Source: Rotaria socialis (taxonomy: Eukaryota). From it: a stretch of 64,000 nucleotides of DNA. How positions within the stretch are numbered: the stretch's first letter is position 1; every line of letters begins with the position of its first letter. The translations under genes and the position numbers were made by a program. Shown piece after piece: positions 1 through 64,000 of the stretch. The notes beneath the pieces are model-generated. The model made no database searches, was not told where the DNA came from, and saw nothing but the letters and a program-made list of their open reading frames with translations. The stretch is from the NCBI GenBank assembly GCA_905331295.1, contig CAJNYD010000390.1, positions 1 through 64,000 on the forward strand, written 5' to 3'.

Positions 1-283
1 AAAAACCCTTTTGATGATGGAGAAGAACAATAAATCCCTCACCGTAGAATCAAAAATGCCCTTTTTAAGAAAGTAATAAACCCTTTTCTCGAAACCGCAT
101 ATTAAAATACCCTTGGAGATAAAAATCATGTACCCTTCTCCTTAAATCTCAGATTAATAAACCCTTTTTTTTCTTGTATCATCGTTTTTTCATATACTCG
201 TCGTTTCATAAACCCTTCAAGGGTTTAGCATTATTTGTAGAAAGCACACGGGTTTATTATTCTACTCCTTATTTGTTACAGTG
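1..283. mobile_element. Right end of a probable CACTG/CAGTG-type (CMC/EnSpm-like) non-autonomous element, truncated by the window start
   Basis: Repeated AAACCCT(T) subterminal motifs ending in TTACAGTG at 276-283; same CAGTG terminus as the intact MITE at 26119-26391. Left end not visible. Confidence 0.4.
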
Positions 284-988
284 TTGTGAAAGTCAAAGTT
301 GAGTCAAGTTTCGTTTGAAACCCTTGCACGTTTCGTAATATACCTCTAATAGGCTCCTACAACTGAAAAATTGAGTTGCTTTTCTTTTAAGTTCGCCATC
401 ACAATCCTCCCTGATGTACGCTTATCCTTAAAACTATCAATCTCACCTATCCATTATAGACTTTTCAAATTCAATGTTTATATGAATGTATGTTTAGAGC
501 CGCCAATGCCATTGGATTTTTACACGTTGTCCGACGGAACTATTTGCCAGGTAATTCCATCTTTTGAATGACCATTTTTGTTTTTCTGTTTTAGATTACA
601 CAATTCAAACATTTATCTCAAGTTACATTCAATTCAATACTCACATTGCTCTTCAAATCTATGAGGTGAACAAATAAGACAATTTTACTTGCAACAATTA
701 TATTTGTTTCTTCTTCTGCCATAGATTACTAGGATTTATATTGAAAGGCTTACATTTCTTTCAAGTCATCCCATTCAACATTATTTCAGGTAATTCTACG
801 TTTAACACTATAAATATATCTTTGTTTTATATTATTAGGTCAAAATACTCGCTTCAGGTTTCATTCAACTTTCAAAAGGCTTCTTTCGTCCAAGTCGTTC
901 ACCTTAACAATATTTCAGGTAAATCTATACTTGGGATTACTGTATATCCTTCTTTCTTCTATTGTAAATTATTAGATACAAATATTCT

Positions 989-2094
989 CAAGGGGGAAAA
1001 GCGGCTCCTGCTGGATTCTAGAATCCATCAGGAGCCGTAGATTCCACCAGAATCCACAGAAGCCACCAGAATCCATTTTGATTAATGAGTTTATACCAAT
1101 ACTTTAAACAATTTTCAGTTGCTAAAGAGAACAACGAGACATATATGTCGGATCTATATGACTTTGATCGTATTTTGAAAAAATTACGAAAGTGGCCATG
1201 CATTTTTTCATAGATCTAAATGGTCTATCTATCGTTTCTTGAATCTAAATGTTCAGAAAAAAAACTTACAGATTTTATTGTACACAAAAAGAGAAGAACC
1301 GAAGGAATCATTTTTCATATTATTCTATGATTGAGAATGTGTTACAATAGTTCTGCAAAAATTATTTAGCTTTTTTGTAATATAGACAATACTGTTGATA
1401 AGAAGAATATTATTTTGTTTCTACCGATGACTTTGTCTGTGTATTGATTAATGCTTCATGTTAAATTGCAAAGTTCTAACAAGTACACTAATATGACTTA
1501 GTTTGCAATGATCGGTTCAAATATATAAACTGACAGCTATGTACAAGTTTTGTTTCAAAAATAGTAGGGACTGCTAGCTATAGCAAAAAGTGAAAAAAAA
1601 CATGAATCATTGCTACGTACTACGTAGTTAATAAATTCACCACTCTATCCCATATTCTTATGAAAACAGATTCAAACTTCATGCTTTTCAAGTGATTTAC
1701 AAGTTATATTTTTAACTTTTCCCTTGGCAGCAAAAAGAGTTGCTTGATAACCTTTTACAGGATGTTAATGATTACGAGACTTTATGTTGCGAAGACGAAT
1801 ATCATGCTAAGAAGCTACAATATAAAACCTTAAAAAGCACTTTGTCTAACAGGATAAGCCATTATTTTCGACTAAAAAAAAAGCAAGCGACAGCGATAAG
1901 GAGCAGATACTGATCTTTACATATCTTCAAATATCCATCAAGACCCATAAGAACCCACTGGAGTCTACCAGAATCTAGTAGAATCCAGCAGAATCCACGA
2001 GGAGCTGCCAGAATCCACCAGGGTCCATAGAATCCACCAGGATCCACGAGGAGCCGCCAGAATCCAAGGAGCCAGGAGCCGCTTTTTCCCCTTT
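989..2094. mobile_element. Non-autonomous TIR element (~1.1 kb)
   Basis: CAAGGGGGAAAAGCGGCTCCTG (989-1010) is inverted to CAGGAGCCGCTTTTTCCCCTTT (2073-2094); CCAGAATCCA-type subterminal repeats near both ends; an 'n' at 2095 hides the TSD. Confidence 0.75.
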
Positions 2095-4604
2095 NACTCC
2101 TTTCAGATCGTGTTTCACAAAATATGAGCGGAATATTGCTGCAGTTGTTTCTATTGAAATTCAACTTTATATTATTATGATATCGAAGTGTTTTTCATGG
2201 TTAATACAACATATTAAAATAATCAATTTAAAAAAATGATTCAACAATTTTTTCTTACCTTTTTACTTGAAGAATCAAACATTTGATGTAGATTATCCTA
2301 GAAAGCAGAAAATTAAACGATAAATCTCTCGATTAATAAATTTCATTACTGATTATTGATGTTCAACATAACAAAATATTCAAACAAGAGTTTTAAGGAC
2401 GATTACATTTTGACTCAGGATATTGGCTTAATCAATTAGAATCAAGCGTGTACAAAAAATAGAGGATGATAGAGTAAAAATAGCTGGTTTAGTTTATTAG
2501 AGATATGTAATAATTTTTACATTAAAACAAAAAGTTTCGTAGATTCGAAAAGTAAAATTTCTCATTCAAGACGCCATAGTTATTTGTATAAGTCTTGACT
2601 GCATATGATGTCATTTATCATTTGACTCCATTCATGTTAGACAAGTCGTTTTTAATGTATTTTTGTCGTGAAAAGAATATCAGTGAAATCTGCAAGCTCT
2701 AAAATAAATTTTAAAAAGTCCACAGCTATAACAATTTAAGTTCGATGGATCGAGTTAATCTGTTTCAGAAAGTTGCAGCTTTGATTTTTCATCAGTTAAT
2801 ACTAATCAAGAAATCTATAAAATAATTTTATTATTGAGGAATCACTGAACAAAATAATATATACAATGAGATAGGTAATATACATCACAAGATGATACAT
2901 TTATTTTGGATAAGACACCTGCTGATTTTAAAGTAACAACAAATCGCGTGAAATTGTATTTGTAGATTAAAAGCGAAAAACATAGATATCATTATAAAAT
3001 ATTTAAAGAAGTTGCCTATTCGGAAAAATTCCTGATTATTCGTAGTGAAAATCAGTGAATCGTCTTGTAAACATTTTATATGGTTTTTAGTTATTATCTA
3101 TCATTAAATTTATGTAATGAAAAATAAACTTAAGAGGGAAAGCATCCATACATGACAAGCGACTTTGAATTGGATGCATGTCAGTTTTTTGAACACAATG
3201 AGATGATTCTGCTGGTCCAATGTGCTCAAATCTATGGAACCTTACTACTAGATAAAAACCATGAATGTTAGTCGTAGGAGATCACATTTGAGATAATGAA
3301 TGCTATTGTCTTATACCCAGTAGAATGCGAACAGATAAAACTTAATCCTTGAATGCCTTATTTTTGGTTGTGAATTATCAAATTAATAGACTAAAAGCTA
3401 CGCAAAGATGTTTTACAGTGTATATTGCAACATTGGTATCACTAGGTGGTACATATGGATATAGTATGTAAGTATAAGCATCTCAATGAGCTGAGAAGAT
3501 GTAAATCCATAAATATTGCTATCTTTCATGACGTTTAATTGAGTATTAAATAGACCAAGCCCTCGGTATAGTGTAACATAACATTGAATGATTAACTTAG
3601 GGCTGCAATCTCGTTGAAATTTATGATTTTTTCTCAGGTTTACTCCCTTATGATGTTGCTCAAACCAAAAACGTACTCATTTTTTTTCTCAGAATCTTTC
3701 CCCCTTTGATTTTGAATAAAACTGCTTTGAGTATTTATCAATAGTAGAGGAATATGGCGAGAGTGCGTTTTTTATAGCTACTAATGGAGACAATAATGAT
3801 TGGATGCAACCCGTGATCACATTTCTTAGTATCTCACTTAAGTAATCTAGAGATATAGTCAGTTTTATTGAAAACTCCTTTCACTTCTGTCCACTTGTTC
3901 GAACATATCCTTTATTTACTGCTGTAACTGCCAAGAATATAAATAGAGTAAACTTTTGGATCATCGTGTAGCATTTTTCAGATTTTATTTCTATCAGAAA
4001 ATCGAGGCATTGATTTTTATTGCAGAACGTATCAACATTGCTGATTATTTGTTGACTTTGAACAATCGATTATTAAAAATCTCGACCAGAAATGTTGGTG
4101 TTTCAAATTAAAAAAACCAAAACGTAGTTTAAGAAACCTAGAATGAATCAATACTTGTAAATATGGCTATAGTCTCATTGTGTTTCGTAAAAAGTAAATA
4201 ATTATTTGTTTGTCGTATTTCTCTGTTGCTGCCGAATGAAGGATCTTTTAATCACTAATTCTATATATGTCACAGTTGACATGAGAATTTCAGTTGAGAT
4301 TGGAATGCGCGAAATAAAATTATTTGAATTTCTTCTTTTTTTTTTCCCTGCTCGTGTTTCATAAAATAAAATATATTTAAAAGGAAAAAATATTTTACTA
4401 TTAAATTGAATCGAATGAATGAAAGAAATTATAGGTAAATGATTACCTTGTGTTTTATGTATAATAATAATAAAATTTTTTTTTTAAAATTCTACAGGTA
4501 TGAGTCATAATATAATTAATCTCCTCTGAATTAATCATCAGATAGTATTACAATGATGTTTAGTACATTTTTATATTTGATTTATAAAAGTTGTATAAAT
4601 AAAA

Positions 4605-4775
4605 AAATTTATTTTTCTCAGATAAATTCAATGTCCCCATGTCCCCATAGTTTGAAAAATACAGAGAGAGTGAATTTATCATTGAAAAATAAAAATACAA
4701 AATTTATTTTTCTCAGATAAATTCAATGTCCCCATGTCCCCAAAGTTTAACAAATGTACAGAGAGTTGAATTTAT
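4605..4775. repeat. Local tandem duplication (~95-bp period)
   Basis: AATTTATTTTTCTCAGATAAATTCAATGTCCCCATGTCCCCA...ACAGAGAG...TGAATTTAT occurs twice. Confidence 0.8.
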
Positions 4776-5084
4776 ATGAAAACCTTGTAAAAAGATGGAA
4801 GGAATAATTATCAATACAAAATTTTCTAAAGGCAGATCTCAACAAAAATTCTATTAAAAAAATTAAGAAAAATTTATTCCAAACTCGCCTGCCACATATA
4901 TAAATAATAAATCTAAAAATGAAAAGAACCTCTTCGATTTATCAAAAAATAATAATTCAATTATGTGTCATAAGAATTAGAAGTCGCTGAATTTATATGC
5001 TCATCACAAAACTATCGATACTATCAAAAGCACGAGAGTCATATCATATATACTTGTATTAAATTAAGAAATAACCTATAACGN

Positions 5085-5459
5085 TGGTATACTATGGATT
5101 GTAATTCAGGAATATGTCCTAAACTATCGAAAGAAGAAGGTGCTGGTCTTTGCCTGCATGCATCCGAACTTCCATTCGTATTTGGCACTGAAAGTGATTA
5201 TCGATCGATGAATCCAATTAATTGCACATGGGATAATCAAACACGAATATATTCAAATAAAATTATTTCACATTGGACAAATATGGCTGCATATGGAAAG
5301 CCATTAGAACTGTGAAAGAAATATCACCCATCAGCACCAAAATTCTTACAGCTCATGCCATATCATGAATTTTCTATGGAATCATGGAATAGTGATTGTT
5401 CAATTTTTGATAAAATTGAGCAAGATGATCTTTTCGAAATGTTCGGTAGTAATATTTAA
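5085..5459 (+). pseudogene. Type-B carboxylesterase C-terminal fragment with an in-frame stop
   Basis: Catalytic-His motif CLHASELPFVFG and HWTNMAAYGKP; TGA at 5313-5315 where W of WxxY is expected; frame continues KKYHPSAPKFLQL...C..FD to TAA 5457-5459. 5' part is lost at the 'n' at 5084. Confidence 0.8.
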
Positions 5460-6024
5460 TAGGCATATGAAATTATAGAACTTACATTGTTTGATTGTAC
5501 TGTTTTGTAACAAGAAAATCTCAATATTTTTCTTGATAGCCCTTACAGTTACAGGATGAGATATATACCGATCCTCCATAAATTGAAAATTCAATGAATT
5601 TGAGGAAACCAAGTGGAATTCAGTGCTTGGAGCACCAACATTTTAGTTTTAAGTTTTCGTCTTTGTACTTCCGTCAATGGGGTTGCGTGTTACAAATTTT
5701 CTGCCCATCTGATCGTAGAAGGCCTTGAATTTCCAATTGATTGATGATGGGTACTACTGGTTCTTAATGAAATATTCGTCCATTTAAAAAAATCTTCATA
5801 ATTATTTAAAAGATCTGGTAGCTCATGAAAAAATATGCTTCCTCTCTAACAGAAATTTGTACACTATTTTAGTTCTTATTTAGTGATCGGCAATTCAAAA
5901 TTAATATATTTCTCTTTTTTTGAGTAGTAAACAAATATTTTTAATAGCAACATTTTGTTAAATAACGCAAAACTTTAATGGGTTCTAACATGAAGACCCA
6001 GGCCAAAAATAAACACAGATCTTA

Positions 6025-6342
6025 TAAGATGGGTATGGGTGTGGGTGTGGGTTGAGGGAGGCTAAGGAGTAACTGTGGGTGGCGGTGCGTGTGAAGGGAT
6101 TGGTAGAATGGGTACCAGGAAAGGGTGCTTGGTGGGGGTGCCCAGGGTACTTTAAGTGTGGCTGTGGGTAATGGTTACCATGGAGCAGTGCTCAAATGTG
6201 GGTGTGGGTGAAGGGTATATATGTATTCATATGTCGCATATATCGGAAAGTTAAATTAAAACTAAATCTATTCCTAGATTTAGTTTTAGTTTAACTTTTT
6301 TTTTTCTCCATTTATATTCGAACTTGAACTAGACAGCTACTC
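6025..6342. mobile_element. Dispersed repeat, copy 1: TGTGGG-rich body plus 24-bp hairpin
   Basis: Aligns with 34071-34436; hairpin arms 6247-6270 and 6275-6298. Confidence 0.8.
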
Positions 6343-7302
6343 GAAAGAACGGTTGACGTATGTGCATCTCGAGTTGGATTGCACATATAAGAAATACGTA
6401 ACTTATAAAGACGAAGCAAGAACGTATAAGAATAAGTAAATAAATAACTTGTTAGAGTACTCTCTAACAGTGATTATTTACACTCGATTTCACAGTTATC
6501 TTCTTGTAATCAATCAATAACTTTAAATAAATAACTATCAAGGATTTAAATGGAAAAATATTTATTTACAAAGTATCTGCTTTCAGAATGACTCTTCTTC
6601 TGATCTGCTTAGAGAATCAAGAAATCTTATGAGTTGATAAAAAAAGTCATAGTTAAATAGGTTGTTACTATTTTCTTTTGTTAAAAATAAACTTGCTTTT
6701 CCTTCATAAACTGGAAATCTTTTTTGGATTCTACCAAATTAAATGGAAAACCTATTAAAATATTATGCTATTCATCGTTAAAAATAACTGCTTCTTTTTT
6801 CTTGCTGTTACTCTTTTTAAAAAGAAAGAAGACAAGTAGGTGACTATAGTTTTCTTCAGGGAATTACTATAAAAGAACAAGATATGCATGATGAGCGAGT
6901 ATTGTTCGTTGATTTTGACTTTTTCATAATTACAAAACCCTCCTACAGAATAGAAGCCAATGGGTGGTGTCTCTGCGACGCAAGCTATAATTTTGTAACA
7001 AAATATGCCCTGATGCCAGTTTTTACGTTATCTGATAGAAAAATATTCATCCTTTCATTTTTCATCGGTTTTAGTTCATTTTCATGGAGTAAACCTTGAT
7101 TTTCAACGGAGCAATCTAACCCAGTGGGTGGGCTTCTTCTGTGTAGGGGTTTAACATAAAAGATAAAAGTATTATCTATATTACTTCAGAAAAAACGCTC
7201 TACCGAATTATTTGAATGAAATGATCTTCTTCTTTTTCACTACGAAAGATGTATCATTGTTACCAACCAGTACAAAATTCATAATGTTTTTTTGAAATTG
7301 TT

Positions 7303-8283
7303 ATGAATAATCAAACAAATAGCACTTCGTTAGTATCGGAAGAAATATCATTCAGAATCAGCTTAATACAACGGATTACTACAATGTCATTATTAATTGC
7401 ATTCGCTATACCATCCTTAACCTGTTTTCTTGTTATCTTTTATTATTTTATTCAATTGCGTAAAAAATTGCTTTTTGATCGTATCAATCATCACGTTATT
7501 TTATGCATATTAATCAGTGATTTCTTGTTGATTACAACTGAACTACCATTTTCATTGAGCTACCTTTCATTCGGATACATGCAGTCAACAAAAATATGTC
7601 TATTTTGGACTTTTTGGGATTATTATCTTCAAGCGGCCACATTATTTCTAACAATGTATGCAGCAATTGAACGTTACTTATTAGTATTTCATAGACAGTG
7701 CATTATGAAAAATAAATTATTCTTTCACTATATTCCATTAGGATTCGTTTGCTGTTATAGTTTCGGTATTTATCTTTATTTTATTCCACTGTTTTCATGT
7801 AAACCAAATTATTCGTACGACTTAGCTGCGTTCGTTTGCGGAGGACCATGTTATTTAAATGCTTTTGTTCAAAATATATATGACACAATTATTGATATTA
7901 TGTTACCAACTTGTGTTCTTTTGGTTTTCAATCTATTGATGATTGGTCGTGTGATTAGATACAAACGCAAAGTATCACCGTCGACACGAGTATCGAATAT
8001 ATTGAAAAAAAGCCGACGAATGATTTTACAATTATTAGCCATAAGTTTAATGACTTTACTAAATTGGACGCCTTGGATTTTTATAATTTTAGTACATGAT
8101 TTTTATGATCCATCATTTGGTGAACAATTCATCACTATTTTTCTCCACTATCTGCCATATTTTACCAGTTTTGCGTCACCGTTTTTGGCATTGATTAATC
8201 TACCGGAAATACGTGAGGAATTCAAGAAAGTAATGAGACAACTCATGACTACATTACATATACTGAATTCAACTCAAGTATGA
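7303..8283 (+). CDS. Intronless class A (rhodopsin-like) 7TM GPCR
   Basis: 326-aa ORF with seven hydrophobic segments, N-terminal NxT/S sites, ISD in TM2, Cys before TM3, IERY (DRY equivalent), WTP in TM6, SPF in TM7. Confidence 0.9.
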   Translation: MNNQTNSTSLVSEEISFRISLIQRITTMSLLIAFAIPSLTCFLVIFYYFIQLRKKLLFDRINHHVILCILISDFLLITTELPFSLSYLSFGYMQSTKICLFWTFWDYYLQAATLFLTMYAAIERYLLVFHRQCIMKNKLFFHYIPLGFVCCYSFGIYLYFIPLFSCKPNYSYDLAAFVCGGPCYLNAFVQNIYDTIIDIMLPTCVLLVFNLLMIGRVIRYKRKVSPSTRVSNILKKSRRMILQLLAISLMTLLNWTPWIFIILVHDFYDPSFGEQFITIFLHYLPYFTSFASPFLALINLPEIREEFKKVMRQLMTTLHILNSTQV

Positions 8284-9154
8284 CTAATGGATAAGACGAG
8301 CAATATTTATAACCAGCAAGTAATCAATCGTAGATCACCACATTGAAAACCGCTCAGCGTAATGGGACAATTACTCACAAAATAAAAGCATTTTTTTATA
8401 TTTTTTGTGTTTCATGTGTTTCTGGCATTTGTTGTATTTCTTATTGGACTCCATGTATATGTTACGGTGAAATTTTAAATTTGCCCAGTCAAAGTTCTAA
8501 TTTGAATATTGACTATTATAGAAAAAGTATCAATTTCTTTTAAGAGTGCTCTTCTTTCCTGTTGCGTCGTTTCGTTTGTAGACGTGTGTTAAAAATGAAT
8601 ATGATTTGAAAAAGAAAAAAGTCTTCTTTCACAACCCTTTCATCGAAGAGAAAAAGCGGTCAATATTTGTCTCACGACTTTTTCATCAAATATTATTTGT
8701 CTATTTGAATAATTAAGGAATAACACTAATCTGTGCATAAAGAAAATATACTTGTAATCGTTCAATAATTATTCGAATATCTATACTTGAAAGGAACCAA
8801 ATTGATATTCAGATATGCCAAATATATATTGTTTTACAAGATTTATTTGAGCAACAAAAAGAAAATTTTAATTATACCAGCTGAAGATCGAGACGATATG
8901 AACAGCATTCCAAATATACTACTATATCTGTTATACTTCAAACTGACTGACTTAGGAGCGTTGACATCAAGCAAAAGCAGTGGAATAAAATAAAACAAAA
9001 TAGTGCAATTGGTTTATTCATTTTCTATTTATGCCATTAGCCTATAGAAAAATACATAATTGTTTTCATTGACGATATCGGCCAAATAGAACGAGCGATT
9101 ATAAATAAGCAATGATTGACATTCATAAACTAACAAAAATAGATATAGGTGAAA

Positions 9155-11309
9155 ATGAACACGAAATATTCAAACGTCCAATTGTGGGATCTACCTGATG
9201 AAATTCTTATGACTATTTTTGAAAAATTGAATAATGTTGCAGTGCTTAACTCTTTAATAGATGTTAGTAAACGATTAAATGAAATTGTACATGAGCCAAT
9301 TTTTACAAGACATTTATCATTAATGAGGCGGCTGTCAAATAACTGCGTTCGTCCATTACCTAATTCAATACTTGATCGATTTTGTTTACGAATTTTAACT
9401 GATATTCATGATAAAATCAATTTAGCTTGATCTTGAATCATCATCTATGGAACTTATTTTTCTTTCCGGAAATTATCCTAATTTATACGGACTTGGCTTA
9501 TTCGATATTCAACAAGAAACAGTCTTACGTCTTTTTACTGGTAAGATATTTGACTCCAATTCTTTCAGTGATAAATAAATTCAAATTAGAAAACAAAAGT
9601 ATTTGATGTTTATTTCTATGCATGTGAAGAGAATTGTCATAAAATATTTCGTTTGAAATAGAAAATAAATATTTAATATAATAAACATCTTAGAAGAACA
9701 AAATCCATATTGTCATTAACTTAAAATTTAAAAGATAAATGTTAAATAAAATAGATTACAGGAATTAACGATTGAGATAAAATCTAATATTTGTAATACA
9801 ATATAATCTATTAGATAATCCTAAAAAACACGATCCACTGTGTAGACAGCATCATTAAAAAATGAAAAATAAAATGGTACTCCGTTATTACAGGCTCCAT
9901 CTCTCCCTCACTGATATTGCACTGCGTTCCGTCAATGTAGAGTACCAGCTAAGGAGTTACCAATTAAAATACATACTTAAATTTAATTAACAATCGAAAA
10001 CCTAATAAAATATTTTCTCAATGATTATTTTATTGTTTAGATGAAATTCTTTTAACTAACACCATCAAAAATCAAATGGTATCAGTTGCTATTGGCATTA
10101 ATACAAATGAAATACGAAGTTCAATAAATAACGGGAATCCACTTATATTTACACATATCTTTACTATATTCAATAATTTGCGATATTTAAGTTTTGGTCC
10201 ATCGTGCTTATGGTATCAACGATTATCGTTTAACGAATTTCTAACTGTTGCCTCTTCAACTCTGTTAGAGTTACATGTATGTCTGAGTTATTTTGATGAC
10301 TGTCTTTATTTACTGGACGGTCGTTTCAATCAACTTCATACATTTTGTGTTGATCTTAAATACATCCTTTCTTCGGGTCTAACAATTAGTAAGGTAGATT
10401 ATTGTTAATTGATATCTGACTTATTCAAATGGATTAATAATATTGCTTTTTCTAGGAAACGCTGCCTCATTTGAAGTGTTTCACACTTTATTGCGATATG
10501 GATACAGAGTTTTATGATGAATTAATGATACCACTTCTACATCGAATTTAGACAAACTCGATCTATGCTTAACGAGTTTTCTCGATAATAGATTTATTGA
10601 TGATTAGGAGTTGAAAAAGAATATTATCAGTCATATTCCACAATTGGAGAGATTTACATTTAATATTCGTTCATTGATTCATTATCATAATCAAATTGAT
10701 TTAACATCAAATAAAGATATCCAATATACACTCATGGATTTTAAAGATGATCACATTATCTCTTGTGTGGATTATTCTTCAGTGTCCGAAGAAGGACACT
10801 GTCATATTTATTCATATCCATATCGATCGAAATATTATAACAATATAACAAATAATTTTCCAGGCGGACTATTTCAATGTGTTAGTAAAGTATCATTTTT
10901 TGATGAACGTCCTTTTGAACATGAATTTTTTCTTCGAATTGCTCGATCGTTTCCATTATTGAAAAAATTAACTTTAATTAACAAGAAACCTCAAAATAAC
11001 AAAGGATATAGAACATCAAAAAATGACAATCAAGCTTTATCAATTGTAAACTACCGTCATCTTATTCAACTTCATCTTACTAAAGCTCATTAAGATTACG
11101 TCGACCAATTTTTAGTTGATATCAAGATGTGTTTGTCAAATGGTATCCATCTTTTTGTGGATTATAAGTCTTTGCAGAGCGTAATACATGATTTTACAAA
11201 AGATGTGACACGAACCAATTGTGTGAAAGTCAATCACATACTTTTAATTAATAAACCAGAAGTTCTTCTGCATTTAAAAGACTATTTTCCTCATACAAAA
11301 ATATTTTGA
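9155..11309 (+). pseudogene. F-box domain protein pseudogene (3 exons: 9155-9540, 10041-10392, 10456-11309)
   Basis: F-box LWDLPDEILMTIFEKL; family motifs DCLYLLDGRFNQLHT, CHIYSYPY, NNFPGGLF, DERPFEHEFFLRIA; frameshift/stop near 9421-9430, frameshift near 10545, in-frame stops at 10605 and 11091; GT-AG introns. Confidence 0.88.
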
Positions 11310-11726
11310 TTATCACGAACTATTATTCGAATAAAATTTAAACAAAAAAGAAAAGAAAATTGTATATTTTGTATGAAATATACGATCAATTTAAGGAAGG
11401 CTAAAATTTCTGGGCCTTTTCAACCGGTCCAAGTCACCGGGATTTTGAACACGGTCGAATATTCCTGTAACCTTATGTGAATGTCAAAAGACGGGTGGCG
11501 TTAAGAGCCGAAATCGGCCCCCTGTAGGAATCGGGACTTTCTCTACCAAAATTATCAAAAACGATGACACAAATTGTTTTATAGCAAAATCAGTTCAATA
11601 TATTATATGTTTTGTAGGTACAGACAGTTCGAACTTTAATACTCAATCTGAAGATTTAACCTTATGTTTCGTTTTAAATACGCCTAACATCCACTGACTT
11701 CGTAACTTCTAACACTTCTCATTCAC

Positions 11727-11990
11727 TAGATCTTGATCAGATCTAGAGTTTTATGTAAAAAAATTAGATGAAAACCTTGGCATGGGGGTCATCACAAGGG
11801 GAAATATCAAATTTTTTGATAAATAATCCTGATCTCTGAAAAAATGGCTAAGAGAATAGTCTCCATTTTAATCGGAACCATTATGAATTCTGTATTAAAA
11901 GATAGATCTCGATCAGATGTAGAGTTCTATGTAAAAAAATTGCGAAAACAACCTTGGCCCGGGGATCATGATATAGGGTATATATCAAAT
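11727..11990. repeat. Two diverged ~85-bp direct repeats inside a TE relic
   Basis: TAGATCT(T/C)GATCAGAT(C/G)TAGAGTT(T/C)TATGTAAAAAAATT...AACCTTGGC...GGGG...TATCAAAT at ~11727-11811 and ~11903-11990. Confidence 0.7.
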
Positions 11991-12120
11991 CCGCAATTAC
12001 GGGTCACAGTTTCATCGTAATGAAATACATGGGTACTTACTGAAAGAGCAAAATTTGTGTGCCTCATTCCTGTTGTATCATTGTTCTATGTACGCTATTA
12101 ATGTAATGCATATTGTAAGT

Positions 12121-12424
12121 CCCAGGTCGTTCATTCCTACAATCGGATCCAATCGGATCTGAAAATGGGTTGCACCGGATCTTACATAAAAACTGACAAG
12201 AACCAACAGATTCTGTCGGATTCCGGGTTTCGGGCCGTGATTCGGATCCGTAGGATCGGAATCCGATACTATTCGATCGTATTCTACTTTGGGATCCAAT
12301 GCGCCAAAAAACTATGCTGTACTCAACTTCTAAAAAGTTCTTTTCCACTAAATAGAATTTTGATATTTTTTTAAATTCTTCCATCGGATCCGATAGAATC
12401 CGTCGTCGGATGAGTCGACCTGGG
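12121..12424. mobile_element. MITE with CCCAGG termini and 2-bp TSD (CMC/EnSpm-like)
   Basis: ~40-bp imperfect TIRs CCCAGGTCG.../...CGACCTGGG; GT on both flanks (12119-12120, 12425-12426); internal TCGGATCCG repeats. Confidence 0.85.
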
Positions 12425-12870
12425 GTGTTTTAAAAAGTTCCTTTGTCGTAAATTGTTGGCGTCGTGTATTATTATAATGCCGTTTGCTTGTCAAAGTTGC
12501 GCTCGAATTGATTGTTATCTATTTTATGTGTTTATCTCATGGGTATTGTACATAACTGGGAAGAAAGTTCAAATGATGAACTATTATTGAGTTTTTTTTT
12601 GTTATCATATGTTTGTCGTGTTCTTTTCCTTTTCCCTTTTCTTTTCTTCGCATATATGTTTTCTACATATTCATCTGATCCTAATCATAATGTTTTTTTT
12701 ATCTACCACTCATCATGCTCAATGTAACTTTGCAGTGAATATAACAATACATCATTAATGAATTTATCGTGTGCCCTGCCCTTCATGTTTATGCTTATAA
12801 TGATTGTTCGTTCTCTTTTCTTACTATAGGATATTTTCTTCTTCTCTCACTGAGTTACTTTCGCTTCGCT

Positions 12871-13657
12871 CCCAATTCGTCCCCTCCGCAGTAATTGACT
12901 CTCAATTCGACCCCCCCCCCTCCAATTCAATGGCTACTAATTGGTGACTAATTTGATAAACAGATGATTTTCAACAGTCAGCTGTTTTATTCAAGAGTAA
13001 TACAAAGAACAAAAAAAATCATTTCACAAGTTTTGTCTTCAAAGCGCGTCCGCGTTTAATCACGAGTTGTATATCAGTGATAAATCCATCCTTATGGTCA
13101 TTAAGAAGGAGCTCAAGATTCTCGTCAATAGCATCGTTCATCTGCTTTCGTTTTCACAGGTGAACTCCCGACTCTTCGGACTTGTGATGCTGGTATTCGT
13201 GCGCGGTAATTTGTTGACCAACAATTCGTGAACATTCCCCATTTTTGCGTGATAGCGCGCAGAGCTGCTGTCAACGTATGTAGAAACGAGGTAGTCATTG
13301 AACTTGGTTGCAGATGCGTGCTCCGGAGTATATTCGTCCATAACTTCCGTTCAAGTACGTTCAACCAGTTCAGAAGGAATCAAGGCGAGACCAATAGCAG
13401 CATTTCTCAGAGCAAGGAGAATGTCAGTAGTGAAACTAATACACTAATAAGAAAGCACATCATATATATATATGTCGAGTGCTCGACGCAGTAATCAATT
13501 TTCTTATTGATGACTATTACTCTTATATTTGTTTCTATTTGTTTCTGGACAGGAACGAGATAATTGGGACGACGACTTGAGAATCAATCAGCTAGGAACG
13601 ATTTTTTTGGGGGACGAGTTGAGTCAATTAAGGGAGGACCAGTTGAGTTAATTGCCC
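12871..13657 (-). mobile_element. Internally deleted Mutator-like (MULE) element
   Basis: Degenerate TIRs (CAATTCGTCCCC..TAATTGACTC / GAGTCAATTA..GGACCAGTTGAG); minus-strand IGLALIPSELVERT*TEVMDEY...FNDYLVSTYV...LPRTN resembles the MULE transposase C-terminal ALAFLP...FxDYF...PRTNN region. Confidence 0.7.
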
Positions 13658-13775
13658 ATGTTGCGAATACCGGATCATTTTTTGTGGTAAACCGCGGTAT
13701 TTATCGGTTCTGCGGTAATGAGAGCCGGTAACCGGACCGGTAAAACCGCGGTTAACCGCCGATTTTCATGCGGTT
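13657..13775. repeat. GC-rich subterminal segment of another TE (ACCG/CGGT motifs), partial
   Basis: CATGTTGCGAATACCGG followed by clustered AACCGCGGT/ACCGG motifs; no partner end found. Confidence 0.35.
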
Positions 13776-14946
13776 TTTATTACATGGGTGGTAATGGGGA
13801 CCAATCGAGAGGATACCCTCTCACTCCATGTTCAGTATATAAAGAGCGGATGAGAAGAGAAATAATATTTTTTTCGATCATAAACTGAAGAATAGTCACA
13901 GTTATCAAGAATGTACATCCAATTTTTTTTGTTGGTTACAGTCTTAGGTTAAGACTCTTAGCTAAAGCAATGCGCCTTGATTTGATCGCAATATCAAGAA
14001 AAGACTATATTTTAAGAGTAGTGAACTGAAATTTAGATCGGTGAGATAAATATTCATTTCAAACAGAAAAATTCTGTTCATGTCATAAATAAATTTTCTT
14101 TCCTTTCTGTTCACATAGAACCATCAATGATATACATTAATGCACATATTTGTGTTTTATTGAAGTTACACCAGCTGATGACCTTCTAACTTCGTCAATT
14201 AGTGTAACTTCTATACAACTTATGCACAATTCAAATACATATATCTATAGTTCTTCTATCATTACCATTTGGAATAGAAATGTGTGCGAGAACAGTTTCG
14301 TATATACACTCTAAAACAAGGTTCTTCCCGTCTGTTCGCCAGAAGAACCCTTTTAAGTTCGGTATGTTACTTGTTATTTTTAGAGTGTATGTTATTAAAA
14401 AATTTACGTGGTGGCCTAATTTCTCGGGTGAGAGGAAAGCAAAAATCATCTCACATCCTACATAGCAAAACATCCTGCAGGGCAATTTTTTCTATAGAAA
14501 ACGAGCCTTCTTCAATTATCTAATTCATTACCCCTTCCGATTCGATTACTTTTCTGATGATGCAGCTTCAGTTTTTTATGCTATTGATTCAGTATAGGTG
14601 AATATGATGACATATCCTTCTATGAATTCTTGAGAAATTTTCATTTTGAGAATGTTTTTGTTGATTAATCGATTCAATATTTGTCTAATTCTCTTACAGA
14701 AGAAGAATAGAGAATTGAGTATTTCTCATCTACCCGCTAAATCAACGAATGTTCTGTATGAATCAGTCGAAGTCATAGACTATTTTACAACTTTGTAATG
14801 CGAGTTAATTAGGAAATAAGTTTTTTTGTAAACGTGCCTAATTATCTATTTATTCACTTATACTTAAAGATACAGCTTCGAACACGTACTGTGAAATTTT
14901 ATAATATCTGTGTCTGTTCTATAAACTGGTGAACTGTGCGTCAAAA

Positions 14947-16022
14947 ATGCCACAATTGGTTTCAAAAAATATGAGATACTCTGAATTAAATGAAAAGTCT
15001 ACCATCGGTCGTTCGTGGCGCTTTTACACTGTTGCACTTATTATTAGCGGGGTTTTGATTCTATTGGCACCCAAGCTTATATGGAAGAATCCTACTGTTC
15101 AACTTATTGCATGGAAAAATCGTCTCGTTGGTTACAGTGAACATAAAGCTGCATTCATTGATTCTTCTGGTTATTTGCGATCGATTTTATCGCCCAACCT
15201 TCGATGGTGTACTGCTAATCCATTTCTAAAACCCTATAATCAAAGTGTAGTACTTGCTTTAGAACTTAAATGGGTTGCATGGCAACGCAGTCAGCTACTC
15301 ACTACATACGAAATTTTGAAAAACTATGCACTTCAAATCGGAGATTGGGGTGGTGGCATAGTTCATCTTGCATATCCACCATCATTACCGTTGCCGTGTC
15401 CTTACAAAAACAATCTGACTCGTATCGGCGGTATTCATGATGGTAAAAAGATAATATGTGGAATTGAAATTTTCACCCCGCTTACTAAGTGTATCGTATA
15501 TAGTTTGGGTTCGTTTGGCAATTTTAATTTTGAATGGGACTTGCTAAAAAAACATCTTGTGAAGTTCACACATATGATTGTACGAGTCCACCACCAGGAG
15601 GAAAGACTGAACGAATGACTTATCATCAAATTTGTTTAGGTGATACGTCAAAGTTGCAAAAATTTATGTATCCTTACAATACTCAAAAAGAAAATATCAC
15701 ATTCAAAAATGAATCACTTTTTAAACGTTTTCACACAATATTGGCCGAAAATAAACACGACGAAGTTCATATTCTTAAGATGGATATCGAAGGAGGAGAA
15801 TATTCGATATTCTCTGACTTGCTCTGCCAAACGAACAAAACTAATCTACCATATCAAATATCTTTCGAGTCACATTGGTGGAATCGTGATATATACCATG
15901 CGATACTGCATCAGAAAATGTTTGCTCAATTCTGGACAGCTGGTTATAGAATTCTACAACATGAATACAATCCGGGTGACCATACCTGTGTAGAATGGAC
16001 ATTAATGAGAGTTTTCTGCTAA
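14947..16022 (+). pseudogene. Methyltransf_22/METTL24-like methyltransferase, split by a 1-nt frameshift in an A7 run
   Basis: N-terminal TM; RIGGIHDGKKIICG...CIVYSLGS..NFNFE in one frame, continued as KKTSCEVHTYDC...HILKMDIEGGEY in the -1 frame; the frames meet at A7 15546-15552. Intronless. Confidence 0.8.
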
Positions 16023-18599
16023 CATCTATCCAATGTTAACTAGATTAGAATTTATGAAAACGAAAACAATCAGTTGTTAGTGATATTACGAAACAGATGG
16101 CTAGATAATCTCATCAAGTGGGGTTGTGAATATGACTAGGAAATATTCAATATTAAATCAAATCAGCTGAAAATAGTCTAAATGTTAAAATTTCTATTCT
16201 TTGAATTTTTATTTACTAAACAATTTTTATCGTTGTTACAAATCAATATTTTAGTAATTAGATGATAATAAAGATTTCACATTTTTATTAGCCCGTGTTT
16301 TTATTATCATTCATTGATGATAAATATAGATAGTAACCGATATGAGATTGTTCAATATGTTAGGCCTATTTTGTTGAAACGAATGAAGAATCATTGATTC
16401 AATTCAGTTTTTGAGGTTTCAGGGTGCATAATAGTTCAAATGCAGACTTTATAAAGCTCAAACTCAAATATTCATCCAGAAACACAATGCGCGAAAGACT
16501 GATAAAACAAACTAAAAGATATTGAAGCAATACTAAGCACAGTACAGGGAAGAAAAACAGATGCCGTGGAAACTGGGAACGACTTTATAATTCCATTGCA
16601 ACAAGATATACAAGTTCTACGGTTAAAACATGATAGCTACATTTCAGTTGCGGTTTTAATGAATTTCGATATTCTATATAGCCCTCTACTTGTGTAATAT
16701 TAAATTGATTAAAGTAAGTATGAAATCTTAGTTGTACTTCTCTTTTTGATATGCAATAAGTATCAAGGAAATACACTCGACATCTAGATCTATACTATCA
16801 ATTGTTTTAAAGTTATTTGTAAAATAGCGGAATAAGATATGATTTTAGTAAATAATTCAAAAGTTGTCTTGCATGAAAGAGAGATTGTTTAGAATTATTG
16901 CTGTTAATCTAATTAAGTGTCATTGTATAACATGAAGTATGCTTTTTGTACATTCAAAAAATGGATAAGAAACTGTGAATTTAATACGTACAATGAATTT
17001 AGATAAAAACGATCCATTATAACTAATAAAAAATTTGTTTTAAATTGAAATTCCATGCAAGAGTTGATTTTCATCTTACAGTATTCATATATGCGCAAAA
17101 GCAAAGGTTGCAAGTTGCTATCAATAAATATTTAGTTTTATCTGAAAATGACTATAGCTTATTGTAGAGAGACGAGAGAATTTCTTCTTCAGCAGAAATA
17201 TAGGGGGAAATTGACGGAGGAAAGATCTCACGGCCCCTTTTAACAGTAATCCAGAATTCAACTGTCCAATCTGTCAAGTGTTAAAAAAACGACGTTTTTA
17301 TACGTTAAAAGTGTACATTTAAACCCATTAAAACGTTTTTTATACTTGCTTGGCTGGATGGTGCTAATAGTATATATACTGGCGACACTGAAATCGTCGA
17401 TAAAGTGGAAATCTAGGTGAACATGTGTATGTATCTGTTATGATAATATTCTTCTATTTACAGGACAATATCGCTCGAAAAGAGGTTGCCCTTATAAAAA
17501 AAGACATTTGTCTTGTTGATGCAGGATGAGAATTATTGCGGCCATTTAGAATATATAGATCATCTAAAGTAACTCATGTTCCGTTGGCATGAACTTCGAT
17601 GCATTGGTTTTTGCAATCAAAGTTCATATTCTCTCTGTTACGTTGATAACCATCAAGATGCTTGGCAGCAGGTTTTTGATTTACCAAATGAAGCATCATC
17701 TATATTGTGCTCCTAACACGGGAATCTTATTCATTTGTTACAATATGCAATCAAAATTTTTAAAAAGATTGGATAATGCTCAAATCTTATAGAACATTCT
17801 GAGGAGAGCTAGAGATTTTTATCCATTCTCAAGAAAAATTTCATTTTGCCTTCGTTTCGCCTTTCTTTGATAGAAGCAATTTTTTAAATTTCTATTTGGT
17901 TTTCCCTGGTTTAATATATTTTCTTCAGTTTTTTAATAAAAATATTCTCACTTTAAAGCAGTATTTCAAATAAAGCTTTATACCAAATGCCATACAAAAT
18001 GATGCATTTTCACTTAAAACTAAACGTTTCCATTCGGATTTCTTTTTCTTTTAATTTAGTTATTTATGTTTTTCTGCAAACATTTATTTGGAGAAAAGCG
18101 AATGATTTTCAAAAGAATCTATTCAAAATATATCAAAAACAGTTCGATATTATTTGTCTATGATAATTAATTATTTAACAGATGCAGTTGTGAAAAGTGA
18201 GTAGTACATTGAATAGAGCTCGTCGAGTTCTATCGTGGCCTGTGGCTGGCCCAGTTTGGTCCGCTTTCTCGGAGAATTGATTCGAGAAATACTCGAATTC
18301 TGACCTAGGGTATTGTACGTGGGTGAAAACGCCACGCCACACACATTTCCTGTAGTCACCGGGATTACCACCTGATGAAGTCTAAAAGGCAGAAAGAAAA
18401 GCGGAAGCTTATATTGTTGCAGATTTGTAATACTTCTGAGAATACTAGGCATTTTGCCATATTTATTGCATTTGTTTTTATTTCACCTAAGTTTCAAACC
18501 GTAGAAGACAACGATGACTCACAGTATTTGTAAACAATAAGAATTGAATCAATTCAATTGGTTCAAAAATAACAGATGTTATTCTGCACGTATGTTCGA

Positions 18600-18673
18600 T
18601 AAGCAACACGTTTTATACGGCAAAGCGGAACAGCGGAAACTTTCTACAAAACGCGGAAGAGGTGGCAACCCTG
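18600..18673. mobile_element. Isolated hAT-like terminus (…GTGGCAACCCTG)
   Basis: Reverse complement CAGGGTTGCCAC, preceded by GCGGAA repeats; no matching left end seen. Confidence 0.35.
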
Positions 18674-19772
18674 GTACTCACACTCCTGAAAGAACAAATT
18701 CTTCTCAGAGCAAATATTTAGTTTTCCTGCTCAACTAGTACAGAAATGTTTATATGATCCGTTAGATGATAATCTCATATCTATCTCCTCCATCTTTGAT
18801 CATTTGGTTTTTGAATAAAACCAACGAGAAAAGAAAATATAATTTAACTTCTACTTTATACATTCCGGTCGAACGATTATCTGTTCTTTCGTTTTAATTA
18901 ATAAATGAATCAAAATTGAAAAATTGTTCAATATTTATTTTATTAATATTGAATACATATATATGAATTTAATTACATTTATAGATGAAATATTTAAATT
19001 GAGATGATTTTTACTGTCTTCAGAAAGAGACTCAAACGGAAATAGAATAATAATCTTTTCAATCAAATCTTATTCGATACAAAACAATGATGAGATTACA
19101 GTTGATTTATTGTTTGATGATCACCTTTTTTTTGCGTATGTCGGTGTTCGTTTAAAAGAATGCCGTAAAAGATAATCAAAAGAAAAAATTCAATAAATTA
19201 TCATTAACTTCCTTTTTTTTATTAAAAACTCAAAATAGATAAATAGAAAAACGAACAAGTTGACAAACATTACGATTGCCTTTAACGTTTATTTATTGAT
19301 ATAATTAATTAGATTTATCAATGGAATAAAAGCCGAAATTTCCACTAACAATTTCGATATTTCAACTGAATTGAACGATTAAATGATAAAATTCGATGTT
19401 TTCATAATGAAATTTGTAGTAAACGTTGAGAAAACATTGTTCAATTTTAATAACAAACAGTTGTTTATTTGTCTAAATAAAAAGAATTTCATTGAATTGT
19501 TTCATTTAAATAAATATACTAATATATTCAAATATTCATAAGGATTGTATTTATTATGTAAATCAAACTATATAAAAGGTATTCAGTTTGAAAGTCTAGT
19601 TGAGCTCAATAATATAAAATTTCATTAAAAATAAATTGCTAAATTTGACATTTTTCTCCTTTTCTCTTATCTTACAACAGATTTTTTTAGTTCTATTGTT
19701 GTGTTGCGATAAACGCGGCATCGTTGTCACTTTATATATTCAGATATACATTCAGTTGGGGATGCGTCACTC

Positions 19773-20196
19773 GGTGTTGGTGGAAAATGTCGAAATGCAA
19801 AATATCGAAGAGGAAAACGTCGAAACACAGAAATAAAAATATCCAATAGATTGTGAAAGAGAAAAATGTAGAATATATTGAAAGAGGTCAGTTGTAAAAT
19901 TGATTTTCTTTTCTTTTGATTGGTATCTCTTCGTCCGGCATATGGTATTTTACATTGAATAAAAAAAATTTTGTGGAAAGAAATATATTATTAATTGGAA
20001 AGAAAAAAAATAACGTTTTATTATATTTTCTATTCTCTCTCTTCTTTTTTATTATTATTAAAACAGTATTCATTATGGATCAAGGCTATGAATTCATCGT
20101 TCCGACATTTTTCTTTTCAAATTTTCATCTACATCTCTTTCTCATAAACTACTTACACTTTCGACATTTTCCTTTTCGACATTTTCCACCAAGATC
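19773..20196. mobile_element. MITE with 8-bp TSD (MULE- or hAT-like TSD length)
   Basis: TIR GGTGTTGGTGGAAAATGTCGAAA / TTTCGACATTTTCCACCAAGATC; TSD CGTCACTC at 19765-19772 and 20197-20204. Confidence 0.9.
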
Positions 20197-20763
20197 CGTC
20201 ACTCAAACCCTAAGCCGAATGTTCTGAATGAATCTGAACCTCAATATAAGTCGTTCGCTCTCGAAGGCGAAGTCAGATTTAAGTTTTCGTTGCATTCTTG
20301 CATTTACATAAAGAATATTTGATTACGGCTGACAAATGTCTTGCAGTAAATACCTATAAATATTTCATAGTTGACCTTTCTTTTTCCTCATTTTTTCAAT
20401 TTCTAGTAGATTCGACGATGTATCAGAGCACTTCCAATCGGAAGTTCGAAAGATACATACCCCATATTATACTACAAAAAGTTTATCATAATTGCTTTCT
20501 AATGAGCTGATGTCAAATATGAATCTATCAGTTTTATCTTGTAAGGAAATTAATGTGATGCGTACTCGCGTCACCCGCAACCACAGGGCTAGTCTCTCTT
20601 CTACTTTATTCTTCTTTACTTTTATCCAAAAACGAACTTGTATTAGGTGCAAAATTTTATTCTGCATCTCATGGCATAACCTTGAATCGGGGTCAGCGAG
20701 AAAAATGCCCACTTGACCCTAAATACCACATTTCAGACCCGATTTTCGCAGTATACCTTGCAA

Positions 20764-20970
20764 GAGGGAACCGGCAAACTTTTGGACTTGAAGTAAATTT
20801 GAGCTACTTCCAGTGGTGCACTGCAAAGTAGTTTTCAACTTCAAATTTACTTGAAGCCGCTTCAAAGTTGCAAGCTACTTGTTCTTATTTCGGACTACTT
20901 GATTGGCACTTTGAGCTGCTTGAAGCATGTACTTTGGCGTACTTTTCGACCTCAAGTCCGTGGTTTCCCC
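20764..20970. mobile_element. Possible degenerate MITE
   Basis: GGGAACC...GGACTTGAAGT versus ACCTCAAGTCCGTGGTTTCCCC; internal CTACTT/ACTTGA repeats. Confidence 0.4.
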
Positions 20971-23429
20971 CATATATTATTTGCTAATAATAGCTACAAT
21001 TATATTAATTATCTACTAATAGTATCAACAAGTAATTATAGAAGGATTAAGAGTGATTCATATAAAATATCTCATTTGATTATATATATGTAATAATATC
21101 GGCATTCGAAATTGTTGTAAAATATTTAAACTATGATTTGAATTAGTTTATGTCGAATAAATTCATAGAATTTGACAATTATTCAAATAAAATGAGAAAT
21201 GGTTTTACCAAATATCTTTTTGGTAGAATATCCAGTAAATAACTTGTTCATATCGATTGATAGAATATCTCAATCTAAAGTTTTTCTTTTCTAATGACTT
21301 TCTTTAATTTTTCTTATTTAAATAACATGCCTCCTGGTTCTTTTTAGATCTTTTTTAAATAAAACTTAAAATCAATAAGAATTACCTATGAGAATCATGA
21401 TTAAATAAGCATGAAAAAATATCTATGGAAAATTCGAAAGTAAAAATCTGATAAAATTTTACATGTAATAAATGATTATTGATTATGAAAAAGAAAATTT
21501 TACTAACGTGAGACCTCGATTATCTATGGTCAAACTAAATACAATTTAAATATTTTCTAAAACATACCCGTCCTGCAAAATTCGTTTCGAAATTTTGAAA
21601 ATCTGACTTCAGATTCGGATTCCCCGACCCCAAAAACCTATAGGAAAGTTTCATAAAAAAAACTTAGAAGCTTAGAAATAACGTCAATGATAGCCGATGT
21701 TTTTTTGACCTGCCACAAACATACAGACGCATTTTTTTTCATATGACCCTGTCTACAGTCGAGGGAATAATTTATGTATGATTTCTAACAAAGTATATTG
21801 TTCCATATCCATATGTAAAATCTATAAAAAAAATAAAAGACATTAGTAAAACCAAGTATTGAATGATGGAAAACAACAGATAACATTTGATTAATTATTT
21901 AAACTAGAAATAAAAATAAGATAGTTTCATTCTTCTTTTCTCTGGAATTGTTTTATCGTCTAGATTTAAGACCACGTTTATTGTTTAATAAGCAAAATTT
22001 ATTTTATTTTATATTAATGAATAAATAGGTTGTTAAAGAAAAATTTGTTAGTTCTTGTTTTGTTCAGACGATTGGTATATTAGACATGATTTAATTCTCT
22101 TCTTTTATTTTATTTTAATTTATTTAAAATTTAAATCAATTTAATTCGATTTCATCTCATAGTTTATCAATTTTAATTAAAAATTTGTAAATTGTGACGT
22201 TTTGTATCTCGATAAGCTACTTCCTCAGATATAAAAATTTAAGACAAATGGCATATGTACATATAAGCAAATTTTTCTTTTCTTTCAGTATTAGTCATAC
22301 TTTTGATAGCGATACAAAAAACAAGATGGTAATAGTAATAGCTAGCTAAGGATTCAATCCTTTTCCGTATCACTATAATAATGACAGAGACTATAGTTAC
22401 TAAGGTCTGTAATGGTAGCCGAAGGTTGTGGGTGTGGGTTTTCACGTATCATCTACCCACACCCTCAAAATTCTTGTGTAAACTCACGTCAACAAAAAAA
22501 AATATTAATTGAAGAGAACAAAAATAGAAATGCTCCTCACAGCTGCCTGCAAAATATTTCCTGTGTAAATAGTGATGACTTAAACTCTTTCTGTTCGCTG
22601 GCTGTTTCAGATAGAATTTTTATTCAACTTTCGTTCTTTTTCGTTCTTTGTTATTCTCTAAAGTGGAAAGAAAAATATGACTGTAATTATTGTTTTAATC
22701 AGAAGAAAATGTGAGAAATTTAAGAAAAATAGCATACAATATGATGTTTGGTTGAAATGAATGACTTGTTGTTTTGAAAGAATAGTAGCTGAGAAGAGGT
22801 GCATATAAATCTCGCCAAAATAGGCAGTTTCGATAGAAATAATGCATTGTCTTGAATAGGGGGTATAACGACTGTTAGATCAGATCAGAACTAAAACTGA
22901 ACTGTCGTGCCTCTACTGTTAGAGGAGTGATAGTAGCCCATTTCACAAAGTTAGACGAATTATCTGATTATTCGTATAATTTCTTTACATGAGAGGGATT
23001 GCCGTTTATTGTTGTTGGTGAAATGCAAGTGTTAATGCGATTAAACAGATGGTCCATATACAAATACACATTACAGTGATGAATATGGGAATGTATTAAG
23101 TATTTCTATAGAGATTATACTGAAAGATTTTTTCATGATGATCCTATATGGACACTCAAAAATCAATAAAGACAACACCGAAAACTTCATACAACGTGGA
23201 TATAATCATACTATTTTCTTCCTCCCTGTTTATGACTGTGATAAATATATTACATGAAAGTAAAAGGACACTTATATTGTTATCATGTCGAGTAGAATTA
23301 AATAATGACAAAATTTTCTTGCTTTTCTTTTTATACAAGGTTTTGATTCACCTTACGTCAGCGTTGTCGTTGAAAGCAATAGGTGATTTATAAGAAAGAG
23401 GTATAATGTCACTTTTAGACACTTATTGA

Positions 23430-23702
23430 ATGCATGCAAACTTGCTTATACTGTGCACATTCCTCTTGGTTGGCTTCACTAAAAGTGACACTGAAAAGGT
23501 ACGGATCGGTGAAGAAAATGGCAAACCAGACCGAACCAATGAAAAGATATTATCCGACTCGTCATCACCGTTTATAAGTAAACAGAAAGCAAACGAGTTT
23601 CTTTCGACAAAGCATAATCGTGAAGGCAATCAACAAGAACAGAGATATGCTCAACCAACTGACGAACACATAGAACGACCCTGCACATACAAAGAATTTT
23701 AG
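23430..23702 (+). CDS. Small secreted protein with a gamma-carboxylase-propeptide/Gla-like motif (possibly degenerate)
   Basis: Signal-peptide-like MHANLLILCTFLLVGFTKS; PFISKQKANEFLS motif; C-terminal EHIERPCTYKEF. Confidence 0.55.
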   Translation: MHANLLILCTFLLVGFTKSDTEKVRIGEENGKPDRTNEKILSDSSSPFISKQKANEFLSTKHNREGNQQEQRYAQPTDEHIERPCTYKEF

Positions 23703-25634
23703 ATTGCTACACAGTGGTCTCCTCATATCAGGTGTCAAAAACCATGCTAAGAAGAAAACAAACATTGAAATTCACTAATCTTTTATTATCACGCAAAAAT
23801 ATTAGAAGGATTAAATTCATTAAACAAAGTTGATATAGGATTTTGTAAATACATATCAAAGGTCATAAAATAACTAATCAATTTGATGAAGCCACACTTT
23901 ATTTATTTAGAGAATTAGTCTACTCCTTTAGTGCTAGTCAGAATGTAAACTATGATGTCTTATGGAATCCATTAATTGAAAAAGAACAACGAAATTTTTA
24001 AGAATATGCTCTCATAAGGGATTTTTTATAAAAGAAACTTTTAAAAACTATGATGCTAAACCTACCACATCGCGATGTCAATAAGATGTGTTTACAGAAT
24101 TTCAATCATCACATTTTAATATAATATACAAAAATTCTATGGAATACTTCGATCTGACCTAGTCAAAGTTAAAAGAGTACATGTCTCAATTTCGTTATTT
24201 TTTGTTAAACCATACCGACACTCAAGTGTATGGTCGCAGATTCATTGCATTATATTCATTTGTAGATAAAATTAAGTATACCATATGTCAATTTAAAAAT
24301 TACTTTAAACCATCAACAATCTCAATTGATTCATTATCAACAAGATCAAAAAAGAAAGCTTTTCAGCGTAGCTCCATTGGGAGTAAAATATGGAACTCAT
24401 ACATTATGAATCACTTAGATATTAATTATAAGAAATACTTTATATTTATATTTTTGATCTGGAAATAAAATAAATATGAATATATTCGATACTTTAACAT
24501 TGTCTTACTATCTAGAAAACATATTAGTTCGATTAATTGTTTTTACTTCTTATTTGGCCTGCTGAAATTGAAAAGCAATTTTTTTAACGAATAGTCTTTC
24601 CACATTGATATTTAATTAGAATTAATATCTATCGTAAATTGTTGATTTCTATCTTTATTGCTGAATACTAAAATAGTAAATCATGTTCGGAAACGATATT
24701 TAATGTGTTTAACCGATGATAGACAATCCTTACTATATTTAATCATAGGAGACGGTGGTTACTAATGGGTAATGCTAGCATACACTGGTTGCTAATGTCC
24801 GTAATAGTAAACATATACCATACAGTCGTAACTATGATCTATCATCATAAAAAGACAGATTTTGAAGGCTGCCTAGAAATTAAATCTTAATTATAATGAT
24901 ATCTAATTAGTGAAACTAGATTTAAATTACTGATATGAGTAGCGGTGAATATTGGCAATCGATCTGTATTAAAATTTGATCTGATTGGCACACATAAATA
25001 TTACTTTTTTCATTCATGTTTTATCCCTGTAATGGGGTGAGGTACAGGAGAGTTGCAAAAACCTTGCACTTAAACTTACACACTATTTTCTTCGAAGATA
25101 TATGTGCTTTCCGCAAAAGTACTGCTATGTTTGCTTCTTCTTATTCATTGAAGATTTTTCTGGAATGAAAATAATATGATAATGTCTACTGCAGTATGAA
25201 TCGCATATAGAATATCTGAGAAAATAAGAAAAATCCACATAACGTTTCCTTAACAATACTTACCTACAATTTTTATCAATTAAACAACGAATGGTAAGTA
25301 TAATTAAAGACGATAAAGACATGCTTCTTTTCTTGGATGAGACGAAAATCTCAATCATCTTATCGACGTGTTCATGCAATAAGAAAGGAAAGAAAATTTT
25401 ATACGAAACATCGTTCAAGTGATGATGTAGTCAATTTTATTTTAAATTCAATAGTCTTTGGATCGTCTGTGCCTTGATGAAGTCGATTATCTTTAAGCAT
25501 TTTCCGTATACTTTTAAATAAATTCATTGCATAGTACAACACTCATTATAATTTATTAGGATAGATGAATACAGTTAAATGTATATGAATAAATTGGGAC
25601 AGAACAACCTACACTAATTATAATGATTTCGTTT

Positions 25635-26092
25635 TCAAGAAAGAGAAAGTTTGCTGAAAATATAGATAAACGTAAAGACTATGCCAGTCATTGTAGCAAT
25701 AGAATTCCATAGCTGAGCTCTCTTAGAGGCCTTCAACGCACCTTCATAGTTGTGCTTGATTCTTAAAGATTCAGCTCTCTGTCCATAGCCATAAGCTATA
25801 CATCCAAAACATAAACAGCAGCAAAAAATATTGAAAACAGACCAACATATATAAGATTTAATATGATCCATCGACCTAGTTGGAGTTGATTGTAAGTTGA
25901 TAACTGCTGGTGTATTTTGCTTTTGATATCTTGATTGAGATTGCTCATGCACTTGGATAGGATTTTCTGTGCTGGGGAATAATATTCCATAAGGGGTGGT
26001 TCCATAAGAATATCAGTTTCTTGAGTTTTTTCTTTAAATTCAACCTCTTGAACTAAATTCGATGCAGAAACTTCGTTGCCAGTATTTGCCAT
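25635..26092 (-). pseudogene. CD225/dispanin (IFITM/PRRT-like) gene with a 1-nt frameshift
   Basis: SYICWSVFNIFCCCLCFGCIAY...GALKASKRAQLWN plus C-terminal TM is typical of CD225; ATG at 26092 is out of frame, and one extra C in the C4 run at ~25993-25996 restores MEPPPYGILFPSTENPIQVHEQ. Confidence 0.8.
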
Positions 26093-26118
26093 TATCTATG
26101 AAGATGATTGTACAATTA

Positions 26119-26391
26119 CACTGAAAAAAAATACTCTACGAAACTTAAAAAGGTTCCGAGATTTGCAACGAATTCGAAACCCTTTTGCGATGTCGTACGG
26201 AACCTTCAAAGTTCCGTATAGTCTCACGAAACCTGTGTCGGAGTCTCCGATATCTTTAAGGGTTTTGTGAGACTTTACGAAACCCTTGAAGAACCTCGAA
26301 GGTTCCGCATGATAAAGAAAAATGGTTTCGAATTCGTTGCAAATCTCGGAATCCTTTTAAGTTTTGTAGAGTGCTTATTTTTTTTTCAGTG
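26119..26391. mobile_element. Foldback MITE with CACTG...CAGTG termini and TA TSD
   Basis: ~65-bp TIRs (CACTGAAAAAAAA...GAGATTTGCAACGAATTCGAAACC / GGTTTCGAATTCGTTGCAAATCTC...TTTTTTCAGTG); TA on both flanks. Confidence 0.92.
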
Positions 26392-27163
26392 TATTGGATT
26401 AGCAACAAAAGGACTATGTCAAGAGAAAAAAACGATGTTTGGATCATTTATGCTCTCTTCCCTGATGCTTGTTCTTGAGAAGATGAAAATCGCAGAAAAC
26501 CAAAATGCTATTTCTGAAAGAAAATTTTCTGTGAAATCATGAATATAATTTCTTGCATTAGGTGAACTTTTTCATTTCTCATAAACATGCTTACTTGTCA
26601 GCGGAATAAATTTTGTGTTTTTACCATGCTAAGTATGCTTCATTGAAAAATTTATAATCAACGAAAAAATGCCATTTCCCACAGAAAAACCTTTTAGAAG
26701 TATGAATTTGTGTTTAAATTTACCGATCATATAATTTCGTCTACTAATAGTTTATAAAAAGCGAGCTATTTTCGTTTCCTCTGTGTAGTCATCTGCCAGT
26801 TAGATATTTTGGATTGACCAAATAGAAGGTGTGATGGAAGTAGAAAATATCAACTTCGTAAAGAAATTTGCGTGAGATTTAGTGGTTATCAGAAAAAAAG
26901 TACATAATAATGAAACAGATTCAAGGTGTAATGGAAGCTCAGACAAATGATAGAAGAGAATACTCGAGCACACGTTTTCTTTCTATTACTATGGTGTGCA
27001 TATAATAATTCAATATCCAGATATATTTACTAGTTGCTCCTTCACTCTTTTTTTTCTATCTCTACTGTTATTCTATCTGAATGAGTTCTTCTTAAAAAAA
27101 AAACAGCGATAGAGAAAAAGGATTAGGCAATGCAAGCAAAATAAAATAAATTTTGGTGATTAT

Positions 27164-27458
27164 TGTAACGATAAATGCGGAAAGCGTCTAAATTCCACGT
27201 GGGAGTGTAACGCTCCCGTTCGAGTGTGATCTGTGCATGGTATTTGGCCTTATGGTGCCATTTCTTCTCATCACATGTATTGTCTTTATCTTTCTGTCCT
27301 TGATATTTGTTTTTATCTCTCATTCTCGTTCGTTCTCTCAAATGGTTGAGTATTTAAGCGTGTGCTTTATATGTAATCGAGGCGATTTTATGATTTGAAG
27401 AGTGAAATAAAGCGTAATACCATCAGCACAGGTATCTTTTCTATCAGAAATCGTTACA
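27164..27458 (+). mobile_element. Solo LTR (295 bp)
   Basis: Termini TGTAACGAT...ATCGTTACA (perfect 9-bp IR); 5-bp TSD ATTAT at 27159-27163 and 27459-27463; internal TATTTAA and AATAAA in the expected order. Confidence 0.88.
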
Positions 27459-29031
27459 ATTATGAAATAGTTCTTGAAGGTATGAAATGTATCTTTAACA
27501 TACTTTCCCACGAACGGAAGTGTAGAATCATGTATATTCAATATAAGAAAATTAGAAGCGCGAAAAATATGCAAGTATATTTGAAAAATAATGAATCGTT
27601 TATCTGCAAGATAAATAATAAAAAAGACGTGTTAGTTAACTAGAACCAAGGGATCTCGAAAGAATTTTGATTCGTTATCGACGAAGTTCAAGCAAGATAT
27701 CGAAAAGAATTAGAATTGAGTAGTTCCGACTGGCTTATATTGGGCGTCTAGGAGGTTGGTTCGATTCAACAAAGAGGGTTTAACTTACATATATATTAAA
27801 GACGAAAATAAATCCTTTTGGTGAGAGAGGATATTTTCCAATGCCATTGATCATTTCTCTCGCCGATTGAGTATTATTTCACTCCTGCTGTATATATGTA
27901 ATAATTTTGTTTATAAGCTACGAAAGAGTTAAAAAGTAAATTCATGAAATTTATAAATGAAATCATAATTTATGATCTATTCGGTATCAACTTTCACGTG
28001 ACACCTGATAGGGTTTATTGTGATCTTGTCAATTACATTTTTCGTTACTGCAAACTCTCTTTCTTTTTTGCCCAATTTTTAGCTACCTATTCACATATAT
28101 CTTACAGAATTTAAAACATCGAAAAATACCAGTAAATCTAAGAAGGATTATACTGCATCAGCATTCAAATGTCGAATAATCTGTCACCAAAGATGTGGAT
28201 TGTTTCTAAAATATTTGCTGGTCGGAATGAAGCTTTTATAGTCTCATTTAATATTAACTCTCAAAATCAAACCCAAAAGTTTTCATTGAAAGACTATCAC
28301 CAGGTTTAAAGAGAATTGTGATAATTAGTTATAGTATTCAAGTGAAGCTAAAGAGCCAGTGAAATAGTATCAATTTAATCAGTTCAATAAATTCTGTTCA
28401 GCAACAATATGTTGTATCTCTTTTGATTCTTATTAGAGTAAAGTCATCTAGATAATGCAAATTCATATTCAAATATTTATTTGGTGTTACTGATTCATAA
28501 GCCTATAGAATAACGTGACAATACGTCAGTGTCATCAGTTGATGTGGATATTTCAGTATCATAGACGTGTGGTGCAGCGCAGAATTTTTTCTCGTTTTAA
28601 GCACATATAACGGTAAATAGTAGAAAAACTTTATTAGTGCATTATTAAATAAAGTGTGAAAGCAAGTCGTTTGCATAGTTTGTCATAGCTAGTGTTTCTA
28701 TTGGCATTTCTCGAGTTTCAGTTTTTATTTTCTGAAAAACGATTTTGGTGTACTTGATATTGTTATAATTTGAAGAGTATCTTTTGTTTCTTTTTTTAAA
28801 AAGGAGGAAAAGAAAGACAAACAATTGTATTATTTATATGCGTTATTGGATCAAGGTTACTCATAACCATAGGATTCAAGTTTTCCTCATATGTTACGTC
28901 TTTCAACGATCCAATAAGTTTGTTATTAGCGCGATTTTAATATACTGTATTTTGATTGGAAGTATCAATCAAGCTTAAAAACTACAGTTAACAAAAAGAA
29001 ACACGATTCAAAAACATCAATTAGACCATTG

Positions 29032-30456
29032 ATGATCGAAACTCCGAGTAACTCGCATTCTTGGTTTGAATGGATACAACTTATTGCCACTATTTGCGTT
29101 CCTGTAGCCATCGGTATTTTTACCATCATACAAAATCAGTCACAAAGTGAACAGCAACGAAATAATTTGAAAATAGCTGCGGAAAATCGTTTGAAAGATA
29201 TAGAAATCGCAGATTATAATCGGGGAAAAGATCGATGGCTTGCTGATGATCAACAGAAGGAAAATATTCTTGTTGATTATCAAAATTTTCTTGCTAATCT
29301 ACTCGAAAAGCATGGCATGACATTGAATGGAACGTCGACAGCGCGGTTCGTAGCTCGCTTCAGAACATTGATAGCACTTAATCAGTTGAATTCGGCACGG
29401 CGTTCTTTTCTTATTCGTTCATTGTATGAGGCACAGCTGATTTCATTTCGAACTATTCAAACAAATAATACCATGACGGAATTTGAATCCGTTGACACTC
29501 CACGAAGTATTGTTGACTTGTCTTCAGCAAACTTATCCGGTTTGTCTCTAGGTATCAATGAAGATGATAACGATGAGTGTCCTCGTGAATGTATTCCTGG
29601 TGTGAGGATCGACGCGCTTGTACTGTCACAGACTCAATTAAAAAATGCATTCTTTCGAAAACTTTATTTTCAAGGGGCTTTATTCGTGAAATCTATTATG
29701 GATAGTGTTGATTTCAGATGTGCATATCTCAATGGAACTAATGATTATCTTACATTTGCAAATTCATTATTAATTCATGCAAAATTTCATAAAGCATGTG
29801 CGCAAGACGTTTCTTTTCAGTCGGTTAATTTGTACAAAGCTCAGATGCATGGTATGGTATGCAGACATTGTATATTTCGATGTGCCCAAATAAATCATGC
29901 AGATTTACACGATGTTTTCTTCTACCGAGAAGATGTGAACAAAGATAAATTGCATGACGAATATGAAAATATTAATTTTACAGAAACGTCCCTTATCGGT
30001 GCAACATTCGATCATCTTTCTTTACGTGGCACACTTTTCATCGGAACGAATTTGTCTCGCATACGTATTATAAATTGTGTGTTTTCTCGAGATTCTGTTC
30101 AATATGCAGCAGCAACTTTCGAAAAATCTACTCTGATCAATGCCACTATTGAAAATTCATCATTTGATTATGTTCATTTTATTGATAGTAACTTAAGTGG
30201 AGCAAAGATTTTCATGTCGAATTTTACCCATGCATCTATGAAAAATATTGATTTGACAGGTGCAACATTGGAGATGTGTAATTTTAGTAGTACCAATCTT
30301 GCTGGTTGCATCATGACTAATGCGAACATTCATTTGTCTTACTTTGTTGACAGTGATCTGACTGGATGTCAAGGAATAACGGATGTACAACTGGCGCAAG
30401 CTAAAAGTATTGCTGGTGCAATTTTACCGAATGGAAGCAAGATCTCATCAATATAA
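29032..30456 (+). CDS. Pentapeptide-repeat protein with N-terminal TM and coiled coil
   Basis: Intronless ORF; TM WIQLIATICVPVAIGIFTII; many A(N/D)L-type pentapeptides (LSSANLSGL, INHADL, SNLSGA, IDLTGATL, TNLAGC); C-terminal GAILPNGS. Confidence 0.88.
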   Translation: MIETPSNSHSWFEWIQLIATICVPVAIGIFTIIQNQSQSEQQRNNLKIAAENRLKDIEIADYNRGKDRWLADDQQKENILVDYQNFLANLLEKHGMTLNGTSTARFVARFRTLIALNQLNSARRSFLIRSLYEAQLISFRTIQTNNTMTEFESVDTPRSIVDLSSANLSGLSLGINEDDNDECPRECIPGVRIDALVLSQTQLKNAFFRKLYFQGALFVKSIMDSVDFRCAYLNGTNDYLTFANSLLIHAKFHKACAQDVSFQSVNLYKAQMHGMVCRHCIFRCAQINHADLHDVFFYREDVNKDKLHDEYENINFTETSLIGATFDHLSLRGTLFIGTNLSRIRIINCVFSRDSVQYAAATFEKSTLINATIENSSFDYVHFIDSNLSGAKIFMSNFTHASMKNIDLTGATLEMCNFSSTNLAGCIMTNANIHLSYFVDSDLTGCQGITDVQLAQAKSIAGAILPNGSKISSI

Positions 30457-32179
30457 ATTCATGCTATCAATGACAGGCCATTTTACTATTATGGTTTTTT
30501 GCAAAGAAAACTATTGGAATTAGAAATTTCTTGACGGTGTCCACCTGAGACTTCTTTGTCAAACTCATGTTCTCAAATATAGTCTCAACTCCTACCAAGC
30601 AGAAAATACGTGTGTGCATCATTTAAAATAGCTGTAAAAATATTCATTGTATTGAGATCCTGTACTTTTCGAATGAACCAGTAAAACTATGTATAAAATC
30701 TTTCAAAATTCCATAGTTCAACATTTTTTAAACACAGGTTTAGATGCCAATAAATAAAGATGATTTGTACATAGTACTCGTGGCTACGCAGAGCCACGAA
30801 TAATGAATCCAAAATATGTTGAAGAGAAAATGACGAATTTCTTGTTGCCTACCCGATCATTGACTTCTTGACGAACTGTTAGTGTTGGAACTTCGAAGTT
30901 CGAACAATGCATGTGGAAAACTTGAGGGACTTCATAGTTTCATCTTGCATCATCTTTCGACTGTTTTCAGGCAGAGACTTACATTTAAATCATGAATTTT
31001 TATTTATTAAACTATTACCCCTTTAATATTTTGAAAAAATAATTTTTTCTAAATGTTAACTTTCCACAAAAAACTAGGTCTTTAGTATGAATTTTGATCG
31101 AGATCTCAAAGAAACACGTAGGGAAACATTTATTCAGACATCCCCGTTCATGCTAATAAGTAGCGACATCTAAAAGATATTTATCCATTCCATGTATTGG
31201 AGGTGCTCAAAGTATTTCAATGGTTTTCTCGTATATGTAGCTGAAAAGTCTATGTAGATTGCGTGAGAACTGATTTCAACGGTCTTGTGACTGTAAAAAA
31301 AAACTTTTGGTATAAGAAATGCTGTCTCATATGGCAGATTACGTCATGAAACTCTTCTTTCTTTTCGAAGTGCCATTTAATTAGTTATTATAAAATTTGA
31401 TGGAAAACATGTATTAAGAGTAGGACTTAGGTCAACATGACATTAGAACTACAATTTGCTGAAAATGATTGCTACTGCCTAAAATGTTGTACTGTTAGAA
31501 TCATGTTCATAATGTAGAATTGTATCATAAATATGTATGATGAATGATTGAAGATATGATTTCTTTGCACAACTTGAGCATTTCTCATAGAGTTCTTTTC
31601 TTTTTTTTCTATTCTTTCTTGATAAAACTGGATGAAATCATGCGTTCACTATGATATCATATGAACAAATTATAACGTATATATAATTGTTTCTGAAAAC
31701 ATTGTAATATAGGTTTCAATAGACAATTTTTTATAGATAATTCTGTCTTTAAAATTTGAAATAAATGCGAGTCCCTGATCGCTGGACTTGTACTATCTTT
31801 CAATAGAAAAAAAAACTAAACTGGTGTTCAACGTCAAAACTCGTTTTAAAGAGGAACAGGAGCTGACAAACAATAATGATTATTTGGCAAATAGAACAGG
31901 TACTCTACAGAATTGCTATCTTATCATATATGTAGTTAGTGTATAGCGTACTTACATAAAGAACTATTCTTTGAACTGAATCTTTATTAAAAGTAATATT
32001 GTGAGCTATCATATATCTATTCATCGCGAGTAATAACAACAACAAGAATGTGCAGCAGAACTTCAAAGATTCATCATAATCATACTATTGAAATTTTAGT
32101 TTCTTTGAAGCAATTTTCAATTGAATGCAAGCTTATCTTTTAGTTCACTCCGGTATAGTTGAGAACATTCTCCTTTGAA

Positions 32180-33820
32180 ATGCAAATGGTGATAGCACTA
32201 GTACTTATCGGTATTTCCATGTTCAATCTTACAGTGACCAGTTTACAAGCTGATGATTTTTACGTCCATGGCTTGCCTCTTTTACCTACAAAGGCTTCTT
32301 CAATCCGTATGCATGCCGGACAAATACCTATTAGTCCGAAATATGACGCAGCCCTATTTTTCTGGCACTTTGCAAGCAAAAACCTTGCTGACAGATCGAA
32401 AACAGTAATTTGGCTCAATGGAGGTCCTGGTTGTAGTAGTCTGATTGGCGCTTGGTTAGGAATTGGTCCATTTCGCTTTCAGGGCAAAGATACAATAATT
32501 GAAAATGATGGATCTTGGCATATGTCTGCCAATCTTTTGTTTGTTGACCAACCTGTTGGCACTGGCTTTTCTTATACCGTTAATAACTCATTTATTAGTG
32601 ATCTCGATGAAATGGCAAATCAGTTTCTCAGTTTTCTCGATCGATACGTTGACGTTTTCCCAGAATTACTTGACGATGATATTTATTTAGCTGGTGAATC
32701 TTTTGCTGGCCAATATATTCCTTATATTGCAAAAGACATTCTAATAAAGCGATCTATGTTGAAATTACGTGGTCTTTTGATTGGTAATGGTTGGATAGAT
32801 CCTGTGACTCATTATGAATCTTATTTACCTTTTGCAGTCGCAAAAAATTTAGTGAAAGTTAATTCTACTTTCTACAATAATATTGCTAACGATAGCGAAA
32901 AATGTCAGCAGGCGTTATCGAATAAAGTTCTTGTTTTAGAAGAAACATGTTCTTCAATCCTGTATGGAATAGTAGAATGCAGTATGCTTACTCAAAGTGC
33001 AATGAACAAAAAATACAGATGTGTCAATGTCTATGACGTGCGATTATATGATACATGGCCTGCTTGTGGTAGGAATTGGCCACCGGAAATGGAATATATC
33101 ACGCTTTATTTACATCGAAAAGATGTTAGGTCACGTATACATGTTGATCGTAATACATCAGAATGGGAAATGTGTGTGGATTCTGTTACGAGAACACTTG
33201 CTAAAACTGAGTCTGAACCATCCATTAAATTTTTACCTGATTTACTTCAGCAAGTTCCACTCCTACTTTATAGTAGTGAATATGACTTGATTTGCAATCA
33301 CTGGGGAATGGAGAAAATGATGGATAATATTACTTGGAACAATAGAACTGGATTTGACCTTGGAAATGGTACTTTAGCTCCATTAGATCCCTGGTTTGCA
33401 GATGATGATGAACCTGTCGGTCTTATTCGAACGGCGCGTAATTTAAGTTATATTTTATTTTATAAAGCCGGCCATGTGGTCGCATATGATTATCCACGTC
33501 GATCGCTTGCTATGCTAAATCAATTCATGCAACTAAAGTTATATTCTAATGCCTATCAAGCAAGAAAACGAAACACATTCAGAAAGATGATTACGAGCAT
33601 ACGCGGTGCGTACAAGAGCATTTATTTCATCGCATTTGTTTCATTTTTGATCATTATTACTCTTACTGGAATGGCTTGTTTTGTTATACGAAAACAAAGA
33701 CATATTAGAATGCGCGTAGCGTTTATTAAGCCTCGTGTGTTGGAGTCACAAAATCTTGATGTCAGCCTACAGCAAATGGTAGTATATTCTCCCGTCGGGG
33801 AGGCGCAAGAAAATATGTGA
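32180..33820 (+). CDS. KEX1: Serine carboxypeptidase S10, fungal KEX1-like, type I membrane
   Basis: Signal peptide; MHAG, LFFWHF, TVIWLNGGPGCSS, FVDQPVGTGFSY, GESFAG (Ser), YDLICN (Asp), AGHVVAYD (His); C-terminal TM. Intronless. Confidence 0.88.
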   Translation: MQMVIALVLIGISMFNLTVTSLQADDFYVHGLPLLPTKASSIRMHAGQIPISPKYDAALFFWHFASKNLADRSKTVIWLNGGPGCSSLIGAWLGIGPFRFQGKDTIIENDGSWHMSANLLFVDQPVGTGFSYTVNNSFISDLDEMANQFLSFLDRYVDVFPELLDDDIYLAGESFAGQYIPYIAKDILIKRSMLKLRGLLIGNGWIDPVTHYESYLPFAVAKNLVKVNSTFYNNIANDSEKCQQALSNKVLVLEETCSSILYGIVECSMLTQSAMNKKYRCVNVYDVRLYDTWPACGRNWPPEMEYITLYLHRKDVRSRIHVDRNTSEWEMCVDSVTRTLAKTESEPSIKFLPDLLQQVPLLLYSSEYDLICNHWGMEKMMDNITWNNRTGFDLGNGTLAPLDPWFADDDEPVGLIRTARNLSYILFYKAGHVVAYDYPRRSLAMLNQFMQLKLYSNAYQARKRNTFRKMITSIRGAYKSIYFIAFVSFLIIITLTGMACFVIRKQRHIRMRVAFIKPRVLESQNLDVSLQQMVVYSPVGEAQENM

Positions 33821-33973
33821 ACATCAGGTGACAGCAAATTTGTATAGTGCATATTAAATCTTATTAACATTCCTTTTTTTGTAACAATGTACATCTGGTG
33901 TTTCTTATGACTATTGTATTTTTGAAAGCAATCAATAAATATCTAGACCGAGCCTGCTCAACCCATGAGATAC

Positions 33974-34436
33974 CTAGTTCGAATTCGAATATAAATGAAC
34001 ACCCAAGTGCATGATATCAATTCGAAAATAAGTGATAGAAATAGATTTAGTTTTAATTTTATATTTAGTTTAAGATGGAGTGGGTGTGGGTTGAGGGGGA
34101 CTAATGGATAACTGTGGGTGACGGTGCAAGTGAGGGGTGGGTAGGGGGTGTACCCGGAAAGGGTGCGGGTACCTGATGTACTTCAAACGCGGTTGTGGAT
34201 GAAGGATACCCAGAATGGGTGCAGAGGTATCCAGTATACTTCAAATGTGAGTGTGGGTGATGGATACCATGGAGGAGTACTCAAATGTGGGTGTGGGTGC
34301 GGGTGAAGGGTATATGTGTATTCATATGTCGCATATATCGGAAAGCTAAACTAAAACTAAATCTATCTTAGATTTAGTTTTAGTTTAACTTTTTCTTTTC
34401 TTCATTTATATTCGAACTTGAATTAGACAGCTACTC
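33974..34436. mobile_element. Dispersed repeat, copy 2: TGTGGG-rich body, hairpin and subterminal inverted repeats
   Basis: Homologous to 6025-6342; CTAGTTCGAATTCGAATATAAATGAA (33974-33999) is inverted to 34401-34426. Confidence 0.8.
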
Positions 34437-35284
34437 ACGCTGTCACAAGAACAAAGCATCATTTTGATGGTATTAATTTTACTTTGCATGATCTTCGTCA
34501 AATTCTTGGTGATTTTTAAAGTAATATTGAATACATTTTTCAGATTTTTCAATACGCTTTATCGAATTCGGAGATGAGTAATTCTATCTTAGAAAGTCGC
34601 TTTTTTGGATTTTTCAAAGTTAGATAAAAACAATTCATGATTATGAAATAATTTTATTGAAATAGATTTTCAGTGAAAAACATTTATTAGAATTATTTTA
34701 TTTCCTTCGATGTTTTCCAGGTATACAATTGCGCATTGTCGAATAGAATATTGAAATGTTTCTTATCAGGGTTTTCGAATGTAATGATCTTGAAGCGTAT
34801 GCTTGCATTTGGCACATGTTGGATTTCCAAGTCCGAAGGCGCCCATAAAACCTAGGCTGCCAGAGAACAAATTACAGAAGCTTTTTAGGGGCGAGTGGCA
34901 ATCGTTACAACAGATCTATCTGCATATAGAACAGATAATCGGCATAGTCAATTTGAAATTGTATCATTTATGTCTTGAAAAGTTGCGATTCAAATCTAAA
35001 CAAAAATGCATAAGTCAAATGATGATTATCTACTACTTAAACTACTTAAACCAGTGAATCAGTTATTTTTCGAAGGGTTGGTCTGTTTATTGTCGACATT
35101 AATGAGTTATCGAAAGACAGTAAAGCTATAGATAGCTTGTAGCATATATTATCAATTTTTTTAATGGCAGAGCGATTTTTTTGCAGCCTATCACCTCAGT
35201 AACTTCGGAGGGTGTGGGTCTGGGTCTGGATGTGAGTCTGAGTGTAGATATGGGTATGGTTTTTCATGTTGCATTTCTTCATTC

Positions 35285-37723
35285 TTACACACCCACACCC
35301 TTACTACTGATTATAATTAAAACAAGTTTGTTGTTGATTGTATAATATGTTCGGCATGATTGACAAAGTTGATGGGTCTTGTCAATTTTACTACTACATT
35401 CCCAACAAAGAATTCTATGACATTGGTTGCAGTTACTAGTGATTTCTAATGGTTTTATGAAATGAAAATATAGCTGATATTGTGTAGGAGACATTGTCGA
35501 TAAATTATGTAAAGGAGTATATAATCCAAAATTTGATAAATACATTGAGATCATTTGAGAAGTATTAGATGGTAACATATAAGTAATCGGTGGTAATGAA
35601 CCATTATGAATACCAGCAGGTGTCACATTTGTTGCGTTTGTTGAATCTTCTATATTTGTTTCAATAGCATTATAAATATCTGTAGTTGGCCTTACATTTT
35701 GTTTCTGTGTAACGTTCGTTTTGTTCGAATTATTTTTATGTATTGGTAAGTTTAGCTTCAATAGTTTTTTTCTCTTTAATTGTTGTCAATGCAAATTTGT
35801 CAAAGTCTGTTACAATTCTTCCTTTTGCTCCTGAAACCACACGCTTCTTTCCTTTTGTACATATTGTTGACTATTGAGAAAAATATTTCTTTACCATTGC
35901 TTCAATAGCGTCTAATGAACGATTTTTTTCTAAATATAATTGAAATATTTTATACTGGCATTGTTTTCTATTAGGAACATTAGGCTACCTGTTGATTGTG
36001 ACGGAATCAATAAATTGTCATTTGTATTCGATATTGACAAATCAGAATCATTTGAAGAGGTTGAATTAATAATGAGTATCGATTGAATAGGAGTAGTTAT
36101 TATTGATGTTACTATTGAGTCTGTAGCTCTAAGAGCATGATCAAGAGAACTATAGCATCTTGATACTCAATTACTGATTCTCATTGTTGTTTTGTTTTAT
36201 TTGATTCATCATAATCTACAAAATTAGCATTAAAAAGATTTTTTAAATTTTATCTGGGCTTACCGGAAAAAAGAGCTGGATCAGGTGGATATTTTACCAA
36301 TTGATGGTTTCGATTTGAATCCAATCGTGATGGTGATGGTGATGTTGTTGTTATCACTTCATTGTCAAGGTAATTGAATTCGACAGACTTTGAACGAGGT
36401 AAGACGTTTGATGTTGTTGAACGTGAAGATGCTTTAATAAGTTTATCACGTTTAATTGCGCGAGGATCATATGGAAAAATACCTGCTTTTCCTAAAGCAG
36501 ATGAACAATGGGCTCGTATAAGTGCATATTGATATAGTTGAGCATGCAGTCGGATAAAGTTAGGTTTAACTAACTTTTTTGTAGCATCTTTTTGCTATAA
36601 TCCTAAAATAGACTACGTCTTTGTGCCTTCACATACATCAGTATGTAAACACCCAATTACGGTTGGAGGAGATGTGTGACATGAGCAGGAAGACACAATA
36701 GATGCATATCATTGTCTATTGCTAATCGTGCAGTTTTTAATGATAAATGTGACGTATGCCCGTCAAATATCAATAAAAGTGGCCTTGGAATATGTTTCGT
36801 TTGTGGTATACCGTAGTATTTCTTTACTGCTACCAGTATGAATTCTAAATATCAAACGACAAGCTGAGTAATGAAAACAATAATAAAAAGAATGATTATT
36901 AACTCACTTATTTGCATATTTAGTATCTCGACTAACGACGACCTTTTTTCCTGGATCATCTCGAAAACCATTCTCATCACAGTTGAACAATTGTTGAGGC
37001 TTATTAAATAAATCGAGTTTCAATAAAACTGAATGGAGCTTGGCAAACCAACCATCAACGGTACTCAATGTAACATTGGCTCTAACTTTTTCTAATTTCG
37101 TGCTGTTCATTATTTTTAATTTGTCTTTCCACCGCCGTAGAAAACTGTAATACCAATCACGCGTTGGTGCATCATTTTTCAATCGAGACTTTAAATTCAT
37201 TATGTCAACAAATTCAGTTGCATTTTTCAATATATCATCACACGTTGATATTTCACCATAATCTTGTAAAGTAATAATCAAATCAACTAAATTTTTCTCT
37301 TCTGTTTTAGTCAAAGCTGTAGGACGACCAACTTGATGATTTGAATTTCGAGATATTCGAGATACAAACGTGCTTTATCAAAGCGGAACTAATTTAATTT
37401 CAATTATCTAAATGAGAAAAGTTAATTATAATAATGTTGTGTGAAATACATGGATTTATCCAAATTCCCCGTCTTCCTAGTATATCTATCCAGTTAACCC
37501 TGATGGGGTAATGGAAAAACATCAGTTGAGCCAATTGCAAAAACAGATAGGAAATAGACCCTTTTAACTCCAACTAAAAATGTTTTTTTTCACAGGTCGA
37601 TAGAGAATCAGTCACTCTATCTGCATGCTGAATCATGTGAAAAAATATTCAAATAGAAAAAATGATACCAAAAATTAAAAAAAGAATTGAAAACATATAT
37701 CCAATTGCCCCACACTGTTCTAC
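35285..37723 (-). mobile_element. Degenerate pogo/Fot1-like (CENP-B HTH + DDE_1) transposon
   Basis: GRPTALTKTEEKNLV...WYYSFLRRW...LFNCDENGF (36904-37330); RPLLLIFDGHTSHLS...LLCLPAHVTHLSQP (~36660-36790); GKAGIFPYDP (~36460-36495); Cys-rich zinc-finger-like tail (35285-35430); TATCCA(A)TT(G)CCCC motifs at 37457-37710. Confidence 0.85.
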
Positions 37724-38110
37724 TCGAGTTTTGAAGTTTCTCCGAAATCTAAAATTCAATATATCTTTCTTTTCCTTCATTTTTTCTGATCAATACCTAT
37801 CGTTTCGGTGCGACATCTATTGGTGAATATTTTCGCCGCCAGTTAACATCCATACATTACCAATGTTAATTTTTCAGCCATTCTTCCTTTGTTTTCATGA
37901 TTCATTCATATACCTTCTTCGACATGAAGAAAGAATGGTGGCCCTTTTTTTCTTTCTTCGCGAATCGTCCGATCAATTCAGACGAGCATTCAGTACATAA
38001 TTTTAATAAATTTGAATTCATCATGATGTTATCAATCGTGTCGTTTTGTCAAAGCAATAAAATTCCTTACTTTTTTTCTGGTTATTTCTATTCTAGATTA
38101 AGAATTAAAA

Positions 38111-41100
38111 ATGAGTGACACTGAAGAAGCAATGGATACAACGAATGACAAAAATGAATCAGAAAATGTAACTCCTACCAAACGAGCAGCAGTTGTTAAA
38201 CGACAAAAAGAAAAGCTTGAAGAAAAACAAGATGCCGAAGAACTCGAAGAGGAACTCGGTGGTGTCGATGAATTACCAGACAATGAAGAAGATTCTGATC
38301 AGGAATATACAACCAAAAAAAAGAAACCTATTAAAAAACCTGAAATAGTTCACGATCCTGCATTTCAAAGTCGATTGGTAAAGATTTGAAAAAAAGCAAC
38401 AACAAATTCTATGATTAAATCATTTTAAATTTAGAATGAAGATCAAGTTAAACGATTTAATTATTTACTTGAACAAACAGAAATTTTTTCACATTTCGTC
38501 CAAGACGGTCAACTTAATAAACATGCTAAAGGTGCTGGGCCAACATCACCATTAAAAATGAAAACACAAGTTAAAAAAACAACTGCATTACAAAGCACTA
38601 GTGCTGGAGAGTAAGTATTTCTATTTGATATTGAAAAAAAAATGATTTGATTTTTATTATTAGTCATCGTCATCGAATGACTGAAGAAGAAGAAGACGCT
38701 GAATTATTAAGTGATGCTAAAGAAGCTGAAAGACTTAATTCCATAACTCGTTTCGATCAATCACCATGGTGTAAGTTACTAAAATAAAAATATTTCTTTT
38801 CGAAAAATAATTTCCTCTGAAAATACTTTAGATGTCAAAGGTGGTGAAATGCGTGATTATCAAGTTCGTGGGCTTAATTGGATGATATCATTATATGAAA
38901 ATGGTATTAATGGAATTCTTGCTGATGAAATGGTATGAAAAAAATATAGACAGTATCGAAAACCGAATAGTTGTCAAGATTTTTGAAGTAGTCCGAAACA
39001 AATAATCGAGCCTTGTGTCTTGCTAAATCGAGCAGCGGCTTGTGTTCGCCCTAATAGTATAAATTTTTTTATGCTTCAGTACCCCTATTTTGACTTCTAA
39101 GATAAAAAATTACGCTAGGTTTTCTTGATTTGCGTTAAAGTTAACCCAGATGTATTTTACTCAATAAGTAAAAGATTTCAAAATCCCGTTCAGCGTTGAT
39201 AACAATATATAACTCAATCTCATTGATAGGGTCTTGGAAAAACATTACAAACAATATCATTACTTGGCTATATGAAATTATGTCGAAAGAGTGTACCACA
39301 TTTGGTTATATCTCCAAAATCCACATTACGTAATTGGATGAATGAATTAAAACGTTGGGTACCATCATTGAATAGTGTTTGTTTGATTGGTTCAGCAGAA
39401 GAACGTAGCCGTGTCATTCGTGAAGAAGTGGAACCTGGTGGTTGGGATGTTGTTGTTACATCCTATGAAATTGTGTTACGTGAAGCAGCAATTTTAAAAA
39501 AATATAATTGGTGCTATGTTGTCATCGATGAAGCTCATCGTATTAAAAATGAACAATCAAAATTAAGTAAAATGGTTCGTTTACTTAAATCTCGAAATCG
39601 TCTTTTAATCACTGGTACACCATTACAAAATAATTTACATGAATTATGGGCATTACTGAACTTTCTCTTGCCTGATGTATTCGATTCCGCTGATGATTTC
39701 AATGCCTGGTTCGATACACAGAAATGTTTAGCTGACGATAAAGATCTTGTAACACGTTTACATGGTATTTTAAAACCATTTTTATTACGACGTCTTAAAA
39801 CCGATGTGGAAAAGAAACTTCCACCTAAAATTGAAACAAAACTCTATGTTGGCTTAGCACCATTACAACGGCAATGGTATACGAAAATTTTAATGAAAGA
39901 TATTGACATATTAAATAGTGCAAGTGGTAAACTTGATAAAATTCGTTTATTAAACATTCTCATGCAACTTCGAAAATGTGCTAATCATCCATGTAAGGCA
40001 AAAAAGCAATAAGCATGGAATTGTTTGCTGATTGACTGAAATTGTTTTTTTTTTATAGATATTTTCGATGGTGCCGAACCTGGTCCACCGTTTACAACAG
40101 ATAAACATCTAGTTGATAATTGTGGGAAAATGCTCATCTTAGATAAACTTCTACTCAAACTGAAAGAACAAGGTTCACGTGTACTTATTTTTAGTCAAAT
40201 GACACGTATGTTAGATATATTAGAAGATTATTGTATATGGAGAAATTTTGAATATTGCCGATTGGACGGTCAAACATCGCATGAGGATCGACAAGCATCT
40301 ATTGATTCATATAATAGTCCAGATAGTAGTAAATTTGTATTTATGTTATCAACACGTGCTGGTGGTTTGGGTATTAATTTAGCAACAGCTGATGTTGTTG
40401 TTCTCTATGATAGCGATTGGAATCCACAAGTCGATTTACAAGCTACAGATCGTGCACATCGTATCGGTCAAACTAAAACGGTAAATCAATTGAAAAATAT
40501 TTTGACACCAAAATATAATAGTTTTTTTTCAGGTTCGTGTATTTCGATTAATAACTGAACATACCGTTGAAGAACGTATAGTGGAACGTGCTGAAATGAA
40601 GCTACGTCTTGATCATGTCGTTATTCAGCAAGGTCGTTTACAAGAAGCCTCAACGAAATTAGATAAAGATGAAATGTTATCTATGATTCGACATGGAGCC
40701 ACACATGTATTTTCATCGAAACAAGATGAGAATGAATTAGATGTTGATATTGATCTTGTTTTGGCTCAAGGTGAAAGAAAAACAAAAGAATTGCGAGAAA
40801 AATTTGAAAACTTAGGCGAAAGTCAATTACGTAAATTTACTATTGATAATGAGAATATGAGTGGTCAAAATGCAGGTGGGTCCGGTGATGGGACTGATGC
40901 TGGTGGCGGTTCAATTTATAAATTTGAAGGTGAAGATTATCGAGAAAAACAATCATCAACACTTGGCATTAAATGGATCGAAGTAAATTGACTGCGAAAT
41001 TTCATTTCGATTTTCTTTTAAAATTCATTTGTAATTGCTCTTTAGCCACCAAAACGAGAACGTAAAGCAAATTATGCAGTTGATGCATACTTTCGTGAAG

Positions 41101-42597
41101 CCCTACGTATGAGTGAACCTCGTGCACCAAAAGCACCACGTCCTCCGCGTCAACCAAATGTTCAAGATTTTCAATTTTTTCCTCCACGTCTTTTTGAATT
41201 ACTCGATCGTGAAATTTATGCCTATAGAAAATCTATTGGTTATAAAGCTGTGCGTGATCCAGACATGGAGGAACAAGAAGGTAAACGGCAACAACAAGAA
41301 GAACAAAAGAAAATCGATGAAGCTGAAACATTGAACGAAGATGAACAATATGAAAAAGATCAATTACTTCAACAAGGTTTTTGTAATTGGACAAAACGAG
41401 ATTTTAATCAATTTATTAAAGCAAATGAAAAATATGGTCGAGATGATTTGGACGCAATTTGCCGAGATGTTGAAGGAAAAACACCGGATGAAGTGATGTC
41501 GTATGCAAGAATATTTTGGGATCGGTGTCATGAATTAACCGATGTCGAACGTATTATGGCACAAATTGAACGTGGAGAAACAAAAATCCATCGACGAATC
41601 AGTATTAAAAAAGCACTCGATGCTAAAGTATGCTATATTTTACAGTTAAAAAGGCGACTAATGAACAGCTTCAACCTAAATCTGATGTACCCTTTACAGT
41701 AAACTTTGAAAGCATACTTTTCAATCTTGTTTTCTAAACAGACCGATATCCACTCTTGTCAATCATCAATAAGTCTAAAACAATTTTCGAAATTATCATG
41801 CTATCTAAAAGTCTGATAACAAAAAAATACGTTCACCTTTAATAAATAGACTGACTACTGGCGTATATACATTTTGACGTTTGTCTGACTTAAGCGAATT
41901 GTATTCGTAAGCAGGAAAAACTAGTTGATGAATATTTCCTTCGGAATGAAAGTATGCCTTAGGATTTTAGCGAAACTATTTGAATGTTACTCAAGAATGT
42001 AATTGTTTAATAATTTAGATGGCTCGATACAAGGCACCATTTCATCAATTACGTATTCAATACAACACAAATAAAGGCAAAAATTATACAGAAGAAGAAG
42101 ATCGTTTTCTACTTTGCATGTTACATAAACTTGGTTTCGATAAAGAAAATGTTTATGAAGAACTCCGCTATGCTATACGACAATCACCACAGTTTCGTTT
42201 TGATTGGTTTCTAAAATCACGTACTTCAATTGTTCGTATATTATTAAAAATAGAATATTTTTCCTTCATTAAATTCAATTTTCTGTTTTTTATTTAGGAA
42301 TTACAGCGACGTTTAAATACATTAATAACTTTTGTCGAACGAGAAAATCAAGAATTAGAAGAGCGTGAACGTGCTGAAAAGAAAAAAGGTCGTACATCAA
42401 CGAAGAATACTAATGCATTAAATTCATCACAAAATTCTCAATCGACACCTGTTGCAAAGGTTTGTCATTAATTATTCATTCCTTCATTCATTTATTTTCT
42501 ATTTTAATTATTATAGGTTAATGGTAATCAAAAACGAAAACCAGACGCATTTACTACTGCATCAAATAGTTCACCTGCTAAACGAAAGAAGAAATGA
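38111..42597 (+). CDS. Iswi: ISWI-family chromatin remodelling ATPase (SNF2H/SNF2L orthologue), 11 exons
   Basis: Exons 38111-38377, 38435-38610, 38664-38770, 38832-38932, 39230-39992, 40059-40480, 40533-40982, 41046-41627, 42019-42231, 42298-42459, 42517-42597, all GT-AG; motifs [52 protein letters not shown] and HAND-SANT-SLIDE. Confidence 0.97.
41707..41962. mobile_element. Degenerate MITE in an ISWI intron (Kolobok-like ends)
   Basis: AAGCATACTTT (~41710) is inverted to AAAGTATGCCTTA (~41949-41961); this intron (391 bp) is far longer than the ~55-65-bp norm. Confidence 0.4.
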
Positions 42598-44756
42598 TCT
42601 TTTTCAATTTCATCATATCTTGGCTAAATTCAGATTTTTTTGTAAACAAGAAGAAACGACTAAAATAAAATAATTTTCTATGTTTGTGTGTATCTGTGAA
42701 TGTTATTATTGTCTATTTGTTGTTTATCGTTTTTTCCTTGTCTTGATTCTGATCGACTAGAAGTCAATTAGAAACAAATAGTTTTCATGGTTTATTAATA
42801 AACAAGTCATACATTCTTTAATGTGGTGAAAAATAATCGGAGTATTATGTGTATGAAATGTATTTGTTTTTCTCTTGAAATTTTTTGGCAAAATTCAAAT
42901 AGATCTGTTGGTATTTCAATGAAAAACGATAAATCATCATGCTGAAATCCTATCGAAGAAAAAATGAAATGATCTCAATTCGGAACTACTAATTTGATTG
43001 TAGAGAAAGTTCTAAATCATAAATGATTTTTGTATAGAGGAAAGAAAAAAAGCCTAATTAAATTTATAATAAAATCGATCATGGGCAGTTTTCTGTTCAG
43101 TATAAAATTACGGATATTAGAATTGGAATCGACATTTAATAAAATTATCAAGATTAATATTGCCGATGATCATATGAGCTCGATCCGGATTCAAGAATTT
43201 TCGAGTCCGATGATTCTTAATGTTCACAGCGTATTTTATATTGTAAACTATAAAATAACAATAAAAACAAGTTTTAATAATCTACAAGATACAACGATTG
43301 TCTGTGTCTTGTGAATATCACGGTCGGGCTTTTGTTTTTTGTTCTCTTTTTCCTATTGCACAGTTTATCTACCACGAAAAAACCAAATCAATGACTTGAA
43401 AGCAAAATCAAACACAAGAGAATGCATTGAATATCATTTAGAAAGTATTTAACATTCTATGAGGTTAAATGATAAGACACCTAACATATTCCTATTACTA
43501 TAAAGTAGAATCTGCATATTTGTTCTCATAAATTTACCATTCTGGCATATAATCAAAGTTAAGTGTATTCTGTTCTTGTACGCTGGTTTTTTCTTCTCTT
43601 TCTCTCTCTCATTAATTAAATCGATTGTGACATTATTTTAAAATAAGAAAATCTTTTAAAATAAAATCGTGAAAATACATTTTTAATTAAATAACATCAA
43701 CGAAACTTCAAACTCATAGTAATAATCTCCATTTTGTTCTTTATGTTATGATTGTTAATGATGATCGCTCTGGGGATAATCAATGTTTATATAAATTATG
43801 TCGGTAGAAAAAGAACAATTCTTTTATTTTAATGATAATATGACATTGAATGTGTGCATCTATTTAATTATAATAACTCTAACTTAATAATTTTCTCCTC
43901 CAAAAAAAAAAGAAAGAATCCCATTGATTATTTATTTTTCCTTTTTTTTGTGCTTTCAATAGTTATAATGTAAAAGTGAGCTGGTTGATTAATCATGTAA
44001 GACAAATAGAAAGAAGGAGGGAGTCAGAGAGAAAAAATGATGTGTAATTTTGTCTACTAAATTGATGTTCTCCCGGCTGAATGCAAATAACAACACATAC
44101 GTATGACCATAGGAAGCAATCTAGTATAACATTGTCGACAATAGTTCTCCATCATACATATACAAACTTAGATTTGATTGTAACAATCTTTTCTATGAGA
44201 AAGAATGGATACATGAAGCTTTCTGTGTATGTCTGTCAGTTATTGCATGATAATAATAATAATAATGATGATGATGATTTTTTTCCTTGCCTTTGCCATG
44301 TCTTTTGCTTGCCCTACTATTATCATTTACATTCATTTCATATCATATCATATCATACTCATCATCGTTCGTCGTCGAGCTAGCAATAACGCTGCTGTAA
44401 AATCGACATTAACAACTAGACGTCAACGTTAATCTTCCACCTCTTTTCTCTCTCTTCTTTGTATCGTATTTTGTTATATCTGGCTCTCTCTCCCTCTCGG
44501 TTACACGCTCTAATAGCAAAAGAATAAGAGAGAAATTCAGCAAATCGGATGGCTCGTTGTGTTAGTGAATCGGACGAATCCGAATGTAGAATGCGTAAAG
44601 AAAGAAAAGAGAAGATTAATTTTGTTTTTGATATAAACTGTTTCATGATATTGGTAGCATGTGTCTATCTATGTATTGCCGTTCTTACTTAATTCGGATT
44701 CGTTGAGAATGAGAATAAAACGAGTAGGAGAGAAGAAAGGCGCATAAAAGAGCGCA

Positions 44757-44779
44757 TCAGAGAGAGAGAGAGAGAGAGC
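44757..44779 (+). promoter_or_regulatory. (GA)n tract upstream of ARID3
   Basis: (AG)n run ~140 bp upstream of the predicted ATG, flanked by repeated AGAGCGCATC; regulatory role is inferred only. Confidence 0.3.
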
Positions 44780-44916
44780 AATCCACTTTTTTTGGTCATG
44801 CGCGCAAGAGAGCGCATCCATTTATTCCTCTAGCTACAGATTTTTTTTGATTAATTTTGTATAGATTATTATTATATGAAGCACATACTCCTGGCATAAA
44901 AACAGAACTGAGAACA

Positions 44917-47585
44917 ATGGAAATTTTACGTGCTGAAACCAATGAATTTCCACATTTAAAAGTATGTATTCGTTTAAGAAGTTTTTGTTTATTAATTAAT
45001 TAAACATTTGAATAGGCTACTGATGGTGGTACAACAAATAATAATAATAATAATAATAATAATTCATCAACATCATCATCAACTATAGATGAAGATGATG
45101 ATGATCGATTTTCGAATGTTAGTACACAAGATGAGAAACGTACAACAAAATCTCCTGTCAATACTGAAGATAAATCAAAAATCAATGATGAAAATTCAAT
45201 AAATGATTCACTAGTTCAACCACCGATTGTTCAATCAGTTGTTAGTCGAGCAACGTCAACTATTGATTATACACGTCATCGTGAACGTCTTGCGAAAGAA
45301 CTTAAAGATTATGAAGATCGTTGGTTAGCACATAGAAATTTCCTTCTCTACACACAAGCATTTAGTATGAAACCCGAAGATCGTGAACGTTTATTTTCAC
45401 AAATAAATTTAACGAATAATGATGAAGCATTTTCACGTTTATCAAAAGAAGAACGAGATCGATTTTTCGCAGCTGCATTATATAATCAACAACAGCAACA
45501 GCAACAACAAAGTCCCTATAATTTTCATCAATATCCATGGGCAACAGCGCCCCCACCGCCGCCGCCACCTCCACCACCACCAACATCATCATTACTTATT
45601 CCACCGATACCATCAACTACAACAGATCAACAGCAGCAGCAGCAGCAACAACAAAACCAACAACCAAAATCACCTAGTTCAGATGATAGTGGCAATCAAT
45701 CAAATTCTGGAAGTACAACTGAATGGTAAAATTGATGATATTCTCTTTTGTTTGCATTCAATATATATTTTTTTCTTTCTCTCTTTCTCTCTCTTATAGG
45801 ACTTTCGAAGAACAATTTCGTCAGGTAAATAAATCTTACTTGACGAGAAATCAATTAAGTTTAGTCTAACCATTTCTATCTGTATTAAGATCTATCATTT
45901 ATTTGTTTCTGTTTGCACATCATTTGCATAGCTAGTAGATGTGTCTCGCTCACTCTTTGTAGATAGACTGAGTATTGATAGCTTTGAGGCAATAATTAAT
46001 TGGATTGTTTGGTATATTCTATATGGATGGGGAGTGCCATAAGAGATGTAACAAAGACTCGTTCATCTATTTTCTCTTTCATAGAAACACTTATCTATTA
46101 TTGAAGACACGCGGGTTAAACGAGAAATCAAAACCACATCGATCTTCTTTTTATTTTATTTTACACAATAGTTTCTCATAGACAAGGTAGATCAAGGCGA
46201 ACATTCACAGAAAATTAATCGAAAAAGAAAAGACGGGAACGTTGACCATCTGTATGAATACACGCATACATACATACGCACACACATTGCTTATTACTTA
46301 TTGACAAGGTAATTAGAGGCAGAAAGAAAAAGATTGATTATTTAAAATTCTTTGTCTGAACAGAAAAAGAAATAAGTTTATGTATATAAATGTATATATT
46401 GCTTAGATAGTCTGGCATATCAACATACACACATTATTTCAGTTGATTAGATCGGAAAATAATTATCGGGCTGAAGGTTACAAAAAAAAGAAGACGCTTG
46501 GGCAGGCGTCTGTTTTTATTCTTTCTTGCTATTTCTGCGTAGATATATGTATAAGGGTTTGTGTGTCGTAGAGAAGTATATTACAATCAGATATTGTGAT
46601 CGATGTTGCTCGACTGACATTTCTGTTCGTATCTTTCTCATCAGGTTTATATAACAATAAGAAGTTTCTATCCATCAAAAAACGTTTATGATCTTGCAGC
46701 TGTTGTTTAGCTTGTAACTATCCCTTTAGACTAATTTTCTTCCGATTAAGGCCGGTCAGTTTTTGTCTGATGATCAATTTATCGTTTACATTAAAGACAG
46801 AATATATCCATGTCAGTCATATATACATATCAACTAATTGCTTTCGTAGGAAAAATGAAGAAGAAGAAGACGAAGAAGAAAAGAACGACACATTAGTTTT
46901 TTGCTCATTTATAAATATGTGCATCTTTAGATTATTGATGAGCTTCTGCGTTTGGATCAACAATTAGTCTCATAGGGACTTGTATATATATATATATAAC
47001 TGATTCTTTTTCTAAAGAAAATGTCTGATCATCAAATAGAATGTCGCACGGCCGTACGCTTCTCTACATAGGAACGAGAGCAGCACAGCTCGCGGCTATA
47101 TCGATTATTTGCTACTAATTGCATTGTTTCGAGGCAGATGGTTGACGAGCAAAAAAATGAGCATCTTAAAGAAAAAGATTTCTTTTTATGGACTATTCGA
47201 TTACAATTAAATCACAAAGAATATCCAGCTGCTGTCAAACTAAAAATCAGCTTAAAGATTATTGCTTATCCTATATGTAAGACACGTTTAACGAAAGAGA
47301 ATATTAAACGATGAAGTTCGTTTCTATCGTTGTGTCTTATCAATAAAGGAGGTCAAATCGAGCAGAAAAGACGGTCGAGCACTTGTCTGTATATAAAAAG
47401 AAAAAAGCTTCATCGATCACAATTACAAGTTAGGGAAGAGAAGAAAAGATAGAGTCTTTCGTTTTATCTGCAGAGAGAGAGAGAGAGGGGGGGGGGCGAA
47501 TAAATAAACAAATCATCATTGAATATACGCTCGATTAGAGGCATTTCGGATGAGAGCGAAAGGAAAAAAAATTATTAATGAATTN

Positions 47586-47676
<91 letters not shown>

Positions 47677-50130
47677 AAATAAACAAATCATCATTGCATA
47701 TACGCTCGATTAGAGTCATTTCGGATGAGAGCGAAAGGAAAAAAAATTATTAATGAATTTCCTGTCTTGTCCGCAGTGAATGAATTAGTTTAATGAAACA
47801 AGTTTTATATTTTTTTTAGCTTTATGAATTATCCGACGAACCTAAACGCAAAGAATTTCTCGATGATTTATTTGCATTCATGCAAAAACGTGGTAAGCAT
47901 TTAATTACGCGAACAGTTGATTTTATAATTTTTTCATTGGAAGAAATTTTTTATCCAATAATAAATAATCATCATCATCATGAGATAGAGAAATGATTTC
48001 AGGAGGAATGTTGTTTGAGTGGAAAATTATTATCAATATATCATAATGAAACAAAACATTTGACTGTTAACGGAAGTATCGGTTTGAAGTTCAAAGGAGA
48101 TTGAAATCAAATATGAATATATCTTTCTTGTTCTTGACAGGTGATTGAATGAAAGTATTTGTTTGTTCGATTTGATGAATTATATACTTGAGAATAAGAT
48201 GATAAAGAAGAAAAGATGAAATCATTATTTTTCTTCTTCTTCTTCTTCTTCAAGGTACTCCTGTTAATCGAATTCCTATCATGGCAAAACATGTTCTTGA
48301 TTTATGTAAGTGAATATTTAATTCTCTATTGATGAGAAAGATAAATAAGAGATTTATTTTGCTTTCTGTAGATGAATTATTTCGTTTGGTTGTGGGAAAA
48401 GGCGGTCTCGTCGAAGTAATTAACAAGAAATTGTGGCGTGAAGTGACGAAAGGTCTCAATTTACCAAGCTCGATTACTAGTGCTGCCTTTACTCTACGTA
48501 CACAGTATGTTTATATCTTTACATTGACATTCTTATTTAGGGAAATAAATTTCTATCGAAAATAATTATTCTATTTGTTTAATTGGAGGAAATAAAACAA
48601 ACAACTTTCGAATCTGTTCTTTTCAATCAAATATAGTTTATTTATCTAAGTACTCATTGAGAAGAATCGATCTACGCATGTCCATTCGAGAAATCTATAG
48701 TTTAATATATTCTCTCGAGACTTGTTCTATTCAATTTTTTCGTTCGGGTTTTTTGTTTTTAACAATTAGATAAAGTGTTGATATGTATCGTAGATTTAAC
48801 TAATAAGTTCTATTAGATCAATACAGAGGTCAAGATTTGTCTCATAAAGAGATTTGTATTTTTTATTCGAGTAAATATTCTTGGCATTTGTTGTCTATCA
48901 TATGTCAATGTCTCGAACATAAATGATAAGAGATCAATTTGTTCTGGCATATTTCTACGGAGGCGAAAAAAGAAAGAAACTTGCACCATCATTAATTCTC
49001 AACTTAGCGTGTCAATGCCGTTTGTTTGCTATTATTATAAGGAAAACGACTAATGACAATGGAGAGAAGTATTATAATATTGTTATTTTTTTTGTCTTTT
49101 TTTTCTATTAAGATATATGAAGTATTTATATCCATATGAATGCGAAAAATTACAATTAAGTTCGCCGGGTGAATTGCAAGCAGCAATTGGTAAGATTAAA
49201 TCAAATACAGTTATCGCTATATTTCCTGTATCTTTCTCTCTTTGCGTTTTTAAGAAGGCAATCGACGTGAAGGACGTAGACCATCATATGCATTTGAATA
49301 TTCTTCACCACCACAAATAATGGCACCACCACCACCCCCAACATCATCAGCAGCAAGTGCCTTTCTTGCTAGTCCATTAGCACATCGACCAAGTAATAAA
49401 ATTTCTCTATAAAATGAATAGGAAAACGATTCAATTTGTTTTATTATTATTATCATTATTATAGTGGACCCTAATCATGGCCATGAAGCAATGCAACATG
49501 CAGCTATGGCTGCTGCTCTATCTCATCCATTTTTTCTTGCAGCTGCAGCAGCTTCATCACGCGATGGTAATCATTCATCAATTGAACCATCGTCAATACC
49601 AAGAATTCCTTCATTTGATGATCATCATCATCTTCATCATCATCATCATTTACAATCATCATCACCAACATCAATTATTCCAACAAATAAACTATTCGAG
49701 CGATCATCAACAATAACCAAACGAAGCCTCTCACCATCATTATCTAAACAGCAAAATGATGATAATAATTCATATTCAAAAAAACCCATAACAGCAATAA
49801 ATAATATTCGTTCAACATGTTTTGCACCAGTGACAAATAATAATAATAATAATAATAATAACAATAATAATAGTTCATCATCATCATCATCAACATCATC
49901 ATCATCATCATCATCATCATCATTATTATCGCCAGCTAGCAAATTAAAAATTATTGCGAAAGGTAAAGAAAAGCTGACTTGGAGAAAAAAGAATTTTTAT
50001 CTAAAAATTTTTTTTTTAAGAAAACAATCCTGACCAAGAAAAATCAATTACAATATCAATTGAATTAAATGGTATTGTATATCAGGGAACATTGTATCCA
50101 ACAAATTTATTGACTGGTAGCAAAGAGTGA
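44917..50130 (+). CDS. ARID3: ARID3/dead ringer (retained/Bright) transcription factor
   Basis: Spliced eARID motifs WTFEEQFRQ|LYELSDEPKRKEFLDDLFAFMQKRG|TPVNRIPIMAKHVLDLY|ELFRLVVGKGGLVEVINKKLWREVTKGLNLPSSITSAAFTLRTQ|YMKYLYPYECEK...ELQAAIEGNRREGRR; REKLES-like last exon SIELNGIVYQGTL (50021-50130). The first exon is less certain. Confidence 0.95.
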
Positions 50131-52785
50131 ACATCAGAAATAAAAAAAAGCGCGCTTGTGTGTGTGCTTTTTCAATTCGAGATATTTTCTTGAGATTTCT
50201 TCTTTTTCTTCTTCTTCTTTGTTTGTATTCTATCTTGTTTTGTTTTTCTTTTGTATTGACCATAATTACTACGAACGCTTTTCTCTCTTTCTTTCTATCT
50301 CTCTTATTTGTGCATAAAAATTAACAAAGTATTTCAAATAGCAAAATTTATTAATTCGATGTTTTGCTCAAATTTTAGAATTTACAATGAGAGATGAACT
50401 AAGCTGGATTGTGTTTGGGGTTACGCAGTAAAAAAACTTACAGATCCGAAACGGCCATGTTTTGTCTTTTTAATGCTATATTGACATAGAGAGTTGACAA
50501 TTTTATCATTGACATATATCACGATAAACTTTAATTTTCTGACATTTCACATCTGTAAACACGATTATATTTTATGACATTTCAGATAGCCATCTAGCGC
50601 AAAACCTAATTCAAGTACGACAAGACCAATAGAATTGTCATATTTACTAGCCATGACCGAAGAATATGGGTTATGAAATTAGATCAAGTTTTCATTGATC
50701 TCCATAGGGTTCATATGACACACAGCAGTTAACATAAAAATATGATTCTCAATTCAAAATTTGAATAAATAAATGATCCTTGCTATGTTTTGGTTCATCA
50801 GTTGCCTGCCAAGGCTCTAGATGCGAGATTTATTGTATCAATAACAAGAAAATAAACATACATGACTAAATTATTTAAGGAATAATTTCATAAAAACATT
50901 AAATTTATCATAACTTGATAGAATTCAGCACAACAATTATTTTACTCTTAGAGTGTTTCATAAATACCAAAATGTGCAAATTTGGATTTTATGTTAGAGT
51001 CAAGCTGCTCGAACTGCAATTCACTTCAGTAAAAATTCAAAAACAATTGAGTTTCATATCTTGCTCTAGAAATTGTTATATTTTATTTTTTGATATGATT
51101 TTCATGCAGTACCGAAATGATTAGATACTATCAAAAGTACTTATTTGTTTATGAATAGGAAAAACTCATGTATTTTATTTATATTTTATTTTCTAATCAT
51201 AATTGAATGTAATAACCAAATGTAAATTAGATGTGTCACTATTCGGTTCTCAAGGAACAAAATCAGACTTCCTATGGTGTTTTCTAGAATTTTCAAAAAA
51301 TGCATCCAGGATTATACTCAGCTTTGGTTTTCTTTTTATTTCAGAAGATAGTCACATCTTCTCCCTTTCTAGTAACGGATTTCAATGTCACGCATTTCAA
51401 TCGTGAGAACGGTAAAAAGCAGTGCTATTCTCAGCACGAGTACTTAATTTACATTATTTGTCTGGCTGGATAACTTTCACTCGGATGTCTAAAAGAGTGC
51501 ACTGTTGGAATTAAAAAATATATAATAAGATCTGTATTGAGTATCATGTTGAAAAATGTCTAAGAATTCAAATGGCTGAGACGCCAGTTTGATTATTTGA
51601 AAATATATGAACCTTACTTTAATAGACTAGAAAATTGACGAAAGAAAACTATGCCCGGTAGTAACTTTCATTTGAGAATGGCCAATTCGTACTAGATGAA
51701 CCTTTAAAGATTCTATGTCATCTACTATCATTCTGGAGGGAATAATTGTTTGAATGGTCTACTTACTGTTCTAATAATGCTTAGAGTAGCACGTTAAAAG
51801 ATCAATCCTGGCTTAAAGCTTGATTCGTAATCATTTCTTGAAGCCATTAGAATACTGTAATCATTCGAAGTAGAAAACAATGACTTGTTCTTCAGGTATC
51901 AAATTATTAATGTCATTACTTCTGGATTGAATTTCAATTTTTTTCCGTATCTATCTTATCAAAAACTATTGCTACATAGAAGTCACAGTACCATTCGCAT
52001 TGTTCACCTCATAAATACGATGGATAATTCTCAAAATTGAGTAATTACCTATCCAAAAACGCTATTTCTTAGTTAGAAAACTACTAAAAAATCTTTGTGA
52101 TATATCACATCGTAGTACTTATCAGTATGATTAAGACTTTTTTTCCCCCGAGAATGATTAGCTTGAACCAATTTATATAAAATGACTGAGACAAGCGTAA
52201 AGTTATTGTCTATCGGCACCAGAAAAAAACGTTCAACTGCAGGCAATCAGTTATCACGAACTTGATACAAACGGTCATTTCAATATGCACTGAAGAATAT
52301 TATCAATAAATGAATCAAATCTCATACTGATTAATTCTCTTGTGCTATCAAATTTTGATTTCCTATTTTTTACAAACAATGAAAATTTTTGTTTAACACG
52401 TAATACACGTCAACAAGAATCTTTCATGTTTTGAAAACTGATTGGTTAAACGTATATCTAATTTCATACGCAGTCGGATGAAATAGAAAGGATATAGTAT
52501 TAATTTTTTTTTATTTATTCTAGTAAAATAATTTGTTTCTTCAAGAGGAAACACATCATCACATGGGAACTCAAGTGAAAAGACACCAAGTATCCAATTC
52601 TTTTTTTGCTTTCATCCAGTTTTGTATAACGTTTTCTTTTCTATCAATGGAAAAAGATGGCTGATTGATCTAATCCAAATAGTAAAAATATTCACCAGTA
52701 TACATATATTTATATTTTATTGACTGAAAATTTCGATGACAACACTAAGATATGATTTAAAAACATGAGGGAAAATAAGTCATGG

Positions 52786-54305
52786 TTAGGAACTTTCAAT
52801 AGGAATGGTTGGTATTATATTTATTTCAGTTTGCTTCTGTCTTAACGATGGTCCTTGTATTTGTGACATTTTTTTAGGTAGATTCATATCAACAATGCCA
52901 TGTGCCACATTATCTAAGCCTCGCACTTGTTCCAATCGATTTATGCGAATACCGAATGTAAAATGCATTGGCAATAAAATTGCTGCCGTACATACAGTAG
53001 AAAAAGAAACTACGACTACTATTCCTACCAGTTGATATCCTAATTGAATAGGGTTACCATAAAAGGCACCATTTACAACACCACTATTAACATCAGTTTG
53101 AATGAATAATCCAGTCATGACAGTTCCTATAAAACCGCCCAAACCATGACAACTAAATACATCGAGAGTATCATCGACATGAAAAAAACGTTTTTTTCCT
53201 GCTAAAAATAAATTGACAATAAGACCAGCACATGCACCGATTAGCATTGCATAGCCTGGTTGAACATAGCCAGCACATGGCGTTATGGCAACAAGTCCAA
53301 CGACAGTTGCTGAACAAACACCAGGAATTGATACAAAAGCATTAGGTTGACCTCTTAATTTACCATGTATAATGTCCAAAATAACCCAAATAGTCATACT
53401 TGATGCTGCAGCTACATTAGAATTAACAATAGCCAAAGCAGCAATACCTTCGAAAAAAGAATAGGAATCATAGATTTCTTGTTTATTGAAAAAAAGGACA
53501 ATTTTTTAAGAAAATTTTCTAAAAACAAACTGAACTTACCAGATGCCGCATATGCTGATCCTCCATTGAATCCCATCCATCCAACCCAAAGTAGGCCAGT
53601 ACCCACAATAGTAAATGGAATATTGGTTTGGCCAGTATTGAGTACATCTGGATCAAATTGAGCACGAGATCCCAAAATTAATGCAGCAACTAGTCCTGAT
53701 ACTCCACTAGATACATGAACAACTAACCCTCCAGCAAAATCCACAACACCCAATTGATGAAGCCAACCTAAATCATAAAAAACCCATCTTGCCAATGGGT
53801 CATAACAAAATGTCGCCCAGAGAAAAATAAAAAGCATATAGGGAATAACTTTCATTCGACCCACCACGGCACCACTAATTAAAGCCGGCGTAATAATGGC
53901 AAAGGAACACTGAAAAGCGCTAAATGCTAACGAAGGGATTGATAAGGGATTGATTTGATCCGCAGTTTCGCCATGTAAAGATACGAGACCCATTTTAAGT
54001 CCTACAGAATAAGAAAATGAACCAAATGCTGAATTTCCGGGACCAAAAGCAAACGAATAACCAAATAAACACCATTGAACAGGAATAATAGCCATACAAA
54101 CAACAGACAAAAAAAGTTGATTAAGAAAATTTTTATTTTCAACCAAACCACCATAAAAACAAGCTAATGCTGGTGTCATCATATACACCAAACCGGTAGA
54201 TGTCATACTCTAAACAAAAGACACGAACCTGTACTTTTGTTAGTGATATAAAAGTCTAACTAGTACCCATGCAGTATCACCGTGTTGGTATGAAAAATTA
54301 CTCAT
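52786..54305 (-). CDS. amt: Ammonium transporter, AmtB/Mep-type, 3 exons
   Basis: GDTAW, MTPALACFYGGLV, FQCSFAIITPALISGAVVGR, DFAGGLVVH, LLWVGWMGFNGGSA, GLVAITP, DDTLDVFSCHG (both pore His residues present); introns at ~54210-54266 and 53448-53539. Confidence 0.93.
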
Positions 54306-56849
54306 GTTTTCCTTTTAGAAAATAATACAAATATGAACACATGAGAAAATTTTCTTCTTGCTTTCTTTCACTCTAGTCTTTTTTTGATCTTTTAATTTTC
54401 CCGTCAAACACATAATACCGAAGAAATCCTCTTTCAGTTTATTGCTAAGCATCCTGCTAGGATAATGGCATTTTATAATCGCTAAATATCATGCCGCATA
54501 TTTTTCTTTATCTTGAGCTTTTAGAAGATATTATCTTCTTATACACGTTTTAAAAAGTTTCTTATTTGATGCATGTAGATTGTAGCCATATTAAAGAAAA
54601 ACTCTAAAAACACTCTATAGAAGATTTCACTTCATCAAACAAACACAGGGATTACCCTCATTCTTTATATGCATGCTGTAGAGTAAAAATAATAGAATAA
54701 AAAAATTAAATTGTTAACGTTAAGAAAGATTTTCGTAGCTTCATGAAAAAATGAATTTTTTTTCTTCAATATAGCATACCGATTTTACGATATTAATTTC
54801 TTCTGTCAAACCAAAAGAAAACCTCTGCTATGAATGTCTATTTTAACTCATAATCATATAAGAGCTGCTTATTAGTAACAACACATAATGTCGTTTAAAA
54901 AGAAAATATCATTTAAAAAAAAGCTTTCAAGAATATACGCATTTAATATCTGTTCGTAGTAAACAAGCTAGTGGTATACAGTAAAATCTCTACCCGTGAA
55001 CTTTTCCTAAATATAAAGAGTATCAAGTCTGGCGGAGCGTTTTTTTCCTGAAAACGTCTGTCTTCAATATGAACACCTTTTTTACTCATTTCCTTTGTCG
55101 TATATAACTTCTCTAATAATAACACGTGTTTTTCTCTTAATACACTACGAGTGATTAAATTTTTTGTACTATTTGACCATTGCCCGTGTAGAAGTAACAA
55201 ACGATATCACAACAAGAGTAGGATGTACAAAATTAAATTAGCTCGAAAAGTTAATATTTCGCTTGATTCTTCATCAAACATTTGAAAAGCGTAAAACAGG
55301 ATATTGAAATAATTCGGAAACAAACCAAAATCAAAATGTCCTCCTACATTATATACTTTCACACTTGTTGTAGACTGTATTTCGTCTTTATCTAGTGATA
55401 ATGTTGAAGTAATTATATTAAAACTTTTTCTTCACTTTACAATAAATTATATAGGCACTTCCTGTGATGAATGTTTTTCAAAGTTCCCGATCGTGTTCAT
55501 AATAAGGAGATTGCACTATAATCAAAAAAGAAGAAAGAGCAATCCTCTTAAATCTTTGATATAAGTAAAGCCATTATTTATTCTACAAAAACAAAGACGA
55601 ACATCACTACAAGAAAAAATGAATACAAACATAACGACATCTGTTGCACGTATGAAATTCGTGAGACGAAACGAGTTAAAATGATTATCGTTATATTTAG
55701 TACATCTTAAAAATAGCCATAGACTTTTAATCCACATCTTCGCATTTTGAAATGTAAAGTCATTTTTTTGACAGTTCCTAATGAATGAATTCAGATATAA
55801 ATCCTTTCCTTTCTTCAATCTCATGATGGCTAAGAATATATCATTAAAGAGTAACGAATTGGATTTGTCTTCACGATAGCTACAAATGACGTATGTAGCG
55901 ACTGCACAAAGACTAAGTAAATAGCGACATTGGTTCTTTCATATCGTCAGCTGGAAAAAAATCGAGTATTTGGCGCTTTGTCTTTATCTGATATTCAATT
56001 TTGATAGGCTAATATCCTGAAAATTCTTAATCAATTCAACTGACTTCAAAGAAAGGCTTATTTTTGTAGGATGACATCGAATAATTTTTAATAGAATGAT
56101 TGCGCTATTCGAGAATTCAGTGTTGTCGAAATAATTCATTACATGTCCCTAAATACGTGGCTTAATCGTGACATATGTATCACATCTAGGTCTTTTATCT
56201 TGGACTTTGTTGATAAGATATTCCAAACCTTTGGAAAGATAAAATTAGTGAAGGAAATTTTATTTTTATTCAACATGACCAGTTTACATGGGAAAAGTCA
56301 TGCTGAATTAGATGCTAAATATAGCTGCTGTCATTAAATTGAACGAAGTGTTTCTAATTTTAGTCTCAACGTACTTCGATAGTTTTTTTTAGATTTTATT
56401 CTTAATGAAATCGTGAATCATCAATTCTAGCTGGAGTTTTGCCTGCTTATCTCGATATGATTATACATATTTAATGTTGTAGAAAACTATTTTTTGAATA
56501 AGACATTTATTAATGCTTTTTTAATACGATAACAAGTATTAGCATACTCCATAAATACGCAATTCTCCCGTTTTAATATTTTATATCAGTAGGGTTATTG
56601 TGCCATTTTGATTATGATCTTGTCTTCAACTAAAGCATTTACGTGCATTAAAATTAGCTATACTATTTATTGAAGTGAAAACTTTTTCATGCGTTAATTT
56701 CATTTAACAATATGGGTCGTTGAAATCTTTTCCGATCATCAGTTTTCAACGCATTTAAAAAAGGATGCAATTAGGAATCAATTGAAATTTATTACAATCA
56801 ACAAACGTTGCTATAAGACTGATATAATGCATATCGATTTCTTTTCTTT

Positions 56850-57593
56850 TATGACATACATGCTATTTGATCACTCTTGGGTTTGCGTGTGAACTTTCTT
56901 AGTGTAACATACTCACACCCGTACACTGACGGCATGTATTTCTGAATAGCCTCAGTGAGATATGCAACAATTAGCAGAGTGCATCGATCAATATGCATAG
57001 TTAAGAAGAGCACAAGATGATAGTAGCGCACAAGAGCTTACTCAAACACTCCCTAGCTGACTGAATAGTGGCAAAATCTATTTTCACAATTATTCCTTAC
57101 GCTATCGTCCTGGTCTTGAGCCATCACTGAAAAATCATCTTTATTTCATGAGCTTTTGCGATCAGTAGATCGATCATCTATCAAAGGTAAAATTGTTCTC
57201 GATAATATTGATATCAGTCGTATCACAGTTCGTCAACTACGTTCGAATCTCGATGTTATTCCTCAACAACCTGTCCTTTTTAGTGGTGCTCTCAGATATC
57301 ATCCCGACTCATTTAACTATTACTCGGATGAACAATTATGGACAGTACTCGAAGCAGTACAGATCAAACCAATAATAGCTAAAAGTTCAAATAATCTTCT
57401 TTCGTCTGTCTTTCAATGGGGTGCAAATTTTAGTTCCGGTCAACGTCAATTGACTTGTGTTGCTCGGGTTATTCTCACAGAATGCAGAATTTTATTAACT
57501 GATGTGGCTACTAACGATCACCTACTTTTGTTGAATGATGAGTTAGTTGTTGACTATGATTCGTCATCAAAAATACGATCTCGCTTACAATAA
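56850..57593 (+). pseudogene. ABCC/MRP transporter C-terminal (NBD2) relic
   Basis: PS*LNSGKIYFHNYSLRYRPGLEPSLKN, then Walker A missing, IPQQPVLFSG, GANFSSGQRQL, degenerate Walker B ILLTDVAT; stops and deletions. Confidence 0.85.
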
Positions 57594-59019
57594 TTTTTGC
57601 ATTATAAAAGAGTAATTTCTTTTTAATTACAATGAAATAAAAATAGAAAGATATAACTATACGATATCAATCAGCCATGATAAATTACTAATAGTAATTT
57701 ACTATCATAGCTATTTAAAAAAAAGAATTTTTTGAAATCAGATTCCACACCCATGCCTTTGAATAGACGGAAAATAAATTATATTGTTTTTTAATAAAAA
57801 TTATACTTAAAACAATATTTGTATTTATTTTAAATATAAATTGTGATAAAGCAATATTCATATTTATTCAAAGTATAAATTACCGACAATTTATATTTCT
57901 TTAAAATAAATAGGAAAATCATGCCCCTAGCTCCTATTTTCATAGTCTGTTTTTTTTGCATGACAGTTACACATATTTCTCTGATATTTATAGATCCCAT
58001 TTTATGTTTTTCAGTTAGTTTACTATTTATGCTTCATTTTTTAAAGCAGTAGACGCTTGTTTTCATACATTATCTCTTTGTTGCCTTTTCATTGTATTCA
58101 TTCATAGTTAAATATAAGTATATGTTAGCTGACGAAGAATATTTGGTATTGAGTATAGTACTTGTTAGTGCTGTCCGTTATTGCGAATAATAGGACATAC
58201 AAATATTTCAATATGATTTTGATATTCTGAGTTTCCACATATCCTTCGGTGAAGTATTGCATTTTTTTATACATACAGATAACAATTGACGTAGTGATTT
58301 ATTCCAGTAAAGTAGATACAGATATCTACTGAGTAATCACTTCTTAATTCAATGTCAATCGATCGTCTTTTTATTTATTGCTTAGAGTAGAATAGAACTA
58401 TCATAGCTCACTTTATCTGATTATCTGAGTAGATATGAAGACAAATGTCATAAGTCATACTTAGGTTTTATCAATTAGTTTTTATATATTCGATATATCA
58501 GAATTTTGAGATTCACTTTGTATTTTTCCGTATATTCAAAACTTACGTGGTATGAAGAATCTGTATTCGCTTCAATTTAGCGTTATTCCAGTCATGAAAT
58601 AAAATAATAAAACTCATGTTTTTCTCTGGGAGATAAAGATACTTCTCATTCGCTATACGATAGGAGTTGGCAATAAATGTACAAAATCCTTTTTAATATT
58701 TTCTCTCGTTGTCTATGTTCTTATAATCGTCTTCTCGATTGAGTATAGGAAACTTTTCACGACAAGCTATATATGGCATGTCTAGTGATGCATCTATTAA
58801 AAAAAACTCGAAAGCAATGGATATGGCTCAAAATGAACACGTTTTACTTGAGTACACCGTTTACCAGTTAGGCGAATTTTGTTAAGTCAGAAATATTTTT
58901 ACATGCTGTTCACCGTTTGACTTTCAGCCAAGTGAATTTTGGGTAAAACGAAAACATATTTTATAGATCGAACTTATCTAAAGTTTTGCTTTAGATAAAT
59001 GATTACTGAACTTGAATTC

Positions 59020-59244
59020 TGTTATGTCTTCTTCTCGCTCACATTATTATACTCAATTATCAGCGAGACAGCAACGTGATGGTATGACAACAGAACGGAA
59101 CAAAAGGATAATCCCCCTTCGCATGGAATCGAACCATGCACCTCCTGCTTTCCGGGCAGACGTATTAACCACTGTACTAGAAAGGAGTGTGCATTATTCG
59201 TTTGTTCCGTCTTACGATCGAAGGGGAACACTTCGGTCGTAACA
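59020..59244 (-). mobile_element. Solo-LTR-like element (TGTTA...TAACA, 5-bp TSD) containing a tRNA-like gene
   Basis: AATTC at 59015-59019 and 59245-59249 flanks TGTTATG...CGTAACA. Confidence 0.8.
59113..59186 (-). tRNA. tRNA-like cloverleaf, anticodon GGA (nominal Ser), Asp-like body, non-canonical
   Basis: TCCTTTC TA GTACAGTGGTTAATAC G TCTGC CCGGAAA GCAGG AGGT GCATGG TTCGATT CCATGC GAAGGGG G; A and B boxes present; C33 instead of U33; short variable loop; TTTT 8 nt downstream. Confidence 0.8.
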
Positions 59245-59566
59245 AATTCGTTGAGTATCTTGTACCAAAACTGCGTGCTAGTTCTGATTCGTAAGGGTCT
59301 ATTTCAATCAATTAATACAAAAAAATTAATTGATTCATTTGAATTGCACACCAAACCGAGCAGAAAATGTGGAATATAGTTGTACTTTTTTTTAGGGAGA
59401 CAGCCTATTCTAGTATTGAACGAGTTAAAAATCCTTTTAAAACTTTGATCGAAAATAAACTCGCTTTTGACGGTACATATGTTTGGTTTTTATAGTGCTT
59501 AATCTCATTATAGATTGATATAGTTTTCATTGTTCCAAGAAGTTACACAAACCAGGAGTTACGAGA

Positions 59567-60100
59567 ATGCAAGTCGTATTTGCACTTTTATTTATCTTAG
59601 GTAACTCAGATTTAAATGTATGAAAAGTAATCTATGATTTAATTGAATTTCACGCATGAATAGGATGTATTTCTGTTGCGAATGGATTAAGATGTTATGC
59701 TTGCGAATCTGCCTCCACACCCAATTGTGGCGACCCGTTTAGTAGTTCGTCATTAATACCTACGAATGAAACGGCTGGTGCCGGTCAGCACAAAGTATGC
59801 ATGGTATGTTTTTCTTTCGCTTGCATGTCTTGTTCATGGCACTAACACGATCAAACTATCTTTTTATTTCTTCAGAAGGTAAAAAGTGAAATCAAAGGCG
59901 CTATCCTTGTTGTGCGCAGTGGTATACCTATTACCGAAAGATGTATCGGGGGCGGGAACGGGTGCAAATCTGTCAACAGTATTACGACATGCTGCTGTAC
60001 TTCGGACTTATGTAATAGTGCACTTTCCATTCAAAAGCAATCAGTTCGTTTCATGATCATGATAGTATCAACAGTCGTCGTCGTCTATCAGTGGATGTAA
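59567..60100 (+). CDS. Ly6/uPAR three-finger (Quiver/sleepless-like) GPI-type protein, paralogue 1
   Basis: Exons 59567-59600, 59664-59803, 59876-60100; signal peptide, LRCYACES...CGDPF...C...CCCTSDLCN, hydrophobic C-terminus. Confidence 0.9.
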
Positions 60101-62630
60101 GATATTCAGATGGTCTTTGGTTACTTTCATCAATTTATCTGAATGCTTGCTTGAGTTTGAATGGATTTTTCAATTATTTTTGTTTTAACTTCACCACTTG
60201 CTTTCCATTATTATTTTTCAATCTGCTAAACTTGCTTATTCATTTTGAAAATAAAAGAAAACGTTCTTAGATAATTTTTTTACAAAGTAAGAACTGGCAA
60301 TGACAACAGAATATCACCAGTGTAAAATGTCAGTAATTGAATGCGTACCCAGCGAGTTAGATGGACTCAACTAGGATTATTCTATTGCGGGAAAGCTTTA
60401 GAAAATTTAATTGAAAGCATTCAAGTTCCGTTTCATTAGATTTGGATCGGGACCGAAAAAGGTTGTAACCATTGACGCCTACTCCTTGGCAAAAATGGAG
60501 AGAAGAAACATATCCACAGTAGAGATACAAGCTCGAGTATTAGCCATTTTCCATATTTTCCGATTCCCATGTTAAGCGCCAGTGAATGTCAACAACCAAA
60601 ATATCAGAGCAGGAAATTGCTTTCAATAAAGAAAAATATTGGCTGAATTAAGAAACGTCTTGCGTAATGTTGAATAGGATATTATTAGTCGGTGAAGAAA
60701 ACAAGCAGATAAAACTGTCTTTGGCCGAACTATTAGTTGATTGTGTATGTTATAGTAACTAGGTAAAGCAAGAACATCATCGGAAAGCTATTTTTCCTGA
60801 TCGACCAAGAATTTTGTTGAATGCGATTTGACACAGTGGAAGCAAACGGAATGGAAGTAAAACTAGTTTTAACTGTATGCATGCATTATCTACACAAAAG
60901 TGATCGTGATGGACTGTATCTTACACATAAAGGATCTTTTAGATATACGTATATACAAAGACGAACAACTAAATAAAAATAGAATGTAATTTGCTCTCAT
61001 GGCCACGATTATGGATGAGATATTAAATGGAATTATTTTAAATAAATGAGTAAAATGATTGACGATCTTGTTTTAGGCTGTAACTATCTAACGATGATAT
61101 AATGATACAGTTAACTGTGATTTGTTGAATCAGAAACATGTTTTTTTGCTTCTCCTTTTATAAGGAATCGGATACTACAATAAAATTATTTTCATTAAGA
61201 ATTTAACTTTTTTGCGCAAAATCTTTATCTGAAAAAGTTAGATATCTTTGCAGTAGAACTACAAACAATAAGTACAATAAAGATCGCTGGCAAAGCTAAT
61301 ATCACTATGGTACTAAGATATTTCACATTGTCATGGTAGGGTCAAATCCAAGATCTCTTCGAGAAAAGATTCAAATCTTTTTCGCCATTTATTTGTTTTT
61401 ATGAAGCGTTGCCTAAGAAAGTTAAAGGCAAACAAATAAATACTTAGTCAATAAAATATAGTCGTCATTCTCTTTATGTGGAAGAATTTTCAGTATTTTT
61501 GTGTTCTACGTCAGGAAGGAGCGTGAGCTTACGCGGCTTATAATGACAATGAAAAATGTCTGTACATTTCCATCCAGCTAATTTCTGTATATGTTTTATC
61601 AGCCAATATTTGTATCTAATCACATGATCTTTTTAACTCTCTTTTTTCCTTCTTACAGTAATCGGTAAGGTAAGTTTACAAAATATTCAAGATCACATTT
61701 CATAATCGTATTAGTGAATATAAATATCAAGTGCATAAGAGAGAGGTTGAAATAAAAATCTACAGTAAAAGAATTCTTTTTCCATAGAGATCAAATGACA
61801 GTTCGCTATGAGATCCCACAGCCATCATCACTTTAGAAGAATTCAGTATGTTGAGTGGCGCACTTTTGAATAGATTTCATAAATAGAGTCTTTCATTTGC
61901 ATGTTTAAATGAGTATTTCTTCATTTTCTATTCTCTCTGCTATTAACATTCTCATTTACTTTTAAGTCAAATAGACATGGACTGATTGTACTTTATCTAT
62001 GATGTTCATATGGCTATTTATGTGTTAGAGTCAGATAGAATTACGATTGTCTAGTTTTTCTAGTTATATCCGTAGAGATGAGAAACAATTATACACACAT
62101 ATAGTATTTCTAAACGTTTGTAATCCTCTTGTCCTCTTTTTCCACATAATATGCAGTGACTATAGATAAATAGCTGAGCCTATTATCTAGAAGAATAATT
62201 ATAATTCACAGAGCTGCACAGTTTGACAAAAAGTTGAGATAAACTGTCATTAAAATAAAATCAGATGATCCTCTTGCAACGATATCAGCTGTTGTTTTGT
62301 TAATGATCTCTTAGCGCATCAATCAAGAGTTCAAATTTAATACGAGTTTGTAGAGAAGAAAAGTATAACTATTAGTTCATTTAGTAAAAATTGTAACAAT
62401 CCGAATCTGCGAAGCACAGATATATAATTGATTCAAATACACGATTGAAATTCACAACAATAATCTATTCGTAGAAAAGCTTTAGTACGTTCGCATCGTC
62501 TAAATATATGCATTTTTTCCCGATTTTCTTTTCGTGTGAATTTAGACGTCTTTTTTTTATATTATTTTGTGCACTAGATATATCTCATTTTCATCATCAG
62601 AAGAAATAATATCACACAAGAACAACTAGC

Positions 62631-63163
62631 ATGCAGTCTATAGTACTTCTTCTATCTATCCTAGGTAATTAAGTTTTAAATCAATCGATCAATATCATTT
62701 TATTGAGTTTGATGTATAAATAGGATGTATCTACATCGTTCATGGATTAGAATGTTATTATTGTGAAAGCGACGTAAACTCGGGTTGTGGTGATCCGTTC
62801 AATGCAAGTGCCATGAATGACGACAACACGGATGACGATACTACCTTTATAGCGTGTGTGGTATGTTCTTTTGATTTTCTTCTCTACTTCATGGCGCTAA
62901 AACTCATAAATCGTTTTCTTTTTTTCCAGAAAGTAAAGAGTGAAAGCAATGGCATTTTCAGCATATCACGTCGTGGTGTAAATACAACTGGCGACTGCTC
63001 TGGAGATGTGAATGGCTGTAAGTCACAAAATATAAATGGTGTAACTAGTTCTACATGCTGTTGCACTACGAAGTTATGTAACAGTGCATCTTCGCTTCAA
63101 AGCCTATCGGTTATTTCTATGGCCATAATTCTACCAATTGCTCTTGTCTATCAGTTGATTTAA
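62631..63163 (+). CDS. Ly6/uPAR three-finger GPI-type protein, paralogue 2
   Basis: Exons 62631-62664, 62724-62860, 62930-63163 with the same intron positions as paralogue 1; IRCYYCES...CGDPF...CCCTTKLCN plus hydrophobic tail. Confidence 0.9.
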
Positions 63164-64000
63164 GCAATACACGTTGCTCTCAATTTATCTTAACAATTCC
63201 ATGAAGTGGAATAGACTTTTTGATCTTTTTCGTTTTCAATTCATTTCTTCTCAACACTGATTTTTTTCTATTGTACCTTTGAAATCTTTTCAAATCTTCT
63301 AAACGTGCTATTTCTATCTGAAAATAAATTTCTAGCTCCCAAATCGATTTTGTATTGCTCTGTGAACATTTGAATGTAATGCTGTCAAAGAAAACAATCA
63401 TTCGCGTTAGACAGATGTCTAACAAATCCTACCTGTGGAAAGTGAGAGTATGAATGTTGATATCTAATTAACGCAACGACAAGATCAACAACAATGTTCA
63501 TATAGTTTGGTGTAAGTATTTAAAAGAGCAAATCAACTTTCTTATGATGCCAATTTTTCACATTAGACGGTCCCCGTCTCCAGTTGTGATTAGCATCGAT
63601 AAGCGGAGCATCCTAAATGAAACAAATTCTTTGTGTCTTTGATGAAGCTATAGGTTTTTTAATGCATGCTACTAATCAACTGCGCTTACGATGTATGCCA
63701 TTACTTTTCTCACGCAGTTTCATGTGTATGTTAGTTATCTATCAAACGTGTATTGATATTCTTCATTGAAACACACTTCAAAAGATTCACAAAGTTAAAT
63801 TATGAGAAGAAATATCGGCGATACATTTGGTGTCTTTTCATAAAGGTTTATCAACGCTTTCCTTTCTGCGCAAAAATATAGTCCACGATGGAATAAGTTT
63901 GATTACCGACTGATAGCCGAAAGTTAGTTTGAAGCTTGATAGCGATTCTATTGTAAGATGGATTTTAATCGCCAAAAATAAATATAATTCATGATCGATC

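Follow-up and report, generated by a model that had tools for sequence, protein, structure and literature searches.

We suggest that the 225-bp unit at 59020-59244 of the window (the whole 64-kb stretch of DNA analysed here) derives, as a solo LTR, from a miniature non-autonomous LTR retrotransposon of the Helenus type (TRIMp3), with a tRNA look-alike as its predicted internal Pol III promoter. We give this reading a probability of about 0.7. The dispersion of the unit, its TG/CA ends, the site-specific 5-bp duplications, the intact A and B boxes, the T4 run and the non-canonical anticodon loop are seen directly. The concept of a TRIM with a tRNA promoter is already published (Kojima 2024, PMC10886601). 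New here are the host phylum, Rotifera, and a duplication length that is unusual for animal Helenus.

The features of the unit are listed below. The minus strand given for it is the sense of the tRNA-like part, which is taken as the sense of the element by assumption.

59020..59244, minus strand: solo LTR-like unit, 225 bp, TGTTA...TAACA, with TGTNR at both ends
59015..59019, plus strand: left copy of the target-site duplication, AATTC, 5 bp
59245..59249, plus strand: right copy of the target-site duplication, AATTC, 5 bp
59212..59242, no strand assigned: terminal hairpin, 12 bp with a 7-nt loop, predicted U3 end
59193..59210, minus strand: leader arm of the 18-bp inverted repeat enclosing the tRNA-like part
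59113..59186, minus strand: tRNA-like cloverleaf, predicted R region (ARAGORN, Rfam, comparison of three copies)
59169..59179, minus strand: Pol III A box, read from the sequence, invariant in all three copies
59125..59135, minus strand: Pol III B box, read from the sequence, invariant in all three copies
59095..59112, minus strand: trailer arm of the 18-bp inverted repeat
59102..59105, minus strand: T4 run in the trailer arm, candidate Pol III terminator, kept in all three copies
59020..59094, minus strand: distal segment, predicted U5, its outer part variable in length among copies

Ends, copies and dispersion of the unit

The preliminary description had placed here a 225-bp unit with TGTTA...TAACA ends and an exact 5-bp AATTC on both sides, and all of this is found at these positions. 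The perfect terminal inverted repeat is 5 bp long. Taken alone the end signature is weak: in the window, 35 TG..CA spans combine a 5-bp direct repeat with terminal inverted repeats at least 4 bp long, and eight of these have at least 5 bp. Boundaries of independent origin are therefore needed, and homology fixes them by a step in depth, by loose contig ends and by two copies outside the window. At fixed ends a 5-bp match between the flanks has p=0.0022, and such a match in two of three copies has p ~1.5e-5.

Most of 58650-59600 is contained in 8 of 24 sequencing runs, which come from organism A (2 studies); the window itself may derive from one of these eight. Four of the eight were mapped, with 165 contigs placed for X1, 109 for X2, 149 for X6 and 142 for X8. 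The summed contig depth is 7679-23103 inside the unit vs 29-76 outside in X1, 800-2271 vs 6-13 in X2, 4419-13174 vs 19-41 in X6 and 6045-15087 vs 0-62 in X8, and the step is confined to bins 59012-59266 in every mapped run. These depths are sums raised by overlapping contigs and are not copy numbers. Since even the minimum per-position depth inside the unit (472, 3847, 2697 and 1773 in X2, X1, X8 and X6, respectively) is tens-fold above that of the flanks, we infer a copy number between tens and a few hundred. Loose ends are found at 59019/59020 (4-14 contigs per run) and at 59244/59245 (12-14 per run), and their consensus agreement of 0.45-0.58 at both termini implies many unrelated flanks. 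Additional loose ends within the tRNA body suggest that there are subfamilies, with this body as their main point of difference. Neither a joint skipping the whole unit, as in an empty-site allele, nor an excision footprint is seen in the four runs; X8 is without cover at 58910-59011, which proves nothing on the empty site. The other 16 runs (organisms B-G, one more, and six metatranscriptomes) hold 0.05-0.16 of the words, and the six RNA runs 0.05-0.07 of the words from 58650-59600, values that are uninformative on range and expression.

A gapped pattern scan of metagenome contigs yielded five loci, two of which are true copies. The copy at L005:250-490 (241 bp, 89% identity) has terminal inverted repeats of 7 bp and is flanked by a duplication of its own, GGAGG. 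The copy at L002:626-822 is shorter (197 bp, also 89% identity); its terminal inverted repeats measure 8 bp, and it lacks a duplication. TGTTA stands at both ends of all three copies. The remaining loci, L001, L003 and L004, were rejected, as they are one identical GC-rich stretch in which only the pattern matched. The tail after the T4 run measures 82, 100 and 57 nt in the three copies.

The L005 copy interrupts a decayed reading frame beside an HTH_animal-like frame (L005:178-1179, minus strand). HTH_animal clusters, with Rotifera as their commonest phylum, match this neighbouring frame, which lies on the same strand; the recognition value is below threshold, so that the match is a lead only. 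We take the frame to be a Penelope-like element, probably its end. Open frames on opposite strands flank the copy in L002, as might result if two copies had recombined or if the assembly were chimeric. Pfam gave no match in three flank peptides of L002 and L005. A repeat rich in AACCGCGGTT-type palindromes, MITE- or Helitron-like and unclassified, is common to 13653-13788 of the window and L002:146-328. Because this second repeat is shared, the host of L002 is probably related to that of the window.

Within the 64-kb window no second copy of the unit was found by blastn or nhmmer. Pattern searches of genome contigs gave no copy (0 matches, plus one chance 20-nt match in a bacterial gene). In viral contigs three patterns of the unit gave 0 matches, and a 17-nt pattern gave 43 loci with no alignment >22 nt. 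The unit belongs, as a single member, to a dispersed repeat family. The earlier proposal of a multi-copy element whose homology ends at TG/CA, with differing 5-bp duplications (AATTC, GGAGG), is borne out, and none of the three outcomes named beforehand as contrary to it (a single copy, homology running past TG/CA, a SINE inside an ordinary LTR) was found. Paired LTRs with PBS and PPT, which had also been looked for, are another matter: the three copies examined are without an LTR partner, and without a PBS-like or PPT-like flank in either orientation.

The tRNA-like part and its helix

ARAGORN reports one tRNA gene in the window, a tRNA-Ser(GGA) at 59187-59113 on the minus strand, and calls the same gene in two of the three copies. 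The Rfam family RF00005 matches 59186-59114 with 38.9 bits (gathering score 29), which is the sole such match in the window; the corresponding part of L002 scores 51.8 bits. Together with the reading of the sequence, these calls confirm the minus-strand cloverleaf with A and B boxes and T4 proposed at the outset. The designation of this cloverleaf as the element's own tRNA gene holds as far as the boxes and the maintained pairing of the T arm go, but it is overstated, as the anticodon loop is non-canonical. GGA lies at the anticodon position 59153-59151, C replaces U at position 33 and the variable loop is short; in L005 one base of the anticodon loop is lost, leaving 6 nt. Judged from its sequence, the tRNA-like part is unlikely to decode, because it combines C33, a Ser anticodon and a short variable loop, and because of the 6-nt loop in L005.

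On the tRNA strand the three copies share one layout: a leader of 58-59 nt, the cloverleaf, T4 ~8 nt later and a tail of 57-100 nt. The tRNA-like part thus sits at a fixed offset in all three, and no A-rich tail is present. Variable columns of the alignment are unevenly spread. They amount to 11/59 in the leader, 1/19 in the acceptor 5' strand plus A box, 14/33 in the D-anticodon-variable region, 0/10 in the B box, 5/12 in the tRNA 3' end and 4/57 in the trailer. From copy to copy the sequence of the T stem varies, with its pairing kept (6/6, 6/6 and 5/6). The pattern of invariant boxes and a variable anticodon region is consistent with the role of Pol III promoter that had been proposed for this part. 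A low-depth contig form in X1, X2, X6 and X8 skips 59119-59192 (74 nt, most of the tRNA part); either the stretch between the helix arms was looped out and deleted, or the tRNA body is very diverged in this form.

The cloverleaf is enclosed by the inverted repeat 59095-59112/59193-59210 (18 nt, 89%), and beyond its leader arm lies a terminal hairpin with arms at 59212-59223/59231-59242 (12 nt, 92%), both as first described. None of the three copies differs in the outer 7 bp of the enclosing helix, which is uninformative on pairing either way. The terminal hairpin is kept in all of them, with one paired change, and its single mismatch is a G-U pair solely on the strand opposite the tRNA, again in 3/3 copies and at two distinct positions. 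The TCTCGCT/AGCGAGA stem noted near the other end is present in the window (59033-59039/59062-59068) but is not a family feature: it is broken in L005, and its left arm is missing from L002. The folding z of the window copy is -3.77 for the plus strand vs -2.39 for the minus strand; this better folding of the strand opposite the tRNA is not clear in L005 or L002. RNAalifold finds two-sided changes at 2 of 55 pairs, and three related sequences are insufficient to prove structural selection.

Likeness to Helenus and alternative readings

Helenus elements (TRIMp3) are TRIMs with a tRNA-like part in the LTR, described from fungi, six animal phyla and Selaginella (Kojima 2024, PMC10886601). They are non-coding, about 0.3-1.3 kb in full length, and make duplications of 4-6 bp; solo LTRs are their usual remnant, and some families are known solely as such. 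Their LTRs span 104-323 bp in the portion of Table S1 used here (PMC10886601). The rotifer unit resembles them in many respects. It is a TG..CA unit with an internal tRNA-like part whose A and B boxes are conserved in 3/3 copies, its isotype and anticodon disagree, and the contrast between a variable anticodon region and conserved boxes is the pattern that Kojima reports (PMC10886601). Like Helenus, it forms a dispersed multi-copy family with ends at TG/CA (4/4 runs and the outside copies) and with many solo LTRs with duplications, which are 5 bp in two of three copies and missing from L002. Its length of 197-241 bp fits the LTR ranges of Helenus and of bdelloids, which supports the reading as a solo LTR. 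By eye, among the LTRs viewed, a T run follows the cloverleaf in many fungal and oyster ones (PMC10886601), and oyster Helenus-2_CGi and -2C_CGi apparently have a leader-trailer stem around the tRNA part likewise. The likeness is one of features, the named families being compared by description and not by sequence.

Two differences are seen. For all animal Helenus families in the available part of Table S1 the duplication is 4 bp or n.d., and the unit, with 5 bp, is for this reason not filed under a described animal lineage; fungal and Selaginella Helenus have 5 bp there, as the rotifer unit does (PMC10886601). In addition, the tRNA part lies closer to the predicted 5' end (58 nt before it, 66-110 after) than in most LTRs of that selection. 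We consider the unit a likely member of Helenus on these sequence features, perhaps of an origin independent from the known ones; Kojima expects independent origins for Helenus (PMC10886601). The earlier view of the unit as a tRNA analogue of Cassandra is right in its tRNA-like LTR, dispersion and duplication, but the class is not novel, being Helenus/TRIMp3 (PMC10886601). Cassandra and Ajax are TRIMs with 5S-derived promoters (PMC10886601). They share with the unit a Pol III promoter derived from a small RNA and placed in the LTR, and Ajax, in the passages used, is animal and makes 5-bp duplications; here, however, the promoter is of the tRNA type with A and B boxes, and Rfam finds no 5S. Rotifera are absent from Table 1 and, by term search, from the supplement of Kojima 2024 (PMC10886601). 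No rotifer report of such elements was found in the literature searched, a scope outside which Repbase and subscription journals lie.

We propose the following course of events, modelled on Helenus and Cassandra.

Step 1: The full element would carry an LTR of this kind on each side of a short spacer with PBS and PPT. Transcription by Pol III would begin in the 5' LTR, immediately before the tRNA-like part. The first T4 would be read through part of the time, and transcription would stop at the T4 of the 3' LTR. With this start and stop, the tRNA-like part would be the R repeat. More speculatively, the leader-trailer helix would be complete in the transcript's 3' LTR alone, since U3 is copied into RNA there, and may bias termination toward the second T4.

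Step 2: An autonomous LTR retrotransposon would provide Gag, reverse transcriptase and integrase in trans, and a host tRNA would act as primer. Integration would yield the 5-bp duplication. An integrase making 5-bp duplications has acted in this genome, as the ordinary solo LTR at 27164-27458 has one (ATTAT). This LTR is 295 bp long, with a 9-bp terminal inverted repeat and TATTTAA and AATAAA motifs, and gave 0 matches in viral contigs; its end matches 7 of the 9 first bases of the unit's tRNA-strand start, which is too little to name a helper. A decayed B-box-like motif at 27700-27880 was considered as a relative of the unit and rejected, the likeness by eye not being significant (4/500 other tiles scored higher, 8/500 shuffles equalled it, and nhmmer reported nothing).

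Step 3: Recombination between the two LTRs would leave the single one at 59020-59244.

Against the Helenus-type solo LTR stand the three copies examined, all single and lacking PBS and PPT, the copy in L002 without duplication, and the 4-bp duplications of every animal Helenus family with a value given. Against the tRNA-sense orientation stands the opposite strand, which folds better in the window copy and alone has the hairpin G-U pair. The better folding bears on an alternative that we regard as unlikely, namely that the unit was left as a solo LTR by an autonomous or long non-autonomous element (Ty3/gypsy-type Juno, Vesta, TelKA, Mag) whose LTR had captured a tRNA-like sequence, perhaps in antisense to a Pol II transcript. 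The logic of ends and duplication would be identical, the plus strand folds better, and "not a few" Repbase LTRs hold tRNA-like parts, only some of them being TRIMs (Kojima, PMC10886601). In the part of Rodriguez et al. 2017 (PMC5408684) drawn on here, the bdelloid LTRs of these families are TG..CA, 159-551 bp long and left mostly as solo LTRs. They are thus similar to the unit and candidates for its helper, but no coding region is linked to it; the word "tRNA" is absent from the main text of that paper, as far as it was available, and from that of a second bdelloid transposon paper. What is conserved in the unit, however, is the A box, the B box and T4, and neither of its strands has AATAAA, unlike the LTR at 27164-27458. 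Its apparent abundance also exceeds the 1-2 full copies plus ~10x fragments per family given for Adineta vaga in the same part of PMC5408684.

A single-unit, MITE-like DNA element with the tRNA as cargo or promoter, cut and pasted by an integrase (Ginger-like or from a retrotransposon) specific for TGTTA ends, is somewhat less plausible. All three sequenced copies are single units. Such solos are nevertheless expected of the preferred LTR reading, because LTRs are several-fold more numerous than internal parts in most Helenus families of the material consulted (PMC10886601). The following comparison draws on part of Bao et al. 2010 (PMC2836005). TGTNR termini are shared with Ginger1 and Ginger2/Tdd but occur in Gypsy LTRs too and are hence non-diagnostic, and TDD-4/5 of Ginger2 make 5-bp duplications, whereas metazoan Ginger duplications are 4 bp. 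The Ginger-like element raised in the preliminary description fits poorly, as the perfect terminal inverted repeats of our copies are 5, 7 and 8 bp, vs 40-270 bp in Ginger1 and 50-180 bp in Ginger2, and the transposase is missing here. The lack of any excision footprint or empty allele in the four runs speaks in the same direction.

We assign a similarly small chance to a family without a two-LTR form, whose single unit of 200-240 bp would be copied and inserted unchanged by a retrotransposon integrase. The tRNA-like fold of this unit would be kept by paired changes and sealed in an 18-bp helix that buries the Pol III terminator. If true, such a mobile unit would stand between SINE, TRIM and MITE and would have spread widely in a transposon-poor rotifer genome.

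It is highly improbable that the unit carries a working tRNA gene, is an ordinary LTR with an inserted tRNA SINE, or supplies its own primer: the cloverleaf is above the Rfam threshold, its T stem is maintained and all four runs have the form skipping 59119-59192, but C33, the Ser anticodon with a short variable loop and the base lost in L005 oppose a working tRNA, the constant offset, the flanking repeat that is inverted and not direct, the fixed TG..CA ends and the missing A-rich tail distinguish the unit from SINE2, and no Helenus PBS was found to be complementary to its own tRNA-like part (Kojima, PMC10886601).

Host, surroundings and meaning

A protein of the window has 30 Atlas matches in one set, with top scores of 0.94-0.96 and Rotifera as the commonest phylum. 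From the F-box-like and pentapeptide genes we presume that the host is likely to belong to Bdelloidea. Several other features of the window were observed. An AT-rich repeat occurs at 6038-6342 and 34077-34436 in two copies that are 81-88% identical, with a 24-bp internal hairpin. Just right of the unit, a diverged 120-bp direct repeat (59585-59707 and 62649-62767) is 71% identical. An 88-nt C run between 89-bp direct repeats at 47499-47762 may be an assembly artefact. Broken frames at 36250-37374 on the minus strand have no Pfam match; to our eye they resemble a remnant of a pogo/Tigger-type transposase. Long uninterrupted frames lie at 28930-30456, 32159-33820 and 14905-16022. The first of them is a pentapeptide-repeat protein by Pfam, and we take the second to be a likely serine carboxypeptidase and the third a likely methyltransferase. 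We regard these long frames as candidates for the foreign genes typical of bdelloids.

Last, we consider what the unit would mean. Copies of this kind inflate tRNA gene counts, as ARAGORN calls tRNA-Ser(GGA) in two of the three. The conserved helix over T4 bears on how Pol III passes the first LTR terminator and stops at the second, a matter that concerns all TRIMp3. If the host is a bdelloid, as is likely, an abundant non-coding family would stand against the low copy numbers per family in the part of the bdelloid report used here (PMC5408684), and may sit within the unclassified repeats of these animals. If the unit is a member of Helenus, it extends TRIMs with tRNA promoters to Rotifera. 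Its 5-bp duplication would then break the 4-bp pattern of animal families in Kojima 2024 (PMC10886601), which would point to a different helper or to an independent origin.
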